The notes beneath the pieces were generated by a model that was given only the letters and a program-made list of their open reading frames with translations, was not told the origin of the DNA and did not search any database. A stretch of 64,000 bases of DNA from Pseudogymnoascus verrucosus (taxonomy: Eukaryota): the NCBI GenBank assembly GCA_001662655.1, contig KV460206.1; one strand, given 5' to 3'. Shown here piece after piece: positions 1 to 64,000 of this stretch (positions are counted from its first letter, which is position 1; each line of letters begins with the position of its first letter). The position numbers were made by a program, and so were the translations under genes.

Positions 1-2064
1 CCATAGAGATGGCGAGGCCAATAAAAAGATGCCATCATGCTCAAAACTCGCGGTATAGACAAGGAAGTGACCAGAATCTATAAGCTTATCGTAAAACTGT
101 ATCGTCTCGTCTCTATCCATGGACATGCTGAAATCGGTTGCGTTCTCAAACCGATCGCTCAAAACTCGAGAAAATCTTTGCAACATACGCTGTCGAACTC
201 GGACGGAATCTAGAATTGCTTTGTAACGTTTGTTCATCTCTGCTGCCGTCTCTGTCGGTTTCTTCTGAAGCTCACGTTCAAACGTTAAGCTGAGGCGGCT
301 CAGGGCCTTGTGGGTCAAGGAGCTGAATTGTTCTGCGACCTCTACATCACCACCCTGCAAATGGCGGCCAATCTCGTTGGAAAATGCCCACTCCTGCTCG
401 AGTACCTCGGCCTCCTTGAAAGCGTTCTTATTGCCTCCGAGCTTCCAACCGAGCATTTTGAAGTAATATTTGAGGGCGTCGAGAATAACCTGATCAAACG
501 AGTCATCGATGCATGGCGGCAAATCCCATCCTGGCTCAGGCTGGGATATAGCTGCATTCTCCTGCTTTATACGCACAGCCAACTTGAGCAGGATCTGAAA
601 CTGTGAAATCATCTGCTCCTGCATCATGGGGTTCTGTTGCGCCGTCTCCCTGACCTTTCTTGCGTATTCCAACCGCACCACGATGATTTGCTCAATCAAC
701 CGGGAAGGGAAACTAATGAGGGTAAGAAGCTCCTCGATGTAAGGCGGAAGATGTCTCTTCGCAAACTCTGCCGAGTTCTCGATCAATGTCATCTTTGCCT
801 TCATAACGACATCGGAAACGCCCACGAGCATACTCTCATCGCCATGAAGAGATTTCAAGCCATCTTCTTTGAGAAGCCTGTCGATAAAAGGTGCGCCATC
901 TGATAGTCCATCAGAACCGGGAGAGCGTTCCTTGACCTTCAAGAAGTCGAGTTCAGGGTTTCCAACCCAGTTTTGAAGCACATTGAGCTCAATGTTTATG
1001 AGTTCCGTAGTGTTATGCCATGAAATAACGGCGTCGCAGGTTGCAAGATGAGCAGGAGAATCGGCCGCCTTGTGTCCAGCAATTAAGGCGGTCCTTGAAG
1101 GGTAGAGTCTCTCATACTTTTCAATGCTCTTGACAACTTCACGGATTTGCTCAATTGCAGTTTTCCCGGTGTCGCTTTCGCCCTTTACCTGAAATTCCGT
1201 AATCTCATCAAGCACCGTACTAAGATTCGCCCTTCCATCCTCGATTATCCTTCGTTGCGCTGCAAAAGTTCGGCCACATATCCTTGCGCGTATGCCAACC
1301 CACATATCCTCCTTCAAATCTACACCTTGTTGCTCGGATACACCAATCAACCGCTTCTTCTCCTGTCTCACAACATCGCCAGTCAATACTGACGCAAGCA
1401 TGCCGTGCCATTCCAATCGTTCTCGATTCCGGGGATTCTGCAGCTCTTCTGGCGTTACTTCGACCTCGTCGTTTCCGTAAAATAGTAACGTCTCCTGGTC
1501 GAACGAATCGGTATCGAAGTGCGCTTCCGACGAGGGGGATATATCGTCGCTTTCTTCGGTATTCGAGTCATATGCTAGACCCGGGGTATAGTCCTCGAAG
1601 TAATCCGGTTGGTCTTGTCGGAGCCTTCTGACATAGGCCTTTTCTTGTGCACGGTAGGATGCCCTTGGGTCTCTGTGAGGTCGCGGAGTCGAATTTGAGC
1701 GGTTGCGACCACCTAATCCCGATGGTTGTGGCGTCTTTCCTGGGCGGCGAGGAGGGTTGTAGGTGCCTGAAGGCGTCCTTGCAGGCCCGGTTGGTCGTTG
1801 AGGTCGAGCCGTCCCTCCCATTACTGGCGACTCTGGCACCCTTCCTCCAGCTGCGCCGGCATCACTCGAGGCCCTCGACCAAGAACCCGGGACGGAGCCA
1901 CTAATCGAGCCATGATTTTCCAAGAGCGGGGGCGACAGGGCCCGGTTTGTGCTGCCGTAGAAGGCGTCGATACCGTCGTCTAGTTCAAGATCCTCATCGT
2001 CCGGGGAAAACGTGAACACTGGTGGTTCAGTAGGTTCGGCAGGTGGAAACGGCGATCGCTCCAT
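1..2064 (-). CDS. SSK2: Ssk2/Ssk22-type MAP kinase kinase kinase of the HOG pathway (OS-4/SskB), 5' part; runs off the window edge
   Basis: Hand translation from ATG at 2064 (MERSPFPP...) gives RTPSGTYNPPRRP, RDPRASYRAQEKAYVRRLR and ERLEWHGMLASVLTGDVVRQEKKRL, typical of the fungal Ssk2 N-terminal region. It is absent from the ORF track, consistent with no stop inside the window. The kinase domain would lie outside the window. Confidence 0.88.
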   Translation of the reverse strand, partial: MERSPFPPAEPTEPPVFTFSPDDEDLELDDGIDAFYGSTNRALSPPLLENHGSISGSVPGSWSRASSDAGAAGGRVPESPVMGGTARPQRPTGPARTPSGTYNPPRRPGKTPQPSGLGGRNRSNSTPRPHRDPRASYRAQEKAYVRRLRQDQPDYFEDYTPGLAYDSNTEESDDISPSSEAHFDTDSFDQETLLFYGNDEVEVTPEELQNPRNRERLEWHGMLASVLTGDVVRQEKKRLIGVSEQQGVDLKEDMWVGIRARICGRTFAAQRRIIEDGRANLSTVLDEITEFQVKGESDTGKTAIEQIREVVKSIEKYERLYPSRTALIAGHKAADSPAHLATCDAVISWHNTTELINIELNVLQNWVGNPELDFLKVKERSPGSDGLSDGAPFIDRLLKEDGLKSLHGDESMLVGVSDVVMKAKMTLIENSAEFAKRHLPPYIEELLTLISFPSRLIEQIIVVRLEYARKVRETAQQNPMMQEQMISQFQILLKLAVRIKQENAAISQPEPGWDLPPCIDDSFDQVILDALKYYFKMLGWKLGGNKNAFKEAEVLEQEWAFSNEIGRHLQGGDVEVAEQFSSLTHKALSRLSLTFERELQKKPTETAAEMNKRYKAILDSVRVRQRMLQRFSRVLSDRFENATDFSMSMDRDETIQFYDKLIDSGHFLVYTASFEHDGIFLLASPSLW

Positions 2065-2431
2065 TACCGCAACGTCTTCAGGGCAGTAAATGAAGCCAAA
2101 GTGTGTGTCCTGGGGTAAGTCGAGGTAATGTGAGTCTCGCACTTGTTCATCGCGAAGTCATGTAGCCTTGTGGTTGATTATCGTGGTTTATTTGCCACAA
2201 TTAGAGTGTTGGCGTAACAGACTTGAATCGGGTTCAACAGTCTCGCTCGGGCTCCTTCGGAGAGCAACTTCAAGCGCTTGAATGGTATAGTGTTGATAGG
2301 GCACCAGTACGGGGGCTGGTAACAATTGAATTCTTTTCGATTGGATTGAGCAGGAACGTTGATTGCCTGTTTGCCCTTTCCTGTCGTACTTCAATCAAGC
2401 AAGCACTTGTATTCCAAGGCAGAGCTTGGGT

Positions 2432-2480
2432 TATTGGGTTAGTATGGTTAGTATGGCTAGTACGGTTAGTACGAGATTAG
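2432..2480. repeat. Short 9-bp tandem repeat (TTAGTAYGG-like, about 4 copies)
   Basis: gggttagtatggttagtatggctagtacggttagtacg read directly. Confidence 0.7.
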
Positions 2481-2979
2481 CTCCCCCATAGGGTCTTCCC
2501 GTGGGTTAATCGTGAGCAAAGACCACTGGGCCTTAGCCGGGTCGCTGCTTTTAAGATCTGTAGCAATTTAGCTCATCTGGACCCCAGCGAACCCAGCCCA
2601 CCAAGCACCCACCAAGCACCCATCAAGCACCAACACACGCATCAACGGCCACTGTATGATCAGATGATCAGCACTGTGTGATTTGTTTGACTGTGAGACA
2701 TCGCATGCCGCCCTAAGCGGCAACCATTTTGGCTCCCCTTTGGATTTTGGGCGTACAAGGGTACGAATATCGAAACCAAACACTCTAAGGTACGTACCAA
2801 CTATATTGCAACGACCCTCGCCAAACGCGGTCAGAGAGAAGAGAAGAGTGACGGAAGTTCTATGTGGGAAGGTTGAACGTCATGCCCATATGAACATTCT
2901 CACTTACCGCTTTTATCCTTTGCATATTTTTACGTGCAATTCTCTTTCATCCATGACTCTATGACATTATTAGAAGGCC

Positions 2980-5900
2980 ATGCTCGTTCATGACGGGTTC
3001 ATGGCTCAAGACGCGTCCTTACAGTGCTCCGAAACGCGTCCAAAAAGTGGTGTTCTGACGCCTGCGTCCGATGCCTCCTCCCACTCCCACAATGGATCCC
3101 AGGTTATCTCCCGGAAACGAAAGAGGGACCCTGTTGAGAATGGGGGCGGCTTGGAAGAGTTACTCTCTGAGAGGTTTACGGTGAAGGTTTGCACGATCCT
3201 GTCCCTTGCTGGACAAATAACTTACCCCGTACCAGCCACACCCATCCTCAGTTCACGACCGACCCCGCTCTTTCAAACCCATTGCGCTTCTCTCTCGATC
3301 CGACTTCCCCCTCTCAAGCCTTGACCGGTCTAGGCCAGCAGCATCTGCATTGCCCGACTCACGGTTATATGAATCGCATGTTAAGATATTGGAACTGGAA
3401 CAACGTATGGGCAGTACGCCAGTGGTTCTCATTGCCCAATTGGACGATAACAAGGCTCTCTACGCTGTGGAATATGAATCGAAGGGCCTATACGTCCTAT
3501 TTAAATTAGGCTCATGGGTTGATCTGAGCAAGCTATGCAGTGTCGCCGTGGTATCCAGGCCCTACACAAAATCACACAAACATGATAACCCACAGGGTGT
3601 GGCTGGCCGTGGAGCCTCCGCCAATAACGCCTTATCTCCGGCCGAGAGTGATAAATATAGCAAGAAAAAGAGGCTGGCAATCGAAGCAATCCAGTCCATG
3701 GTCAAGAGGCCATCCACCAGCCAATCTCTGAACATCGAGCAGACAACATCTACGGAGTCCCCGAGCACGGCATTACCTCTGGAACCCATTCAAATTGCCC
3801 AACTCGACCCAGTCGCAGCCGTACAGCCGTCGCAAGATGCCCCTTTGGAAGAACCACGGGCAGAAGACATACTGGACGGCGTCCGGTCGCAGTATCTGGA
3901 TACTCTGTACCTATCAAAAGTCTCAACAGCATACTTTGCGAAAGGCCCCCTTTCTCGTGCCAGGGCTGCTTTCCATTTGGACTTGGATTCCACACTTCAA
4001 ATGAAAGATCTCACCCAGTTCCTCGATAGCCTTGTTCTCCCTACGAACATCCTGGACAAGAAATATAAAGATGGCCTACAGGAGTTTGTTTCCACACTGG
4101 ATCCAGGAATGGAGAGCGATCTAGATGCGGATGCGAAGACTCGCCCCAAAAAACGAAAGATCAAGAAAGTTAAACTGGGCAAAAATGGGCTTTACAATAC
4201 CGAGGATAGCTTCATCAAGTCCTGGTGGGGAAACCATGATGTCGATGCTGAGACCCCAGGAGCGGCTAGAGAAGGCACCGCCCGAAGCAGGATCTCTAAG
4301 TTGCGTGTTCGCGAGATCCTGCTCCAAATCATTCTTATTCTGGAGACGCTGGCACTCCAGAAGCTATGTCCTCCCCCCGACCCTACCGATGACCTCCCAC
4401 TTCCAGCTGTGGCGGAAGGCACTCCAGGTGACAAAACGCCCCGAAGTAAGGCCAAAAAGCCTCGGGATTTATCTGCATTGGTTGCTGTTCACCTCGATAG
4501 ACTTAGCATCTGGTCATTATCAGCCGGAGAAGGCACTTCAACATCCAAACAAGGACCAACGAGCAGCGCTCCAAATTTAACTACAACTAGCGGTAGTGAT
4601 GCTACTGATATCTTACGAAATTTTTGCTTGGAGGTTGTGGTGCCTTTCTTCTCAGCACGATTACCGTCGCTTTGTGACACTATTTGCCGCAAGTTGGGCG
4701 GCCCTAGAGTTTCCTCGCCAGCTCGGCCTCCGCTGAGAAAGTCGTCAAGCATGTCAGCAACTGCACCTTCGCGCCCAAGCGCAGTAAGCAAAAAGAGCGC
4801 TGTCACCGAAAGCCGTCGAAGTTTGCAGCGGGCGTTAACAGATGAGAAACTTCAAGCCCGCTCAAAGTCTCGACGTCCGTCTGTAGCGGTATCTTTGTTA
4901 CGGTCAGCAACTGCGCCGGTACTTCCTCCTACTCTTAAACGAGAAGGTAGTGAGGCTGCTTCTTTATCAAGTATCCCAACGATAAACTCCCAGTCTCAGC
5001 ATGCCAGTCGCACAGCTGCACATAAGGCCAGGAAACCCTCCCAAACAGAGAATGGCATGGGCCTCGGCGCCCCTCCTGATCGCCAGTCAAAGAAGGCCAA
5101 CATTGAGGCAGAACTGAAGTATGCCATATCTGTATTAAAGAAGCCCAACAGACAACTTGCTGGCCAAACGACGGTTGATTTAGCGGAGAAGAGAGCTCTA
5201 GCTAGTGCGTCGCAATCTAGAAAGGCTAAGAAGCCTACTCGAAACCCAGGTTTCGAAAATATGCGGCCTACTGGTGTACAAATTCTTGCAACGCCAAAGA
5301 AGCCGCGCAGTCAGAATATGGGACCTGGATCTCAGATGTTTTCCCAGTATCAGGCAGAGCCTGAACTGGAACCAAGCTTTGTGCCTCCGTCGAGCATTTC
5401 TAGAGTTTCAAGCTCGGGATACCGCCAGGCCGTACCCGACTCTAGCCCACCTCTCTATAGGTCTGCGCCTGTGTCAAGGGAACAATATCAGTCATCAGTG
5501 GTGAACGCCACGCCAACTCGAAGCTCTCGACAGACGAAGCTAGACTATGGCGTATCCGTGGTAGATACAACTCCTGTACGAGTCACTTCTGCATATTATG
5601 GGAACTTAGGAGCTACAAATCAAACCGGTGTAGTTGCGGATACACCAGTACGGACAAGTATGGCAGCATCCGACAACTTCAAAAACCTCTTTGCGGCGCC
5701 GAAGCCGCGGCGTGAGTTAGAGATCCCGCCCTCCCCTTCTCCACCACGGGCTCCACGGAGTTCGACAATTGATGGTTTCTTGCGTGTGCCACCGGAGCCA
5801 TACCGCGAGAATATCTCCGAGACACCCAGAAAGAGTCCACCAATCCTATGCACTCCCGTCAAAACACGGACAGAACCACAAAACGAAGCAGTGAGGCCGC

Positions 5901-6058
5901 GTAGCCCACTGAAGCCGTTAAACTTTTCAGCCGCATCTTCTCGCTTCGAAGAAGGCAGTAGCAGCCTGTTAGAAAGCAAGGCTGTAAAGCCAGCGGCAGC
6001 AGCAGCTGATGATGGTGACATATACAAATCACTTGGCTGGGACGATGATGATTTATGA
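2980..6058 (+). CDS. SLD3: DNA replication initiation regulator Sld3; exons 2980-3186, 3236-6058 (start may be ATG 3001)
   Basis: Motifs YLDTLYLSKVSTAYFAKGPLSRARAAF, LRVREILLQIILILETLAL, FCLEVVVPFFSARLP and many S/TP CDK sites in the C-terminus. Intron 3187-3235 (GTTTGC...CAG) joins exon 1 in frame to the 902-aa ORF. Confidence 0.88.
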
Positions 6059-6251
6059 ATTTTGCATGGGCGGATAGGTGGACGGCGCTTTGGGCATTTG
6101 CAAGGATGGGCTCCTTTGGAATCACAACATAGAAATGATACCTAAGCATTGAATGAATGCTGCATGAATGCTAGAAACAATTAAAACAGTATCACTACCA
6201 TAACAAGATCACTGACCAATACTCCAACCTCCCCTTTCACACCCCCCATAA

Positions 6252-6390
6252 ACACGTGACCCGACGCGGAACGCGTGAACCAGGTATTCCGCGCCCAAAC
6301 CCACAATTTACACGTCCACCCAATGAGGAAATCCAAACCACACAGCTCTTCCGCCCCAGCTCCCCTCGCCTCACGTCAAAAACCGCGAAA
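6252..6390 (+). promoter_or_regulatory. MCB/SCB-like G1/S elements upstream of DPB4
   Basis: ACGCGG 6264-6269, ACGCGT 6271-6276 and CGCGAAA 6384-6390, within 250 bp of the ATG of a replication gene. Confidence 0.55.
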
Positions 6391-6504
6391 TATAAATAAA
6401 AAGTCACGACGAAACGAAATCGCTTGACCCGTCCAATGCGTCTATAATACCCCCCCATATCCCAGCATCTCTCTCATCGCAGTTTCTGCGCGAGGCACGC
6501 AACC

Positions 6505-7345
6505 ATGCCGCCCCGCAAGAGCGACGTGGCGAAAGCTACCAGCGAGGAGGTAGCCGTTGGCGCGCCGAGCACCAGCACGCCTGCGAAAGAGGCAGCGCAC
6601 AAGGAGAAGGATGGTATTAATATCGAGGTTCGTGCCCTTTCTCCGTCCTGTTCGCGAGCCCCAACGGCGCGCGGATCACAAACTTGTCGCGGAACGTGAA
6701 TGAACTAACCTTTTCCCGCACCAGGACCTCAACCTCCCCAAGTCCATCGTAACGCGCCTCGCGAAATCCGTGCTCCCGCCCAGCACGCAGATCCAGGGAA
6801 ACGCGATGCTCGCGATGACGAAATCGGCGACGGTGTTCGTCGGGTACCTGGCGGCGCACGCGAATGAGTATGCTCAGGCGGCGAATCGGAAGACGGTTGC
6901 GCCGGCGGATGTGTTGAGGGCGCTGGAGGATCTGGAGTTTGGGGAGTTTAGGCCGAGGTTGGAGAGGGAGTTGGAGGTGTTTAGTGAGAATGCTGCGAGG
7001 AAGAGGGCGGGGGCTGCGAAGAAGAAGAAGGGGGGGGAGAAGGAGGAGGGGGAGGGGAAGGAGGAGGAGAAGGAGGGAGGACCGAAGGCGAAGAAAGCGA
7101 GGTTGGAGGAGGGGGCGGAGGTGGGGGGGGTGGAGGAGGAGGAGACGCAGCTTGATGATCATGAGGAGGGGGAGGAGGAGCATGAACATGAGCATGAGGG
7201 TGATGAGGAGCCGGATGATGAGGTTGAGGATGATGGGGAGGAGGAGGAGCAGGAGGATGAACATCATGATGGCGATGGTGAGGATAGGGTGGACAATGGG
7301 AGGGATGAGGATGAGGCGCTTGATAATGGCGAGGATAGCGATTAA
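6505..7345 (+). CDS. DPB4: DNA polymerase epsilon subunit D / CHRAC histone-fold protein with acidic tail; exons 6505-6627, 6725-7345
   Basis: Spliced product reads DGINIE|DLNLPKSIVTRLAKSVLPPSTQIQGNAMLAMTKSATVFVGYLAAHANE (CBFD/NF-YB histone fold). Intron 6628-6724 is GTTCGT...ACTAAC...CAG. The tail is E/D-rich. Confidence 0.92.
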
Positions 7346-8480
7346 GTCTGAAATGTGGTCTAGATATGATCAATGGTAAGGCGTTTGGGCACGGCGCTGC
7401 AGGGGCATATAGGGTTGGAATACGAGATAGCCAGGCATTGAAGAGTGGGTGAAAGTCCGACGAAATTGCCAGTAATACACTCCATCACATCTATATTATC
7501 TCTTAATGACTTACCGCTTCCCTGTCAAAGTTTTATAAAACTTTCAAAACTCCTCCGGAAAACTACAATCACATGTCACACCAGCACAGAACAGACACAG
7601 CAGCAGAATTAAGTGTTTCCATTGTAATTAGGATAGGGCAAATCCATACCTCCCGTGTCGTCACATCTGGGTATATCTCATGCACACATGCTCGCATGCT
7701 ATCCAATTCCAAGGATACCAAGCCAAACGACGAAGCCCATCGCAAATGCAACAAACGCGTCCCAATCCATAATGAAAACCTGAAAAAGGTAAAAAAAAAA
7801 TCACATAGAGCCTCGAAAATATGTCCCTTTGCCAATAGAAATTGCCTCCCCTCTCTTTCTCTTGCACGGTGACAGCCCAGCCCTAGCGAAAACAAAACAA
7901 CATGTTGGTTAAAGGAAATATGCATGGGGTTTGGCCGAAAGCGAAACATTATAGTCAGCCTGGCGAGAGAAAAGCGCAATGATGAGAACGAGCCGCATTA
8001 ATCCCTAAACTCAGAAAACAAAGTGTGCCAAATGAAATGCATTCCTCCATGATGATAGCACTAAAAAAGAAAACCTCGTGGAGAGAAAAGTGTTGGAAAA
8101 GGAATTATAACTAAATAAAAACGAGGTATAATGCGAAACCACGCATGTTAAGAGCACGAAGCCCCCAAATAACAAGTCCACCCTAGAATAATTTACACCG
8201 AATTAAACAGTCGGCAGCCCCACAGCTCATGCTCCTTATGTATACCCCAGGGTGGAGAAAATTGACCAATTATCCCCAAGTCCACCTAAACTCCGTCTTC
8301 CATATCGTAATGGGCGATGCCGGGGAGACAAATACGACTCCCGTTTCCGCGTTCATGTCCTGAACGTGTGTATTAACATTATCGTTGATTGCATGATCCA
8401 TACGTATCGCCGTCTCGATCGTGTTGTGCTCGAATGTTATGCGTCAAAGGCGTTTCGTTGTTCACTTGATGCGGAGATTA

Positions 8481-10694
8481 TTATCCTTGAGTGCCCCATC
8501 CCCAAGAACCCTGGGTGCCAGGCTGCTGCTGTGATGCCCAATTTTGAGGCGTGGCTGGTGCTTGCGCAGTTTGTGGTTGCACATACTGCTGTTGTATTTG
8601 GTCTGGCTGGTATATTCCTCGGCTTTGGGAAGGATATCCCTGGCCCATGTTTTGATATTGCATGCCGGGTGGGAGTTGGGCGCTGCCTCCAGCGTGCCGC
8701 AATTGTGTGGGTGACTGGTGGGGGGACTGCTGTAGGTGAGGAGATTGTTGGCTAGCTTGGGGGCTATAGTGAGGATAAGCCTGGTGTGAAGATTGATGAG
8801 TCTGTGACGGTGGCCACATTTGAGTTTGCGAGGGATACCCGTACTGTGCTCCCTGTCCCATGCCAGTAGATGCCAAAGATAGACTTGGAGATCTTCCGTG
8901 CATTTGGTCGGACCGCATGGCGCCCTGTGGTACGCCCCTCATCGGGGTCTGTGCAAGAGGGTTAGGTTGGTGCGGCGGTTGTGTATAAGAAGTGCCTGAA
9001 ATCATGCTTTGGCCCGGCTGGTTTAACAGCATCGGTTGTTGCACGTTACTCGTACCCTGATGGGGCGACTGCAGTGACTGTGTCACGGATGGCAGATTGT
9101 CGCTGAGGCTTGTAGTCGGTGGAAGGCTCGGAACCAGGGGCTCGTGTGGCTGTCTCCAAATCTCCTCGATGTATTTGCCACGAAAGTTCCTCTGCTGATT
9201 AACTTGCTTGTTATACTCAGCAGCGTGGTGAGACTGCGTGAGCAGTTCTCCTGGTGGGCTTGACTGGGTTCGGTCCTGGTACGCGGGGCCTGTGATCTCC
9301 TGCCTTGGACGGGAAACGTTGCGATATTCTCCCAGCCGTAGCTCATTCTGATCTGGAGTCAATGTGATCATTGGTAGAGGCGTTCCACCGCCAGCTGGTC
9401 CCAGCATGCCGGGCTGAACAGTCTGAGGTTGAGGATGGTTGAAATGCACCGGAGCACTGCTGTAAACAACATCTCCTTGGTGACCAAGCATCGCAGTTGC
9501 GTTTGCAGTCGCCTCAGCGGCCGCTGCGTCTCTGGCCTTCGCCCCACCTGGTCTCTTCTCGCCCGCCAAATCAGCTTCTGTGAAACCTTGTTTCCGTGCT
9601 TTCGTCTCCCAATAATCATCCCGCACTCTTCGCCCATTCACGACCACTCTGCTGCCAAACTGGCGAAACATGGACTTTGCCGTGACTATCGCAATTTGAC
9701 GAGATCGGTAGGAGAACGGGAGGATTTCTTGATGGATAAGGTTCTCCTTCTCCTCCTGGGTCGCAATGATCTTGTATAGGGACCGGTTCTTGTTGAATAG
9801 AAGGTACGAGTCCCTATAACCGAGGACTCGTGCGCATTCGGTCGCCAGCATAAATAATTTATCACCTCTCCCGGGCACGAAGAACGTCCTGCATTTGTAC
9901 TCCCGTCCATCGTTCAGGTGTCCAGTAGGACCTACCTTTTTCTCTCCAGCATCATCGTACTCCCTTGGGATGTACTCGTCTCCCTCTGGGCCCAGCTGAT
10001 CTGTAGTGTGGTCGCGTACGGTAGGTAGTGCCTTCACCACAGGCTTGGAAGGTGTGGTCTTGGGTGGAGATGCCTGGGCTGGCACCACCGAATTCAGAGG
10101 TAGCGGCAGCGCAGTTGTTTGTTGCTGCGGGGTCTGTGGCAATATATTCTGGGCAGGTTGTGACACCGTTTGTTGTGTTGGGCTCTCGGATACTCCGCCA
10201 GATGTGCGGCTTGGTGGTTTCATCGGTCGTCCTCTCTTTCTCGGCTTGCCGTCACCTATCACGATGGCATTGTCAGCATCTCCTCGCATCTCCAAATGTG
10301 TAAATAATAACGATGAGGCGCGTAAAAAGACGCAGCCGTCGCGTTCGCGCAGCATTGGGGTCATACCATTCTCATCTGCATTGTGCAACTCGTTGAAAGT
10401 CTCCGTTGGCGAACGGCTTCGTTTCGTGCCCCGCGGGCTGACATCAGACGGTAAGGATGATGATGGATTGGCGATTGCTATCATGATATTAGCTGTGCAT
10501 CAGTTACGAGCGCGTAGAGGCACGATGGATCGCGCAAGCACGCGGGAAGCCCGAGACTTCGGTTCCCGGCTTGATCGCAAGTCGCGCGCGCGCAAAGCGC
10601 AGTTATCGGAATCTCGACACATACCAGAGTTGAGGAGCGCAGGATTTAATGTGCCGGTGCCTGAGCCCGCGCTGTCCTGGACTCCGGAATACAT
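8481..10694 (-). CDS. NPL6: RSC/SWI-SNF chromatin remodelling subunit Npl6 (Rsc7/Swp82 family); exons 10694-10625, 10492-10367, 10255-8481
   Basis: ALPTVRDHTTDQL...GREYKCRTF...FMLATECARVLGYRDSYLLFNKNRSLYKI is the CRC-subunit domain. There is an AT-hook-like KRGRP and a Q/P-rich C-terminus. Introns are 10624-10493 and 10366-10256. Confidence 0.88.
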
Positions 10695-13600
10695 GGCGGT
10701 AGGGTCGCCGGTCGCGACTTGAGTTCGTGTGTGTGATAGCAAGCTCGCCGAGTTGATGAATGTGGCGACAGGCAGGCTGATGCAAGTCTCCGCGTCGCGG
10801 CAACGGGCGGTCGCAGTCGCAATTCACGAGGGAAGCCGTGGCGACTCCAGACACAATTGGATATTGTCCCGAAACCAAGTGTTACAACGTATTCCCGATG
10901 ATGCGCAGCGACGGGAAGCTGTGGGATGGTTGGGGATGGTCGGTGATGGTTGATGTTTCCCGGTTGGCGATAGCAGTCGCGGCTAGAGGAGTAGTGGGTG
11001 ATAGCTGAGGGATGCGATCACGTCCCTTTCGGAGCCTGTGGCTTTCAACTAGCGAAGCCTGCCAGAGATTACGTCGCGAACCAGAACAGTTTAGTTCAAG
11101 TGATCCCAGCTAATACAGCGAGAACAATAATGCGAAAAGGTGTTCCTCGGTCCCCATCGGTTTCTTTCTCTGTGGAATATAATAAGCTGATGGCAAAGCC
11201 TATCATTAGGGTCGAGAGAGACGCGGCTTTTTGGTGTCTTTTCAGTCGGTCTGGTCTGATCTGATCTGGTCTGTCTGATCTGTCTGGTCTGTTCGGTCTG
11301 GTATGGTATGGTGCGTGCCGTCGCCGTTACCGTTACACTCCGCGCGGTACGGTACGTATACTTGGAGAGTAATCAGTACTCAGCATACAGTAATTCTCTC
11401 AAGATCCAAGGATTCAAGGATGATAGTTCGTCAACCAGCCGACACGCGATGAGAAGTCGACGGTAAGGTAGAGAATGGGTGTGTACAGGCGGCGGTTGCT
11501 GCTGTGCTATTCTCGATTTGAGCTTCTCGAATGCGATAACTCTTAACGTCGTCTCTTTCGATGATATTCACGAGGTACTCGAGTATGTATGTAGATGTAG
11601 AAGAATGTGAGGTACTTCCAGTCGGTCAATATATCCAACCACTAGAAGGCGTTGGTGGTTTGAAGCTTTGTGTTCTGAATGGCGACCTCAGCTGAGCAAA
11701 TGAGTCTCGAGCGAGAGTACTTTCTTTCCAGCTACTGTATACACTCACTGTATACTAACTGTATATACTTTATATACTCTGCAGTAAAATGAAGCAGAGT
11801 AGAGTAATATAGAGTAGAGTACATGCGACTCTTTTCGTATCGTTATTGAAATGTATCCACCAGTGGCAAGAGAGGGATTTGCTTGTCTTGTCCCAGTCGA
11901 TGCACAGCGGGCGCTCACTGTCCACACTTATCTAGAGTATCCGCCGTGAATACCACAGTATGGAACTTGCGTCGGGCGGGAGCGCGTCAAGCCACGAGTC
12001 AAACTCTTTCAAAGCTCAAAAAGCTCAGGTATCCCTTGTTCCGCCACAGTTTGTCCAGTTCGTCGGCGACTCCAGCGGACCTTCTTCGTTGCGGGACCCC
12101 ACAAGATCGTCTCTCCAATCGGCGTTAATCAGGAAGGTGATACTGGCTGGCTGTACATACAGAACAGTACTTTGAGAACACTGTACGCAACGTAGTACAG
12201 TTATGAGGAGTTATGTACTGCACGAGGTTGTTTTGGCAGCACTATTGTCTTATAAAGCGCCAGGGCCACACACGAGTCGCGTCCGCGTCCGCGTCGGCTT
12301 CCTTCGTCTTTAGTCTTTATTGTAATGTACTGTTCTGTACTTTTGCGCTGCAGGCGTGGGGAAAGAAGGAAAGCTGGCGGCAAGATTCAATTTACAACAT
12401 TCTAGGTCAAATACTAATTATCGGGTTGGTTCAAGATGGGGTGGATTGCAAGTGGCAAGCCCCCCCCGCGATACGAGCATGGGGCGTGACAGGGGTGAGG
12501 GCGACGGCGGCCTTGTCATATTCGCCGCCACAGGAAGGGAACGAGGCGCTGGGCGATTCGGGTGTGGAGGGGAAAGCGCTTCGAGTACTGGTCTGTCTCG
12601 AGTATACAAATACTTACTTTCTTTGCTTGAGTCTATTCCCATGGGGATACATTTCATGGCGATCCAAAGAGTATTGCATTGCCCTACTCGTAGGTTGTCC
12701 TTCTTCTTCCGTCCTGCCGTTTTGCCATAGCGATCGATATAATCCATATTTCTATAGATAGTTTCTCATTGTCACATTCCAGGTTCGGGTACTTCCCGCG
12801 CATCAAGTACGTACGTATAGTGCCTCTAACGAGCAAGGTACCAAAGACAGCCCAGGCACTATATGCCGCAGTCTATCACTCAGCGCCGCGCCGCCTCTGT
12901 TCCAGTACGAGCACGGCGACAACGACCGAGATGATGACTGCGCCTGGCGAGATCAGCCTAGCCTTGCTCAAGTACTCTGTATTTTTGGGCTTTCTCGCGA
13001 TAACCGGAGGCGTCGCCAACCCTCGCTTTGCCTAGACGACGCAACAACCACGATCCCAGCTTCCGACGGTGTCAGCTAGTAGGGATGTGCAATATCGAGC
13101 GGCCTAATCGAGTAACATGCATCAGACGCGTATTTCGCCGTGACCAGGCATCTCACACCTAGATATGGGCCTCAGTCTTCCGCTTTGAGACATTATTCCT
13201 TCCCCCCACCCGCTCAGATTGACTTCGCCGGAGACCCGCGGAAGACTGGCTGGTGAGACGATTTCTCAGCCTAACGGCAGTTGTGCGCCTCTACCCTGCT
13301 CTTCTAATGGCCAATATTGATCACGGAGCGCATAGTACCCCGCTGCCGCCGCTTCAGCTTGATGTGGCTTTCTCTCTGCGGGTTTGGCCCTTGGATCATC
13401 AGTAGAAGGGAGCAGGCAGCAATGCTGAGGCAGATCCGGAGAGTTTGACAGGGTGTCAAGAACCAGGCGCATCTGAATACCACAGCCTCGAGGTACTTCC
13501 CAAAGGGAAGAGTCATATCCTTGAGGACAGGCTGAGCCTCTTCATCGCATGTGATTGGCCATTCAACGTAGCAAACATTCTCTCCCCATTATTACTGTCT

Positions 13601-15419
13601 CAAACTGCATGTGCGAAGTGAAACAAAGTACTGTAATAGCATGTAGGATGAGGTATCCTGCTCGCTCCGGTGGTCAGCAGTATTGCCCAATAATCCGTTC
13701 CACGATTAGATATCCAACGGCCGGCCATGTGAGTGAGGCCAACCAGGCTCGGAGAGGCTCGGAGATGTATAAATCAAGTTAAGTGCGATTTCAAGTTCGA
13801 AACACCAAGAGAAGAGCGTTTGGAGTTCGTAAGGATCGGCGATACTGTTGCATGTAGAGTACCAAGTATAGATCGCGTGAGGACGTGGAGAGAAGCACAG
13901 AAGAGTCCGGTAGCTCTGGCAGTGAATCATAAGGTATCCTCTTTTGGCGTCATGCCATGTAGATGGTGTACTTGGGAAGGTCGAGAAACGCGTCGATGGA
14001 GCATCCATCCTTGAATATCCCATCAGATATCATGCAGGCAATGCCACTGGTGGATGCAAGTGCAGCGTGTGACCACCATCTGCCTCGCGCTAATTGAAAG
14101 ATGGGTGGGTGATTCTCTGGATGCGAATCCCTGGTCGGCATGGAACTGAGGGTGTGCTGCGTCGGCCCGCGAACTAAGGTTGCAGCTGAACTGGAATTTC
14201 CACCCTTCGCTCTTCTCCCACAGCCTTCATCGGCCCACCTGGGCGCGTAGTCCATCCTCGTCTGGCTCCTTGTTTTTATAACTTATGCACATCATCTTGC
14301 TGATGCATGCTTGGATTGGCCTTGACCGCCCTTGATCACCCTTGAAGCCCTTGGACGCCCTTGACTCGTAAACCGGTCACAAAACGCCCCGGGAGGATGC
14401 GTAAGTAGTACACCATGAAGATATTAACACACCATTTCGCTTTCAAAAAGCGTGCACGGTCTCGAAATATACTGCACGTTGACAGTACGTGCGCCGGGAG
14501 ATCATCTGGTTGTTGGAGATATCGGGCAAAGATTCATAACTGAAGTGGTGCCACATCCCGAGGACGTAGAGAGCTAAGAACGGGCGGGAGTGTGAGTGTG
14601 CACGCCACATCTATTTCGATCATCGGTTCAAACATATCGTATAGGAATGCCTCCCACACTAAGATCCGTGAACTCCATCCTTGGCTCCCAGGCCGCGATA
14701 CTTGGATTATTGTCCTGATTCGTAGCAACGACGTCACTGGAAGCCTGTAGCCTTAACAGCATATATCTATTGATTGTTCGAAATAATCACGGTGGGTGTT
14801 GGCTCGTAGGTATGACTTTGGGTGATAACATGCCTATAAGCCTGTCAGGGAGTGTCTGTTGGTCAGAGAGTGTAAGTACTGGAATAAATGGAACGGAGTC
14901 CATAGACTTCATACCTACAAACGCTTCCAGCACCAATATGAAGAGTATACGTGTTAAGTTGAGCTTTATGTCCCGCCGTTCCGCCGATGTCGTACAGTAC
15001 AGTTGTGGTTGGATGTAGTGTAAGGGAGAGTGTATTTGTTTTTTGGGGTAAATAAATTATATTGATATTTATTGCCAAATTAAATATATTATTCCCAATA
15101 TGGGCTTATTCTGAGATAAGAAACATTTCTCAAAAATGTAGAGAGAGTGGTATACATAATGATACCAATTCCCCAATAATCCATATAATAATAACCTTCC
15201 ACAGAAATAATGATAATATCATAAAACCAAATGGCGTTTGTACGAGTGATGTTGACAGGAACTTAGTTCGAGATGTGGAGCGATGATGGACGGGCGGTTC
15301 GATAGAGTACCCCACATCCACGCTTATCTTATCGGGATGCGCTAGCATCACAGATCTAAATTTCAACCTCACATCGCTACTGACGGCGATTGTGTATACG
15401 CGACAATATTATCGCCAAC

Positions 15420-18400
15420 ATGACTAGTCTCAAGAGGTCGTTGGTGTCGGATCCATATGGCTCAAATATCTCAAGCAAGGTCTTTGTGAGATCAACAAAG
15501 AGCGGAAAGGTCCAGAAGATTGTCCGCGAATTATACTTGCGACAAGATATCCCCTGCTCGTCGAAATTATGTACGGGCTGCTTAGCAACTGCTCCCAGAG
15601 ATGCCGGCGGCAATGGTATGTTGCGAAAATTTCTTTATGGTAAATGGATTCAATTAACATACCTGTGCAGCTGCGCCATTCGTTCTTTCCGAGAAGCCGG
15701 CAGGCACAAAAGCATTCCCCCAGGGGCATTACTTGGTCCCTGATACAAACGCCCTCCTCAACGCTACCGACTTGTTCGAGCAGACATCGGCATTTTACGA
15801 CGTCATTATTCTCCAAACCGTCCTGGAGGAATTGAAGAACCGATCCCTACCACTCTACAACCGACTCATTGGTCTGACAAACAGCGAAGACAAGCGATTC
15901 TACGTCTTCTTCAACGATTTTAGACTGGAAACATACATCACCAGAGGAGTGGGCGAGACAATCAATGACCGAAATGACAGATCCGTACGGAAGGCGGTGC
16001 AATGGTACGGCGAACATCTGACCAAGGCTGTCAATGAGGCAGGAGGAAAGCCGAAGCAGGTGCCAGCTGTGGTTATGCTGAGCGACGACAAGGAAAATTT
16101 ACGGTTGGCCAAGGCCGAGGGCTTACACGCTGTTTCGTTGAAGGAGTATGTTGGGTCTCTGGAGGACGCCGATAGGCTCTTGGACATGATCAGTGCCTCC
16201 CAAGAAAGCCGAGAGGCGAGGGATGCGAAGATTGCTGTGAACATTTATCCAGAGTATTACACAGTTTCGAAGATGATGACCGGGGTAAAGGACGGAACAC
16301 TACACCAAGGTGTCTTCAACATATCGCCTTACAACTACCTTGAAGGCTCGATAAAGGTTCCTTCATTCGACAAACCATTGCTCGTTCTCGGGCGCGATAG
16401 CATCAACAGAGGTGTGCACGGTGACGTTGTGGTCGTGGAAGTTCTTCCCAAGGACCAGTGGAAAGAGCCATCATCCAAGATCATTGAAGAGGAAATACTG
16501 AACAAGAACGAAAACGCCGATGCCGACGATGGCGAGGCCCTGGTCACACCGCAAGAAAGGCGTGCCCTTCAAGAAGAGGTGAAGAAGACGCACAGCAAGA
16601 GCACAGAAGGCCGTCCACAACCGACCGCAAGAGTGGTAGGAGTGCTAAAGAGGAACTGGAGACAGTACGTTGGTCATGTCGACGAATCGTCGGTCAGTGA
16701 TTCCGTGAAGCAAAGCCGGAAACAGCAGACCGTCTTTCTCATTCCTATGGACAAGAAGATTCCTAAAATTAGAGTTCGCACTCGCCAAGCGGGAGAACTT
16801 CTTGGGAAGCGCATCCTGGTAACGATAGACTCTTGGGACAGAGAGTCACGTTATCCAGTAGGCCATTTCGTGAGGTCTCTTGGCGAGCTGGAAACAAAGG
16901 GTGCAGAAACCGAGGCTCTTCTACTGGAATATGATATCCAATATCGACCTTTCCCAAAGACTGTTCTCGACTGCTTGCCAAAGGAAGGGAGTGACTGGAT
17001 TGTACCCCCTAGCGCAGAAGACCCTGGCTGGAAGGGTAGAAAGGACCTGAGAGGTTTACTGATTTGCAGTATCGATCCGGTTGGATGTCAGGATATTGAT
17101 GATGCTCTCCACGCCAGACCTTTGCCAAATGGAAATTTCGAAGTCGGTGTTCATATTGCGGATGTTTCAAACTTCGTAAAGCCAAACAATGCGATGGACA
17201 AGGAGGCTAGCATCAGAGGTACTACTGTCTACCTGGTGGATAAGCGCATTGATATGTTGCCAATGCTTTTGGGTACCAACCTCTGCTCTTTGATGCCATA
17301 CGTTGAACGCTACGCATTTTCAGCGATATGGGAGATAACCCCAGATGCCGACATTGTCAAGTCAAGCTTTACTAAGTCGGTTATCAAATCTAGAGAGGCT
17401 TTCAGTTACGAGCAGGCACAGATCCGCATTGATGATGCGTCACAACAAGATGATCTAACAAAAGGTATGAGGACACTCCTCATGCTTTCGAAGAAGCTCA
17501 AGCAGAAGAGAATGGATGCCGGTGCTCTGAGTTTGTCGTCACCAGAAGTCAAGGTCCAGATGGAATCGGAGACCTCTGACCCTATCGATGTCCAGACAAA
17601 GCAACAATTAGACACAAACTCCCTGGTCGAAGAATTCATGTTACTCGCCAACATCAGTGTCGCCACCAAGATCCACGAGGCATACCCACAAACAGCGCTG
17701 CTACGTCGCCACGCTGCACCCCCAAAGTCAAATTTCGAGGAGCTTGCCAACCAGCTAAAGGTCAAGCGTGGCCTTGAGCTCAAGCATGAATCGTCTCGAG
17801 CTCTCGCAGACTCACTAGATCTCTGCGTGGATCCTAATGAGAAATTCTTCAACACCCTGGTCCGCATTATGGCTACTCGGTAAGTTACCCTACTTCACTC
17901 GATGAAGACAGTTTTCTAACCAAAACCAGATGCATGATGAGCGCCGAGTACTATGTAGCCGGTAACTTCGCATACCCCGAATTCCGCCATTACGGTCTCG
18001 CTTCGGAGATCTACACGCATTTCACCTCCCCTATCCGTCGTTACGCCGATCTAGTCGCCCACCGCATGCTCGCCGCAGCAATCGATTATGAGCAGCTAGA
18101 CGCCAGCATGCGTAGCAAGGGCAAGCTAGACGGAATCTGCAAGAACATCAACGTGCGTCACCGCAACGCGCAGCAGGCTGGCCGAGCGTCGATTGAGTAC
18201 TACGTCGGACAGGCTCTCAAGGGCCGCATCATCGAGGAGGAGGGTTTCGTGATGAAGGTCTTCTCCAACGGCTTCGTGGTGTTCGTACCACGCTTTGGGA
18301 TTGAGAGTTTGATTCGTCTGCGGGACCTGGCGGATCCAGAGCCGGATGCGGCGTTTGATGCCGAGAACTACGTGTTGAAGACTAGTGGGAGTAGAGAGGT

Positions 18401-18509
18401 TCAGGTGGAGCTGTTTCAGAAGGTGGTTGTGAGGATTAGCGATGTTATGGAGGAGAGTACGAATAAGAGGAAGGTGAAGTTGGAGCTGGTTAGTGTTGGT
18501 GGAAAATAG
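15420..18509 (+). CDS. DIS3: Exosome catalytic subunit Dis3/Rrp44 (PIN + RNB + S1); exons 15420-15615, 15671-17879, 17930-18509
   Basis: KIVRELYLRQDIPCSSKLC, PIN motif LVPDTN and NDRNDR, RNB motif SIDPVGCQDIDDALH, YTHFTSPIRRYAD. Both introns are canonical and restore frame. Confidence 0.97.
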
Positions 18510-18998
18510 ATAGACCTTGTCATGTAGGTTGGGAATATTCATGCATATTATTGTATCACAACACAAAGTTGACAGTCTGGTTGCATACGTGATACCCCTT
18601 AAGCAAACTTGTTTGGCGGCGATAAAATGAATCACTGACATGCGTTCGAGAAATTTATAGATCCCATTCAAATAAATATACTATGGATCAACAAAAGCAT
18701 GTGCTTGCCCAATATATATATACTTGAAAAGGCCATATTTTGCGTTGCTCCACCCACGATGCTTAACTGAAAGTAAACGTTGCTCTTAAACTGCCCCGAG
18801 AACCGACACCCAAACCCCTTTTCTCTTGATTAGTGCCTGAATGTCCCTCGATATAATATACTTGAAAACTCCATTATGACTAAATGAAAACGAAATGCGA
18901 ACTGATAGTTGAGCGCGCCGCAGTTTGGAAAGATCGACCCCCATCCAGCGAGTTGCAATGCAATATAGCAGCCATCTAGCGAGAGAAGAATATCCCCA

Positions 18999-21591
18999 CT
19001 ATCTCAGGGAATCATGGTAAGCTTCCTTGGCCTTCATGCCACCCCAATTCGCCTTTGACACCGCAAACAGATCTATCACCACCCCAGTCTGTTCGATAGA
19101 AGTGTTCTCGAATTCCTCTGTGGTCAGACCCATCATACAACCAAAGTGAAACCTTCGCAGTCCATCTCCAGGTTGAGTTATCAGATACACCTTGTCAATC
19201 ATCTGAAACTGGACGATACTGTTTCTGTGCCAATCATAGAGCTTGTCGATGACAGCATTGCACAAGCCAGGAAGCTCGTAGTTCACTGCTGCGACATAGA
19301 GGTCGAGGTAATAACACTCCAGATCGTAAGGTGCGAAATATGGTCTCGTCATCACCTTTCTCTTGTCGATCCAGTGCAACATAGCTTCGAATAGTTTCGG
19401 TTGCTCGACGATGTCGTACACAAGGCCATTGGCATTCTTGACGCGTCTGCCGGTGCCCTTAAACTGTTCATAGAACTCAGGTGCGTTTTCACCCAGCTTG
19501 TGTTCGCTGAAGTTGAAAGTTTCCATGTCTTCTGGCTTGCCATCACCGACGTAGAAGGTAAGCAATCGGTCACTGTTCGTGGTTAGCATGTCATTGTTAA
19601 ATTAGAATGTGAACTTACAGTGGTTCGGTCGCCTTCCGCTTTAAAGGACCATTTGAGGCTGGCGTCGGCGGCGGGGTTCGAGACAAGGTTTCTTGATTAG
19701 TTACAGAAGCAGGCTGAGTAGTTGCATGAGAATGTAAATTAGATCTCTCAGTAGACCTGGTGGCATGGTTGTTTTTCATTCCGCTAGCCTCCGGTGAAAT
19801 GGCCGGAGTTCGCTCTCGAGGCATGTGAGTCTCCGAATTCACAGGATGGTGAGCCGATGGTGGTGGTGTTTCCGGAATCTCCAACGAGCGCTGTCTCGGG
19901 TTGGACTGTTGACGAAACATTGATACGGAATGTTTTGGGGTTGTTTGCTCTATCGAACCTGTATCAATGCCCAATCCCACAGTAGATTTAGGTCCCGTCT
20001 TCATCAAAGCTGGATCTGGTGAAGCAGATTGCTTCTGAACTGAAGCTGGCGCCTGGCTCTGCATGATACTGGGTTTTGGAACCTCTGGGGAATTTATTTT
20101 AGATCCGATGCTAATGGAAGCAAAAGACTCTAAAGGAATCGGTTCTGAAGCAGCGCGCTTTGAGGCAACGAGTTCTAGAGCAGCGGGCTCAGGCTCTGAA
20201 GCTGTTGGCCTAGTAGTAACGGGTTCTGAAGCACTTCTTTCTACGGTAGTAGGCTCTGGAATAGTGAACTCCGGAGTAACAGGCTGTAGAGCACCGGACT
20301 CTGAAACTGTAGGCTTTGAAACAACGGGCTCGGAAGTCACCAGCTCTAGAGTTGCGGACTCGAAGGTAGTAGACTCCGAGGCAATGGGCTCAGAAGCGGC
20401 GGGATCTGAAGCTGCGGGTTCTGAAGAAACGAGCTTCGAAACAGAAAGACGTGAAGTGGCAGTCTCTGAAACAACGGGCTCTAAAGTTGCTGGTTCAGAA
20501 GCAGCAAGGTCTGATTCTGCAGGCTCTGAAGCCGCGGGGTCGGAAACTACGGGCTCGGAAACCGTGGGCTTGGAAACTGCGAGCTCTGAAGTAGCAGTCT
20601 GTGGAGTGACAGGCTTTAGAGTAATAAGTTGCGAAGTAACAGGCCCTGAAATGGTAGGCTCCGAAGGAGCAAGCTCTGCAATGGGAAGCTCCGAAGTCAC
20701 GGATTCTGAAGCAGCGGGCTTGAAAGCAACGGGCTCTGAAGCATAAACTTCCGAACGGTTCGCTCCTGGAGAAGGCTCTGGAGTTGCAGAGTTTAATGTC
20801 GTGATCTCTGAATAGGTAGAAGGTAACGTGGCATACTCAGAAGGGGTTTCTTCCAAAGGAGTTTCTGGCGGCGTCACCGAATGAGAAGCAGTTCTGTTCT
20901 CTTGACTTTGATTCATGGAATCGTTAGTGTTGTCGGGCTGAACTTCATTTCTGAGACCATCGGTGTTGTTGAGTTGGGGGCTATCTTCCTTCTTCTCCCG
21001 AAGAGCGTCTGAATTCTTTTCCGGCTCACTTGGAGTTTGCTGCACATGCTTGGCCGGAATGGTCACTGTAGCGTTAATGGATGCCAAAGGAATGCCCGCA
21101 CGCAGTGCATCAGCAGTCGTCCATTTGATCTTGGAAAGCCACTCGTTGTAGTTAGGGTGGTCACTCCTGGCCTGATAGTTCTCGATGGTCCATTCTCCAA
21201 CAGGCAAGCTGAGATCTCCACCGTGTAGAAGGATCTTCGTAGTACGATGTGCGCCAGCGAGCACAGTCATAACAGTTCCATCCGGTGCCAGTGCCGGCGC
21301 GCCTCTTCCTTTGTGCCTGGATTTGAGATACCCACCCTTTAGGAATACATTTTCGTTGAATCTCCAGATATTGGCGCCGGTGATGGTCCTTTCGCTCTTG
21401 TTGACGAGAATCTTCATGATGGCGTCGTCTGTAAGATTACATTCCTTAAGATCGACTCGCTTGATGGCTTCGCGGGCAAGAAGGGTATTTGGAACTGTAT
21501 CCCATAGTTCTCCCTTCAGTGACTGTGGCGGTGGTGGTGGCGATTCGGATGCTCCCTTCTGCGATTGTGGCGGTGGTGATTCGGATGCCAT
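18999..21591 (-). CDS. Hypothetical protein of about 850 aa with about 40 SEPxx pentapeptide repeats and a C-terminal BTB/POZ-like domain; exons 21591-19619, 19572-18999
   Basis: Intron 19618-19573 (GTAAGT...GCTAAC...CAG) fuses the 660-aa and 196-aa ORFs in frame. The C-terminal LLTFYVG...TFNFSEHKL...PKLFEAMLHWI...LDLYVAAVNYELPGLCNAVIDKL resembles fungal BTB proteins (inference). Confidence 0.7.
20115..20754 (-). repeat. Coding 15-bp minisatellite (SEPVA/SEPAA/SDPAA/SKPTV...)
   Basis: 5-aa periodicity is visible in the translation: SEVYA SEPVA FKPAA SESVT SELPI ... SEPVT TRPTA SEPEP. Confidence 0.9.
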
Positions 21592-21659
21592 CTTCAAGGT
21601 TTGAGGCTCTGATGATGTGGTGAGCTGATATAAGTTGACAAAATAGATAGTATGTCAAG

Positions 21660-21940
21660 TGAAGATCGAGGTTTGTTAAAGGTGCAAGGCGGCGAGGAGC
21701 ATGGGGAGGTTTGCTGAAAAGGTAGCCAGAAGTGATGTGAAAGTAAAAGATCGAGACAAGATCGAGGCCCGCCGAAAATGTAAATGTGAGGAGGATGAAT
21801 CGAGAGTGTTATTGAAAAGGTAGCCTGAAGATCTTAGGAAGCAAGAAGTGAGAGGTAAGATCGAGGCGTGTCAAGAGTATGAAGGTGACAAGAGTGAGTT
21901 TAGCAGATTGTTGAAAAGGTAAGAAGGTAGTCTGAAGTGC
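21660..21940. repeat. Degenerate tandem repeat of about 98 bp, 3 copies
   Basis: AAGATCGAGG near 21662, 21758 and 21857; TGAAAAGGTA...GAAG near 21715, 21813 and 21912. Confidence 0.7.
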
Positions 21941-22212
21941 CCAGGACGCAAAAGCACTGTCGAATTATATAGACTTCGGCTGCGGGGAAAGAAATATATA
22001 GAATAGCACGAATGCTATAGAACCTCGAGGGAATAAGAAGTGGTTTCAGCCGCTGAACCAACCTTAAATTAACCATACTACCCAAAGAGTATACCAATAC
22101 CCAACTTCTATCAACCCCAACCGAAAACGCCATACCGATATCAATAACAAATGCCGCCCTTCAACCCCCCCAATTGCATGCAACCCCTTGGCCCCCCCCC
22201 ACCACTTTAAAA

Positions 22213-22738
22213 TCACCACCTCTCCCTCCCCCCCCTTTGCCTCCCCCCCGAAGCCTGATTCTGCACCTCCTCCCACCTCCCATACTCCCTCACCCAAATC
22301 CTCTGCACCTCCCCCACCCACCCGAGCACATCACTCGCCGTCCTCTCCACGCCCCTCTGATAAACCATCATCCCCCCCACGACAATCGCGCCATAAAACA
22401 CCAACCCAAAGATAAGCCGCGCCCCAAACGCAACCATCCTTTGCATAAACCCCATCACCCGCATCGAGATGTACAGCGTCACCAGCAACACGCCCAGGGA
22501 CACGATGGCGGGGGAGTCGTGCGCGGCGTTGGTGAGTTGGAGGAGGAGAGGGCGGAGGAGGGGGAGGAGGAGGGTGCGTGCCCAGTTTAGGAAGCGGAGG
22601 GTTGGGTAGAGGATAGGTGAGAGGAGGGAGTAGAGGGTTGTGAGGACGGCGTGGTAGTCTGGGGGTTCTGTTAGCTCGGGGTTTGCGAGGTGGGAGATGG
22701 GGCGGGAGGGGAGGGTAAGGACCTTCGAGGGCGTCCAT
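22213..22738 (-). CDS. APQ12: Nuclear envelope / nuclear pore assembly protein Apq12; exons 22738-22723, 22658-22213
   Basis: MDALE|DYH start; SPAIVSLGVLLVTLYISMRVMGFMQRMVAFGARLIFGLVFYGAIVVGGMMVYQRGVE gives two TM segments in the Apq12 pattern. Intron 22722-22659 has a GCTAAC branch point and CAG acceptor but a weak GTCCTT donor. Confidence 0.75.
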
Positions 22739-23578
22739 TTCGACGCGGGTTGCGCGCACGCGCGTAAAACTGGCAAGAAGCTCCGGTGCGCCTGGCGCTG
22801 TAGGTACAAGTACAGCGCGAACCCGTGTAAATGGGCTTAGTAGAAGGGTTTCGATGAGCTTGCCGCGCGGTTCCTTCCGCCCTTCAAGTCTGTTTTTATG
22901 GTGTATTGTTTTGCTTTGTGGGTTTTGACCGGAGACTCAGTCTTAGAAATGGGTTCGTGTCGTCAAGTCGGACGCAGCCTTGGTCAAGAAACCCACAGCC
23001 TCGTGCCGTGGTGGAGAGGTTTAGCGCCAACCCACGTGATTTTTCAGCCGTGCAGGGTTGCGTTTATGGTTCATGGTAGACTTCATCAAGGTTTGTAAAA
23101 TTGTGATCATTCATAAAATAAAGTCTTACGTTAAGGTAGAACATGCCTATATTTAGAGAGAGGGCTATAAATATATACTCTCTTTAATGAGTGGAAGATG
23201 GGTTTGCTCCCTAATTCCCGAAAAATCTATGTACAAAAGTAAGAAGGATGGTGAAGTGAGTCGGTTGGGTGTAGCCCTGTCTTTCTGGGTGACATTTCCG
23301 CTGCGCCTGTCGCGGGGAGATTTCCTTGAATCGTGTATTGCTGTAACCTACGCTAACACATGGCTCAAGGGAGGCTCTTCGCGGACAGGCGTAGCGAAGA
23401 CGTCACTCAGAAGTACAGGGCTACACCAGTCGATGGAAACCGTGAAAATCGTGGCTCAATGGCCAAAAACGGGCCATGATATTGTGCTCCCCAAGTGGTA
23501 TCAATCCCGTATATGTGCGCCAATAAAATCCCAATGCGAAATCCCAATAATAACGATTCTAACCTGCAGAATCCCGCA

Positions 23579-24310
23579 TCAGATCGGGTTTTCCATTTGT
23601 CTGCTTGCGGCCCTTCCATATGCTGGCCTGGCCAAAGTAGGGAGCGGTTCATTGCTGCCAGGAGACCCGTTGAATATCGAACTCGGCGGGCTGACGCGGT
23701 CAGCTTGGAACGACTTCTTGGAGTCGTCTCGGTAATGCCGTGGGAAATCTGTGGACTGTCTTTCTGGAATTGATGCGGTAAAACTGCTCTTCCTGCTCTG
23801 GTTCCGCACGTGCTTTGCCAGTCTCGTGCTTTGTCGTCGTACAGGCGGGACGAATGGATCCGCGCCTAGTATTGCGCCGTCTGTAAGCCCGCTTCTCGAA
23901 TTCGGTGCTCGAGCAACCATTGGCGGCGGCGACAAGGCCGTCTCGCCACTGTTCCTCGTGCCAAACGGACTTGGTTCAGCGCTCCATGTCCATCCTGGGG
24001 GATGTGATACGATCACAACAGAAGAGGATTGGCGTTTGTGAGATTTTATAGGGCTCCGGCCTGGGGCCTCGGTGTAGGTTTCTTTCCGTCCACGCCACCT
24101 CTCGATCTCTTCGTCGTCAACCGGCGAGATTCCCCTCCTTTGCCTGTGATATTTCGGATTACGTTTCCACTTAATAATGAAAACTGTGGCCGACACTACC
24201 ATAAAAAGCGCGAGTGAGCCGAAGACGGCGGAAAGGACGATGACAAGATTGCGGCTATTTTCATTCGGTTCATTGAACAGCGTCGTGTTTCTTGGGAATT
24301 TGGAAACCAT
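23579..24310 (-). CDS. Single-pass membrane protein with a disordered S/R-rich cytoplasmic tail (conserved-looking hypothetical)
   Basis: 243-aa ORF. TM segment VIVLSAVFGSLALFMVVSATVFII is followed by basic KWKR; motifs RGISPVDDEEIERWR and ARAPNSRSGLTDG. Confidence 0.75.
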   Translation of the reverse strand: MVSKFPRNTTLFNEPNENSRNLVIVLSAVFGSLALFMVVSATVFIIKWKRNPKYHRQRRGISPVDDEEIERWRGRKETYTEAPGRSPIKSHKRQSSSVVIVSHPPGWTWSAEPSPFGTRNSGETALSPPPMVARAPNSRSGLTDGAILGADPFVPPVRRQSTRLAKHVRNQSRKSSFTASIPERQSTDFPRHYRDDSKKSFQADRVSPPSSIFNGSPGSNEPLPTLARPAYGRAASRQMENPI

Positions 24311-26470
24311 TGGTAGGGGGATTGAAGATCCGTTGGCTTCAATCCCTTATGTGGTATTTTATCTGGCCGGCAGAGGTGTTGGGAGAGTCCGTCGAAGGAC
24401 AATGAGAACTTTTTCACGTCGAGTAAATAGTCGAAAGAGTTCCCTCAAGGTAACTGATCGAAAGTTCGGTGGTCGTTGCCAATTCGGATAATGTCAAAGA
24501 CGCAAGTAGCAGCTATGAATCTCAATGATCTTTGGCCTGCAGCTCTGCATCGTTGTCGGTATTCGAAGAGTCGACTTAAACGGGTAACGGCAACCAAAAA
24601 GTATAGATGCCGAATCCAATTTCACAATCTACCACCTCAGTCCGTAATCTTGCTAGCTCTTAATAGTATCCTTATAGCTGTGGTCCGACAAGCATGGCGA
24701 GAGAGAAGGTCCTGCTCCTAAAAAAATCCTGTCTGGCAAAGATTCAAGTATCGGAGTATATAGAAAGGTAATAGCGAGCTGGTTCTGAAAACGATTGTAA
24801 ACGGCGTAGAGCCAATGGTCCTCTACGTTCAGAACAAGTAACTCAGCGGCGACGTCGAGGCGTGCAGAAGCAGCGGTAAAGGAGGAACGGGAGGGACGGG
24901 AATATAAAGTTGCCCAAGCACCACACAGAGCTTCTCCTCTTTGCTTCCAATGCTGGTCGCCAGGGCGGGCCGTCGTTAATCGCTGCCGCATGGGGACCTT
25001 GGCCAATAACCAAAGTCGTGCGGGCGCAGGGGAGGGGTGATGAGGAAATACAGCCAAGGAATGGTTGAGACTTACTTTTAGCAGCACTCTAACTTGAGAG
25101 CTGGTAAAGATTGCAACGCTCTGGGAGAGGAGAGAGGGGAACACTACTCCGCAGGGAAGACAGGTTGAGGCACACACGGTGTGGAGAGAGAAGTCCTGGG
25201 AGTGGAGCGGCGGAAGTTGAGATGTGACAGCGTGACAGGTTCGTTTTCCACGTTGCGGAGCTAGCTGGCGGCTTTGCAATACTATGGTACGGCAGACAGG
25301 GTCGAAAATAATAACACCCCTGATCTCGTGCAGTAGTACGCACTTTGCATCTAACCTCGTGGGACCTCGTGCAGAGTGGAGTTTGTCATCGTGGGAGGCG
25401 TGTAAGGGTCGCGATTGGAGTGGACTGGACAGTTGGTGTGGTGGTGTTGTCGCACTGTCTCTCAATGTTCCAAGCTAAAGCAAGGTTTTTGAGCTCTCGG
25501 ACCCGTTAACACACAGTAGTATGACTGGTAGTATACTCAGTTTCGCCATTTTGTGCAAAGAAAAAAGAACTTATCCAACCCGCCCCCATGCTACCAGCCC
25601 GTCCAACCCCAGTTATACCAGCTAGACCAGTCGCTCAGTCAGACAGTTATGAAGAGCGAGTGCGTTTTGTCGGTCAAGCTTCCCACGAATCAGTGGAGAA
25701 CTCAAGTGCACGAATCAGGGGTTTGCCGTATATCGACCCCTCTTCGAATATCGAACTGGTCGAGTGCATGGTCTCAGGTACGGCTTTTCCATTCGGGCTC
25801 CCGCGAGACCTATCTATACCGCCCACGTTTGGCCGGATTCGATCATCGCTGCCTCCGTCGCTCCTGCCGTCCAGGCCCAACCTGAGTCGAGGTATGCGCT
25901 GGCACCTGTTCCTTCGCCGGGTCAGCAAACTGTCCGGGCAATAAGCAAACAAATGCAGCCTCAGCAGACGGAGCCACGCATCAGCGCCCCTTGTCGTGCA
26001 GGAATTGAAGGATTGTGGAAGGCTCCAAAAAAACGGTTTCACGAAACATTAGAGGTCAATCCATACCTGTAGAACACATCAAAACTGTACAACGGTGTCC
26101 TGTCCTCTGCAAGGGCCCCGACAAGACAAGGGAGGGGCAGGGAGTGGTTTGAGCATCCACCATCCACCATCCACAATCCACCATTCAATTCTCGTGGAGT
26201 TCGTGGAGTGGTCGACCGACGGGTTACCTTTCCGAATAGTACAGTAAGAGGGTCTGTGTACCCCACCAACCAGCCTCCTCCCATGCAAGCACTCGAAACA
26301 ATACCAGGCTAGGGACCGCACCATCACCGTTACAGCAACAAGGTCCGTAATACCCTCTCCCCCACCCCCACCACCATCACCTAACCCAGACGTCTTCTCC
26401 GGCCGACCAGCCCATGCGGGTAAGGAAGGAAATAAATATCACGAACGAGGGTATGGATTATCACAAACAG

Positions 26471-26503
26471 GTGTGTGCGCGCGTGTGTGTGTGTGTGTGT
26501 GTG
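26471..26503. repeat. (GT)n microsatellite
   Basis: gtgtgtgcgcgcgtgtgtgtgtgtgtgtgtgtg. Confidence 0.9.
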
Positions 26504-27426
26504 ATGACCGAGGGTGATGATGGACAACACGGGAACACTGGCGCCCACGAACACGGTGTGGGATAAGCGGCGCGGGAACACTGGCGGGAACGGATAAGAG
26601 GTGTGATGAGCGGAGGCGGGGAGACAAGACTGGACGGCGCTCGCTCGCTGGTAACACCATAAATCCAGGCAGGCTGTGCGCAGGTTTGCCCGTCTCGATC
26701 TACACTCACTCACCAGTTGATCCAACGAGGTAAAATTCCATGTCGACCACTGTCTCTCAAATAAGGAGAGGCAGACAAGTCTCCCAAAACCCCCCCACAA
26801 GACCCCGCGCGAAACCTCAGGTACGAGGGACCGATGATCCCTCCTTGCTCCACCTCCTCTCCCTTCAGCAAATTATTACGGGACCCCCCTCTCGCAATTG
26901 CCGCGAGATTTCGATAGACCGGTACTCGAGATAAAGGGAAGGGAGAGAGACGATAATGAGTAAGTTGCCGTGTCTATGCGGAAGCAGACATACGTTTCTG
27001 AGTCAAATTCGTGGTGTTGAATAATTGTCATACATACATACATAACATACCCCGATTTCTGAGACATTGTGTGTTGGCGAAGTTGGTGAAAAGTTGGCAG
27101 CTAGACCATCATGGCCGCGTCGTATTCAGACATGGCGTTATCGTCGATGGGTTCAGTGTATGAGGGCATCCCTCCCCTGTTGATCGATAAAATGCCCTCA
27201 CTACTTTATCCGCAACCCAATTTGAAGCTACCTAGTCTAGTCTTGATAGATACCATGAGTGAGACCTGTGATAAAAGTGATAATATTGATTCACAAGTAT
27301 GTATTGCTATCTCCTCTTCCCAAAAACGCTGTAAATCACCTCGGTCGAAGCTGGTAACGCAACGCACTATCCAAAACCCCCCTCTCCATAGTCGGTCACA
27401 CTCCTTGTTATACTAACATCCAACAA

Positions 27427-30400
27427 TCAGGCAACCACCCTCGCCCCCGCGAGGATATCCCAGTTCCCGCCACAGTAACAACGTCTCTGCTGCATGATCA
27501 GGAACTGCACCGGCGGCGTCAGGCTGTGGATATCCTCCATAGCCGCTGCACACCTTACGCATCTCCTCCACCGCCTCCCCGGGCGAGATCCCCTTGCATC
27601 TATTCCCTGAGCCTCCTCTGGTTCCATCCCCAGCTGTATCGGCACGCGAGAGAAGATGTCTATCGTGTGGTTTACCCTGTACTGTGCGCTACTCGTCGTC
27701 GCACTACCCTCCGCAGCCCCTTTGCCCGCAGATGCATTCGACTCCGGCAATCCCAAGATACCAAAGTCATGAAAGAACAACCTCGAAGGATCAATCTCCG
27801 CCCGCAACTTCGGGAGCTCCTCACTGAAAATGCGAGATATAGCCGGAGCCATAACCTCTGGCAGCGGCGCCCCAAATAGTATCCCTTGCTCGACGTTGTT
27901 TCTCTTGGAGTCACCCGGGGCGCCCTGTGCCTGCTGCTGGGACGGGAATTTCGCCGCGGTGTAGGCTTCCTTGACGACATCGGCGATGCGGGCGACGAAG
28001 GCTTCGAAGCGGCTGATTGGCACGATTGATGAGGCGGTTAGTGTCGCGATGGCGGTATATGAGGAGCGGAGGGAGTTGGAGATTAGCGGCGCGGACTGGC
28101 CGGGAGGAGCGGAGACGCTCTGCGCTGCTGACATGGCTTTGCGTGCGGTATAATCCAGGTGGGCGAGCCGGCGGCAGATTCCTGTGAGGAACCCTCTAGT
28201 TGCTGATGAGAGGAGGACGTGTAAGGCGATGTTGTTAGTTGCGAGTAGATGGGCACTGAGAAGTGGTATTGACCCGTCTTCGCCCTTGGTTACTGACTCG
28301 AAGACCTCTGGGTCCTCGGGGTGCAGAAGGCAGTCTATAAGCCAGGACATGAGGTCTAGGCACCACCGTACTGAGCCCGCGAGTAGACGTATGACCTCTG
28401 GAACCGTAAATCAGTAACTGAACATCATCATTGATATAACGAACTTACCGGAATCCTCTAGCCCCAATACCTTCTTCTGTTGATCGGGGATAGGTACTCT
28501 TATATTCATAGCCATTGTAATCAGAACCACACAATTTCGGAGTTGAAGGCTAATCCAAGCAATCTTCGACTCAAATGTCCGCTTGTGAGCATCGCCGTTG
28601 TATCCTAGAGCATTCTGTATACTGAGAGAAATCTGGATGGAGGGGTTTCGAATCAGCGAATCATGGTGTGATTCTTCAGAGTAGTCGACGTTAAATTTGA
28701 GGGTTTTGGAAACCTCTGAAACCAAGTCGAATGCAAAGGCTGTAAACAAGTCTTAGCATTGTGAGCCTGACGTGAGTTTGGTACACTTACATGACAAATG
28801 CTTGAATTTGCTAGCTGCCGCCATCAGATCATCATGGTTGCTAGAGTTCATTATCGCTGTCGAGCAAGCCATACTGAACCCTGCGATGACTGCTGCATAT
28901 TGTGCTTTCACAATGTTAGCTTATAAACCAGGAAGTGTAAGGGGGCTCTTACTATCTTCAAGGGAAGTGCCAATTTCACCCATGTTGTAAACCAGCGGAT
29001 TCCATTTAATCTTTCCATCACAGCCTTTCTGGACCACCGACAGATGAGTGGGAGACAGTGCTCCAACCAAACCTCCAGATATTGTTAGCAAGTGAAAGAT
29101 TTGAGAAAGGCTTTGAGGCTCACTGGGTTCATATCCATTATAGGTAAATCCTATTTGCGAAATATGAGAAAACTTGTCCAACCCTCCCAGTGTAAACAGT
29201 TCTGCCAAAGATGTTCGGTCACGATATTCAACCGACCCGTCGCTGTAACCAAAGCAAATGATTCGTTCAAAGTAAATTGCTTCAATCCAGATCACTACCT
29301 TATTGGATGTGAACCCTTCTTGCTTCTTTAGGCTTGGCGAAGGCTATAATATATGTCAACAGTGGGTCGACAATATAGATGGGGAATGCTCACCCCTGGC
29401 TTTGATCCAACACTATTCCGACGTGCACTTAGCTGTTCAAAGGCGGGATGAACGCTTGGAGAAGCCTCGGATAGCTCCCATCTGTTTATGAGGCTGTGGG
29501 TATCTTGATTATATTGAGACATCGAGTTTGGTAAATGAGATCTGATGGTAATAACTGTTGGTGATGTGGGGCGGCCACCAGGTCCATCAGGGGATGGCGA
29601 TAAAATAGACAAATGGGACAAAGCCGCCATAGATGGAGAAAGATGGAATGGATCCGAGGCATCGGTAGCACTTCCGTCCATCCAGTTGGTGTCAGATAAG
29701 AGCCGAATAATAATAGTTGGCGTTACAGTGTTCAAAGCTGGATTGACAGGCCGATCGGGAGGGTTGGCGGTAGGACTGCCCCATTTTATAGCTATTCTGG
29801 CTATGCTCAGCTTCTTTGCCGTTGTTGCAAATGCCAGAAGCAGGGTATTATCTAGTAGCCGAGTTAGTTCTGTTGCAAGTCTCGCAATTTCGGAGATACC
29901 TACTTTTATCTGCGCATATTGAAGCATGCGTGATGAGGTCGTCCGAGGAAGAGATACTCTCAATATCTGAAGATAACTCATGCCATTTTCCGTCCGCTTG
30001 AGGCCACAGGAGCGACAAAGAGCCACCTGTACTCACGGTGATTAGGGCGGACTTGTGGGCGTTTGGAAAGCAAGGCCCAAAGGCTATGGCTTGAGATATC
30101 TCGTACCTATAGTCTGTCGACGTCTTGACAGCTACGCTTTGAATGCCGGGCTAAGACTAATTTAGAGAAGTTCCTCTATCACGTAATGCAAACTTACTTG
30201 TCGCACATTTGATGGCGATAGATTTAGCCAGTACGCACCAACGACGGCACGAAGGTCCTCAATAGGACCTACGTTGCTGTTCCGAGTGAACGTGGGCTTG
30301 TTCAAGGACTGAGCAAGATTCAATATCGCAATACGACCAGCAGAATCTATGGCCGCCAAGTCAGCTCCATTGGGACTCCAACATAGATGCTTCAACTGGC

Positions 30401-30768
30401 CGCCATCAGCGATTGGGGCGATCTGAGGGATAATGGTAGGGTCACTCAAGTCCCACGAGCCATCTTTGGGATGAATCCGCAGATTACGGAATTCTAAGCC
30501 CAGCCCGTTTGAAGTGATGGAAGCAATAGATCCCCAGCGCGACCACGCAATGCTCCTTTTCTCTATCGTCAGCTTGTGTTTTCTCAGTCTCCGTCCTGGG
30601 GGGGGAGGGGGTCAGGACGCACTGGCAACATCCGCTTCCGCGAAGCTCGTCGACCCGTTGGAAGAGCTCCTTCGGCGGTGGCCGGGAAGGTGGTAAGAGA
30701 CCACCGGCCCCATCTCCAAAGAGGTCATCGATGTCGACCTCCATATCATCGTCCATCATGAGCGGCAT
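27427..30768 (-). CDS. SIN4: Mediator tail subunit Med16/Sin4; 9 exons (30768-30623, 30555-30198, 30150-29904, 29851-29394, 29343-29124, 29072-28953, 28904-28791, 28739-28449, 28397-27427)
   Basis: MDDDMEVDIDDLFGD, GCCQSIAWSRWGSIASI, HLCWSPNGADLAAIDSAGRIAI, LLSSATRGFLTGICRRL and C-terminal WRRCVRC...RRCYCGGNW. The eight inferred introns keep one reading frame. Confidence 0.9.
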
Positions 30769-31714
30769 CACTCTTCCACTTCCCACGTGCGAATAGCGTA
30801 GCCCACCACCATGCGGCTGCCAATTACGGCAAGCGAATAATTTTCCGGGCTGTGATTGGTTGTAGGGTAACTATATTATAAAATGGGTTCAAGAGTGGTG
30901 ATTCATGCGACTATAATGGATTATAGAGCCTATTAGCTGTTAATGGGCTATAGTATATATGCGTTATATGCGTTTATATTGGAAGGAACGGACTCTGGAA
31001 GTTCCGTTCAGTAGTATGTCCATCCACTTCGGACAAAACTTGCTTGCCGTTGGCTGTTTGGCTGTTTGGTGGTGTGGTGCTTTCCCACAGGCTGCAGGGA
31101 TGCCGCACAATGGGGTTAGTCCGGGTCTCTCCTAGTGGAACATCCACCCACCCATTGACACGGCAACCAGCGGATCCCTCGAATAAATGATCGTAAAATG
31201 ACGCTGGGAGAGAGATCTATAAAAACCTAAAATAAAGAAGCCATAATATTGTAGGGCTAGCTGTGGTTTTATTTATTTTCCGGCGTATACAATATTATAA
31301 AGAGGCTGATAAAGCGTATAGGAGTACAAAATAGTAGTGATATCACATGTGCGATGTCACTTTTGCGCCGGGAATGTCGAGAGAGTAGTTTGGACCATTC
31401 TTACCAGAACCGCCATTTATGACTCTCGGTTAAGAAACTAGCCCATTCACTCTCCCCCCAGTACACCCAGCCAAGAAGCAATGGCCACCAAAACAAACAG
31501 CCCGCCCTAAGGCTAAGAAAGAGCCTCTCCAACGACCTAACAACGTACCTTCCTTCATACATCGTCATCCACCGCTCCTATTTCGACAACCACCACCGAC
31601 ACGACAACCAAACGCCAACAGGAGGAATCAACGACACAGACAGCTCGAAAATGAGACAGTAATTCCGCAGCAGGAGCACCCCATCTCGAATATCCTAAAG
31701 TTACAGCCGTTAAA

Positions 31715-33564
31715 ATGGACGACATGCCGGGCATGTCGCCGCCTCCGTCTCCACTGGAGTCCCTGGTTTCGTCCCCTCTGTCTATGCGATCCAGGTCACC
31801 AACACCGCCATACGAATACCCGTCTCCCAGGTCTTCTCAGCCGTCAGGGAGTAGGTCATCTTCTACAGCGCGCGACATGCAAGATGAGGCGGAGGGCCCG
31901 CCGCCAGCCAAGAAGCGCAAGCTTGCTCAACCCAAGGAGCGGACGACGGAGTACTTAGATCTGCACACCCTCGACGAGAGCACCGATCCGGAGAAATTGG
32001 CCAATGACGATCTGCAGCTTCAGCGTCTCCTCAAAGTCCTACGGACGAAGCGGAAGATTGTTGTAATTGCAGGAGCTGGAATTTCCGTTTCGGCAGGCAG
32101 TAAGGAAATTGCCCATCCTTTTTATCTTGCCATAAAACTAACCATGCTCTAGTTCCCGACTTCCGCTCTTCAACTGGACTCTTCACCACACTTCGCAGCA
32201 AATATGATTTAAAGTCTTCTGGAAAAGACCTCTTTGACGCGGCCGTATACAAGAACGACTCCTCAACAGCCTCCTTTCATGACATGGTTCGCGAGATGTC
32301 GCACATGACTCGGCAAGCAAACCCAACAATGTTCCACCATATGATCGCGACAATTGCGGAAGAGGGCCGTCTAATGCGCCTCTACACGCAAAACGTAGAT
32401 GGGATCGACACATCCCTAGAGCCGCTCCGGACAAACATCCCTCTCAATTCGAGGGGTCCCTGGCCAAAAACTATCCAGCTCCATGGCGGATTGGAGAAGA
32501 TGGTCTGCACCAAGTGCCGCGCGCTATCTGACTTCGACGGCTCCCTTTTCGAAGGTTCCGAGCCTCCATCCTGTAAAGCATGTGAGGAGTTAGATGAGAT
32601 CCGAACCACCCTAGCCGGAAAGCGAAGCCACGGCATTGGCCGCCTCCGCCCCAGAATAGTCCTCTACAACGAATACAACCCCGACGAAGAAGCCATCGGC
32701 GCCGTCACAACAGCCGATCTCAAGAGCCGCCCCGACGCCGTCATCGTCGTCGGCACGAGCCTGAAAGTCCCAGGCGTAAAACGCATCGCACGTGAGATGT
32801 GCCAAGTCGCGCGCGGTCGCAAAGACGGCTTCACAGCCTGGATCAACCACGGGCCTGAACCAGTCGGGCTGGAGTTCAAGGACTGCTGGGACTTGGTGAT
32901 TCGCGGGGACTGCGACGAGGTTGCGCGCCATGCTGCGATTCCGAAATGGGATGATAAGGATGTTGGACCGTATACTGTTCTTCCTCCGCGAGAGACTCCG
33001 AAGTCCCCGATGAAGGTTGAGCTGGGTGGTGCGGCGAAACATAAGGCTGTTGAGAAGACGCAGGGTATGGTGACGCCCACTGCTAGCCCGCGAACTCGCA
33101 GCCCCGCGCCGGCGAAGGACTTGAAGAAGATGAAGCAGCCCAAGCTCTTCGCTTCTGGAACCGCTACTAAGCCCATCACCAAACCCACCTCCACAGCAGC
33201 AGGGGCTAAAAAGAAGGCTCCCGCGCCCAAGAAACCCGCTGCTGCGAAGAACGCTAAGATTACTAAGGCATTCACAACCACCAAGTCCTCCAAGGCCATC
33301 TCGGGAAAGGCCATCAAACACGAGCCTATCGCGCCTATGTTCCCTAACCTCAGCAAGGTCGCGCCGTCATCACCTATGCTCCCGCTGTCGTTAGTGGAGG
33401 TGCGGAATAATACCGAGACCACGCCGGTGAAGCGCGAGTTTGGCGGCAAGGCGGAGGCAGCGGATCCGGATTCGCCGAGCGCGCAGTTGAGGAGGGAGGG
33501 GGGGAGGGAGACGGTGTCGCCGGGGGTAGTGCCGAGGGGGATGGGGCATTTGATTGAGACTTAG
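31715..33564 (+). CDS. HST4: NAD-dependent histone deacetylase of the Hst3/Hst4 class; exons 31715-32099, 32153-33564
   Basis: IVVIAGAGISVSAG|IPDFRSSTGLF, RLYTQNVDGID, QLHGGLEKMVCTKC...CKAC, GRLRPRIVLYNE, IVVGTSLKVPG. Confidence 0.9.
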
Positions 33565-34294
33565 CGCGGCGTCAGGCTGGGTTCACTGTCCTAGGGGGGT
33601 TATGTGTTTAAGCTGGTTCGATCCTGGGGTGCTGGGGAGTGTTATTGAGGTGAGGATGGGGGGGTTATACCACACCACCACCCATCCCCCATATGTGCGT
33701 TTTTGGCGTCAAAGGCAAGGCAGCACGCGGTGCCGTGCTAGAATAGGGTGTCATACCATCCATGTTCCGCCTTTTTTATTTGTTTTTCTGGAGGCGCGGT
33801 TATTCTCACACATCGGAAGCATGGCATGGCATTGCATTGCTTGCGTGGATGATGTTGGCTTGGTGTCATATATGGATAAGATAGTAGGGTTAGTAGTGTT
33901 AGGAGTGATAGGAGTGCTAGTGGGCTTTTTTTTAGAATAGGGTTATATCTCTGGCTGTCGCTCTAGCTGTGCGCTGGGGGATGAGTGGGTGGCTGGGTAA
34001 TTATATTTGTTTTACTGGTATGATATGACTTGTATGTTGTGACTTCGTGGGGTGATGTTGAGCTGGATCCCTGGTGTTGTCGTCATGAATTTTCCCAGTC
34101 TTATCTCAACACTTGTACAAGTATTCATTTTCAAGCCGAATATACTTGTTCTACAAAAAATCCCAAACAGCTCTCAGATGGGCACCAATATAACGCCCCC
34201 GCTATGCGAACCCATCCCACTTTATACCCCCAAAACTCCAAACAAATGCATAATCCACCCAACCAGCACCCCCCTCCCCTAGACCTCCAACACC

Positions 34295-35250
34295 CTACTC
34301 CCCCACATCCCCATCCTCATACTCGATCTCCGCCAAATCGCCCGTCTCCCTCGGCTCCTGCGCCTCATGATACTGAATCGCATCATCGAGATAACTCAAG
34401 ATAGCCCCCACACTATCCTCATCCTGCACATCAAGCCTCAAATACGACACCATGCTAAAACTCTCAATCAACCCCGCCACCGCGCGATTCAAGCGCCGGA
34501 AACTCTCCCCGCGCATCATACTCCCGTTCTCTAGCGGATCACCCACGCCCGGCTCCTCTCCACCGCCAAGGTCAGAGGGGTCGTCGTCTAGGAGTGATGC
34601 GTCGGGGTCGAGGAAGCGCTTGAGCTCCCGCTTGCCGACTTGTCCTTTTACTAGGTCCATTTTGGAGAGGATGTTAACGTGGGGGACTTCTAGCATAATC
34701 ATCGCTGACATCGCCGACAGTGTCCCCGCAAAAAACTTCGCCCGATCAACTACAAATGTTGCCTCGAGCAAATATGCCGCCGCGAGATTAACACTCAACC
34801 CCCCCTGCATCGTGAGATGCTTCACCAGCGCCGGCAGCACAGGGACATGCGTGTATAGCTCGATCTGGCCCGGCATATCGATTACAATAAGGTACTCCTC
34901 GGACAGCGGATCGATAGCTTCGGTGATGAAATCGAGGTTCTCGAGGAGGAACTCGAAACAGTAGATTAGACCCCCGTTGGGCCCCAGCCCCATTTCCTCC
35001 ATCACGTCGGAGAGGGAGATCAGGTCTTTGATGTCCAGGTCGGGCTCGTGGTCGAAGGTCTCCGCGGCGGGGTCCAGGTTGATGTAGAAGGAGGACCGGC
35101 GGTTGTGGTGGAGGTGCGTGATGAGAGAGCTGCAGAAGGTGGTCTATGGGCGCCGGGTTAGATGGGGGTTCAAGGGACGGTGAATGGGGATGGGGGACTG
35201 ACCTTGCCGGCGCCCGCGGGGCCCATGACCAGCACACCGAATTTGGACAT
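34295..35250 (-). CDS. GPN3: GPN-loop GTPase 3 (RNA polymerase assembly/import); exons 35250-35203, 35143-34295
   Basis: MSKFGVLVMGPAGAGK|TTFC, NLDPAAE, GLGPNGGLIYCFEFL, DMPGQIELYTH. The GPAGAGK and IYCFE patterns fit Gpn3 better than Gpn2. Confidence 0.9.
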
Positions 35251-36354
35251 TGTGAAGAGGGAGAGTGGTGTTGGTGGGGAATGAGTTTTGTTAAAGTCGC
35301 CGCTGCTGCATGGCTTGGAGGGGGGAGGTCGGTGAGGCTGAGGAGGGGTTATTTGCTTGCTAGCTATGCGATCATAGAAATTTGCAGTGTTGCTTGGTCA
35401 GCCTCGCGCGAAAGGCTGACGAATGGGAAGGCTGCGTGGGTTTACTTCGGGGTACATGGGTTTCGGGGGGTTGGTGATGGGAGGGATGGTTGGAAAATAA
35501 GCAATCCTAAGTACCCCGCAGTAGACATTTTTTGCTTTTCGGGGTTTAACTGCCCCTCGACCACCCCGACGGGGTTTTGTTTCAAAGAAGTGAGGGTTCA
35601 CGCCTTTTCATGTAGCACGTGTATTTATTATTGTTGTACGTATTACGGAGTAAGGTATAGAGTAGTAGTAGTAGTAGTATGAGCTGTTTAAGGGGGTTTC
35701 AAGGCCTGCATTTTACGAAGTATGGTTCCGTTGAAGTCGATCCACGATATCAGTAGAGTACCAAGAGTTTCTGCGGGGATGGCTGCCGTTGAAGACAATG
35801 GTAAAAATGGAAATCTGAGCTGAATCCCCGAGTTGGGTGTCTGATTGGGGGCACGTGCAATCACGCACTTCGTACGACTCGGGGATTTCAGGCGCTGGTT
35901 GATTGAAAGGTGGCAGAAATGGCCGGCTACGGAAGGGACAAGGAACAACAAAGAAAAAAGACAGGTAGGACGGGGAGTAACAGCCCATTCTCACCGCTCG
36001 ACGAAAGTACTCGTGGCCCTCGATGGCAACATCCAACCCCTCTGATGGTACTTGGGACACTTGGGACTCAATTGGAATCTACTGTGTTTTCCGTATAATA
36101 TAGAGTAGTTACCATAGTAATTATGAGGCTCTTTATATCAATTCAGAAGCTGTATAGAAATATTCATCTTCATCCCAATCACCACCACAATTTTCATCCT
36201 CTAAGCCGTCGTTTTCGTATTTTTTCGCCGATGGCCCTGTTGTACCTTGCGCGGTTTATCGTGCTGGGAGGTACATCGGTCCATTTTCGACAAATGGTGC
36301 CTTCTCGTCTCGCTAAAATAAATTAGACTCGATCGCCCTCCGAAGTTCTAATCC

Positions 36355-36510
36355 TGCCCCACTACTTCTTCTCAACCTTCCCCTCCCCTCTTCAACTTCT
36401 TCTTGTCTACTATTCCTCTCTCTATCTCTATACCCCTCTAGACACTTTCTTGTCTTCATCTTCTCTTCATCTTCTTTATACCTCAACCCTCTCTCTCCTC
36501 CCCCCCCAGA
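36355..36510 (+). promoter_or_regulatory. CT-rich pyrimidine tract before SAM synthetase (typical of highly expressed fungal genes)
   Basis: About 150 nt of mostly C/T immediately upstream of ATG 36522. Confidence 0.6.
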
Positions 36511-36521
36511 ATCTATTCAAG

Positions 36522-37818
36522 ATGACTGCCAACGGATCTACCCCCGGTGGCCACCACAACCAGGGCACCTTCCTGTTCACCGTAAGTTCTTGAAAAACCC
36601 CGCTCTGGCGAGAAATATCAAATCCTGACACATTGCCACAGTCCGAGTCCGTCGGTGAGGGTCACCCAGACAAGATCGCTGATCAGGTCTCCGATGCCAT
36701 CCTCGATGCCTGCTTGACCGACGACCCTCTCTCCAAGGTCGCTTGCGAGACCGCTACCAAGACTGGTATGGTCATGGTCTTCGGTGAGATCACCACCAAG
36801 ACCAAGCTTGACTACCAGAAGGTCATCCGTGGTGCCATCAAGGACATCGGTTACGATGACTCCGCAAAGGGCTTCGACTACAAGACCTGCAACGTCCTCG
36901 TTGCCATTGAGGAGCAGTCCCCCGATATCGCCCAGGGTCTTCACTACGAGCAGGCTCTTGAGCAGCTCGGTGCTGGTGACCAGGGTATCATGTTCGGTTA
37001 TGCCACTGATGAGACCCCTGAGCTCTTCCCATTGACCCTTCAATTGGCACACAAGCTTAACGCTGAGATGAGCGCTTCCCGCCGTGATGGCTCCATCCCA
37101 TGGTTGAGGCCCGACACCAAGACCCAGGTCACCATTGAGTACAAGCACGACAACGGTGCCGTTGTCCCTCTCAGAGTCCACACCGTTGTCGTCTCTGCCC
37201 AGCACGCCGAGACCATCACCACTGAGCAGCTCCGCAAGGAGATCCTCGAGAAGGTCATCAAGAAGGTCATCCCCGCCAAGTACCTTGACGACCAGACCAT
37301 CTACCACGTAAGTTGACCTTGACACCCATAAAATAAAAACAGCTGTCTGACAAAACTAGATCCAACCCTCTGGACTCTTCATCATCGGTGGCCCACAGGG
37401 TGATGCCGGTCTGACTGGCCGCAAGATCATCGTTGACACATACGGTGGATGGGGAGCTCACGGAGGTGGTGCTTTCTCCGGAAAGGATTTCTCCAAGGTC
37501 GACCGCTCCGCCGCCTACGTCGCCCGCTGGATCGCCAAGTCCCTCGTCAACGCCAAGCTTGCCCGCCGCTGCCTCGTCCAGCTGTCGTACGCCATCGGTG
37601 TCGCTGAGCCCCTCTCCATCTTCGTCGACTCGTACGGAACCTCCGAGAAGACTTCCGACGAGCTTGAGAAGATCATCCGCGCCAACTTCGACCTCCGCCC
37701 GGGAGTGATCGTCAAGGAGCTCGACCTGGCCAAGCCAATCTACTTCCAGACCGCCAAGAACGGCCACTTCACCAACCAGAACTTCACCTGGGAGAAGCCG
37801 AAGACCCTCAAGTTCTAA
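36522..37818 (+). CDS. SAM2: S-adenosylmethionine synthetase (methionine adenosyltransferase); exons 36522-36581, 36642-37307, 37360-37818
   Basis: [72 protein letters not shown]; strong C-ending codon bias. Confidence 0.98.
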
Positions 37819-38639
37819 GCGTCTTCGCTCAGACACAACCACACCACACCACATCACACACAAATAGTAATAATAGATCCGAAAGGGACTCAACGTCTCT
37901 CTCCTCCTTACCTCCTCTTTTGACGACAACGGCCATCTTCGATCCCATGATGATGACTGATGACATCTTGAACTTTTCCCTTAGATTTTTCACACGCGGC
38001 GAAACGGGTCTATATGCACAGGGCGGCGGGGCGGTCTCAACGACTGCGGGGTTATGTTAAGCGAAATCTGCATTTTATTGAGTGTTGGCCTATTTTAAAT
38101 GGTCAACTGTTTTTTTTCATCAACGTTTTACTACAAAAAGCTTTCCGGGAAAATCATGATATTATGTATATTGTGATTAATTTTTTGGAAAAGTCTTTCA
38201 ACATAGACCATTTAGAACTTCGAGACGGGGGACACAGACAGGACATTTTCTATGCTTTTGAGCAACAATTCGGCGTTCAACGGAGAATTTCAACATTTTC
38301 TCTGATTATGCATAGCGGGTAGGACGGAAAGGGAAGGGAAATGTCTGGCTGGTGCTCTGGGGATGCGGGGGGTGTATGTTGATGTGCTTTTTTCTCTTTG
38401 CCTTGTGCGAGGGGGAATGCACAGCGAGTTGGGGATGTTAAGGCTTTTATCTTTTCATATTCCGCCTTTTTCTTCTTCTGTTCCTACCTTCTGTATAGGG
38501 GTGGGATGGGGGGAAGGGGGTTGGGTAGCTGTGGTAGATAGCTTTAATATCAGCTTGTCTCGAACAACCTATCGTTTTCTGTGTTGGTGGTGTATTGTGA
38601 TATTGTGACCTCGTCTACTGACTGTACTCGTGGGAGCTG

Positions 38640-39500
38640 TGCTGGTGCTGGTGCTAATGATCGTCCGAGCTGCAAGCACCCCTTTCTCGCAATAACAGCT
38701 GTGCTGCTGCTGCTTGTTATTGTGATCGGGGTGCTAGTTTTAAGCTATCTTTAAACTATTGGTGGTAACCCCATGATCGACCGAACCGCTGGTCTTTCAT
38801 AATATGTAGCAGCTTGGGCTTGGAGCTTGCTTGAGCTTTGCCCCTCTGAAGAGGTTATTGCGATCTTTTACTCCATCTACTGCTAGCGTCTAGCTGAACG
38901 TACGATCGACCGAGCCGCTCGTCTCTCCTCATATAACAGCTCTCAACAGTGCACGAGTTGCGCAGCTTGGAGCTGGAGCTTTCCCCTTCTCTGTGTGTTG
39001 TTGACATACTAATTACTAGCGTCTAGCTGAACGTACGATCGACCGGGCTGGCAGTCTCTCCTAACCAGCTCCTCTTGCCATCAGTGTAGTGTGATGTAGC
39101 TTGGATTCTGGATCCTGGAGCCTTGCCTTCTGAAGGGGTTATTGGGATCCTAATTACTAGCGTCCAGCTGAACATACGATCGACTGAGCCGCCGACCTCT
39201 CCTGATATATGTAACCTCGTCTCTTCCCTCTCAGCACCGTAACTTGGAGCTAAGAGCAGCTTGGAGTTGGAGCTTTGCCCTTCTCTATATCTTGTAACTT
39301 AGCCTTCCATCCCAATTACTAGCGCCTAGGTGAACATACGATCGACCAAACCGCCGACCTCTCCTGCTATGCAACCTCTCCTCCCCCCTCTCAGCACTGT
39401 ACATTACCTTGGAGGTTGAAGCTAGAGCTTTGCAACTTTTTCGTACTTTGTCCCAATACCACCTCCTAGCCCTCAAGTGAACACACGATCGACCTCCCTA
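38640..39500. repeat. Degenerate non-coding tandem array, 7 units of 116-162 bp with a conserved core of about 45 bp
   Basis: Core ACTAGCGTCTAGCTGAACGTACGATCGACCGAGCCGC...CTCTCC. The GATCG(A/T)C anchor is at 38659, 38775, 38904, 39037, 39178, 39340 and 39487. Confidence 0.85.
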
Positions 39501-40318
39501 GCCACCTGTACCAATTACCCCAATCAACAATCCCGCCTCCCTCTCCCTTCCACCACCGCCCAGTGACCATCCCAGTGGAGCCCCATCAACGCCAAAGGAG
39601 ATGAATGAATGGGCTAGATCGCGATCTTAACCCATCTTGCTTGGACTCTAATTTTGCTCGAAGGTTAATCTCGGAGATGTGTGTATTTTTGGGCATGATG
39701 GTGGAGGAGTGGGTTAGAGTCGGTGATAGTACGGGGAGTAGGGGTCTCGTGGTGGTCGGTGCCGAACCGTTAGTAAGGGGTGAGTGAGTGATGTGATGGG
39801 GCGGCGGATGGACGGTGTCCCGTGCGAGGGTTAGTAAGGGATGGGGATCGGGATGGGGGTTGCCGTGGTGTGTGGATTTCTGGGCTTCGGTGTTCCGTGG
39901 GGGGCCGAGGGGGTGAAGTGGATGGTTGTTATGCCTGGTGCTGGATATGGATATGGGGAGATGGAGATGAGTTCATGCATGCACTGTATGGCAGAGGCAG
40001 GAAGACAGCGGGAAGACCAGGAGTATGGGTGCCTCGTATATCGTATGGCTGCCAGCACTCACACCGTCATCACCTATATACCATTACAACCACCAACACC
40101 GTCCCACCGTCCACAAACAGCAAGCGACAGTAGTGGCGGCCAGGCAAAAGGGAACGGACCCTGGCGTATGGCAGAAATGGAGTGAGTCTAGAGTACAAAC
40201 TACCGGGCCACTTTACCCCAAGCGCCATAACCGCACCGAAATGGACTGGTGGCACTGAGTTGGTAATCTCGGTAAATTTTTGGCGGTGGCGGGCTGGACT
40301 GGGTGGTGGTTGCGTGGG

Positions 40319-40366
40319 GGATGGATGGATGGATTGGATGGATAGATTAGATGGATGGATGGATGG
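40319..40366. repeat. (GGAT)n microsatellite
   Basis: ggatggatggatggattggatggatagattagatggatggatggatgg. Confidence 0.8.
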
Positions 40367-41688
40367 GGAGGAGGTTGGTAATTGATTGGGGTGTTTGGCG
40401 GCGTTTACTGTCGTCGAATAGTGCAGTTGTCTCCAAATAGTGTAGTTGTCTAAAGAGTGAGCGTGACGACGACCAGCGCGTGCTGTAATGAGGGATTCTT
40501 CGGCGGTAGAAGACTTTGAATGGCTATTGGTCGCCTTATCCTGCTGTTGTTCCTGTCAATATTCATCGGCGATACCGCGATAGATGGGATGGGAGCTATG
40601 GCTGGCTCACAATCGCTCTGGTCTTTCTTCTGGTGGCTGGCTGTTCTACCGCAGAGAACGTACACTTGCAGTAGTCCCACCCTCCTTCCGTCCCACACCC
40701 ACGACGATTGGCGCCTGCACGTTCCTATCTGTCCCTGACGCTTTCCCCTATCCGTCACTAGCCGTTCCTGAGCACACCCCTTCCAGCCCCCTCTACCTCC
40801 ACCGCCTGCTGCCATTCATCCAATCAGCGCGCTTGGCGGGAAAAGGGTCGAAGCGCTTTGGGTTTCCTAATGCGGACTCGGGCCGCACGCCAGAGACATG
40901 AGAGACTAGAGAGACAAATAATGGATAGAATGGATGGGATGCATAGGATGGATCACAGGGAAGGGAGATGCGCCAATGCCCGCCAGTGCACTGAATGGAA
41001 GGTGGCATTTGCGGGTGGAAGAGAGAGCTGGCCAATACGTGGACGGGACTGCTGTTTTTCTTCTTTTCAGTAGCTGCCCTTATTCCCGTTTTCCCCTGAC
41101 TACTCTACCGTTCCTTCCCTCCCCACTTCCCCGTGCTGCCCATACACAGGCTGCCTGCATTGCATGTACATCCTGTACGGTGGTCCACTACATACGTTTG
41201 AGTTGTACTGGCTATGCATGTACTGATTGTTTTGTCTGGAACTGGTTCTTCCCACGATGCTACTCCATACTACCACTCTATACTACTCTAGATCGCTCCA
41301 ATGTATCTCTGTTTATTCTCAAAATAGTAAAGATGTCCACTCCCATTCCCTCCATTCCCTCCATTCCCTTCACATGCCTGTCATTCTGCCCGTCTTTGTT
41401 CATCTTTGTTAACGGGGAAATTGCAATCCTCGTAGCTTCATCGCTTCAACGGCCTTATTCGACTACTCCCATGAACTAACGCCCTTGCCGAGACCCCTCT
41501 CTCGACTCCCACTCCCACTCCCACCCAAGCCCACCAGCCACTCTCCTCTCCTCCCCCAGACACATTGGTGTCCCATTCAATATCCCATATCACACCTAAT
41601 CTACGCCAAGTCTGTCGGCGTTGGTCTATCTTGTACATCTCCATCTGTCTAAATGTCTGATTGACCTTGTTCCTAATCGAAACGGATC

Positions 41689-44600
41689 ATGGCGCCCGAG
41701 ATGACAGGGTTCAGCGTCCTAGATTCGACACAGACACCACCCTCGCCGCCATCGCGATTGCCGACACCTCCTCCTCCCTCACCACCACCACGCGCCATGG
41801 CCCGCCCGCTCCCCCATCCTGATACTCCTTCTGCCTCATCCCCATCTGATGTCTCCTCCTCCCTCCCCTCACCACAGTCCCAGTCCGTGCAGCAACCAGG
41901 CTCCGATCGACAATCTGCCGAGACAGTGAGGCCGCGAGCTTCGTCCCTTGTTTCAACCACATCGTCCATCAAGAGAAAACCGTTACCGTTGTCGGCGCTG
42001 CCTCTAGCTGCGAGATATTCGGTCGAATCGAGCGCCAGCACCTTTGACTCACCGTCCGCCAGATTCTCGAGACGCCCGTCGATAGACAGTCCCACGATCT
42101 ACGACCCTTCGGCACACCGGTTTCCTATCTTCGTGGAGGAGGCTGGTCTGGACCAGAGACAAAGAATCTCAACGTACGTCTGTCTCGTATTCCTCTGCTC
42201 ACCAAGAATACCACCCTACCTACCAGCCCTCCGAATTGTTTCCTCTTCGGGTTAAAGATACTGACCGGATAAACAGTCTCGACATCCCACAGGAGCCCGT
42301 CAGACCGCTGTCACCTGTAATCGAAGCTTCAGCTCATCAGACAGATTCGACTGCCACACCAAATCAACCCACCCCTGCCACACACACACACACACATACA
42401 CACTCAATAGGTGGCACCCCTCCGACCTCGTCTGTCCGCCATGCAAGATTGAGGCGTGACTCGGCCCTCAGCACCACCTCGAGTTATTACACATACGAGG
42501 ATTCGAGTCCAGCACACCGTTCCCGCTCAGGAACAGAAACAATGTCCCTTTTCGCGGCAAAGCCACAACCACCCAACCTCAGCCTGCCCGATAACGATGC
42601 CCGCGGCGCCTCCTTCGACGCAACCAGCATCAAGAGCCCCTCCGATAAACAACTCCCCAAGTCGCCTGGAGCGTCTAAACTTGGTTCCTTCTTCGGGTGG
42701 GGTGGAAACACCTCGCCGGCCTCATCGACGACTACCTTCTCGGAGGATAAGAACTTCTCGCCCATACCCTCGCCGACGTCCCCGGCGAAACACTTCTCAA
42801 AGTCGATTGCCAGCCGTGCAATTCCGATTGGCATCGACGTCCCTAAAGCCAATTCGGCGAATGAGAGCTTCTTCGACGAGGAATTCGCACCATCTAGCGT
42901 AGAAAGCGAGTCTCACGTCGGAGAGATGGAGGAGGAACTCAAAACTATCAGTGCCGAGCTGGCCACATCTATAAGGAGGGAGATGGAACTAGAGGATCTT
43001 GTTGAACGATTACAATCGGAAGTTGACAACCCTCGCGGACCTAATAAGAGAACAAGTGATTATTTCTCCGACTCTGGTACGAGCTCGGTCAAGTATGGCG
43101 GTGATACCGATTCAAGAACGGAGGAGATTGAGCGCATGCAGCGGAAAACGGACCGCGAAAAGGCCCAGATTCGACTGGATTGCCAAGAAAAGGTCCAAGA
43201 AGAGAGGACACGACGATCAGGTCTAGAGAAGAAGATTCGCCGGTTAGAAGAGAAGGTATCGCATGTTGATCTCGCGTCGATGAACTCCCTCGATAGCGGC
43301 GGCCGATTAAAAGACTTGGAAGCGACTTGCGAAGACCTACGGCGACGACTTAATGACGAACGAAAGGTCAAGGAGAACTTTGAAGATCTCCTGACAGCAC
43401 TCAGAGGCGAACTACACACCTCGCATAATGAGCGTGACAACCTCAGAGACGAAGTTGTTCCGCAACTACGAGCTCGGGTTGAAGGGCTAGAGGCGCAGGC
43501 CGCTGAACATGAGAAGCTAGCATACGAGCACACGAAGGTGCAGCAGCAGATGCAGCTGACTAGAGGCGACAGTGTGCGCAAGCTGCAGACTGATATACAA
43601 TCACATATGGACAGCATCGGTGAAGATGGTCCACAACCTAATTCCGGCTTGAAGAGGTCTACTTCGGTGAGGAACTCTACAGTTACTACACCTTTAATGA
43701 GGTCGCGGCCTACTTCAATGTCCCTGGCAAAAGGCGTCGAGTCGCGAGACATGCTCCTTGAACGCGTGAAGGACGTCGAAGCCCAACGAGACGCCCTCCA
43801 CCGCGCATTGAAGAGTCTCCTAGAGAGACAAGAGCACCAAACTAAAGAAAACGACAAGCGCCTCCGCCAGCTCGAGATCGAGCGCGATAACGCCCTCAAG
43901 AGCGCACCCAAACGCGCTGGCTATGGTAAAGACGTCTCCAGCTTGAGGGATGAAATCAACACCCTCCGTCGCCGCGCCGATGAAGCCATAGAGCAAAAGT
44001 GGCAGTGCGAGAAGGGCCTCAGCGGCCTTAAGATGGACCTCGACCGCGCCGAGCAGGAGATTGGATCCCTTCGCAACCTCCTCCTCGATAACGGCGTTCC
44101 CGTCCCGGAAAACATCCCGGGGTCGCGTAGCAGCGCTAACTCCTCGTCGCTGGAGCAGGCATACTCTGAGCTCAAGAAGACGTACGCTGCGTCCCTTGAT
44201 CGCGTGAAGGCGCTGGAGAGCCAGGTTCCCCGCGATGGCACGACGGATGAGGCACTCCGATCCCTCCAAACCTCCCTAACCACCGCCATCGCCGACCGCG
44301 ACTCCGCGGTCTCCTCACTCAACACCACGGAGCTCTCGCACCTTTCCACCGAGACTGATCTCGCATCCCAGCTCCAGCATGCTGCGGAACACATCGAGGG
44401 ACTAGCGGGCCAGGTGCGCGCCCAGCTGTCGGCGAACTCCACCCTCCGCGCCCGTCTTGCGGAGACGATCAAGCGCGGGGAGGTGGAGCAGAATGCCAAT
44501 GTGGCACGGATTATGGGGATGCAAGGAAAGCTGCGCACCCTCGAGGAGGCCCTCATGGCTGCGCAACAGGCGTCTGAAGAGCGCACTGCTCGACACGAAG

Positions 44601-45010
44601 ACGAGGTCCGCGAGCTCAAGGAGTCCCGCAACAGCCAACTCATCCGCGTCAAAGATTCCCTTCGCTCCCCGCGCCTCTTCGCGCCCAAGTCCCCCATGAG
44701 CCCCCTCTTCGCCGGCAACGCGAGGAGTCCCCGCATCGACGTCACGTCCGGCGGCAAGGCGATGAACGTCGGCGAGGAGTCGAGGGTGGGGATGCTGAAG
44801 AGCCGCGTCGAGGAGCTGGAGCGCGCGCTGGGAGAGGCGGATCGCGAGATGGAGGAGGTGGTGGGGAGGATGAATGTCGCGCAGATTGAGGTGATGGAGC
44901 TGCAGAATGAGAGGGAGGAGGCGGTGAGGGCGACGAGGATGCTGGAGAAGAGGGTGGAGGAGGAGAGGTTGAGGGGGTTTGAGGGGAGGTTTAGGTCGTT
45001 CCAGACTTAG
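41689..45010 (+). CDS. Long coiled-coil protein with P/S-rich N-terminus (hypothetical); exons 41689-42173, 42277-45010
   Basis: Intron 42174-42276 (GTACGT...ACTGAC...CAG) joins the 188-aa and 924-aa ORFs in frame. Motifs SPGASKLGSFFGW, ELATSIRREMELEDLVERLQ and KRTSDYFSDSG, followed by extensive heptad repeats. Confidence 0.8.
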
Positions 45011-45849
45011 GAAGGACCCTGACTACTCGCCCGCCCGGCCTGGTTGAGTTGTGTGATGTTCGTTTTGGTGGTTGATGTGTTTCGATATTGCGCTTTAGCG
45101 ACTGCATTTTTTCTAACCTTGATGGTTGTGCATTGGTTTTTTGAGGATGGGCGTTGGGAGATGGCTGATATGGCTGTCGATTTTTTGTTTCGATTATATA
45201 TGGGATCATGGCTCTCTTCGAGTCCTCCCGACCGACCCCGATTGGTGGGGGTTGGGGGGGTTGTTTAATTCTTAAACCTTATATATAGTATATATTGTGG
45301 CGGAGATGTATGGATGGTAGTGTTTGGATATTTACATATGGAGATGAGGGCGATGGGTAGATAGATGGGTGGGGGGAAGAATATATGAAGTGTATTTCTG
45401 AGATGGTATGTTTTTGTTGTTTTTGGATGTGATGTTCGATTTTGTTTTGCTGTTTGTCGTGCTCTGCCTACTTAAATCATTCTTTTGTCTGTAATTGGGA
45501 TCATGGGGATATTTGCTATGTCATATTTGAACCCCCTTTGGAGTTCTACAGTAAGTAGTACAGCCTCATCATCATGCTTAGTTGGACGACGTTTAGCAAC
45601 TCATAAGACGGGCTGTGAAACATTCCGTACACAGCCACCCTCGACCAGGACACGTGCCATGACCAACGGTTTGTGTAAAGCAATAGCATTGTCTCCCTTG
45701 TAGGCTTCTGGTGACTAAATGTCTAGAGGCTACTTCTCTAATCGAAGCAACAGAACAATTCCAATGCGCAGGCTCAGAAGTCTTCTAAGCTCTCCCAAGA
45801 GGCAGCCGGCCTGACCCCGCCTCCACGCCTCAACCGCCTGGACTCGAGC

Positions 45850-47474
45850 GCCTCCACGACGAACTCCAACAGCTCCGACAGCAACTATCTGAAGTGCAAT
45901 CTCGCCCAAGAAGCAAACCCGATCCCTCACCAGCACTCCAGGTCTCAAATCCAGCACCACGGTATATCATCGAAGAAGTGCCAAACTACGCTTTTAGCCG
46001 GGCCACAGCTCAAGCACAGCAGCAGCATGTAAATGGATCTCAAAACCCCCCTGCCGCCTCGAAGAAGATAATGCCATCGCCCTGCTTCGAGAAAATGGCT
46101 GGAACGCCAAGGAGTGGAAGGTAAACTGTAACCTGGAGGAGCGGAATGGCGCGCTTTACTGGGCTGCTACTAATGGCCATGTGGCAATAGTGCGACGTCT
46201 CGTGAGGAACGGGACGTCTGGGATGCCCAAGGCAGCGGGTAAAGATTTGCGAGAAGAATGGCGCAACTCTGCCTTGGGAAGTTCGGCTGCTGCCAACCAT
46301 GTGGCGATCATACAGATACTCCTAGAGCAGGCCACGGAGGAGAATCTGCGGAGTTAATTCAGCGTTAAGTGACGCGGTGAAAGAGGGACATATTGATGTT
46401 GTCAGGCTGCTACTGGGGAAATGGCCGCGTGAGGGGGGGAGTTATGATTATTCGAGGGCGGGAGCGCTTGCGTTTGCTGCGGAGAGGGGGGGGTGAGGAA
46501 ATTGTGAGGTTGGTTCTGGAGAAGGGTGTTGAGCTGGCGGTTCCGTTGTAGATGGCTGATAGAGCGCCTTTGTGACGTGCGGCGAGGGCGGGGCAGGGGG
46601 GGGGTGGTGAAATTGTTGGTGGACGGGAGTAAGCCATCTGCTGAGACGACGTATACGTCGTCTCAGCGGGATAGAAGTTGAGCTGTCGGAGGCTGTGAGG
46701 AAAGGGCATGGCGGTATGGTGCGGATGTTGTTGGACCTTGGGGTTGTGACGGGGTTGGAGATGGCGATGTATGATGCTGTGGAAGGGGGGGATGTGTCTA
46801 TTTTAGGACAAGTGCTTGTGGCGGGGGGACTCCCTACGCTGGTCTTGGGTAACGCTGTTAATACGGGGAATCAGTCGATGGTGCAGCTGCTCCTTGATTA
46901 TGGGGCTGAGGCAGGCAAAGGATTGAAATCAGCGGCGCTTAGCGGAAATGCGCTAAAAGTTGGGCTCTTACTCGACCAGGGAGCTGCTGCTGATGTGTTG
47001 GATGGGAGGAAGAGAACACGTCTGCTGTTGGAAAAAGGAGTAGCAACTAGCTCGATTAGAGAGGATGACAAGATGAAGAAGGCACTGGTAGAAGCCATAA
47101 TAAATGGCGCGGGAAATGGCGCCCTGAATGGGGCGGCGGAAGTCATGCAACTTCTCATAAACCACGGTTTTCATTTTAACTTCAACGCAGGGTAGGACTC
47201 CAAGCTCTTGGGAGTGGCAGCTGAGAAGAGCTTTCAGACGATGGTGCAGCAGTTGCTGGACAACAGAGCTAATCTCGAAGGCCATGACATCAGGGGGAGA
47301 ACAGCACTCCATCTAGCAGCGATGAATGGCCATTACGAAATAGTGAAGCTGCTGCTGGAGAGAGGGGCGAATCCTGCGGTGGTGAATAAGTTTGGAAGAA
47401 CGGCCGAATATTGGGCTGTGGCGAACGGACATACACGTGTAGCCCAGCTGCTGTCTCGTCCCAAACCCAAATAA
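45850..47474 (+). pseudogene. Disrupted ankyrin-repeat protein gene
   Basis: Ankyrin units ALYWAATNGHVAIVRRLV, ALSDAVKEGHIDVVRLLL and GRTALHLAAMNGHYEIVKLLLERGA lie in different frames. Frameshifts occur near 46354 and in G-runs 46486-46493 and 46596-46604. In-frame stops are at 46549, 46573 and 47193. Confidence 0.8.
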
Positions 47475-47712
47475 ATACCAAGGTGGATAATGTTGCTTTA
47501 ATTTCTACATTAGGGAACATCGCTGACAACTAATGCGTAGCTTTTGGGTCAGGTCCTCCGATAAAACCAAAATAATTGTCTATAAATCTATAATCTAAGC
47601 ACGAAAACTATCGAACACACAACAACCTTCCTTGCTCCCGCTCTACATATGCCACCTCTAATAGCGCCAGATGAGTATAAACAACTACGCCTTTGCCAGA
47701 GACCCCAAAAGA

Positions 47713-48733
47713 TCAAACAAACGCTCTTCCCGAATTGCTAGACGCAATACGATGGTGCTGCTGATACCCCACGATCCTCTCCATCTTCCACCCCCTCTTC
47801 GCGGCCTTCCCTCCCTCCACCAACGCCACCACCTCGCTGGGATGCACGACATTGAAAATGACTATAGCGCAAAACATCAATAGCGCATCGAATATATACA
47901 GATAGACCTCATGCGACAGCAGATACCCCGAGAAGCCTTGCAGGTACTCCACGACGCGGAAAATCGACCGGATCATAATAAGCACGCTTGCTATATATAA
48001 AGCGATAAGGTGTTTGCGCCAGGGCACATCGCTGCTCTGAGCACGGGTTGTGGGAACTTTATGCATGGCAACGTCGAAGTGGACGGCTACGGCGATGAAG
48101 CAGCCGAAGAAGAAGAGTTGAACGAAGAGGCCGCCGACGACGAGGTTGGAGCCAATTGTAAGAGAAGATGGGGTGCCAGAAGCTTGGATGCCGCCGCCTG
48201 GAATGGAGTGTGAGAAATTGTTCATATTGTTGAGAGAGTCTGGATTAATTGGGAGAGAAACGTACCACCTCCTTGGATGAGGAATGAAGCGACATCACCG
48301 CAGACGAAGATCTTTGTGAGCCACTTCTTCTTTATTAGGGCGTGTGACTCGCCGTCGACGAGGAGGATGATTCGGCTCAGCTCCATGTAGATGCTTGCGG
48401 CGAAGAGGGCGGGTGCGACGAGGAGGAGGAGGGTTTGCATGATGTATGGGCCTAATGTCCAGTCTGGGGACTGTTGACTCGACATGGCACGGCCAATATA
48501 GCCGATCCATTCAACTGATAAGTTTGTTAGCAAGATCTCATTGGCGGCGCAGGAAGCTTATAGGGTGACGCACAGAATCCTCCTACTATCAGAGGAATCA
48601 TAAACCATGCTCTGGTCCGTAAAAGCTGGTAGCAGTGAAGCAATGTCGTTGCAAAAAATACCGCTATGAATATAACGGCTGCCACCATTGAGGGGTCATA
48701 GTGGTAGAATTTAAACCCCGATGTCGATGCCAT
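47713..48733 (-). CDS. RTA1: RTA1/Rsb1-like lipid-translocating exporter (multi-pass membrane protein); exons 48733-48574, 48514-48266, 48197-47713
   Basis: FYHYDPSMVAAVIF, GGF|FEWIGYIGR, LLLVAPALFAASIYMEL, TKIFVCGDVASFLIQGGG, IRSIFRVVEYLQG...HEVYLYIFDALLM; two canonical introns. The symbol denotes the family, not proven orthology. Confidence 0.9.
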
Positions 48734-48959
48734 TGGTGTGGTTGAAACGGGTCACAGTTGTAATCCTTGAAGTTCACTTGCTAGAGCTACAAACGTAGGC
48801 TCGGAACAACAGTTAACAATGGGTGGCAATGAGAAAGAATCGGCAGGGCATTAACTCGATGGCTGTGCTTTGAATCTGCCATTTTTAAAGGTGTCGTAGC
48901 TGCCTTTATATCTATATATTTGTATAAAAATACCAGCCGGCGTATCCATACAAAAGACA

Positions 48960-49180
48960 GCCTCACGTACTTTATACCTATTCGAGCGAAATACTGTGCG
49001 TTTGAGAATACGTGCACGTATAAAAATACGTGCGCCTTCGCTCGAATAGGTATAGAGTACGTGATGCCAATACGGCCGTGAGCCTAAAGATTGGAAAGAA
49101 TATCGTATACCTCGTACACTATACCTAATCTGACCAATTTTCCCCATATAAGCTTTCTCGGATTTAGCGTATACGCGCAA
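48960..49180. promoter_or_regulatory. Cluster of CGTA / SRE-like sites in the RTA1 - Zn2Cys6 divergent promoter
   Basis: TCGTATA 49103-49109, TCGTACA 49112-49118, palindromes ATACGTGCACGTAT 49008-49021 and GCGTATACGC 49167-49176. Confidence 0.5.
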
Positions 49181-49354
49181 CCATCAAGGCAGTGCAGCAT
49201 TTGATACTACTAACCTCCGATCTCAAAATTAATAAATTCTTCCACACATTCATCACTGTGATAGGCATGACTACGAATACTACGCTATCATTGTACACGT
49301 AGATCTAGCTTTAACTGGCAGAAGAGCTGGTTAATATGATAGGAGGCTGAGAAT

Positions 49355-50549
49355 ATGTCATCGCGGCGCAAACATTCTAAGTCCCGTCATGGGTGTTCAC
49401 AGTGCAAAGCGGCTCATGTCAAGGTATGGAAGCTATATTTAACCACCCTATTCCCGAACTAATTAAATACAGTGTGACGTTGTACAACCAATATGCGGCA
49501 AATGTATGAAGACTGGAAAGAATTGTGAATTCAAAAATCTAGTTAATGCAAGATTTTTGAACACCCACTCTACATCATATAGTCAGGGCCATCCAACAAC
49601 CCCACCGCTGTTGGTAACGGGCCCCCAAGATAACACGACAATTGCTTCAGAGAATGTGTTATGGGATGAATTAGAGCTCATGCATCATTTTTCAACAGTC
49701 ACCTACGCAACATTGGCCACACGAAACGATCTTCGTCAAATGTGGCAAATCCAGGTCCCAAGGTTGGCGTTGAAGCAAAAATATCTAATTCACGGCCTTT
49801 TCAGTGTCGCAGCATTACACATGGCTCACTCCCATCTAGACAACCAATCTTCATACATTGATAGAGCCATCCGCCACCACGACATCTCCATCCGGGGATT
49901 CAGCTTAGAACTGCAGGGGAATATCACGAAAGAAAACATCGCATCATTATTCTCTTGCGCAGCCATGACCGCTATGTTTGCTTTCAGTCTCGCCATATTA
50001 AGACCGCATGAGGAGCCGAGTCGACCCATTGAGGAACTCTTTGGCATCTTTACGCTCCTACGAGGCATGCCGGTGGTCATAGGTGAAATGTGGAACTTGG
50101 TTAAAGAAAGCGAGATTGCGCCCATGTTCATAGGCAGACAGGTGGACGACTCAATTGTATTATCAGACGATGTCACAAACGCCATGAAGCTGCTTGAAGA
50201 CCGGAATCAGCTAACGTCGACGTTGGATTCGGATAGGCATACTTACGCCCTTGCCATTAAGGGGTTGAGGGATTGCTTTAAGCTGATATCGTCAAAGGAT
50301 CGGAATAACGGGATGGCGTTTAGTTGGCCTATCACTGTTAGTCAGGAGTATATTGCGTTTCTGCGCTCCCGACGGCAGATGGCTTTGGTGATTCTGGCGC
50401 ACTATGCTGTTATCCTTTATGGGGTCAGAGATACGTGGTGGGCGATGGGGTGGGGGAGTAAGCTGATCCAAGAGTTGGACCAGGTTGTGGAAGATGAGTG
50501 GAAGAGTCTGCTGGTATGGCCCATGGAGAATATTGTCAGGGGAAGGTGA
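49355..50549 (+). CDS. Zn(II)2Cys6 transcription factor with Upc2/Ecm22-like C-terminal domain; exons 49355-49423, 49473-50549
   Basis: RRKHSKSRHGCSQCKAAHVK|CDVVQPICGKCMKTGKNC has six Cys; ELELMHHFSTVT, YLIHGLFSVAALH, ALVILAHYAV...WWAMGWG...LVWP. Confidence 0.9.
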
Positions 50550-51201
50550 ATATAGTTAGTATTTGTATATCACAACAAGAGGGCCACGAGCATAGTCAAA
50601 CCAGTTCTAAATAGATTGTTTATATTGCCAGCGCAGTTTCAACTTAACCACAGTACCGCTACGCTACCAAAAGCCGGGAACAAGCTGACGTGCGCCACAG
50701 TGAGGTTGCCGTTGCACGGTTCAGCCCATAATGCGTAGAAGCTCATCTTATACATCCTGCTTCTTAACCCAACGCACCAAACATGCTCCTGTTGGTATAT
50801 CTATCATGCCAAATGGCCCCCCTGCCATCACCATACCTCTCGAGCACACCTACCACCACCACCACCACCACCACCATCCAGCCCCTCTGGCGGTATTACA
50901 GAGCTTGACCAAACCAGAAATCATCTTTTCTAGAAAAATAAAACGCCAGAATGCCAAATAATTTTCAAATGATGTAAAAACGACCCAAATGCAAACCCAA
51001 CCCCATCCCAAACCAATCCATGATTCCTAGCTTGATAAAGTTAAGCATTCCGCGAACATGCGCGCCCAGGAAAGAGTGGTGTTGAAAGAGATATACGGGC
51101 CCAGAAAACTCCGCCGCCATGGTTATATAAACGCAGGATATGTGAATGACCGATCTGTCAGTCTCTAGGAATAGAGCACGTAAATATGAAGAGTAGCATC
51201 G

Positions 51202-54200
51202 TTAGGTAATGACCGGCTTGGACGAGACAGGTTCGACCTTGGTGCTGCTAGGGTTCGGTTTGCTACCAGATGTGTCGCTGCTAGCTGCCCTGGCCTTGGC
51301 TGCGGCCAAGATTTTGCGGTGCATATCTTCGAGTGCGCGGCCCTGAGGCTTAGGGTCTAGTGGCCACTGAGAAGCAACATAGGTCCTGTAGAACGTTAGT
51401 ACTTGATTTAATATACCCGGTGAGTAGATCCCACTTACCAAAAACTTGGCCTCAGGGCAGACACGTCCTCGTCTGCCTCTAGGCTATCAATGAAGTTTCC
51501 AATGGTGACTAATTCGTTCTTCAAGAGATTCGCACGCTCCTTCTGAGACTTGATCTTCTCTTTAGTAGCACCCCCGACCCGTCGGAAAGCATCCTTCATT
51601 GGTCGGAAAATGACTCGCAACATTTGATCCTGCTCGTGGTTGCTGCTGCTCGAGCCGTTCTCAGACTTGCGGTGCTTGTGGCGATCAACACGGTCATCAT
51701 CTGCAGCACTATGTTTGCGCTTGAGATCGGGCTTGTGCCTGTGATCCTCGTGGCTCGAGCGGCCCCTCTCGTGACGATGATCACTCATGCGGTCACGTCC
51801 TTCAGATTGACGATGGGCCTTGCGGATCTGTGGCGCCGGTGACGCAGATACTGACGCGCTATGTTCGGCTCGGCGAATACCATTCTTCTTGTTATTCCGA
51901 TGGTGGTTTTCAACGGCTCGTCGGGCAGCTTGGTCATCCGAGTATCTTGCTTTCAAGACAGATAAGAGGTAATCAGCTCGTCGAACAAGATGCACGGCCC
52001 CAGGTGACTTGGCCGTTGTATCTTCACCTTGTATACGCAGCTCTTTTTTGTCTACGCGATGCTCTTCGAGGAATAGCTTTTCTTGTAGCCCTAGTTCAGA
52101 GTCATCCCGGATATCTGGCCAGGCTCCATAACCATGGCGGTGAATGCCAACAAGCAACATGCCGTCTTCTTTCGCACCCCACTCGCAGGAATAGTGCGCG
52201 GCCTTTGACGCCTCGGGAACCCTGAACTTTCCAAAGTCAGAAAATGCTTCAATGACCTCTTTCAGCATTCTCATCTCGCCCGGCCGTTCAATCACAGTCT
52301 CTGCATTTAAACGCTTCACCCCGAGGAAATCAAATAAGACAGCTTTCTTATCTTTCTTCGTAAGAGCCTTGTTAGACTCTCGTTCTTTAGCCTCCATTTC
52401 AGCACTAGCTGCCTTCAATCGTTTGTCACTCTCGTCAATGATAGATTGAAGCGTGGCCTTCAGCATGTCGCGGTCACGGCCGACAAGGCGAGCATCCTTG
52501 ATCAATTCGTCCGGTCTGTCATCAATGGAACCGTAGCGTAGGAAAGCTTTGAAGAGCCATCTAGCTTCTTTCTCATTAAGTTCTCTCTTTGGGTCCACCT
52601 TGTCGGCCTCCTTGAGCTCAAGTTCCTCTTGTTTAGCCAGGTCTCGTTCGCGCTTCTTCGCCAAACGTTGTTCACGCTCCTGTTCGGCAGTGACCTTTAA
52701 TGCAGCCTTTCGGGGTGCGTTTTCCTCGACGACCCTAGCCAAGTACTCTTCATGGGCCTTCTTTTCCTCCTCAGCTTTAATCCCCTCGAGCTGATCCTTC
52801 GGGATAATGTCATCCCACTCAAGGTCGAGCTTCACGTCGGTGTATTCGAAGCTTCTCAAAAAGTCCTCTCCTCCATCGGCGACCATGCCCTCGGGAACTT
52901 CCGTCCGGTGCTCTTCGGCATTTTCAAGAATAGAGTCGATATCCAATTCCTCCAATTTCTTCTGGTTGCCGGACTGTTCAAACATCTTCTGGCCTCGTTT
53001 CTTAAGAATGCGCGATATATCGTCTGAGGATTTTGGCTCTTCAATTTTCCCAGCTTTCTGTGCCTTCTCGCGGAGTTGGTTCATTTCCTTGTCTGTTACG
53101 CCGCGCTGAATAGTGATGAATTCTAGCATGAGCTTATTACGGGCGCGCTCAAGAATCTCTTCCTCAACAGTTTCTTTAGAAAGTAGTCGATAGACACTAA
53201 CTGGCCGCTTTTGTCCAATCCGATGGGCACGAGCCATAGCTTGAAGATCCGCCTGCGGATTCCAGTCAGAGTCGAAAATGATAACAGTATCTGCAGTCAT
53301 AAGATTAATGCCAAGACCGCCGGCACGCGTCGAAAGCAAGAAGCAAAAGTCCTGGCTGTCGTCTGCATTGAAATGATCAATGGCTAGCCTTCTTGGGCCA
53401 GAAGCCATGGTACCATCAAGTCTTTGAAAAGCGTGCCCGCGTAATTGTAAGTAGTCTCCGAGGATGTCGAGCATTTTTACCATTTGACTGAAAATTAGAA
53501 CACGGTGATTGTCCTTTTTGAGCTTCGTCAACAATCGATCCAAAAGCATCATCTTGCCACTGCTAGCAATGAGTCCTTTCAGCATGTCCTCGCGCCTGTC
53601 CGCTCCCTTCAAAATTTTATCCTCGGCGTTGGGGAACATGTATGGATGATTACTGGCCTTCTTCAATTCCATCATGATGTTGAGAAGAGATTGCTTTTGG
53701 CCCTTTGAACCTTCGTTGAGTGCGGCGTAGTTCCGAGTTAAAATATTTTTATAGTACTCCAATTGCACATCGGATAGTTCAACTCGGATGATCTTCTCAG
53801 TCTTTGGAGGAAGATCATTCTCAACCTTCTGCTTTGTCCGGCGCAAAATGTATGGCTGAATCTTAGTCGTCAATGCTGCAATCTTTTCTCCCGCAGCTTC
53901 CGAGGTCAGATCCATATCATCCTCAATATCAACCTCGCCAGGCATCAAGAAATCCATGAGCGCAGAAAGTTCACCGAGTGTATTTTGCACTGGAGTACCA
54001 GTAATGAGCAGCCGGCTGGGAGTTTTGAAATCCAAAAGTCTCTGGTAGAGCTGAGATTCTCTATTCTTCAGGCGGTGCGCTTCGTCAACCGCCATGAACT
54101 GCCACTTGATCTGGCCTAAAAAGTTGGCATCAGCCAAGATGTATTCGTAGGATGTGAGCAAGACATTAAACTTTGGCTTGCGAACATCCCCGCCCGACAA

Positions 54201-56460
54201 AAGCTCGCAGTCTCTTATGATACTACGGGATGATTCTTTGCCATTGTAGACAACATAGTTGGTGTCTGGTGCCCAAAAATCGAAGGTATCACCCCATGCT
54301 GGCATTGTTGACAAAGGGACGATGACCAAGAATGGGCCATTCTGATTTCGGTCATGGCGCAACCAACTCATGAACGAAACTGTCTGCACAGTTTTCCCGA
54401 GACCCATCTCGTCGGCGAGAATGACATTTTTGTTCTTGCTCCAATTGTATGCAAGAAAATTGAGTCCTGTGATCTGGAAGTCTCGAAGCTGGCCACCCTT
54501 GATATATGATGGTTGTTCACGGATTGGGACATGTGAACGTCGCGTATTCGGATTGGATTCAGACTTATCTGAAGTTAGTATTTGGGAAGTACGGTTTAAA
54601 TACCCGTCGATTTTGTCTTGAGCAATTTCGCCAATGAGAGTTTCCGATTCCCATGTACACGATTCGTAGTAGAGGCTTTTCCATTTGACGTAATATTCCG
54701 CTCCATCATCGCCATCTCTAACACCGATGACTCTCTCAACTTTAGTATAGTCAAGGAGGGCATCGGCATCTCGTTCTCTGTCTAGCATCCACTTCTCTTT
54801 TTCTTCCGGCTGAACATCAGGGTCGGTTGCGAAATAGACGTCTTGCAGGACAACCTTTCGATAGTAGTTCTCCAGCCGTCGGTGACCTCGGACAGTGCCT
54901 AAATAAACTGCATCCTCCCATGTGGCATGGTAGTATGACTTCCCTTGCCATTTAACGTAATACTCGAAGTCATCACGTGTTGAGCCCGACAGACTGATGT
55001 CGACACCGTCCTTCGGCCTGTGTTTGAGAACAACTTCGATATACGGAGAATTATCCTCGTATCCCTCAAGCGCTTGGATGGGCGTCATCATCTCTGAATC
55101 TTCCTCATCAGCTTCGCTTTCTTGGTATGCCCCAGCGGAGACCTGTGCCGCGCGACGGTTGCTCCATCTGGCAGCAGGCACTGGTAGTGCATCCATCTGT
55201 CGGCGCCGGTTCTTCTTTATTAGATTCCGGGCACGAGAGCCACCGTATGTGTCGGATTCGGAGTCATTGGATGCTGATCGAAATACTGGAGTCTCTCGTT
55301 TGGAAGCTATAACGACGAGTATCAGCAACGGCGGCAGCAGGAGTAGATGGACTGAACTTACTTGGTCGAGATTTTTCTGCTTTCCGCCTCTTTCGTGGGG
55401 CAACGTCTGAAGCAGTAGCATACTGATCTTCATCTTCATCGTCATCGCTATCAATCTGGAAACATTTAGGATACTCGCCCGGGTATTGCAGGTTGGATAT
55501 GTCTTACTATGGTGCGATGTTGGACAGGCCGGCCCTGGTTATGTCGCGTTAAAAACTAGTCCCACAGACGGTTCGGCGTTGATACGTACACTTCTGCGCA
55601 ATCCATATAGCTCTGGATTGGCTTTTATATGCTCATCGTCCTCTATCCCCAATTTTCTCTTTGTTGGACGTCGTGAATCGTGGGATGACGAACGGTCGAT
55701 GCGCGGGTGGTGATGGGCCACTGCCCGCATGCCCTCTTCTGCATCGAACTCGTCATTATCAGACCCCTTGTCGTTGTCATCTTCTGATTCATCGGAAGGT
55801 TCGGTGTCCTCAGCGGCGAAATCGGATTGGTGATGTGGTGTGCTCGACGGCGACGGCGAGGCTTCTGCCGCTGGGGCTTCACGTACTTCGGATAAGTCGC
55901 TTCCCGAGTGGTCTGAAGCGGCATCGTCGGCGACCGAGATATCCCCAACAGGAGAGTGGTATCCATTGGACATTGGGATGGAAGTAGTCGTGTCCATATT
56001 TCCTGACGGCGACGAGCTGCCTGCTATAAGACGGTAATGTCAGCGTGTATAAACTTCCAAATGAAGCAATCGGCATCGGGTTCACACGGTGTAGTGCGTC
56101 TGCCATCTGCGACGGTAAATCGATATGCACAGCGTCTAAAACACATCTAAATGGCTTAATATCCTCGCCGGCGCATTGCATTCGATGATATATCAGAATG
56201 AGGCTGATGAGTTGCACTCGGGGTAGTGGACACACGCGCTCCCAAAGCGCCCGCTCAAGTGAGTACAAAATCTGATAGGAACCTCAGAGAGTATGTATGC
56301 ATCAACTTCGACACTTCTACATGTCCAAGAACCTGAACAATGTAGCTGTATAGAAGACGGCGTAACTGTGAGCGGGCGGTAGGCACGGTGATAGCCTGGG
56401 AGCAACTGGAACACAATAAGGCAGCAAAAGAACGTTGGAAAAAGAATACTTACAAGCCAT
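51202..56460 (-). CDS. CHD1: Chromodomain helicase DNA-binding remodeller Chd1/Hrp3; exons 56460-56454, 56023-55590, 55534-55508, 55455-55362, 55306-51439, 51385-51202
   Basis: Tandem chromodomains (YYVKWQGKSYYHATWE; YYVKWKSLYYESCTWE); SNF2 motifs ILADEMGLGKTVQT, VDEAHRLKN, LLSTRAGGLGINL, DSDWNPQADLQAMARAHRIGQ. The 7-nt first exon ATGGCTT|GTAAGT splices in frame but is less certain; the alternative start is 55997. Confidence 0.95.
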
Positions 56461-56875
56461 AATGAAAAGGCCTTCCAGGCAGCTTAATCAAGAGGTATTA
56501 TCCGTCAATGACTGGTGGAATTGGTTGTTGTCGTACATGAAGGAGACGTTGACTTCATTCACACTGAAGACCGTGAAGCTGGACTGGACTACTCAGTGGT
56601 TACATTCAACATGAAGACTCGCTTACACCGGAATTAGCGCGGGCCGTTTCACACGAATGAGCACAGATCAAAAGGATTTTGTCATCGCGGGGACCCACGC
56701 TACCACCAAACAAATCTCGACGCCAAAGTCACAAACCCGACATTCTCCAAACTCGAAATATAAATATTTTTTGTCGCTTTGCCACAATATTCGACGTTAT
56801 CTTTGAAATAAATAGGGGCCCAAAACCATCAAATACCCGGCTCGTTTGAGTGGCTCTTAAGCCGGAGAACCCAAG

Positions 56876-59094
56876 ATGGCTGATAAACTTACCAGGTATG
56901 CCACGCCACCGTTCATGGCTTTAGAAGCATTAACCCAGGCAGCTCACTGGATATTATTGGGCTGTCTTGCTGTAATATATACTGATTGTTTGATTTGAAT
57001 AGAATCGCGATCGTCAATGGCGACAAGGTGCGAAACATATTGCCACCATGGCTACCCCACTACTACCCCGCGTTGAAGTTTAAGGGATCATAAATGCTAA
57101 TTAAGCCCGTCGCATATAGTGCAAACCGAAGGTATATACATTTGTTCGAACGATAATGGTATGATGCTAACGATGGAAATAGAAATGTAGGCAAGAGTGC
57201 AAGAAATCGTGCCCAGTTGTTCGCAGTGGTCGTCTCTGTATCGAAGTCGACTCCTCATCGAAAATCGCTTTCATATCCGAGACACTATGCATAGGATGTG
57301 GTATTTGCCCCAAGAAGTGCCCATTCGGCGCGATCAACATTATCAACCTGCCGACCAACCTCGAGTCCCAGGTTACCCATCGTTATTCCGCGAATAGCTT
57401 CAAGCTGCATCGCCTGCCCATGCCAAGACCCGGGCAGGTGCTTGGTCTTGTCGGAACCAACGGTATCGGAAAGAGTACGGCCCTGAAGATCCTGAGTGGG
57501 AAGCTCAAGCCCAATCTCGGAAGATTTGACAACCCCCCAGACTGGGAAGACGTCATCAAATACTTCCGTGGCTCGGAACTACAAAGTCGGTGAACCCTGC
57601 GAGAGTGGAGAAAGCAAATGTTCTGACAAAGGCTACAGACTATTTCACGAAACTCCTCGAAGACGACCTCAAGGCTGTCGTAAAGCCCCAATATGTCGAC
57701 CAAATCCCCAAAGCTGTGCGTGCGCCAGACAAGTCTGTCCAGGCCTTGATCGAGGGCAGGTCTCAGATGGATAACCTCAAGGAAGTCTGTGATGTTTTGG
57801 GTGAGCAGATATACTCATTTATATTGACTGTTGTACTAATTACACACAGAGTTGAACCATGTTATGGATCGTGATATCAACCTTCTTTCCGGAGGAGAGC
57901 TTCAACGTTTCGCCATCGGAACAGTCTGTGTCCAGCAAGCCGATGTCTACATGTTTGACGAGCCGTCGTCCTACCTGGATGTGAAGCAGCGTCTGAGTGC
58001 AGCCAAGATCATTCGCTCCCTTCTCAAATCATCTAACTACGTGATTTGTGTCGAGCACGATTTGTCCGTCCTGGATTATCTTTCCGACTTCATCTGTGTG
58101 CTCTACGGTCGCCCAGCAGTATACGGTGTTGTTACTATGCCTGCATCGGTCCGTGAGGGCATCAATATTTTCTTGGATGGACATATCCCAACCGAGAACT
58201 TGCGATTCCGAGATGAGTCCTTGACTTTCCGCATCGCAGAAGCCGGAGACGAATTCATCGTTGATCGTTCGCGCGCCTTCCAATACCCGTCCATGGAGAA
58301 GACTCTAGGAAACTTCCATCTTACGATTGACGAGGGTGACTTTACGGACTCGGAAATTATTGTGATGATGGGAGAGAACGGAACGGGAAAGACGACATTC
58401 TGTAAGATGCTGGCTGGCGCTACAAAGCCCGATGGAAACAGAAAGGTCCCCGACATGAAGATCAGCATGAAGCCCCAGAAGATCACACCTAAGTTTGACG
58501 GCAGTGTTCGCCAGTTGTTCTTCAAGAAGATCAAGACTGCGTTCCTTTCTCCCCAGTTCCAGACCGATGTTGTCAGGCCATTGAAGCTCGACGATTTCAT
58601 TGATCAGGAAGTGAAGAACCTGTCCGGAGGAGAATTGCAACGTGTGGCTATCGTCCTCGCCCTTGGTATGCCGGCTGATATTTACCTAATCGATGAGCCG
58701 TCTGCCTACCTCGATTCCGAGCAGCGTATTATTGCTGCTCGCGTCATCAAGCGATTCATCATGCACTCGAAGAAGACAGCCTTCGTCGTAGAGCACGATT
58801 TCATCATGGCAACTTATCTCGCCGATCGTGTCATCGTCTTCGACGGTGAGCCCGGAATTGAGGCTCGCGCTCACACACCCGAGTCCCTGCTTACTGGTTG
58901 CAACAAGTTCCTCAAGAACCTTGATGTTACCTTCCGCCGTGACCCGACCAACTTCAGGCCACGTATCAACAAGCTGAACTCTCAGCTGGACCAGGAACAG
59001 AAGTTAAGTGGAAACTACGTGAGTATTTTCCATCCATATGCCCTAGAAATTTACTAACAAGGCCTAGTTCTTCCTGGATGAAGATAAGAGTTGA
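56876..59094 (+). CDS. RLI1: Ribosome recycling ABC ATPase Rli1/ABCE1; exons 56876-56895, 57003-57027, 57120-57131, 57183-57585, 57639-57800, 57850-59018, 59068-59094
   Basis: [32 protein letters not shown] and [13 protein letters not shown] (Fe-S), GTNGIGKST, two [17 protein letters not shown]. All six introns restore frame. Confidence 0.97.
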
Positions 59095-59688
59095 AAAGGG
59101 CACTCTATATAAAAACACACCGGCTTTAGATGCATCATTAGGCGTTACTGGGTTGGCATCAGGAGCGGTATTGCATAGAGGGGGCTCTCCTGGATTGGCT
59201 GAGGAGGAAGATGTTAACGAAGACGACGATCCGGATGATTAACGATGGCGGCGGCGCTCTATCCCCTGTTGCCTGGTCCTACACTGATAGCCGTTCTCTT
59301 TTCTGAACATGGTATAGATTGAGGGGCAATGGATTAAGCGGATGAGTGCCGTCTGGGTGGTGATTTAAAGCTAGCATGGAGAACAAAAATCTTCCACTGT
59401 TGGCATAGTCATTCATATTAAGTATTGAAACGACCTGAGCCCGAAATGGATTCATCTACGGCTTTAAAACTAGTTCATCGAATAAAAGCAAAGAGATACG
59501 ATATACACACCAGATGCCCCACTAGTTGTCCCTGGGCTTTATGATCGTGATTCGGATGTCTCTTTTGGTGCTGTTAAACATTGGCTTGAATCGAACTGTC
59601 ATGTGGCCGAGGTTATCGTGTTAGGCAAAAAATGTTAACTTGTTACGTACAGGTCTTGTACAACGCCTTCCGATGGCATGTTAGTTCC

Positions 59689-62526
59689 CTACTCTTCTTC
59701 AATTTCGCCTTCCTCGCTTCCCGAGTGTACAGCTGCATCCTCCTTTGGTGGCAATGTTGTGGTTGGCGTCTTAGCCTTCACGGTACGATCCTGTGCGGGA
59801 GACTCTCGTGGCGGGGTTCGTTCTCTCCTTGTCCTCTATAGAAATATAATGTTAGGGCAATGTCCTTACTATATCACAAGTGTTGTTATGGGGTATCGTG
59901 AGGGTTATAATAGGTCATTCCTCCAACCCCACCATCAACCGGGAGTCTCTTTGAGCTTAGCTTCTTCAACCACAACAATGACTATTGTTTGAAACCTCGA
60001 GAGCACTACTCTTAAAGATCTTGTTGGTCAAGCGTACCTACTCCTAATACGGGGAGGCCAGACGGCCGAAATTGTGATCACGCTGAGCGCAGTTTTCAGA
60101 AAATCGACGAACCTTAGTATCCCTTTTGCTACCCCCGCTTTCAAGGTCACTGTCAGCCCTTCTACGCCTGACCGAACTCGGCTTCTCATCACCATAGGGC
60201 AACTCATCAATGCTACCCCTTGGATCACCTCTTCTCCTATAGAGCCTCTCGCGGTCGTCATCTCGCTCTCTCTTGTCGCGGGGATCCCTCTCATGGCGAT
60301 CGAGAGGATCATCACGGCGTGTTCTGTGAGATCTATCAAAGTCGCGATCCCTTTCAGACCGATCGTTTCCTCGGCGAGCAGGTGAGAGTAGAGTATCTGC
60401 AACGTTACCTTTGCGGTAGTTCTTCTCACGATCGGCGATAGCCTTGCGCCTATCTGCTTCATATGCATCGGGCTCAGGGCTGCGGCTTGGCCTACCATGG
60501 CGACCACCATTTCGGTGAGATCTCTCACCTCTATCCCTGTCAATTCTCTCTCTTTCCCTCTCTCGATAGCTTGATCGCTCGATAGACTCTCGGTCACGGC
60601 GCTTGGCTCGATCTCTCTCGTCATCCTCCTTGTCTTTCAAACGACGGATAACCTTATCGAAGGCAGAACGTCGTAGATCATCAGTGGGAAGGGCAAGGTA
60701 CTCTCCTGATCGCTCAATACGCGGCTTAACCTTCTCATAAGTATCATCCACCTTGATCGGAGGCTCCAGATGTTTCATGTAAGATCGCAGGTCATCTACA
60801 GCACGGCGTTGCTTTCGCTCTGCCATGTGTTTGTCGTCTTCGTTTCGACGAGATACCTTCTCATGGAGCTATAATCTGTCAGCAAAGCACGTGGAACCCC
60901 AGGATTTTCATTCCACTCACCCTTCCAAATATCAAAGACAGAGCGTCTCGATCGATGTTAGCAGTACGCCGGTCTGTTTGCATAAGGGTAAGAAACTCCT
61001 CAAAGGTGGTCTTCTGCTGTATCTCAAAACGTTTGTCCTGCAAGGTGTTAATAAAGGTAATCTTGACAGAGAAAGGGGGGTTACGAACATCCAACACGTC
61101 CAAAATATCATTCCGAGTTCCACGCAAGGCTCGTTCCTCTTCTTCAACAATGTCCCAAAACAAATCCAGTGGTGTAGAGCCGGGTTGACCGAGCATGTTC
61201 GTGTACCTTTCGTCAGATTGAACTAAGGGGTATACTTGACTCCACTTGGCCCCAGCCTTGATCTTTCCAGCTTTCCTCAAGTCATTCAGAAGGTCAATGA
61301 AGCGGTCGCGGTTCTGGCGTTCTCGTCTTGATTTCTGATTTTTCTGCTGTTGGCGAGCATCGTTGAATGTTCTCTCCAGAGACTTGATATGATTCTCGAA
61401 AGCGGTCAACATATCAGATTTCGTGAGTGTCTGGAATTTCTCATCACCTTTGAATCGCTGGTTTGATTGGATGATACCTTGTGCCTCTGCCCATCTAGTA
61501 TATGGTTCCAGGTTAAGACCGTGCATGATCTCAACAAGCTCGTCCATAGCGGCCCTGCGAGTCGAAGCCTCGCGCTCCATGTTCGTCTTCTTCAACTCAA
61601 TAATGTAATCTTCAAATAATTGGCGTCGCTCATTGTCATCGTCTGTAGATCTGAAGATCGTTTCGCCCTCAATGATAGGTCTAGCAGTCTTCCAGCGTGT
61701 ATAATGCTTGATCTCAGGGTGACTTCGCAGCATGGTGCTAAAATCTGTACGAAGCTTGGCAAGCCTCTCCTTCGCCCGATCCTTTTCTTCCAGGCGCACC
61801 TCAACCGCAAATTTCTCAAATGCAGCCTTGCGATCCTTTGGGTCCTTCAAAGCTCTGTATTGCGGGTCTCTGATAATTGCGCGCATGGCCGCTTCCCAAG
61901 TCCAATCCGGCCTCACTCCGCTGCGTCGGAGAAGCTTCAAAAATGCTGCTTCTGCTTCTTCGAAGGTTGAATAATCGGGGTCGGTATTTGCGGGCACGAA
62001 CACTTGAGCTCTGCTACCGTTGACATCGTTGCCGTAAGCGATCTGACGAGCTTCCCCAACTGGCTCTCTGTCGCGTGGCTGATCGTATTGCGAGAAACCT
62101 CCACCAGCAACAAAGGTTGGGGCACTACATAGATTAGATCAGCATGTATAAGATAGATCATAAAATCTGTAACTTACGATGGTGCTGCGGCTTGCGCAGG
62201 AACAGCTTCTTTCGCAAGCGCATCCTTGAAGACCGCTGGCATCTCCCAGGAGCTCTGTTTGCTTTCGGTATTATACCAGTATTTACGGCCCCCTTCAGCA
62301 GTGTATTCCTTCCATGGTTGATCGGCCAGAGCGCGCTGTTTTGTGTTAGCTTATTTCCATGTCATAATCCCGTTGTTTATCTTACCTCCACTACAGTCAT
62401 GAGCTCCTCAGGTTTGGTCCACTGGGTCGCTTTGGTGATGGTGTTGTAGTAATACACTCGCCCTTCAGCATTGCGCGCCTCTTGCCAAAGGCCCGGAGGG
62501 GCTATGTGCCCATTGATGCCGTTCAT
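59689..62526 (-). CDS. PRP40: U1 snRNP protein Prp40 (2 WW + FF domains, RS/RD-rich tail); exons 62526-62386, 62335-62178, 62124-61089, 61037-60921, 60868-60113, 59835-59689
   Basis: WW domains WQEARNAEGRVYYYNTITKATQWTKP and WKEYTAEGGRKYWYN; FF repeats AEAAFLKLL...WTWEAAMRAIIRDPQY and HYTRWKTARPII; ends HSGSEEGEIEEE*. Confidence 0.93.
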
Positions 62527-62897
62527 TATTCCTGTTGATGTTGATGGAGCAACGTAATGGAGAATGTTAAGACTATCAAAAGTATTTGGAGGTCGCGCGC
62601 GCTAGTGGTCTCGAAGGTCAATTTGCCGCGTCGTGCGTCTCTGGGGCGTTATCCAATCAAGGTTGTGATACGGCAACAGCCACCGCGCCAGGAACTTAAG
62701 GGGAGATGCAACAATGCACTTCGAATTCACAAAAAGCCACAACTGACACCTGAAATTAATTCAAGCGACCTTTGCGAGGCTGGGAGCATAAACTTGCAGA
62801 AATCATTTATGTTTTGTTTTGGAGTCAGCTTACCGACTTCTGTCCTCTCCTGTATATATATTACGGGGAGAGGGGTATATAATCTTTGAGAATCGAG

Positions 62898-64000
62898 ATG
62901 TCTGACGATGAGCAGCCACAACAGTCTCGTGGCAGCTTGGAATTTGTGGAAACTTCAATTATTCAGACGATTGTCCCGGAATTTACAGAATTAAGTCTTG
63001 AAGAAGGGTTGAGGACTTCACTTGCAAAAAATGGCGATGTAGAAGCGGCTCTTCAGGACATGGCCCTGAGGCAGACAGTATTCTTTGGTGAGTAAACATT
63101 TGGCTCATGGATAATTTATATCTTACTTATCACTAGATTATAGATGAAATATTGAATGTCTATGTTGTCTTACAGACACCACATTTGGATGAAAGGGCTG
63201 TCCATCGATACCTTGACCGGCTGGTGGTCACGTTGGATGCCAACGTTGTCAATGCACTGACAGATCCACAAGGCCAGTCCGGCCACGAGCTGATTTATTC
63301 AGGATCAAACGATCAGCTTAAAGAAGCACCTGTTATCATTAAAAGTCCCGGGGAGGATGATAAAACAAGTTTATTAGTGGTCTGGAAGTTTCCAGTCCCT
63401 CTTACAAGGCCTGGCAGGCTGCGCCTCCAAAGCCCTTCCGTGGTCTTTTCAATTTCCGCGAACTTAAAAACAGCCGAACAGCTGAAGGCGATGATTCGGC
63501 AGAACGAATACCTGCCCAGTCAAATGCCTTCTGGCATCAACCTGTTCGAATCCTTCAACGGGGATCCGGCTCTTGGAGATGCCATACCCCGCCTATCTGC
63601 TCTACGAGTCTCGCGGGTTAAACCAGTGTCACCAGGCGAGGCAGATTCTCTGAGCCCATTGAGGATAGCACCAGCGCGCCCTCTTAAGATATTACCTGCA
63701 TTCCAACTACGAGCACGCTACGCAAGACCAAATAACACGCATAGCAACCCCTGCATATTCGCCTCCTTAGACATAGAGGCCACCCCATGGGCTGGCAACT
63801 CTCTCAGCTTGACGTCAGTTGGTTTCAAGCTTACAGACGGAAATGTCGAAGATCTGAACACAGCCCCTGACATGGCACTTCCCATGGACTGCCTTCCAAA
63901 AGACGATGTCACCTTAGTATACCGCCTCTCACGCACTCCCCTGGAGCAATCCTCGACCCCAATAAAGCCGCTCCACATCACCGTCACTGGCACAGTCTGC
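62898..64000 (+). CDS. TRS65: TRAPP-II subunit Trs65, 5' part; exons 62898-63087, 63144 to window end
   Basis: RQTVFF|DEILNVYVVLQTP...YLDRLVVTLDANVVN, VVWKFPVPLTRPGRLRLQSPSVVF, EYLPSQMPSGINLFESF, PRLSALRVSRV match my recollection of filamentous-fungal Trs65. Intron 63088-63143. Confidence 0.75.

Follow-up and report, generated by a model that had tools for sequence, protein, structure and literature searches.

Splicing factors are known to regulate their own expression by unproductive splicing, for which SR-protein and snRNP genes use poison exons or intron retention. The cap complex has long been known to help the U1 snRNP at the first intron. Factors acting in decay (Red1/ZFC3H1, ZC3H18), export (PHAX) and histone processing (FLASH) compete for the 'effector' surface of Ars2. 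The main texts of two reports give the ARS2-recruitment motif as (E/D)(D/E)G(E)(L/I/V) and contain neither Prp40 nor PRPF40 (PMC9402713; bioRxiv 10.1101/2023.07.25.550453). The EEGEI of FLASH is reported to bind human ARS2, and the EDGEI of Red1 has been crystallised on S. pombe Ars2 (PMC9402713). As the initial annotation of the locus described below had stated, plant PRP40 is reported to contact SERRATE, the Ars2 orthologue, directly, and this binding requires the last 40 residues of SERRATE (PMC9864873, PMC9709975). Human PRPF40A appears with 6 unique peptides and empty control columns in the table of an ARS2 pull-down (PMC7229227, supplement file 7), an association that may be indirect since the pull-down used cross-linking. 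Subscription-only papers aside, we found no description in the literature of an ARS2 motif in Prp40 or of Prp40 autoregulation.

We analyzed a 64-kb stretch of Pseudogymnoascus verrucosus DNA (64,000 nucleotides of contig KV460206.1; the window) and re-read the PRP40 gene that it carries, which begins with an ATG at 62526 on the minus strand. The coding model and its introns are as follows.

59689-62526, minus strand: coding region of PRP40 (U1 snRNP protein), six exons, 784 amino acids, from the spliced model and the WW and FF domains
62385-62336, minus strand: intron 1, 50 nt
62177-62125, minus strand: intron 2, 53 nt
61088-61038, minus strand: intron 3, 51 nt, donor GTTCGT
60920-60869, minus strand: intron 4, 52 nt
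60112-59836, minus strand: last intron, 277 nt, phase 0, between K736 and R737, boundaries read from sequence and RNA contigs

The initial annotation had named this gene PRP40, and the name is well founded. Each of the first two exons has a WW domain (PF00397; E 8e-12 in exon 1, 6e-9 in exon 2), and exon 3 contained FF domains, matching PF01846 in three stretches (E 1e-50) and PF25432, FF_PRPF40A (E 8e-19). The top database matches reached E values down to 1e-224 and many were named Prp40 or U1 snRNP protein; Schizosaccharomyces Usp104 was among the representatives in the orthology set. The closest database protein, from Pseudogymnoascus, also has 784 residues, is 99% identical over exon 3 and has the same tail. 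From orthology we infer that the encoded Prp40 associates with the U1 snRNP. What the annotation had said of the sequence of the last intron, its donors, the stop and the tail was likewise correct on re-reading.

The last intron is five times the length of its neighbours, and the following features lie in it and downstream of it.

60107-60112, minus strand: used donor GTTCGT, following AAG, with T at +3, from sequence and RNA contigs
60044-60046, minus strand: first in-frame stop (TAG) on read-through, giving a product of 758 amino acids ending ...GRLASPY
60032-60037, minus strand: proposed second donor GTACGC, following TAG, present in the sequence and judged a chance hexamer
59851-59855, minus strand: branch-site consensus CTAAC, 16 nt before the acceptor
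59689-59835, minus strand: final exon, 48 codons plus the stop TAG (59691-59689), covered by RNA contigs
59701-59727, minus strand: conserved tail HSGSEEGEI (EEGEI at 59715-59701), which fits the ARS2-recruitment motif
59528-59688, minus strand: 3' untranslated region, extending at least to 59528, from a spliced RNA contig of run X1

Splicing from 60112 to 59835 is in frame and yields the 784-residue protein ending HSGSEEGEIEEE before the stop. Reading through the intron instead adds VRRFSENCAQRDHNFGRLASPY and then terminates, and the resulting 758-residue product is the same whether the intron is retained or the 60037 site is used. Comparison of the two translations bore out the earlier claim that removal of the last intron attaches the EEGEI tail and that retention would delete it. 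An in-frame stop at codon 23 of the read-through is what would be expected of non-coding sequence.

Evidence from RNA came from assembled contigs at a depth of 3-8 in two of three RNA-like runs of one study; these runs (X1-X3) are not recorded as RNA and were treated as such solely through two spliced joints in their contigs. In X1 and X3, contigs joined 59835 to 60113 and skipped exactly 277 nt, and since intron 2 was also joined in the same runs, X1 and X3 are taken to be RNA. No contig of X2 spanned the last intron. Depth over 59870-60097 was 0 in X1-X3, while the DNA run X19 covered that span. A retained last intron was found in no contig of the three RNA-like runs, in a kind of assembly that misses rare forms; since contigs drop rare variants, a minor 60037 isoform or a retained intron may persist.

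The last exon codes for a basic, disordered stretch followed by the acidic tail HSGSEEGEI. We found that HSGSEEGE (H773-E780) was invariant in 38 aligned orthologues while its flanks varied; the surroundings of EEGEI are acidic and apparently disordered, and the motif is far better conserved than they are. The motif was carried by 109 of 120 database relatives, and among 81 diverse representatives with 600 or more amino acids, 47 had it in their final 25 residues. An EEGE[ILVM] sequence was present at the end of Prp40 in two Schizosaccharomyces species (whose Usp104 proteins both end in SSEEGEI), in Pneumocystis, Neolecta, Taphrina, Saitoella and Drechslerella, in three basidiomycetes and in a chytrid. 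Prp40 of Trichomonascus, a Saccharomycotina representative, ends in YLEY and lacks the motif, and the nearest thing to it in frog PRPF40A is a looser SEGEL close to the C-terminus. As the initial annotation had proposed, the tail matches the ARS2-recruitment consensus of the two reports, and it is plausible on these sequence grounds that the end of Prp40 is an Ars2-docking motif, apparently an undescribed one. Filamentous ascomycetes have Ars2, which budding yeasts are not known to retain. Of the window's 88 long open frames, 51 were scanned against Pfam (antisense and overlapping frames dropped) and no ARS2 domain was detected. When the 48 residues of the final exon were searched against PDB sequences, the sole match was an irrelevant flagellin hook IN motif family repeat protein (E 0.002).

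The position of the last intron was occupied in 20 of the 60 related loci that reach this end of the gene; the other 40 have no intron and keep the tail, contiguous with the upstream exon. We compared the homologous intron in 16 distinct related loci (rows), where its length ranged from 48 to 277 nt, with 48-79 nt in seven rows and long versions in five other loci. The branch-site pattern C-T-R-A-C was invariant in an alignment of the six long introns. The interior was almost without conservation and barely alignable between relatives; only two short blocks were shared, with L004 and L002 (scores of 26 and 23, where shuffles averaged 17), and comparisons with L005 and L029 were at background. 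Retention would lead to an early stop in 14 of the 16 rows, and the 63-nt intron of L036 would be read through in frame. Two further candidates were set aside. Sequestration of the donor by pairing with a downstream CGG-rich block was judged by eye on the alignment of the long introns, and the pairing register was inconsistent across the window gene, L004 and L002. The retained frame reads V-R-R in several relatives, including L002 with a different donor (GTAAGAAGA); we judged this peptide coincidental because other rows read VRY, VRS, VRG, VSL, VSQ, VCL or VM and because a valine codon leaves its third base free.

What does recur in the intron is the T at +3 of its donor, present in 14 of 16 rows compared with 1 of 34 rows of introns 1, 3 and 4 (intron 2 was excluded from this control, its anchors being mostly too weak). 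Fisher's test, computed on a conservative 13 of 16, gave P = 2e-8, a value that is not a true probability because the rows are related. Position +4 and all positions downstream varied across rows. The GTTCGT donor of intron 3 is confined to this genome; in the 12 other loci its +3 position is A, G or C. A downstream U-rich tract aids weak donors (Nam8/TIA1-type help); no such U-rich or pyrimidine-rich tract was found after the last-intron donor, where the mean T fraction was 0.34 versus 0.36 in the control introns (P = 0.41). The conserved non-consensus T suggests that the efficiency of this splice is under selection, and presents a small, clean puzzle for the field of splice-site selection. 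A conserved donor of such weak appearance may also count against the last intron being simply constitutive.

The initial annotation had gone further and proposed that the donors at 60112 and 60037 compete, with the level of Prp40 or the U1 snRNP setting the choice and so toggling the EEGEI tail as a feedback switch. Both hexamers and the intervening stop do exist in the sequence, GTACGC lying 75 nt downstream of the used donor, which is itself non-consensus yet conserved. However, counting junctions 60112-59836 against 60037-59836 gave only 59835/60113 joints in the RNA-like contigs, and the 60037 site was used by no contig of the three runs, a weak test since contigs drop rare forms. The pattern GT[AG][ACT]G[TC] had 284 matches on both strands of the window, a frequency that predicts 0.6 donor-like hexamers in 271 nt and a probability of 0.44 for at least one. 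GTACGC has C at +6, and all five real PRP40 donors in the window have T or A there. Conservation of the second donor in relatives did not emerge either: the same pattern occurred at the homologous place in none of the five other long introns (L004, L005, L002, L011 and L029), one of which (L005) matched elsewhere, at +156. Ten of the 16 rows, with introns of 48-134 nt, were without any second donor-like hexamer, and the 48-79-nt versions have no room for a second donor. Under a looser pattern, L002 has GTTAGT at intron +68, just past the in-frame stop as in the PRP40 of the window, so the arrangement of stop followed by donor is not wholly unique; such a match would fall within about 20 nt by chance with a probability of roughly 0.09. 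Given the expected frequency and the lack of a match at that place in the five long introns, the hexamer at 60037 looks like a chance match and not a working competitor, and a switch between the two donors is very improbable. Another possibility is that the gene simply stops at the TAG at 60046-60044, the downstream EEGEI frame being a chance frame. Four database models of relatives do read through the same donor and stop just after it, but this reading was refuted by the spliced contigs that join the exons, by the invariance of the tail among the orthologues and by the intronless loci in which the tail directly continues the upstream exon; we put its probability close to nil.

Retention could also be regulated without a second donor. 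A donor with T at +3 might be sensitive to the U1 snRNP, and the unspliced mRNA would then give a tail-less Prp40 or be subject to decay, tuning either how much Prp40 is made or how strongly it is coupled to the cap complex. The strong bias to T at +3 beside variable positions from +4 onward, the location of the intron directly before the exon with the conserved motif and the early stop on retention in most rows all point this way, as does the report that Neurospora prp40 mRNA is a direct exosome target (PMC4549623). Against it, the intron was without RNA cover in the three RNA-like runs, the downstream U-rich tract was not enriched and the L036 intron stays open in frame. Any control by retention is moreover dispensable, since the 40 intronless loci retain the tail, and the direction of feedback is awkward because more U1 activity would yield more full-length Prp40. 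We regard regulated retention as unlikely. A length five times that of the neighbouring introns, with long versions in five other loci, could instead indicate that the intron hosts a small non-coding RNA (e.g. a snoRNA) or a structured element. But Rfam, searched up to E 10, gave no match inside the intron (the four weak ones in 59500-60300 lay elsewhere and scored well short of the gathering thresholds), the folding energy was no better than that of shuffles (z = +0.75), and the interior is barely alignable and shrinks to 48-79 nt in seven rows; an intron-hosted element is extremely unlikely.

We consider it probable that this is an ordinary, normally spliced terminal intron of PRP40 with a chance second donor, and that the conserved tail that it precedes is, plausibly, an ARS2-recruitment motif. 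On this reading the intron occupies an old, conserved position just before the 48-codon final exon, with the first donor (AAG/GTTCGT) used for splicing and GTACGC no competitor; its length has drifted widely among lineages, from 48 to 277 nt, and its interior has no recognisable functional element. The HSGSEEGEI tail would let U1-snRNP-associated Prp40 dock on Ars2, at the basic zinc-finger 'effector' leg, while Ars2 is bound to the nuclear cap-binding complex. A more ambitious version combines two proposals: that a true ARS2-recruitment motif at the C-terminus of fungal Prp40 ties the U1 snRNP to the cap-binding complex and Ars2, for which it competes with adaptors of decay and export, and that in intron-keeping lineages a deliberately suboptimal donor (+3 T) makes inclusion of the motif depend on U1 snRNP activity, tuning the coupling of splicing to the cap. 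The two together seem distinctly improbable.

The proposed switch did not emerge, that part being ordinary, and the idea that survives is that the Prp40 tail may be one further client of the Ars2 'effector' surface. If so, there would be a physical path, through a splicing client of Ars2, by which the cap complex helps the U1 snRNP at the first intron, and commitment to splicing would join the competition that decides RNA fate. The tail idea is approachable in a model organism, since the fission-yeast Usp104 relatives share the motif and a crystal structure of S. pombe Ars2 with such a motif exists.

Among known systems, autoregulation by unproductive splicing resembles the present case in that PRP40 encodes a splicing factor and has a suboptimal but conserved splice signal beside a functionally important exon; it differs in that PRP40 has no alternative isoform in the contigs and no conserved intronic elements, and in that the intron is missing in two thirds of relatives. 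Within the Prp40/Usp104/PRPF40A family, the protein has the two N-terminal WW domains, the FF domains and 65-99% identity to named Prp40 or U1 snRNP proteins, and no feature separates it from its orthologues. The plant PRP40-SERRATE pair (Knop 2017, Stepien 2022) is alike in that PRP40 is reported to meet an Ars2 orthologue directly, whereas the need mapped in those reports is on the SERRATE side, in its C-terminal 40 residues, which are not obviously the motif-binding surface. Another known system is the ARM or 'EDGEI' motif of Red1/ZFC3H1, FLASH, ZC3H18, ZC3H4, NCBP3 and PHAX. Prp40 EEGEI fits that consensus and has the same five residues as the FLASH motif, but where the described carriers are RNA-decay, export and histone-processing factors, it is placed in a splicing factor, at the very end of the protein.

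PRP40 lies on the minus strand and carries one WW domain in exon 1 and another in exon 2 (domain scan), with FF domains, a PRPF40A-type one among them, in exon 3 (Pfam scan). A protein database search with the exon 3 translation matched 569 proteins, each of at least 605 residues; the top match was a 784-aa Pseudogymnoascus sp. protein (99% identity), followed by proteins of Leotiomycetes annotated as Prp40, U1 snRNP protein or formin-binding protein. Public annotation already contains the gene model and the sequence of the C-terminal tail. The introns in this model measure 50, 53, 51, 52 and 277 nt, and the coordinates that the initial annotation gave for PRP40 all proved correct against the sequence and the gene model.

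PRP40 and its last intron
62526 (ATG) to 59691-59689 (stop TAG), minus strand: PRP40, six exons, 784 aa (spliced gene model)
60112 (AAG/GTTCGT) to 59836 (TATAG/), minus strand: last intron, 277 nt (sequence and gene model)
59855-59851, minus strand: last-intron branch site CTAAC (read from sequence)

Removal of the last intron yields the 784-aa Prp40 with the C-terminus HSGSEEGEIEEE, while reading through it adds VRRFSENCAQRDHNFGRLASPY and ends at the stop TAG 60046-60044; GTACGC at 60037, the proposed second donor, lies downstream of this in-frame TAG. None of the sequencing runs examined (X numbers, as assembled contigs) is on record as RNA. Since the contigs of X1 and X3, two runs of one study, skip exactly 59836-60112 and likewise exactly PRP40 intron 2, we took them as spliced RNA, and the first donor, 60112, is therefore the one used. 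The contigs of X2 span neither intron, and no contig of X1, X2 or X3, all of low depth, covers 59870-60097. A contig of X19, a DNA run from a very close relative, continues unbroken through the intron. The initial annotation had set junction 60112-59836 against 60037-59836; the former was found in X1 and X3 and the latter in none of the low-depth contigs of X1, X2 and X3, though at this depth a small share of 60037 splicing or of retained intron may have been missed. The last intron is ordinary in behaviour.

An alignment of 38 orthologues, scanned against metagenome contigs, gave 80 PRP40 loci (L numbers), 60 of which reach the C-terminal end. The last intron sits at exactly the homologous place, in phase 0 after the AAG lysine codon, in 20 of the 60 (17 by an open-frame test plus L036, L053 and L065, with an in-frame 63-nt intron) and is absent from 40. 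In 16 intron rows (the window and 15 loci, two of them near-identical) it measures 277, 275, 273, 267, 208, 203, 134, 126, 79, 63, 61, 60, 58, 54, 51 and 48 nt; its length, as read from these rows, is not conserved. The 63-nt intron of L036, L053 and L065 (e.g. L036:2180-2242) is a multiple of three and stop-free, and its retention would add 21 residues with the tail kept; in the related L066 the intron is 61 nt and has a stop.

The donor-like pattern GT[AG][ACT]G[TC] has 284 matches in the window, both strands counted, so that 0.6 such hexamers are expected per 271 nt and the chance of at least one is 0.44; GTACGC at 60037 has C at +6. Applied to the five other long introns, this pattern finds no hexamer at the position homologous to 60037; the intron of L005 has one at +156. 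A looser pattern, with T at +3 also allowed, adds GTTTGC at +23 in L029 and GTTAGT at +68 in L002, directly past that intron's own in-frame stop. The L002 intron (L002:8392-8658) has a different donor (GTAAGAAGA) yet reads V-R-R in frame, as from GTTCGTCGN in six other rows; we judge this reading and its GTTAGT coincidental. The second donor is thus not conserved in relatives, and 60037 is not a real feature.

Rfam, folding and alignment of the long introns revealed no recognisable element within the last intron. An Rfam search of 59500-60300 (E up to 10) returned four weak matches, all far below gathering scores and none inside the intron. A SNORD123-like match at 59624-59709 on the minus strand, over the stop codon and 3' UTR of PRP40, scored 16.8 bits, where the gathering score is 45, and was taken as chance. 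The folding of the intron is no stronger than that of shuffled copies (z = +0.75). When the six long introns were aligned, only donor, branch site and acceptor were kept. Pairwise local alignment of the interiors against mononucleotide shuffles scored 26 for window-L004 (shuffles 17.2 ± 2.2; reached by 1/300), 23 for window-L002 (5/300), 22 for window-L011 (7/300) and 23 for L004-L002 (1/150), with the remaining pairs at background; at four-fold sites of exon 3, identity was 0.50 with L004 and 0.34-0.40 with the others. In appearance, the long introns are homologous sequence left to drift freely.

The last-intron donor has T at +3 in 14 of the 16 rows (GTTCGT in nine, GTTAGT in two, GTTTGT in two, GTTAGC in one), the exceptions being L002 (GTAAGA) and L073 (GTAATG); an additional truncated locus, L007, has GTACGT. 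The octamer GTTCGTCG is complete in six rows. Among introns 1, 3 and 4 of the same loci (intron 2 was omitted because its anchors were too weak), T at +3 occurs in 1 of 34 donor rows, the window's own intron 3, and the position otherwise changes freely between A, G and C. Because the rows are related, the Fisher value of 2e-8 cannot be read as a true probability. T has persisted at +3 while +4 and every base after it have changed, which points to selection. Position +3 is normally a purine pairing with U1 snRNA, and the last-intron donor should therefore be suboptimal; a search for a compensating U-rich tract downstream of it was negative. Intron 3 of the window (61038-61088, minus strand) also has GTTCGT, where the 12 other loci examined carry a +3 base of A, G or C, so this U1 snRNP gene has one rare hexamer at two of its five donors; at the intron 3 position L006 has a GC-AG intron with donor GCAAGT. 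The conserved T is a small unexplained observation.

The initial annotation had proposed that 60112 and 60037 form a switch toggling the EEGEI tail. With the 60037 joint in no RNA contig and the second donor not conserved, this switch is without support and we consider it highly improbable. A simpler regulatory variant, retention of the last intron through a deliberately weak donor, draws on the conserved T at +3, on the position of the intron directly before the motif exon and on the report, in passages of PMC4549623, that prp40 mRNA of Neurospora is targeted directly by the exosome, namely by Rrp44. We nevertheless regard it as unlikely, as no retained RNA was seen in the low-depth contigs of X1-X3, the intron is missing from two in three relatives, which keep the tail all the same, and the feedback would have an awkward sign. 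The window also holds a Dis3/Rrp44 gene 40 kb from PRP40; their being neighbours is probably coincidence.

Other genes in the window (Pfam)
3221-6055, plus strand: Sld3
6704-7342, plus strand: histone-fold protein
8484-10499, minus strand: Rsc7/Swp82
15658-18506, plus strand: Dis3/Rrp44 exosome nuclease (PIN, CSD, RNB, S1)
22216-22836, minus strand: Apq12
27430-30032, minus strand: Med16
32104-33561, plus strand: Sir2-family protein
34298-35143, minus strand: GPN-type ATP-binding protein
36594-37313, plus strand: SAM synthetase
42086-45007, plus strand: DUF7603 protein
47716-48294, minus strand: RTA1-like protein
51438-55538, minus strand: CHD1
57183-59054, plus strand: ABC protein with two ATPase cassettes, directly downstream of PRP40

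The acidic tail itself is conserved. The motif [DE][DE]G[DE][ILVM] is present in 109 of the 120 relatives listed and lies within the last dozen residues in 108 of these, the remaining one being a fused model. The motif is missing from 11: four read through the last-intron donor and stop soon after it (...KVR...), six break off before the tail, some of them labelled partial by their source, and one has an unrelated C-terminal end. H773 to E780 are invariant in the 38 aligned orthologues, and the flanking basic stretch is variable. A full HMMER search over 1.84 billion representatives added 149 proteins (P numbers); the motif was in the last 25 residues of 47 of the 81 representatives of at least 600 aa. 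Twenty representatives were looked up and 16 were named by a source. Usp104 has SSEEGEIH / SSEEGEIR at the C-terminus in Schizosaccharomyces cryophilus and S. japonicus; Prp40 ends in the motif in Pneumocystis, Neolecta, Saitoella and Taphrina, in the orbiliomycete Drechslerella and the dothideomycete Rhizodiscina, with EEGEI in the basidiomycetes Clavulina, Atractiella and Pseudohyphozyma, and with EDGEL in a chytrid. A Trichomonascus (Saccharomycotina) relative ends in YLEY without the motif, and frog PRPF40A (P0260) has SEGEL only. Eight shorter Prp40 relatives (P0173, P0177, P0196, P0204, P0219, P0224, P0247, P0259) end in L(E/D)Y instead of EEGEI, which may be a different C-terminal motif; the single named member is a Saccharomycotina yeast. 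Animal-type PRPF40A relatives (P0218, P0239, P0250, P0260) carry C-terminal SE(G/S)ELE...RR.LL.QL, in which a looser form of the acidic motif of fungi precedes a helix-like stretch.

The likeness of EEGEI to the ARS2-recruitment motif, noted in the initial annotation, holds for both published forms, the relaxed search pattern [ED][ED]GE[ILV] in the main text of PMC9402713 and the consensus (E/D)(D/E)G(E)(L/I/V), given with its known bearers in the main text of bioRxiv 10.1101/2023.07.25.550453. The former text describes a crystal structure of S. pombe Ars2 with the Red1 EDGEI peptide (Kd about 5 uM) and the binding of human ARS2 by FLASH EEGEI; 'prp40' does not occur in that main text, nor 'prpf40' in that of the latter. 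Passages of PMC9864873 and PMC9709975 report that plant PRP40 binds SERRATE directly and requires its last 40 residues. Splicing factors associate with S. pombe Pir2/Ars2 and human ARS2 in sections of PMC7229227, whose supplementary table places PRPF40A among 'ARS2 specific and enriched' proteins (6 unique peptides, control columns empty). From the motif fit and these plant, S. pombe and human associations we infer that the Prp40 tail would dock Prp40, and U1 snRNP with it, on cap-bound Ars2, an idea directly testable in S. pombe. No description of the tail as an Ars2 motif turned up in the literature searched on Prp40 and Ars2. The EEGEI tail fits the published consensus and, conserved from chytrids to fission yeast, would add a new member to a known class of Ars2 motifs.
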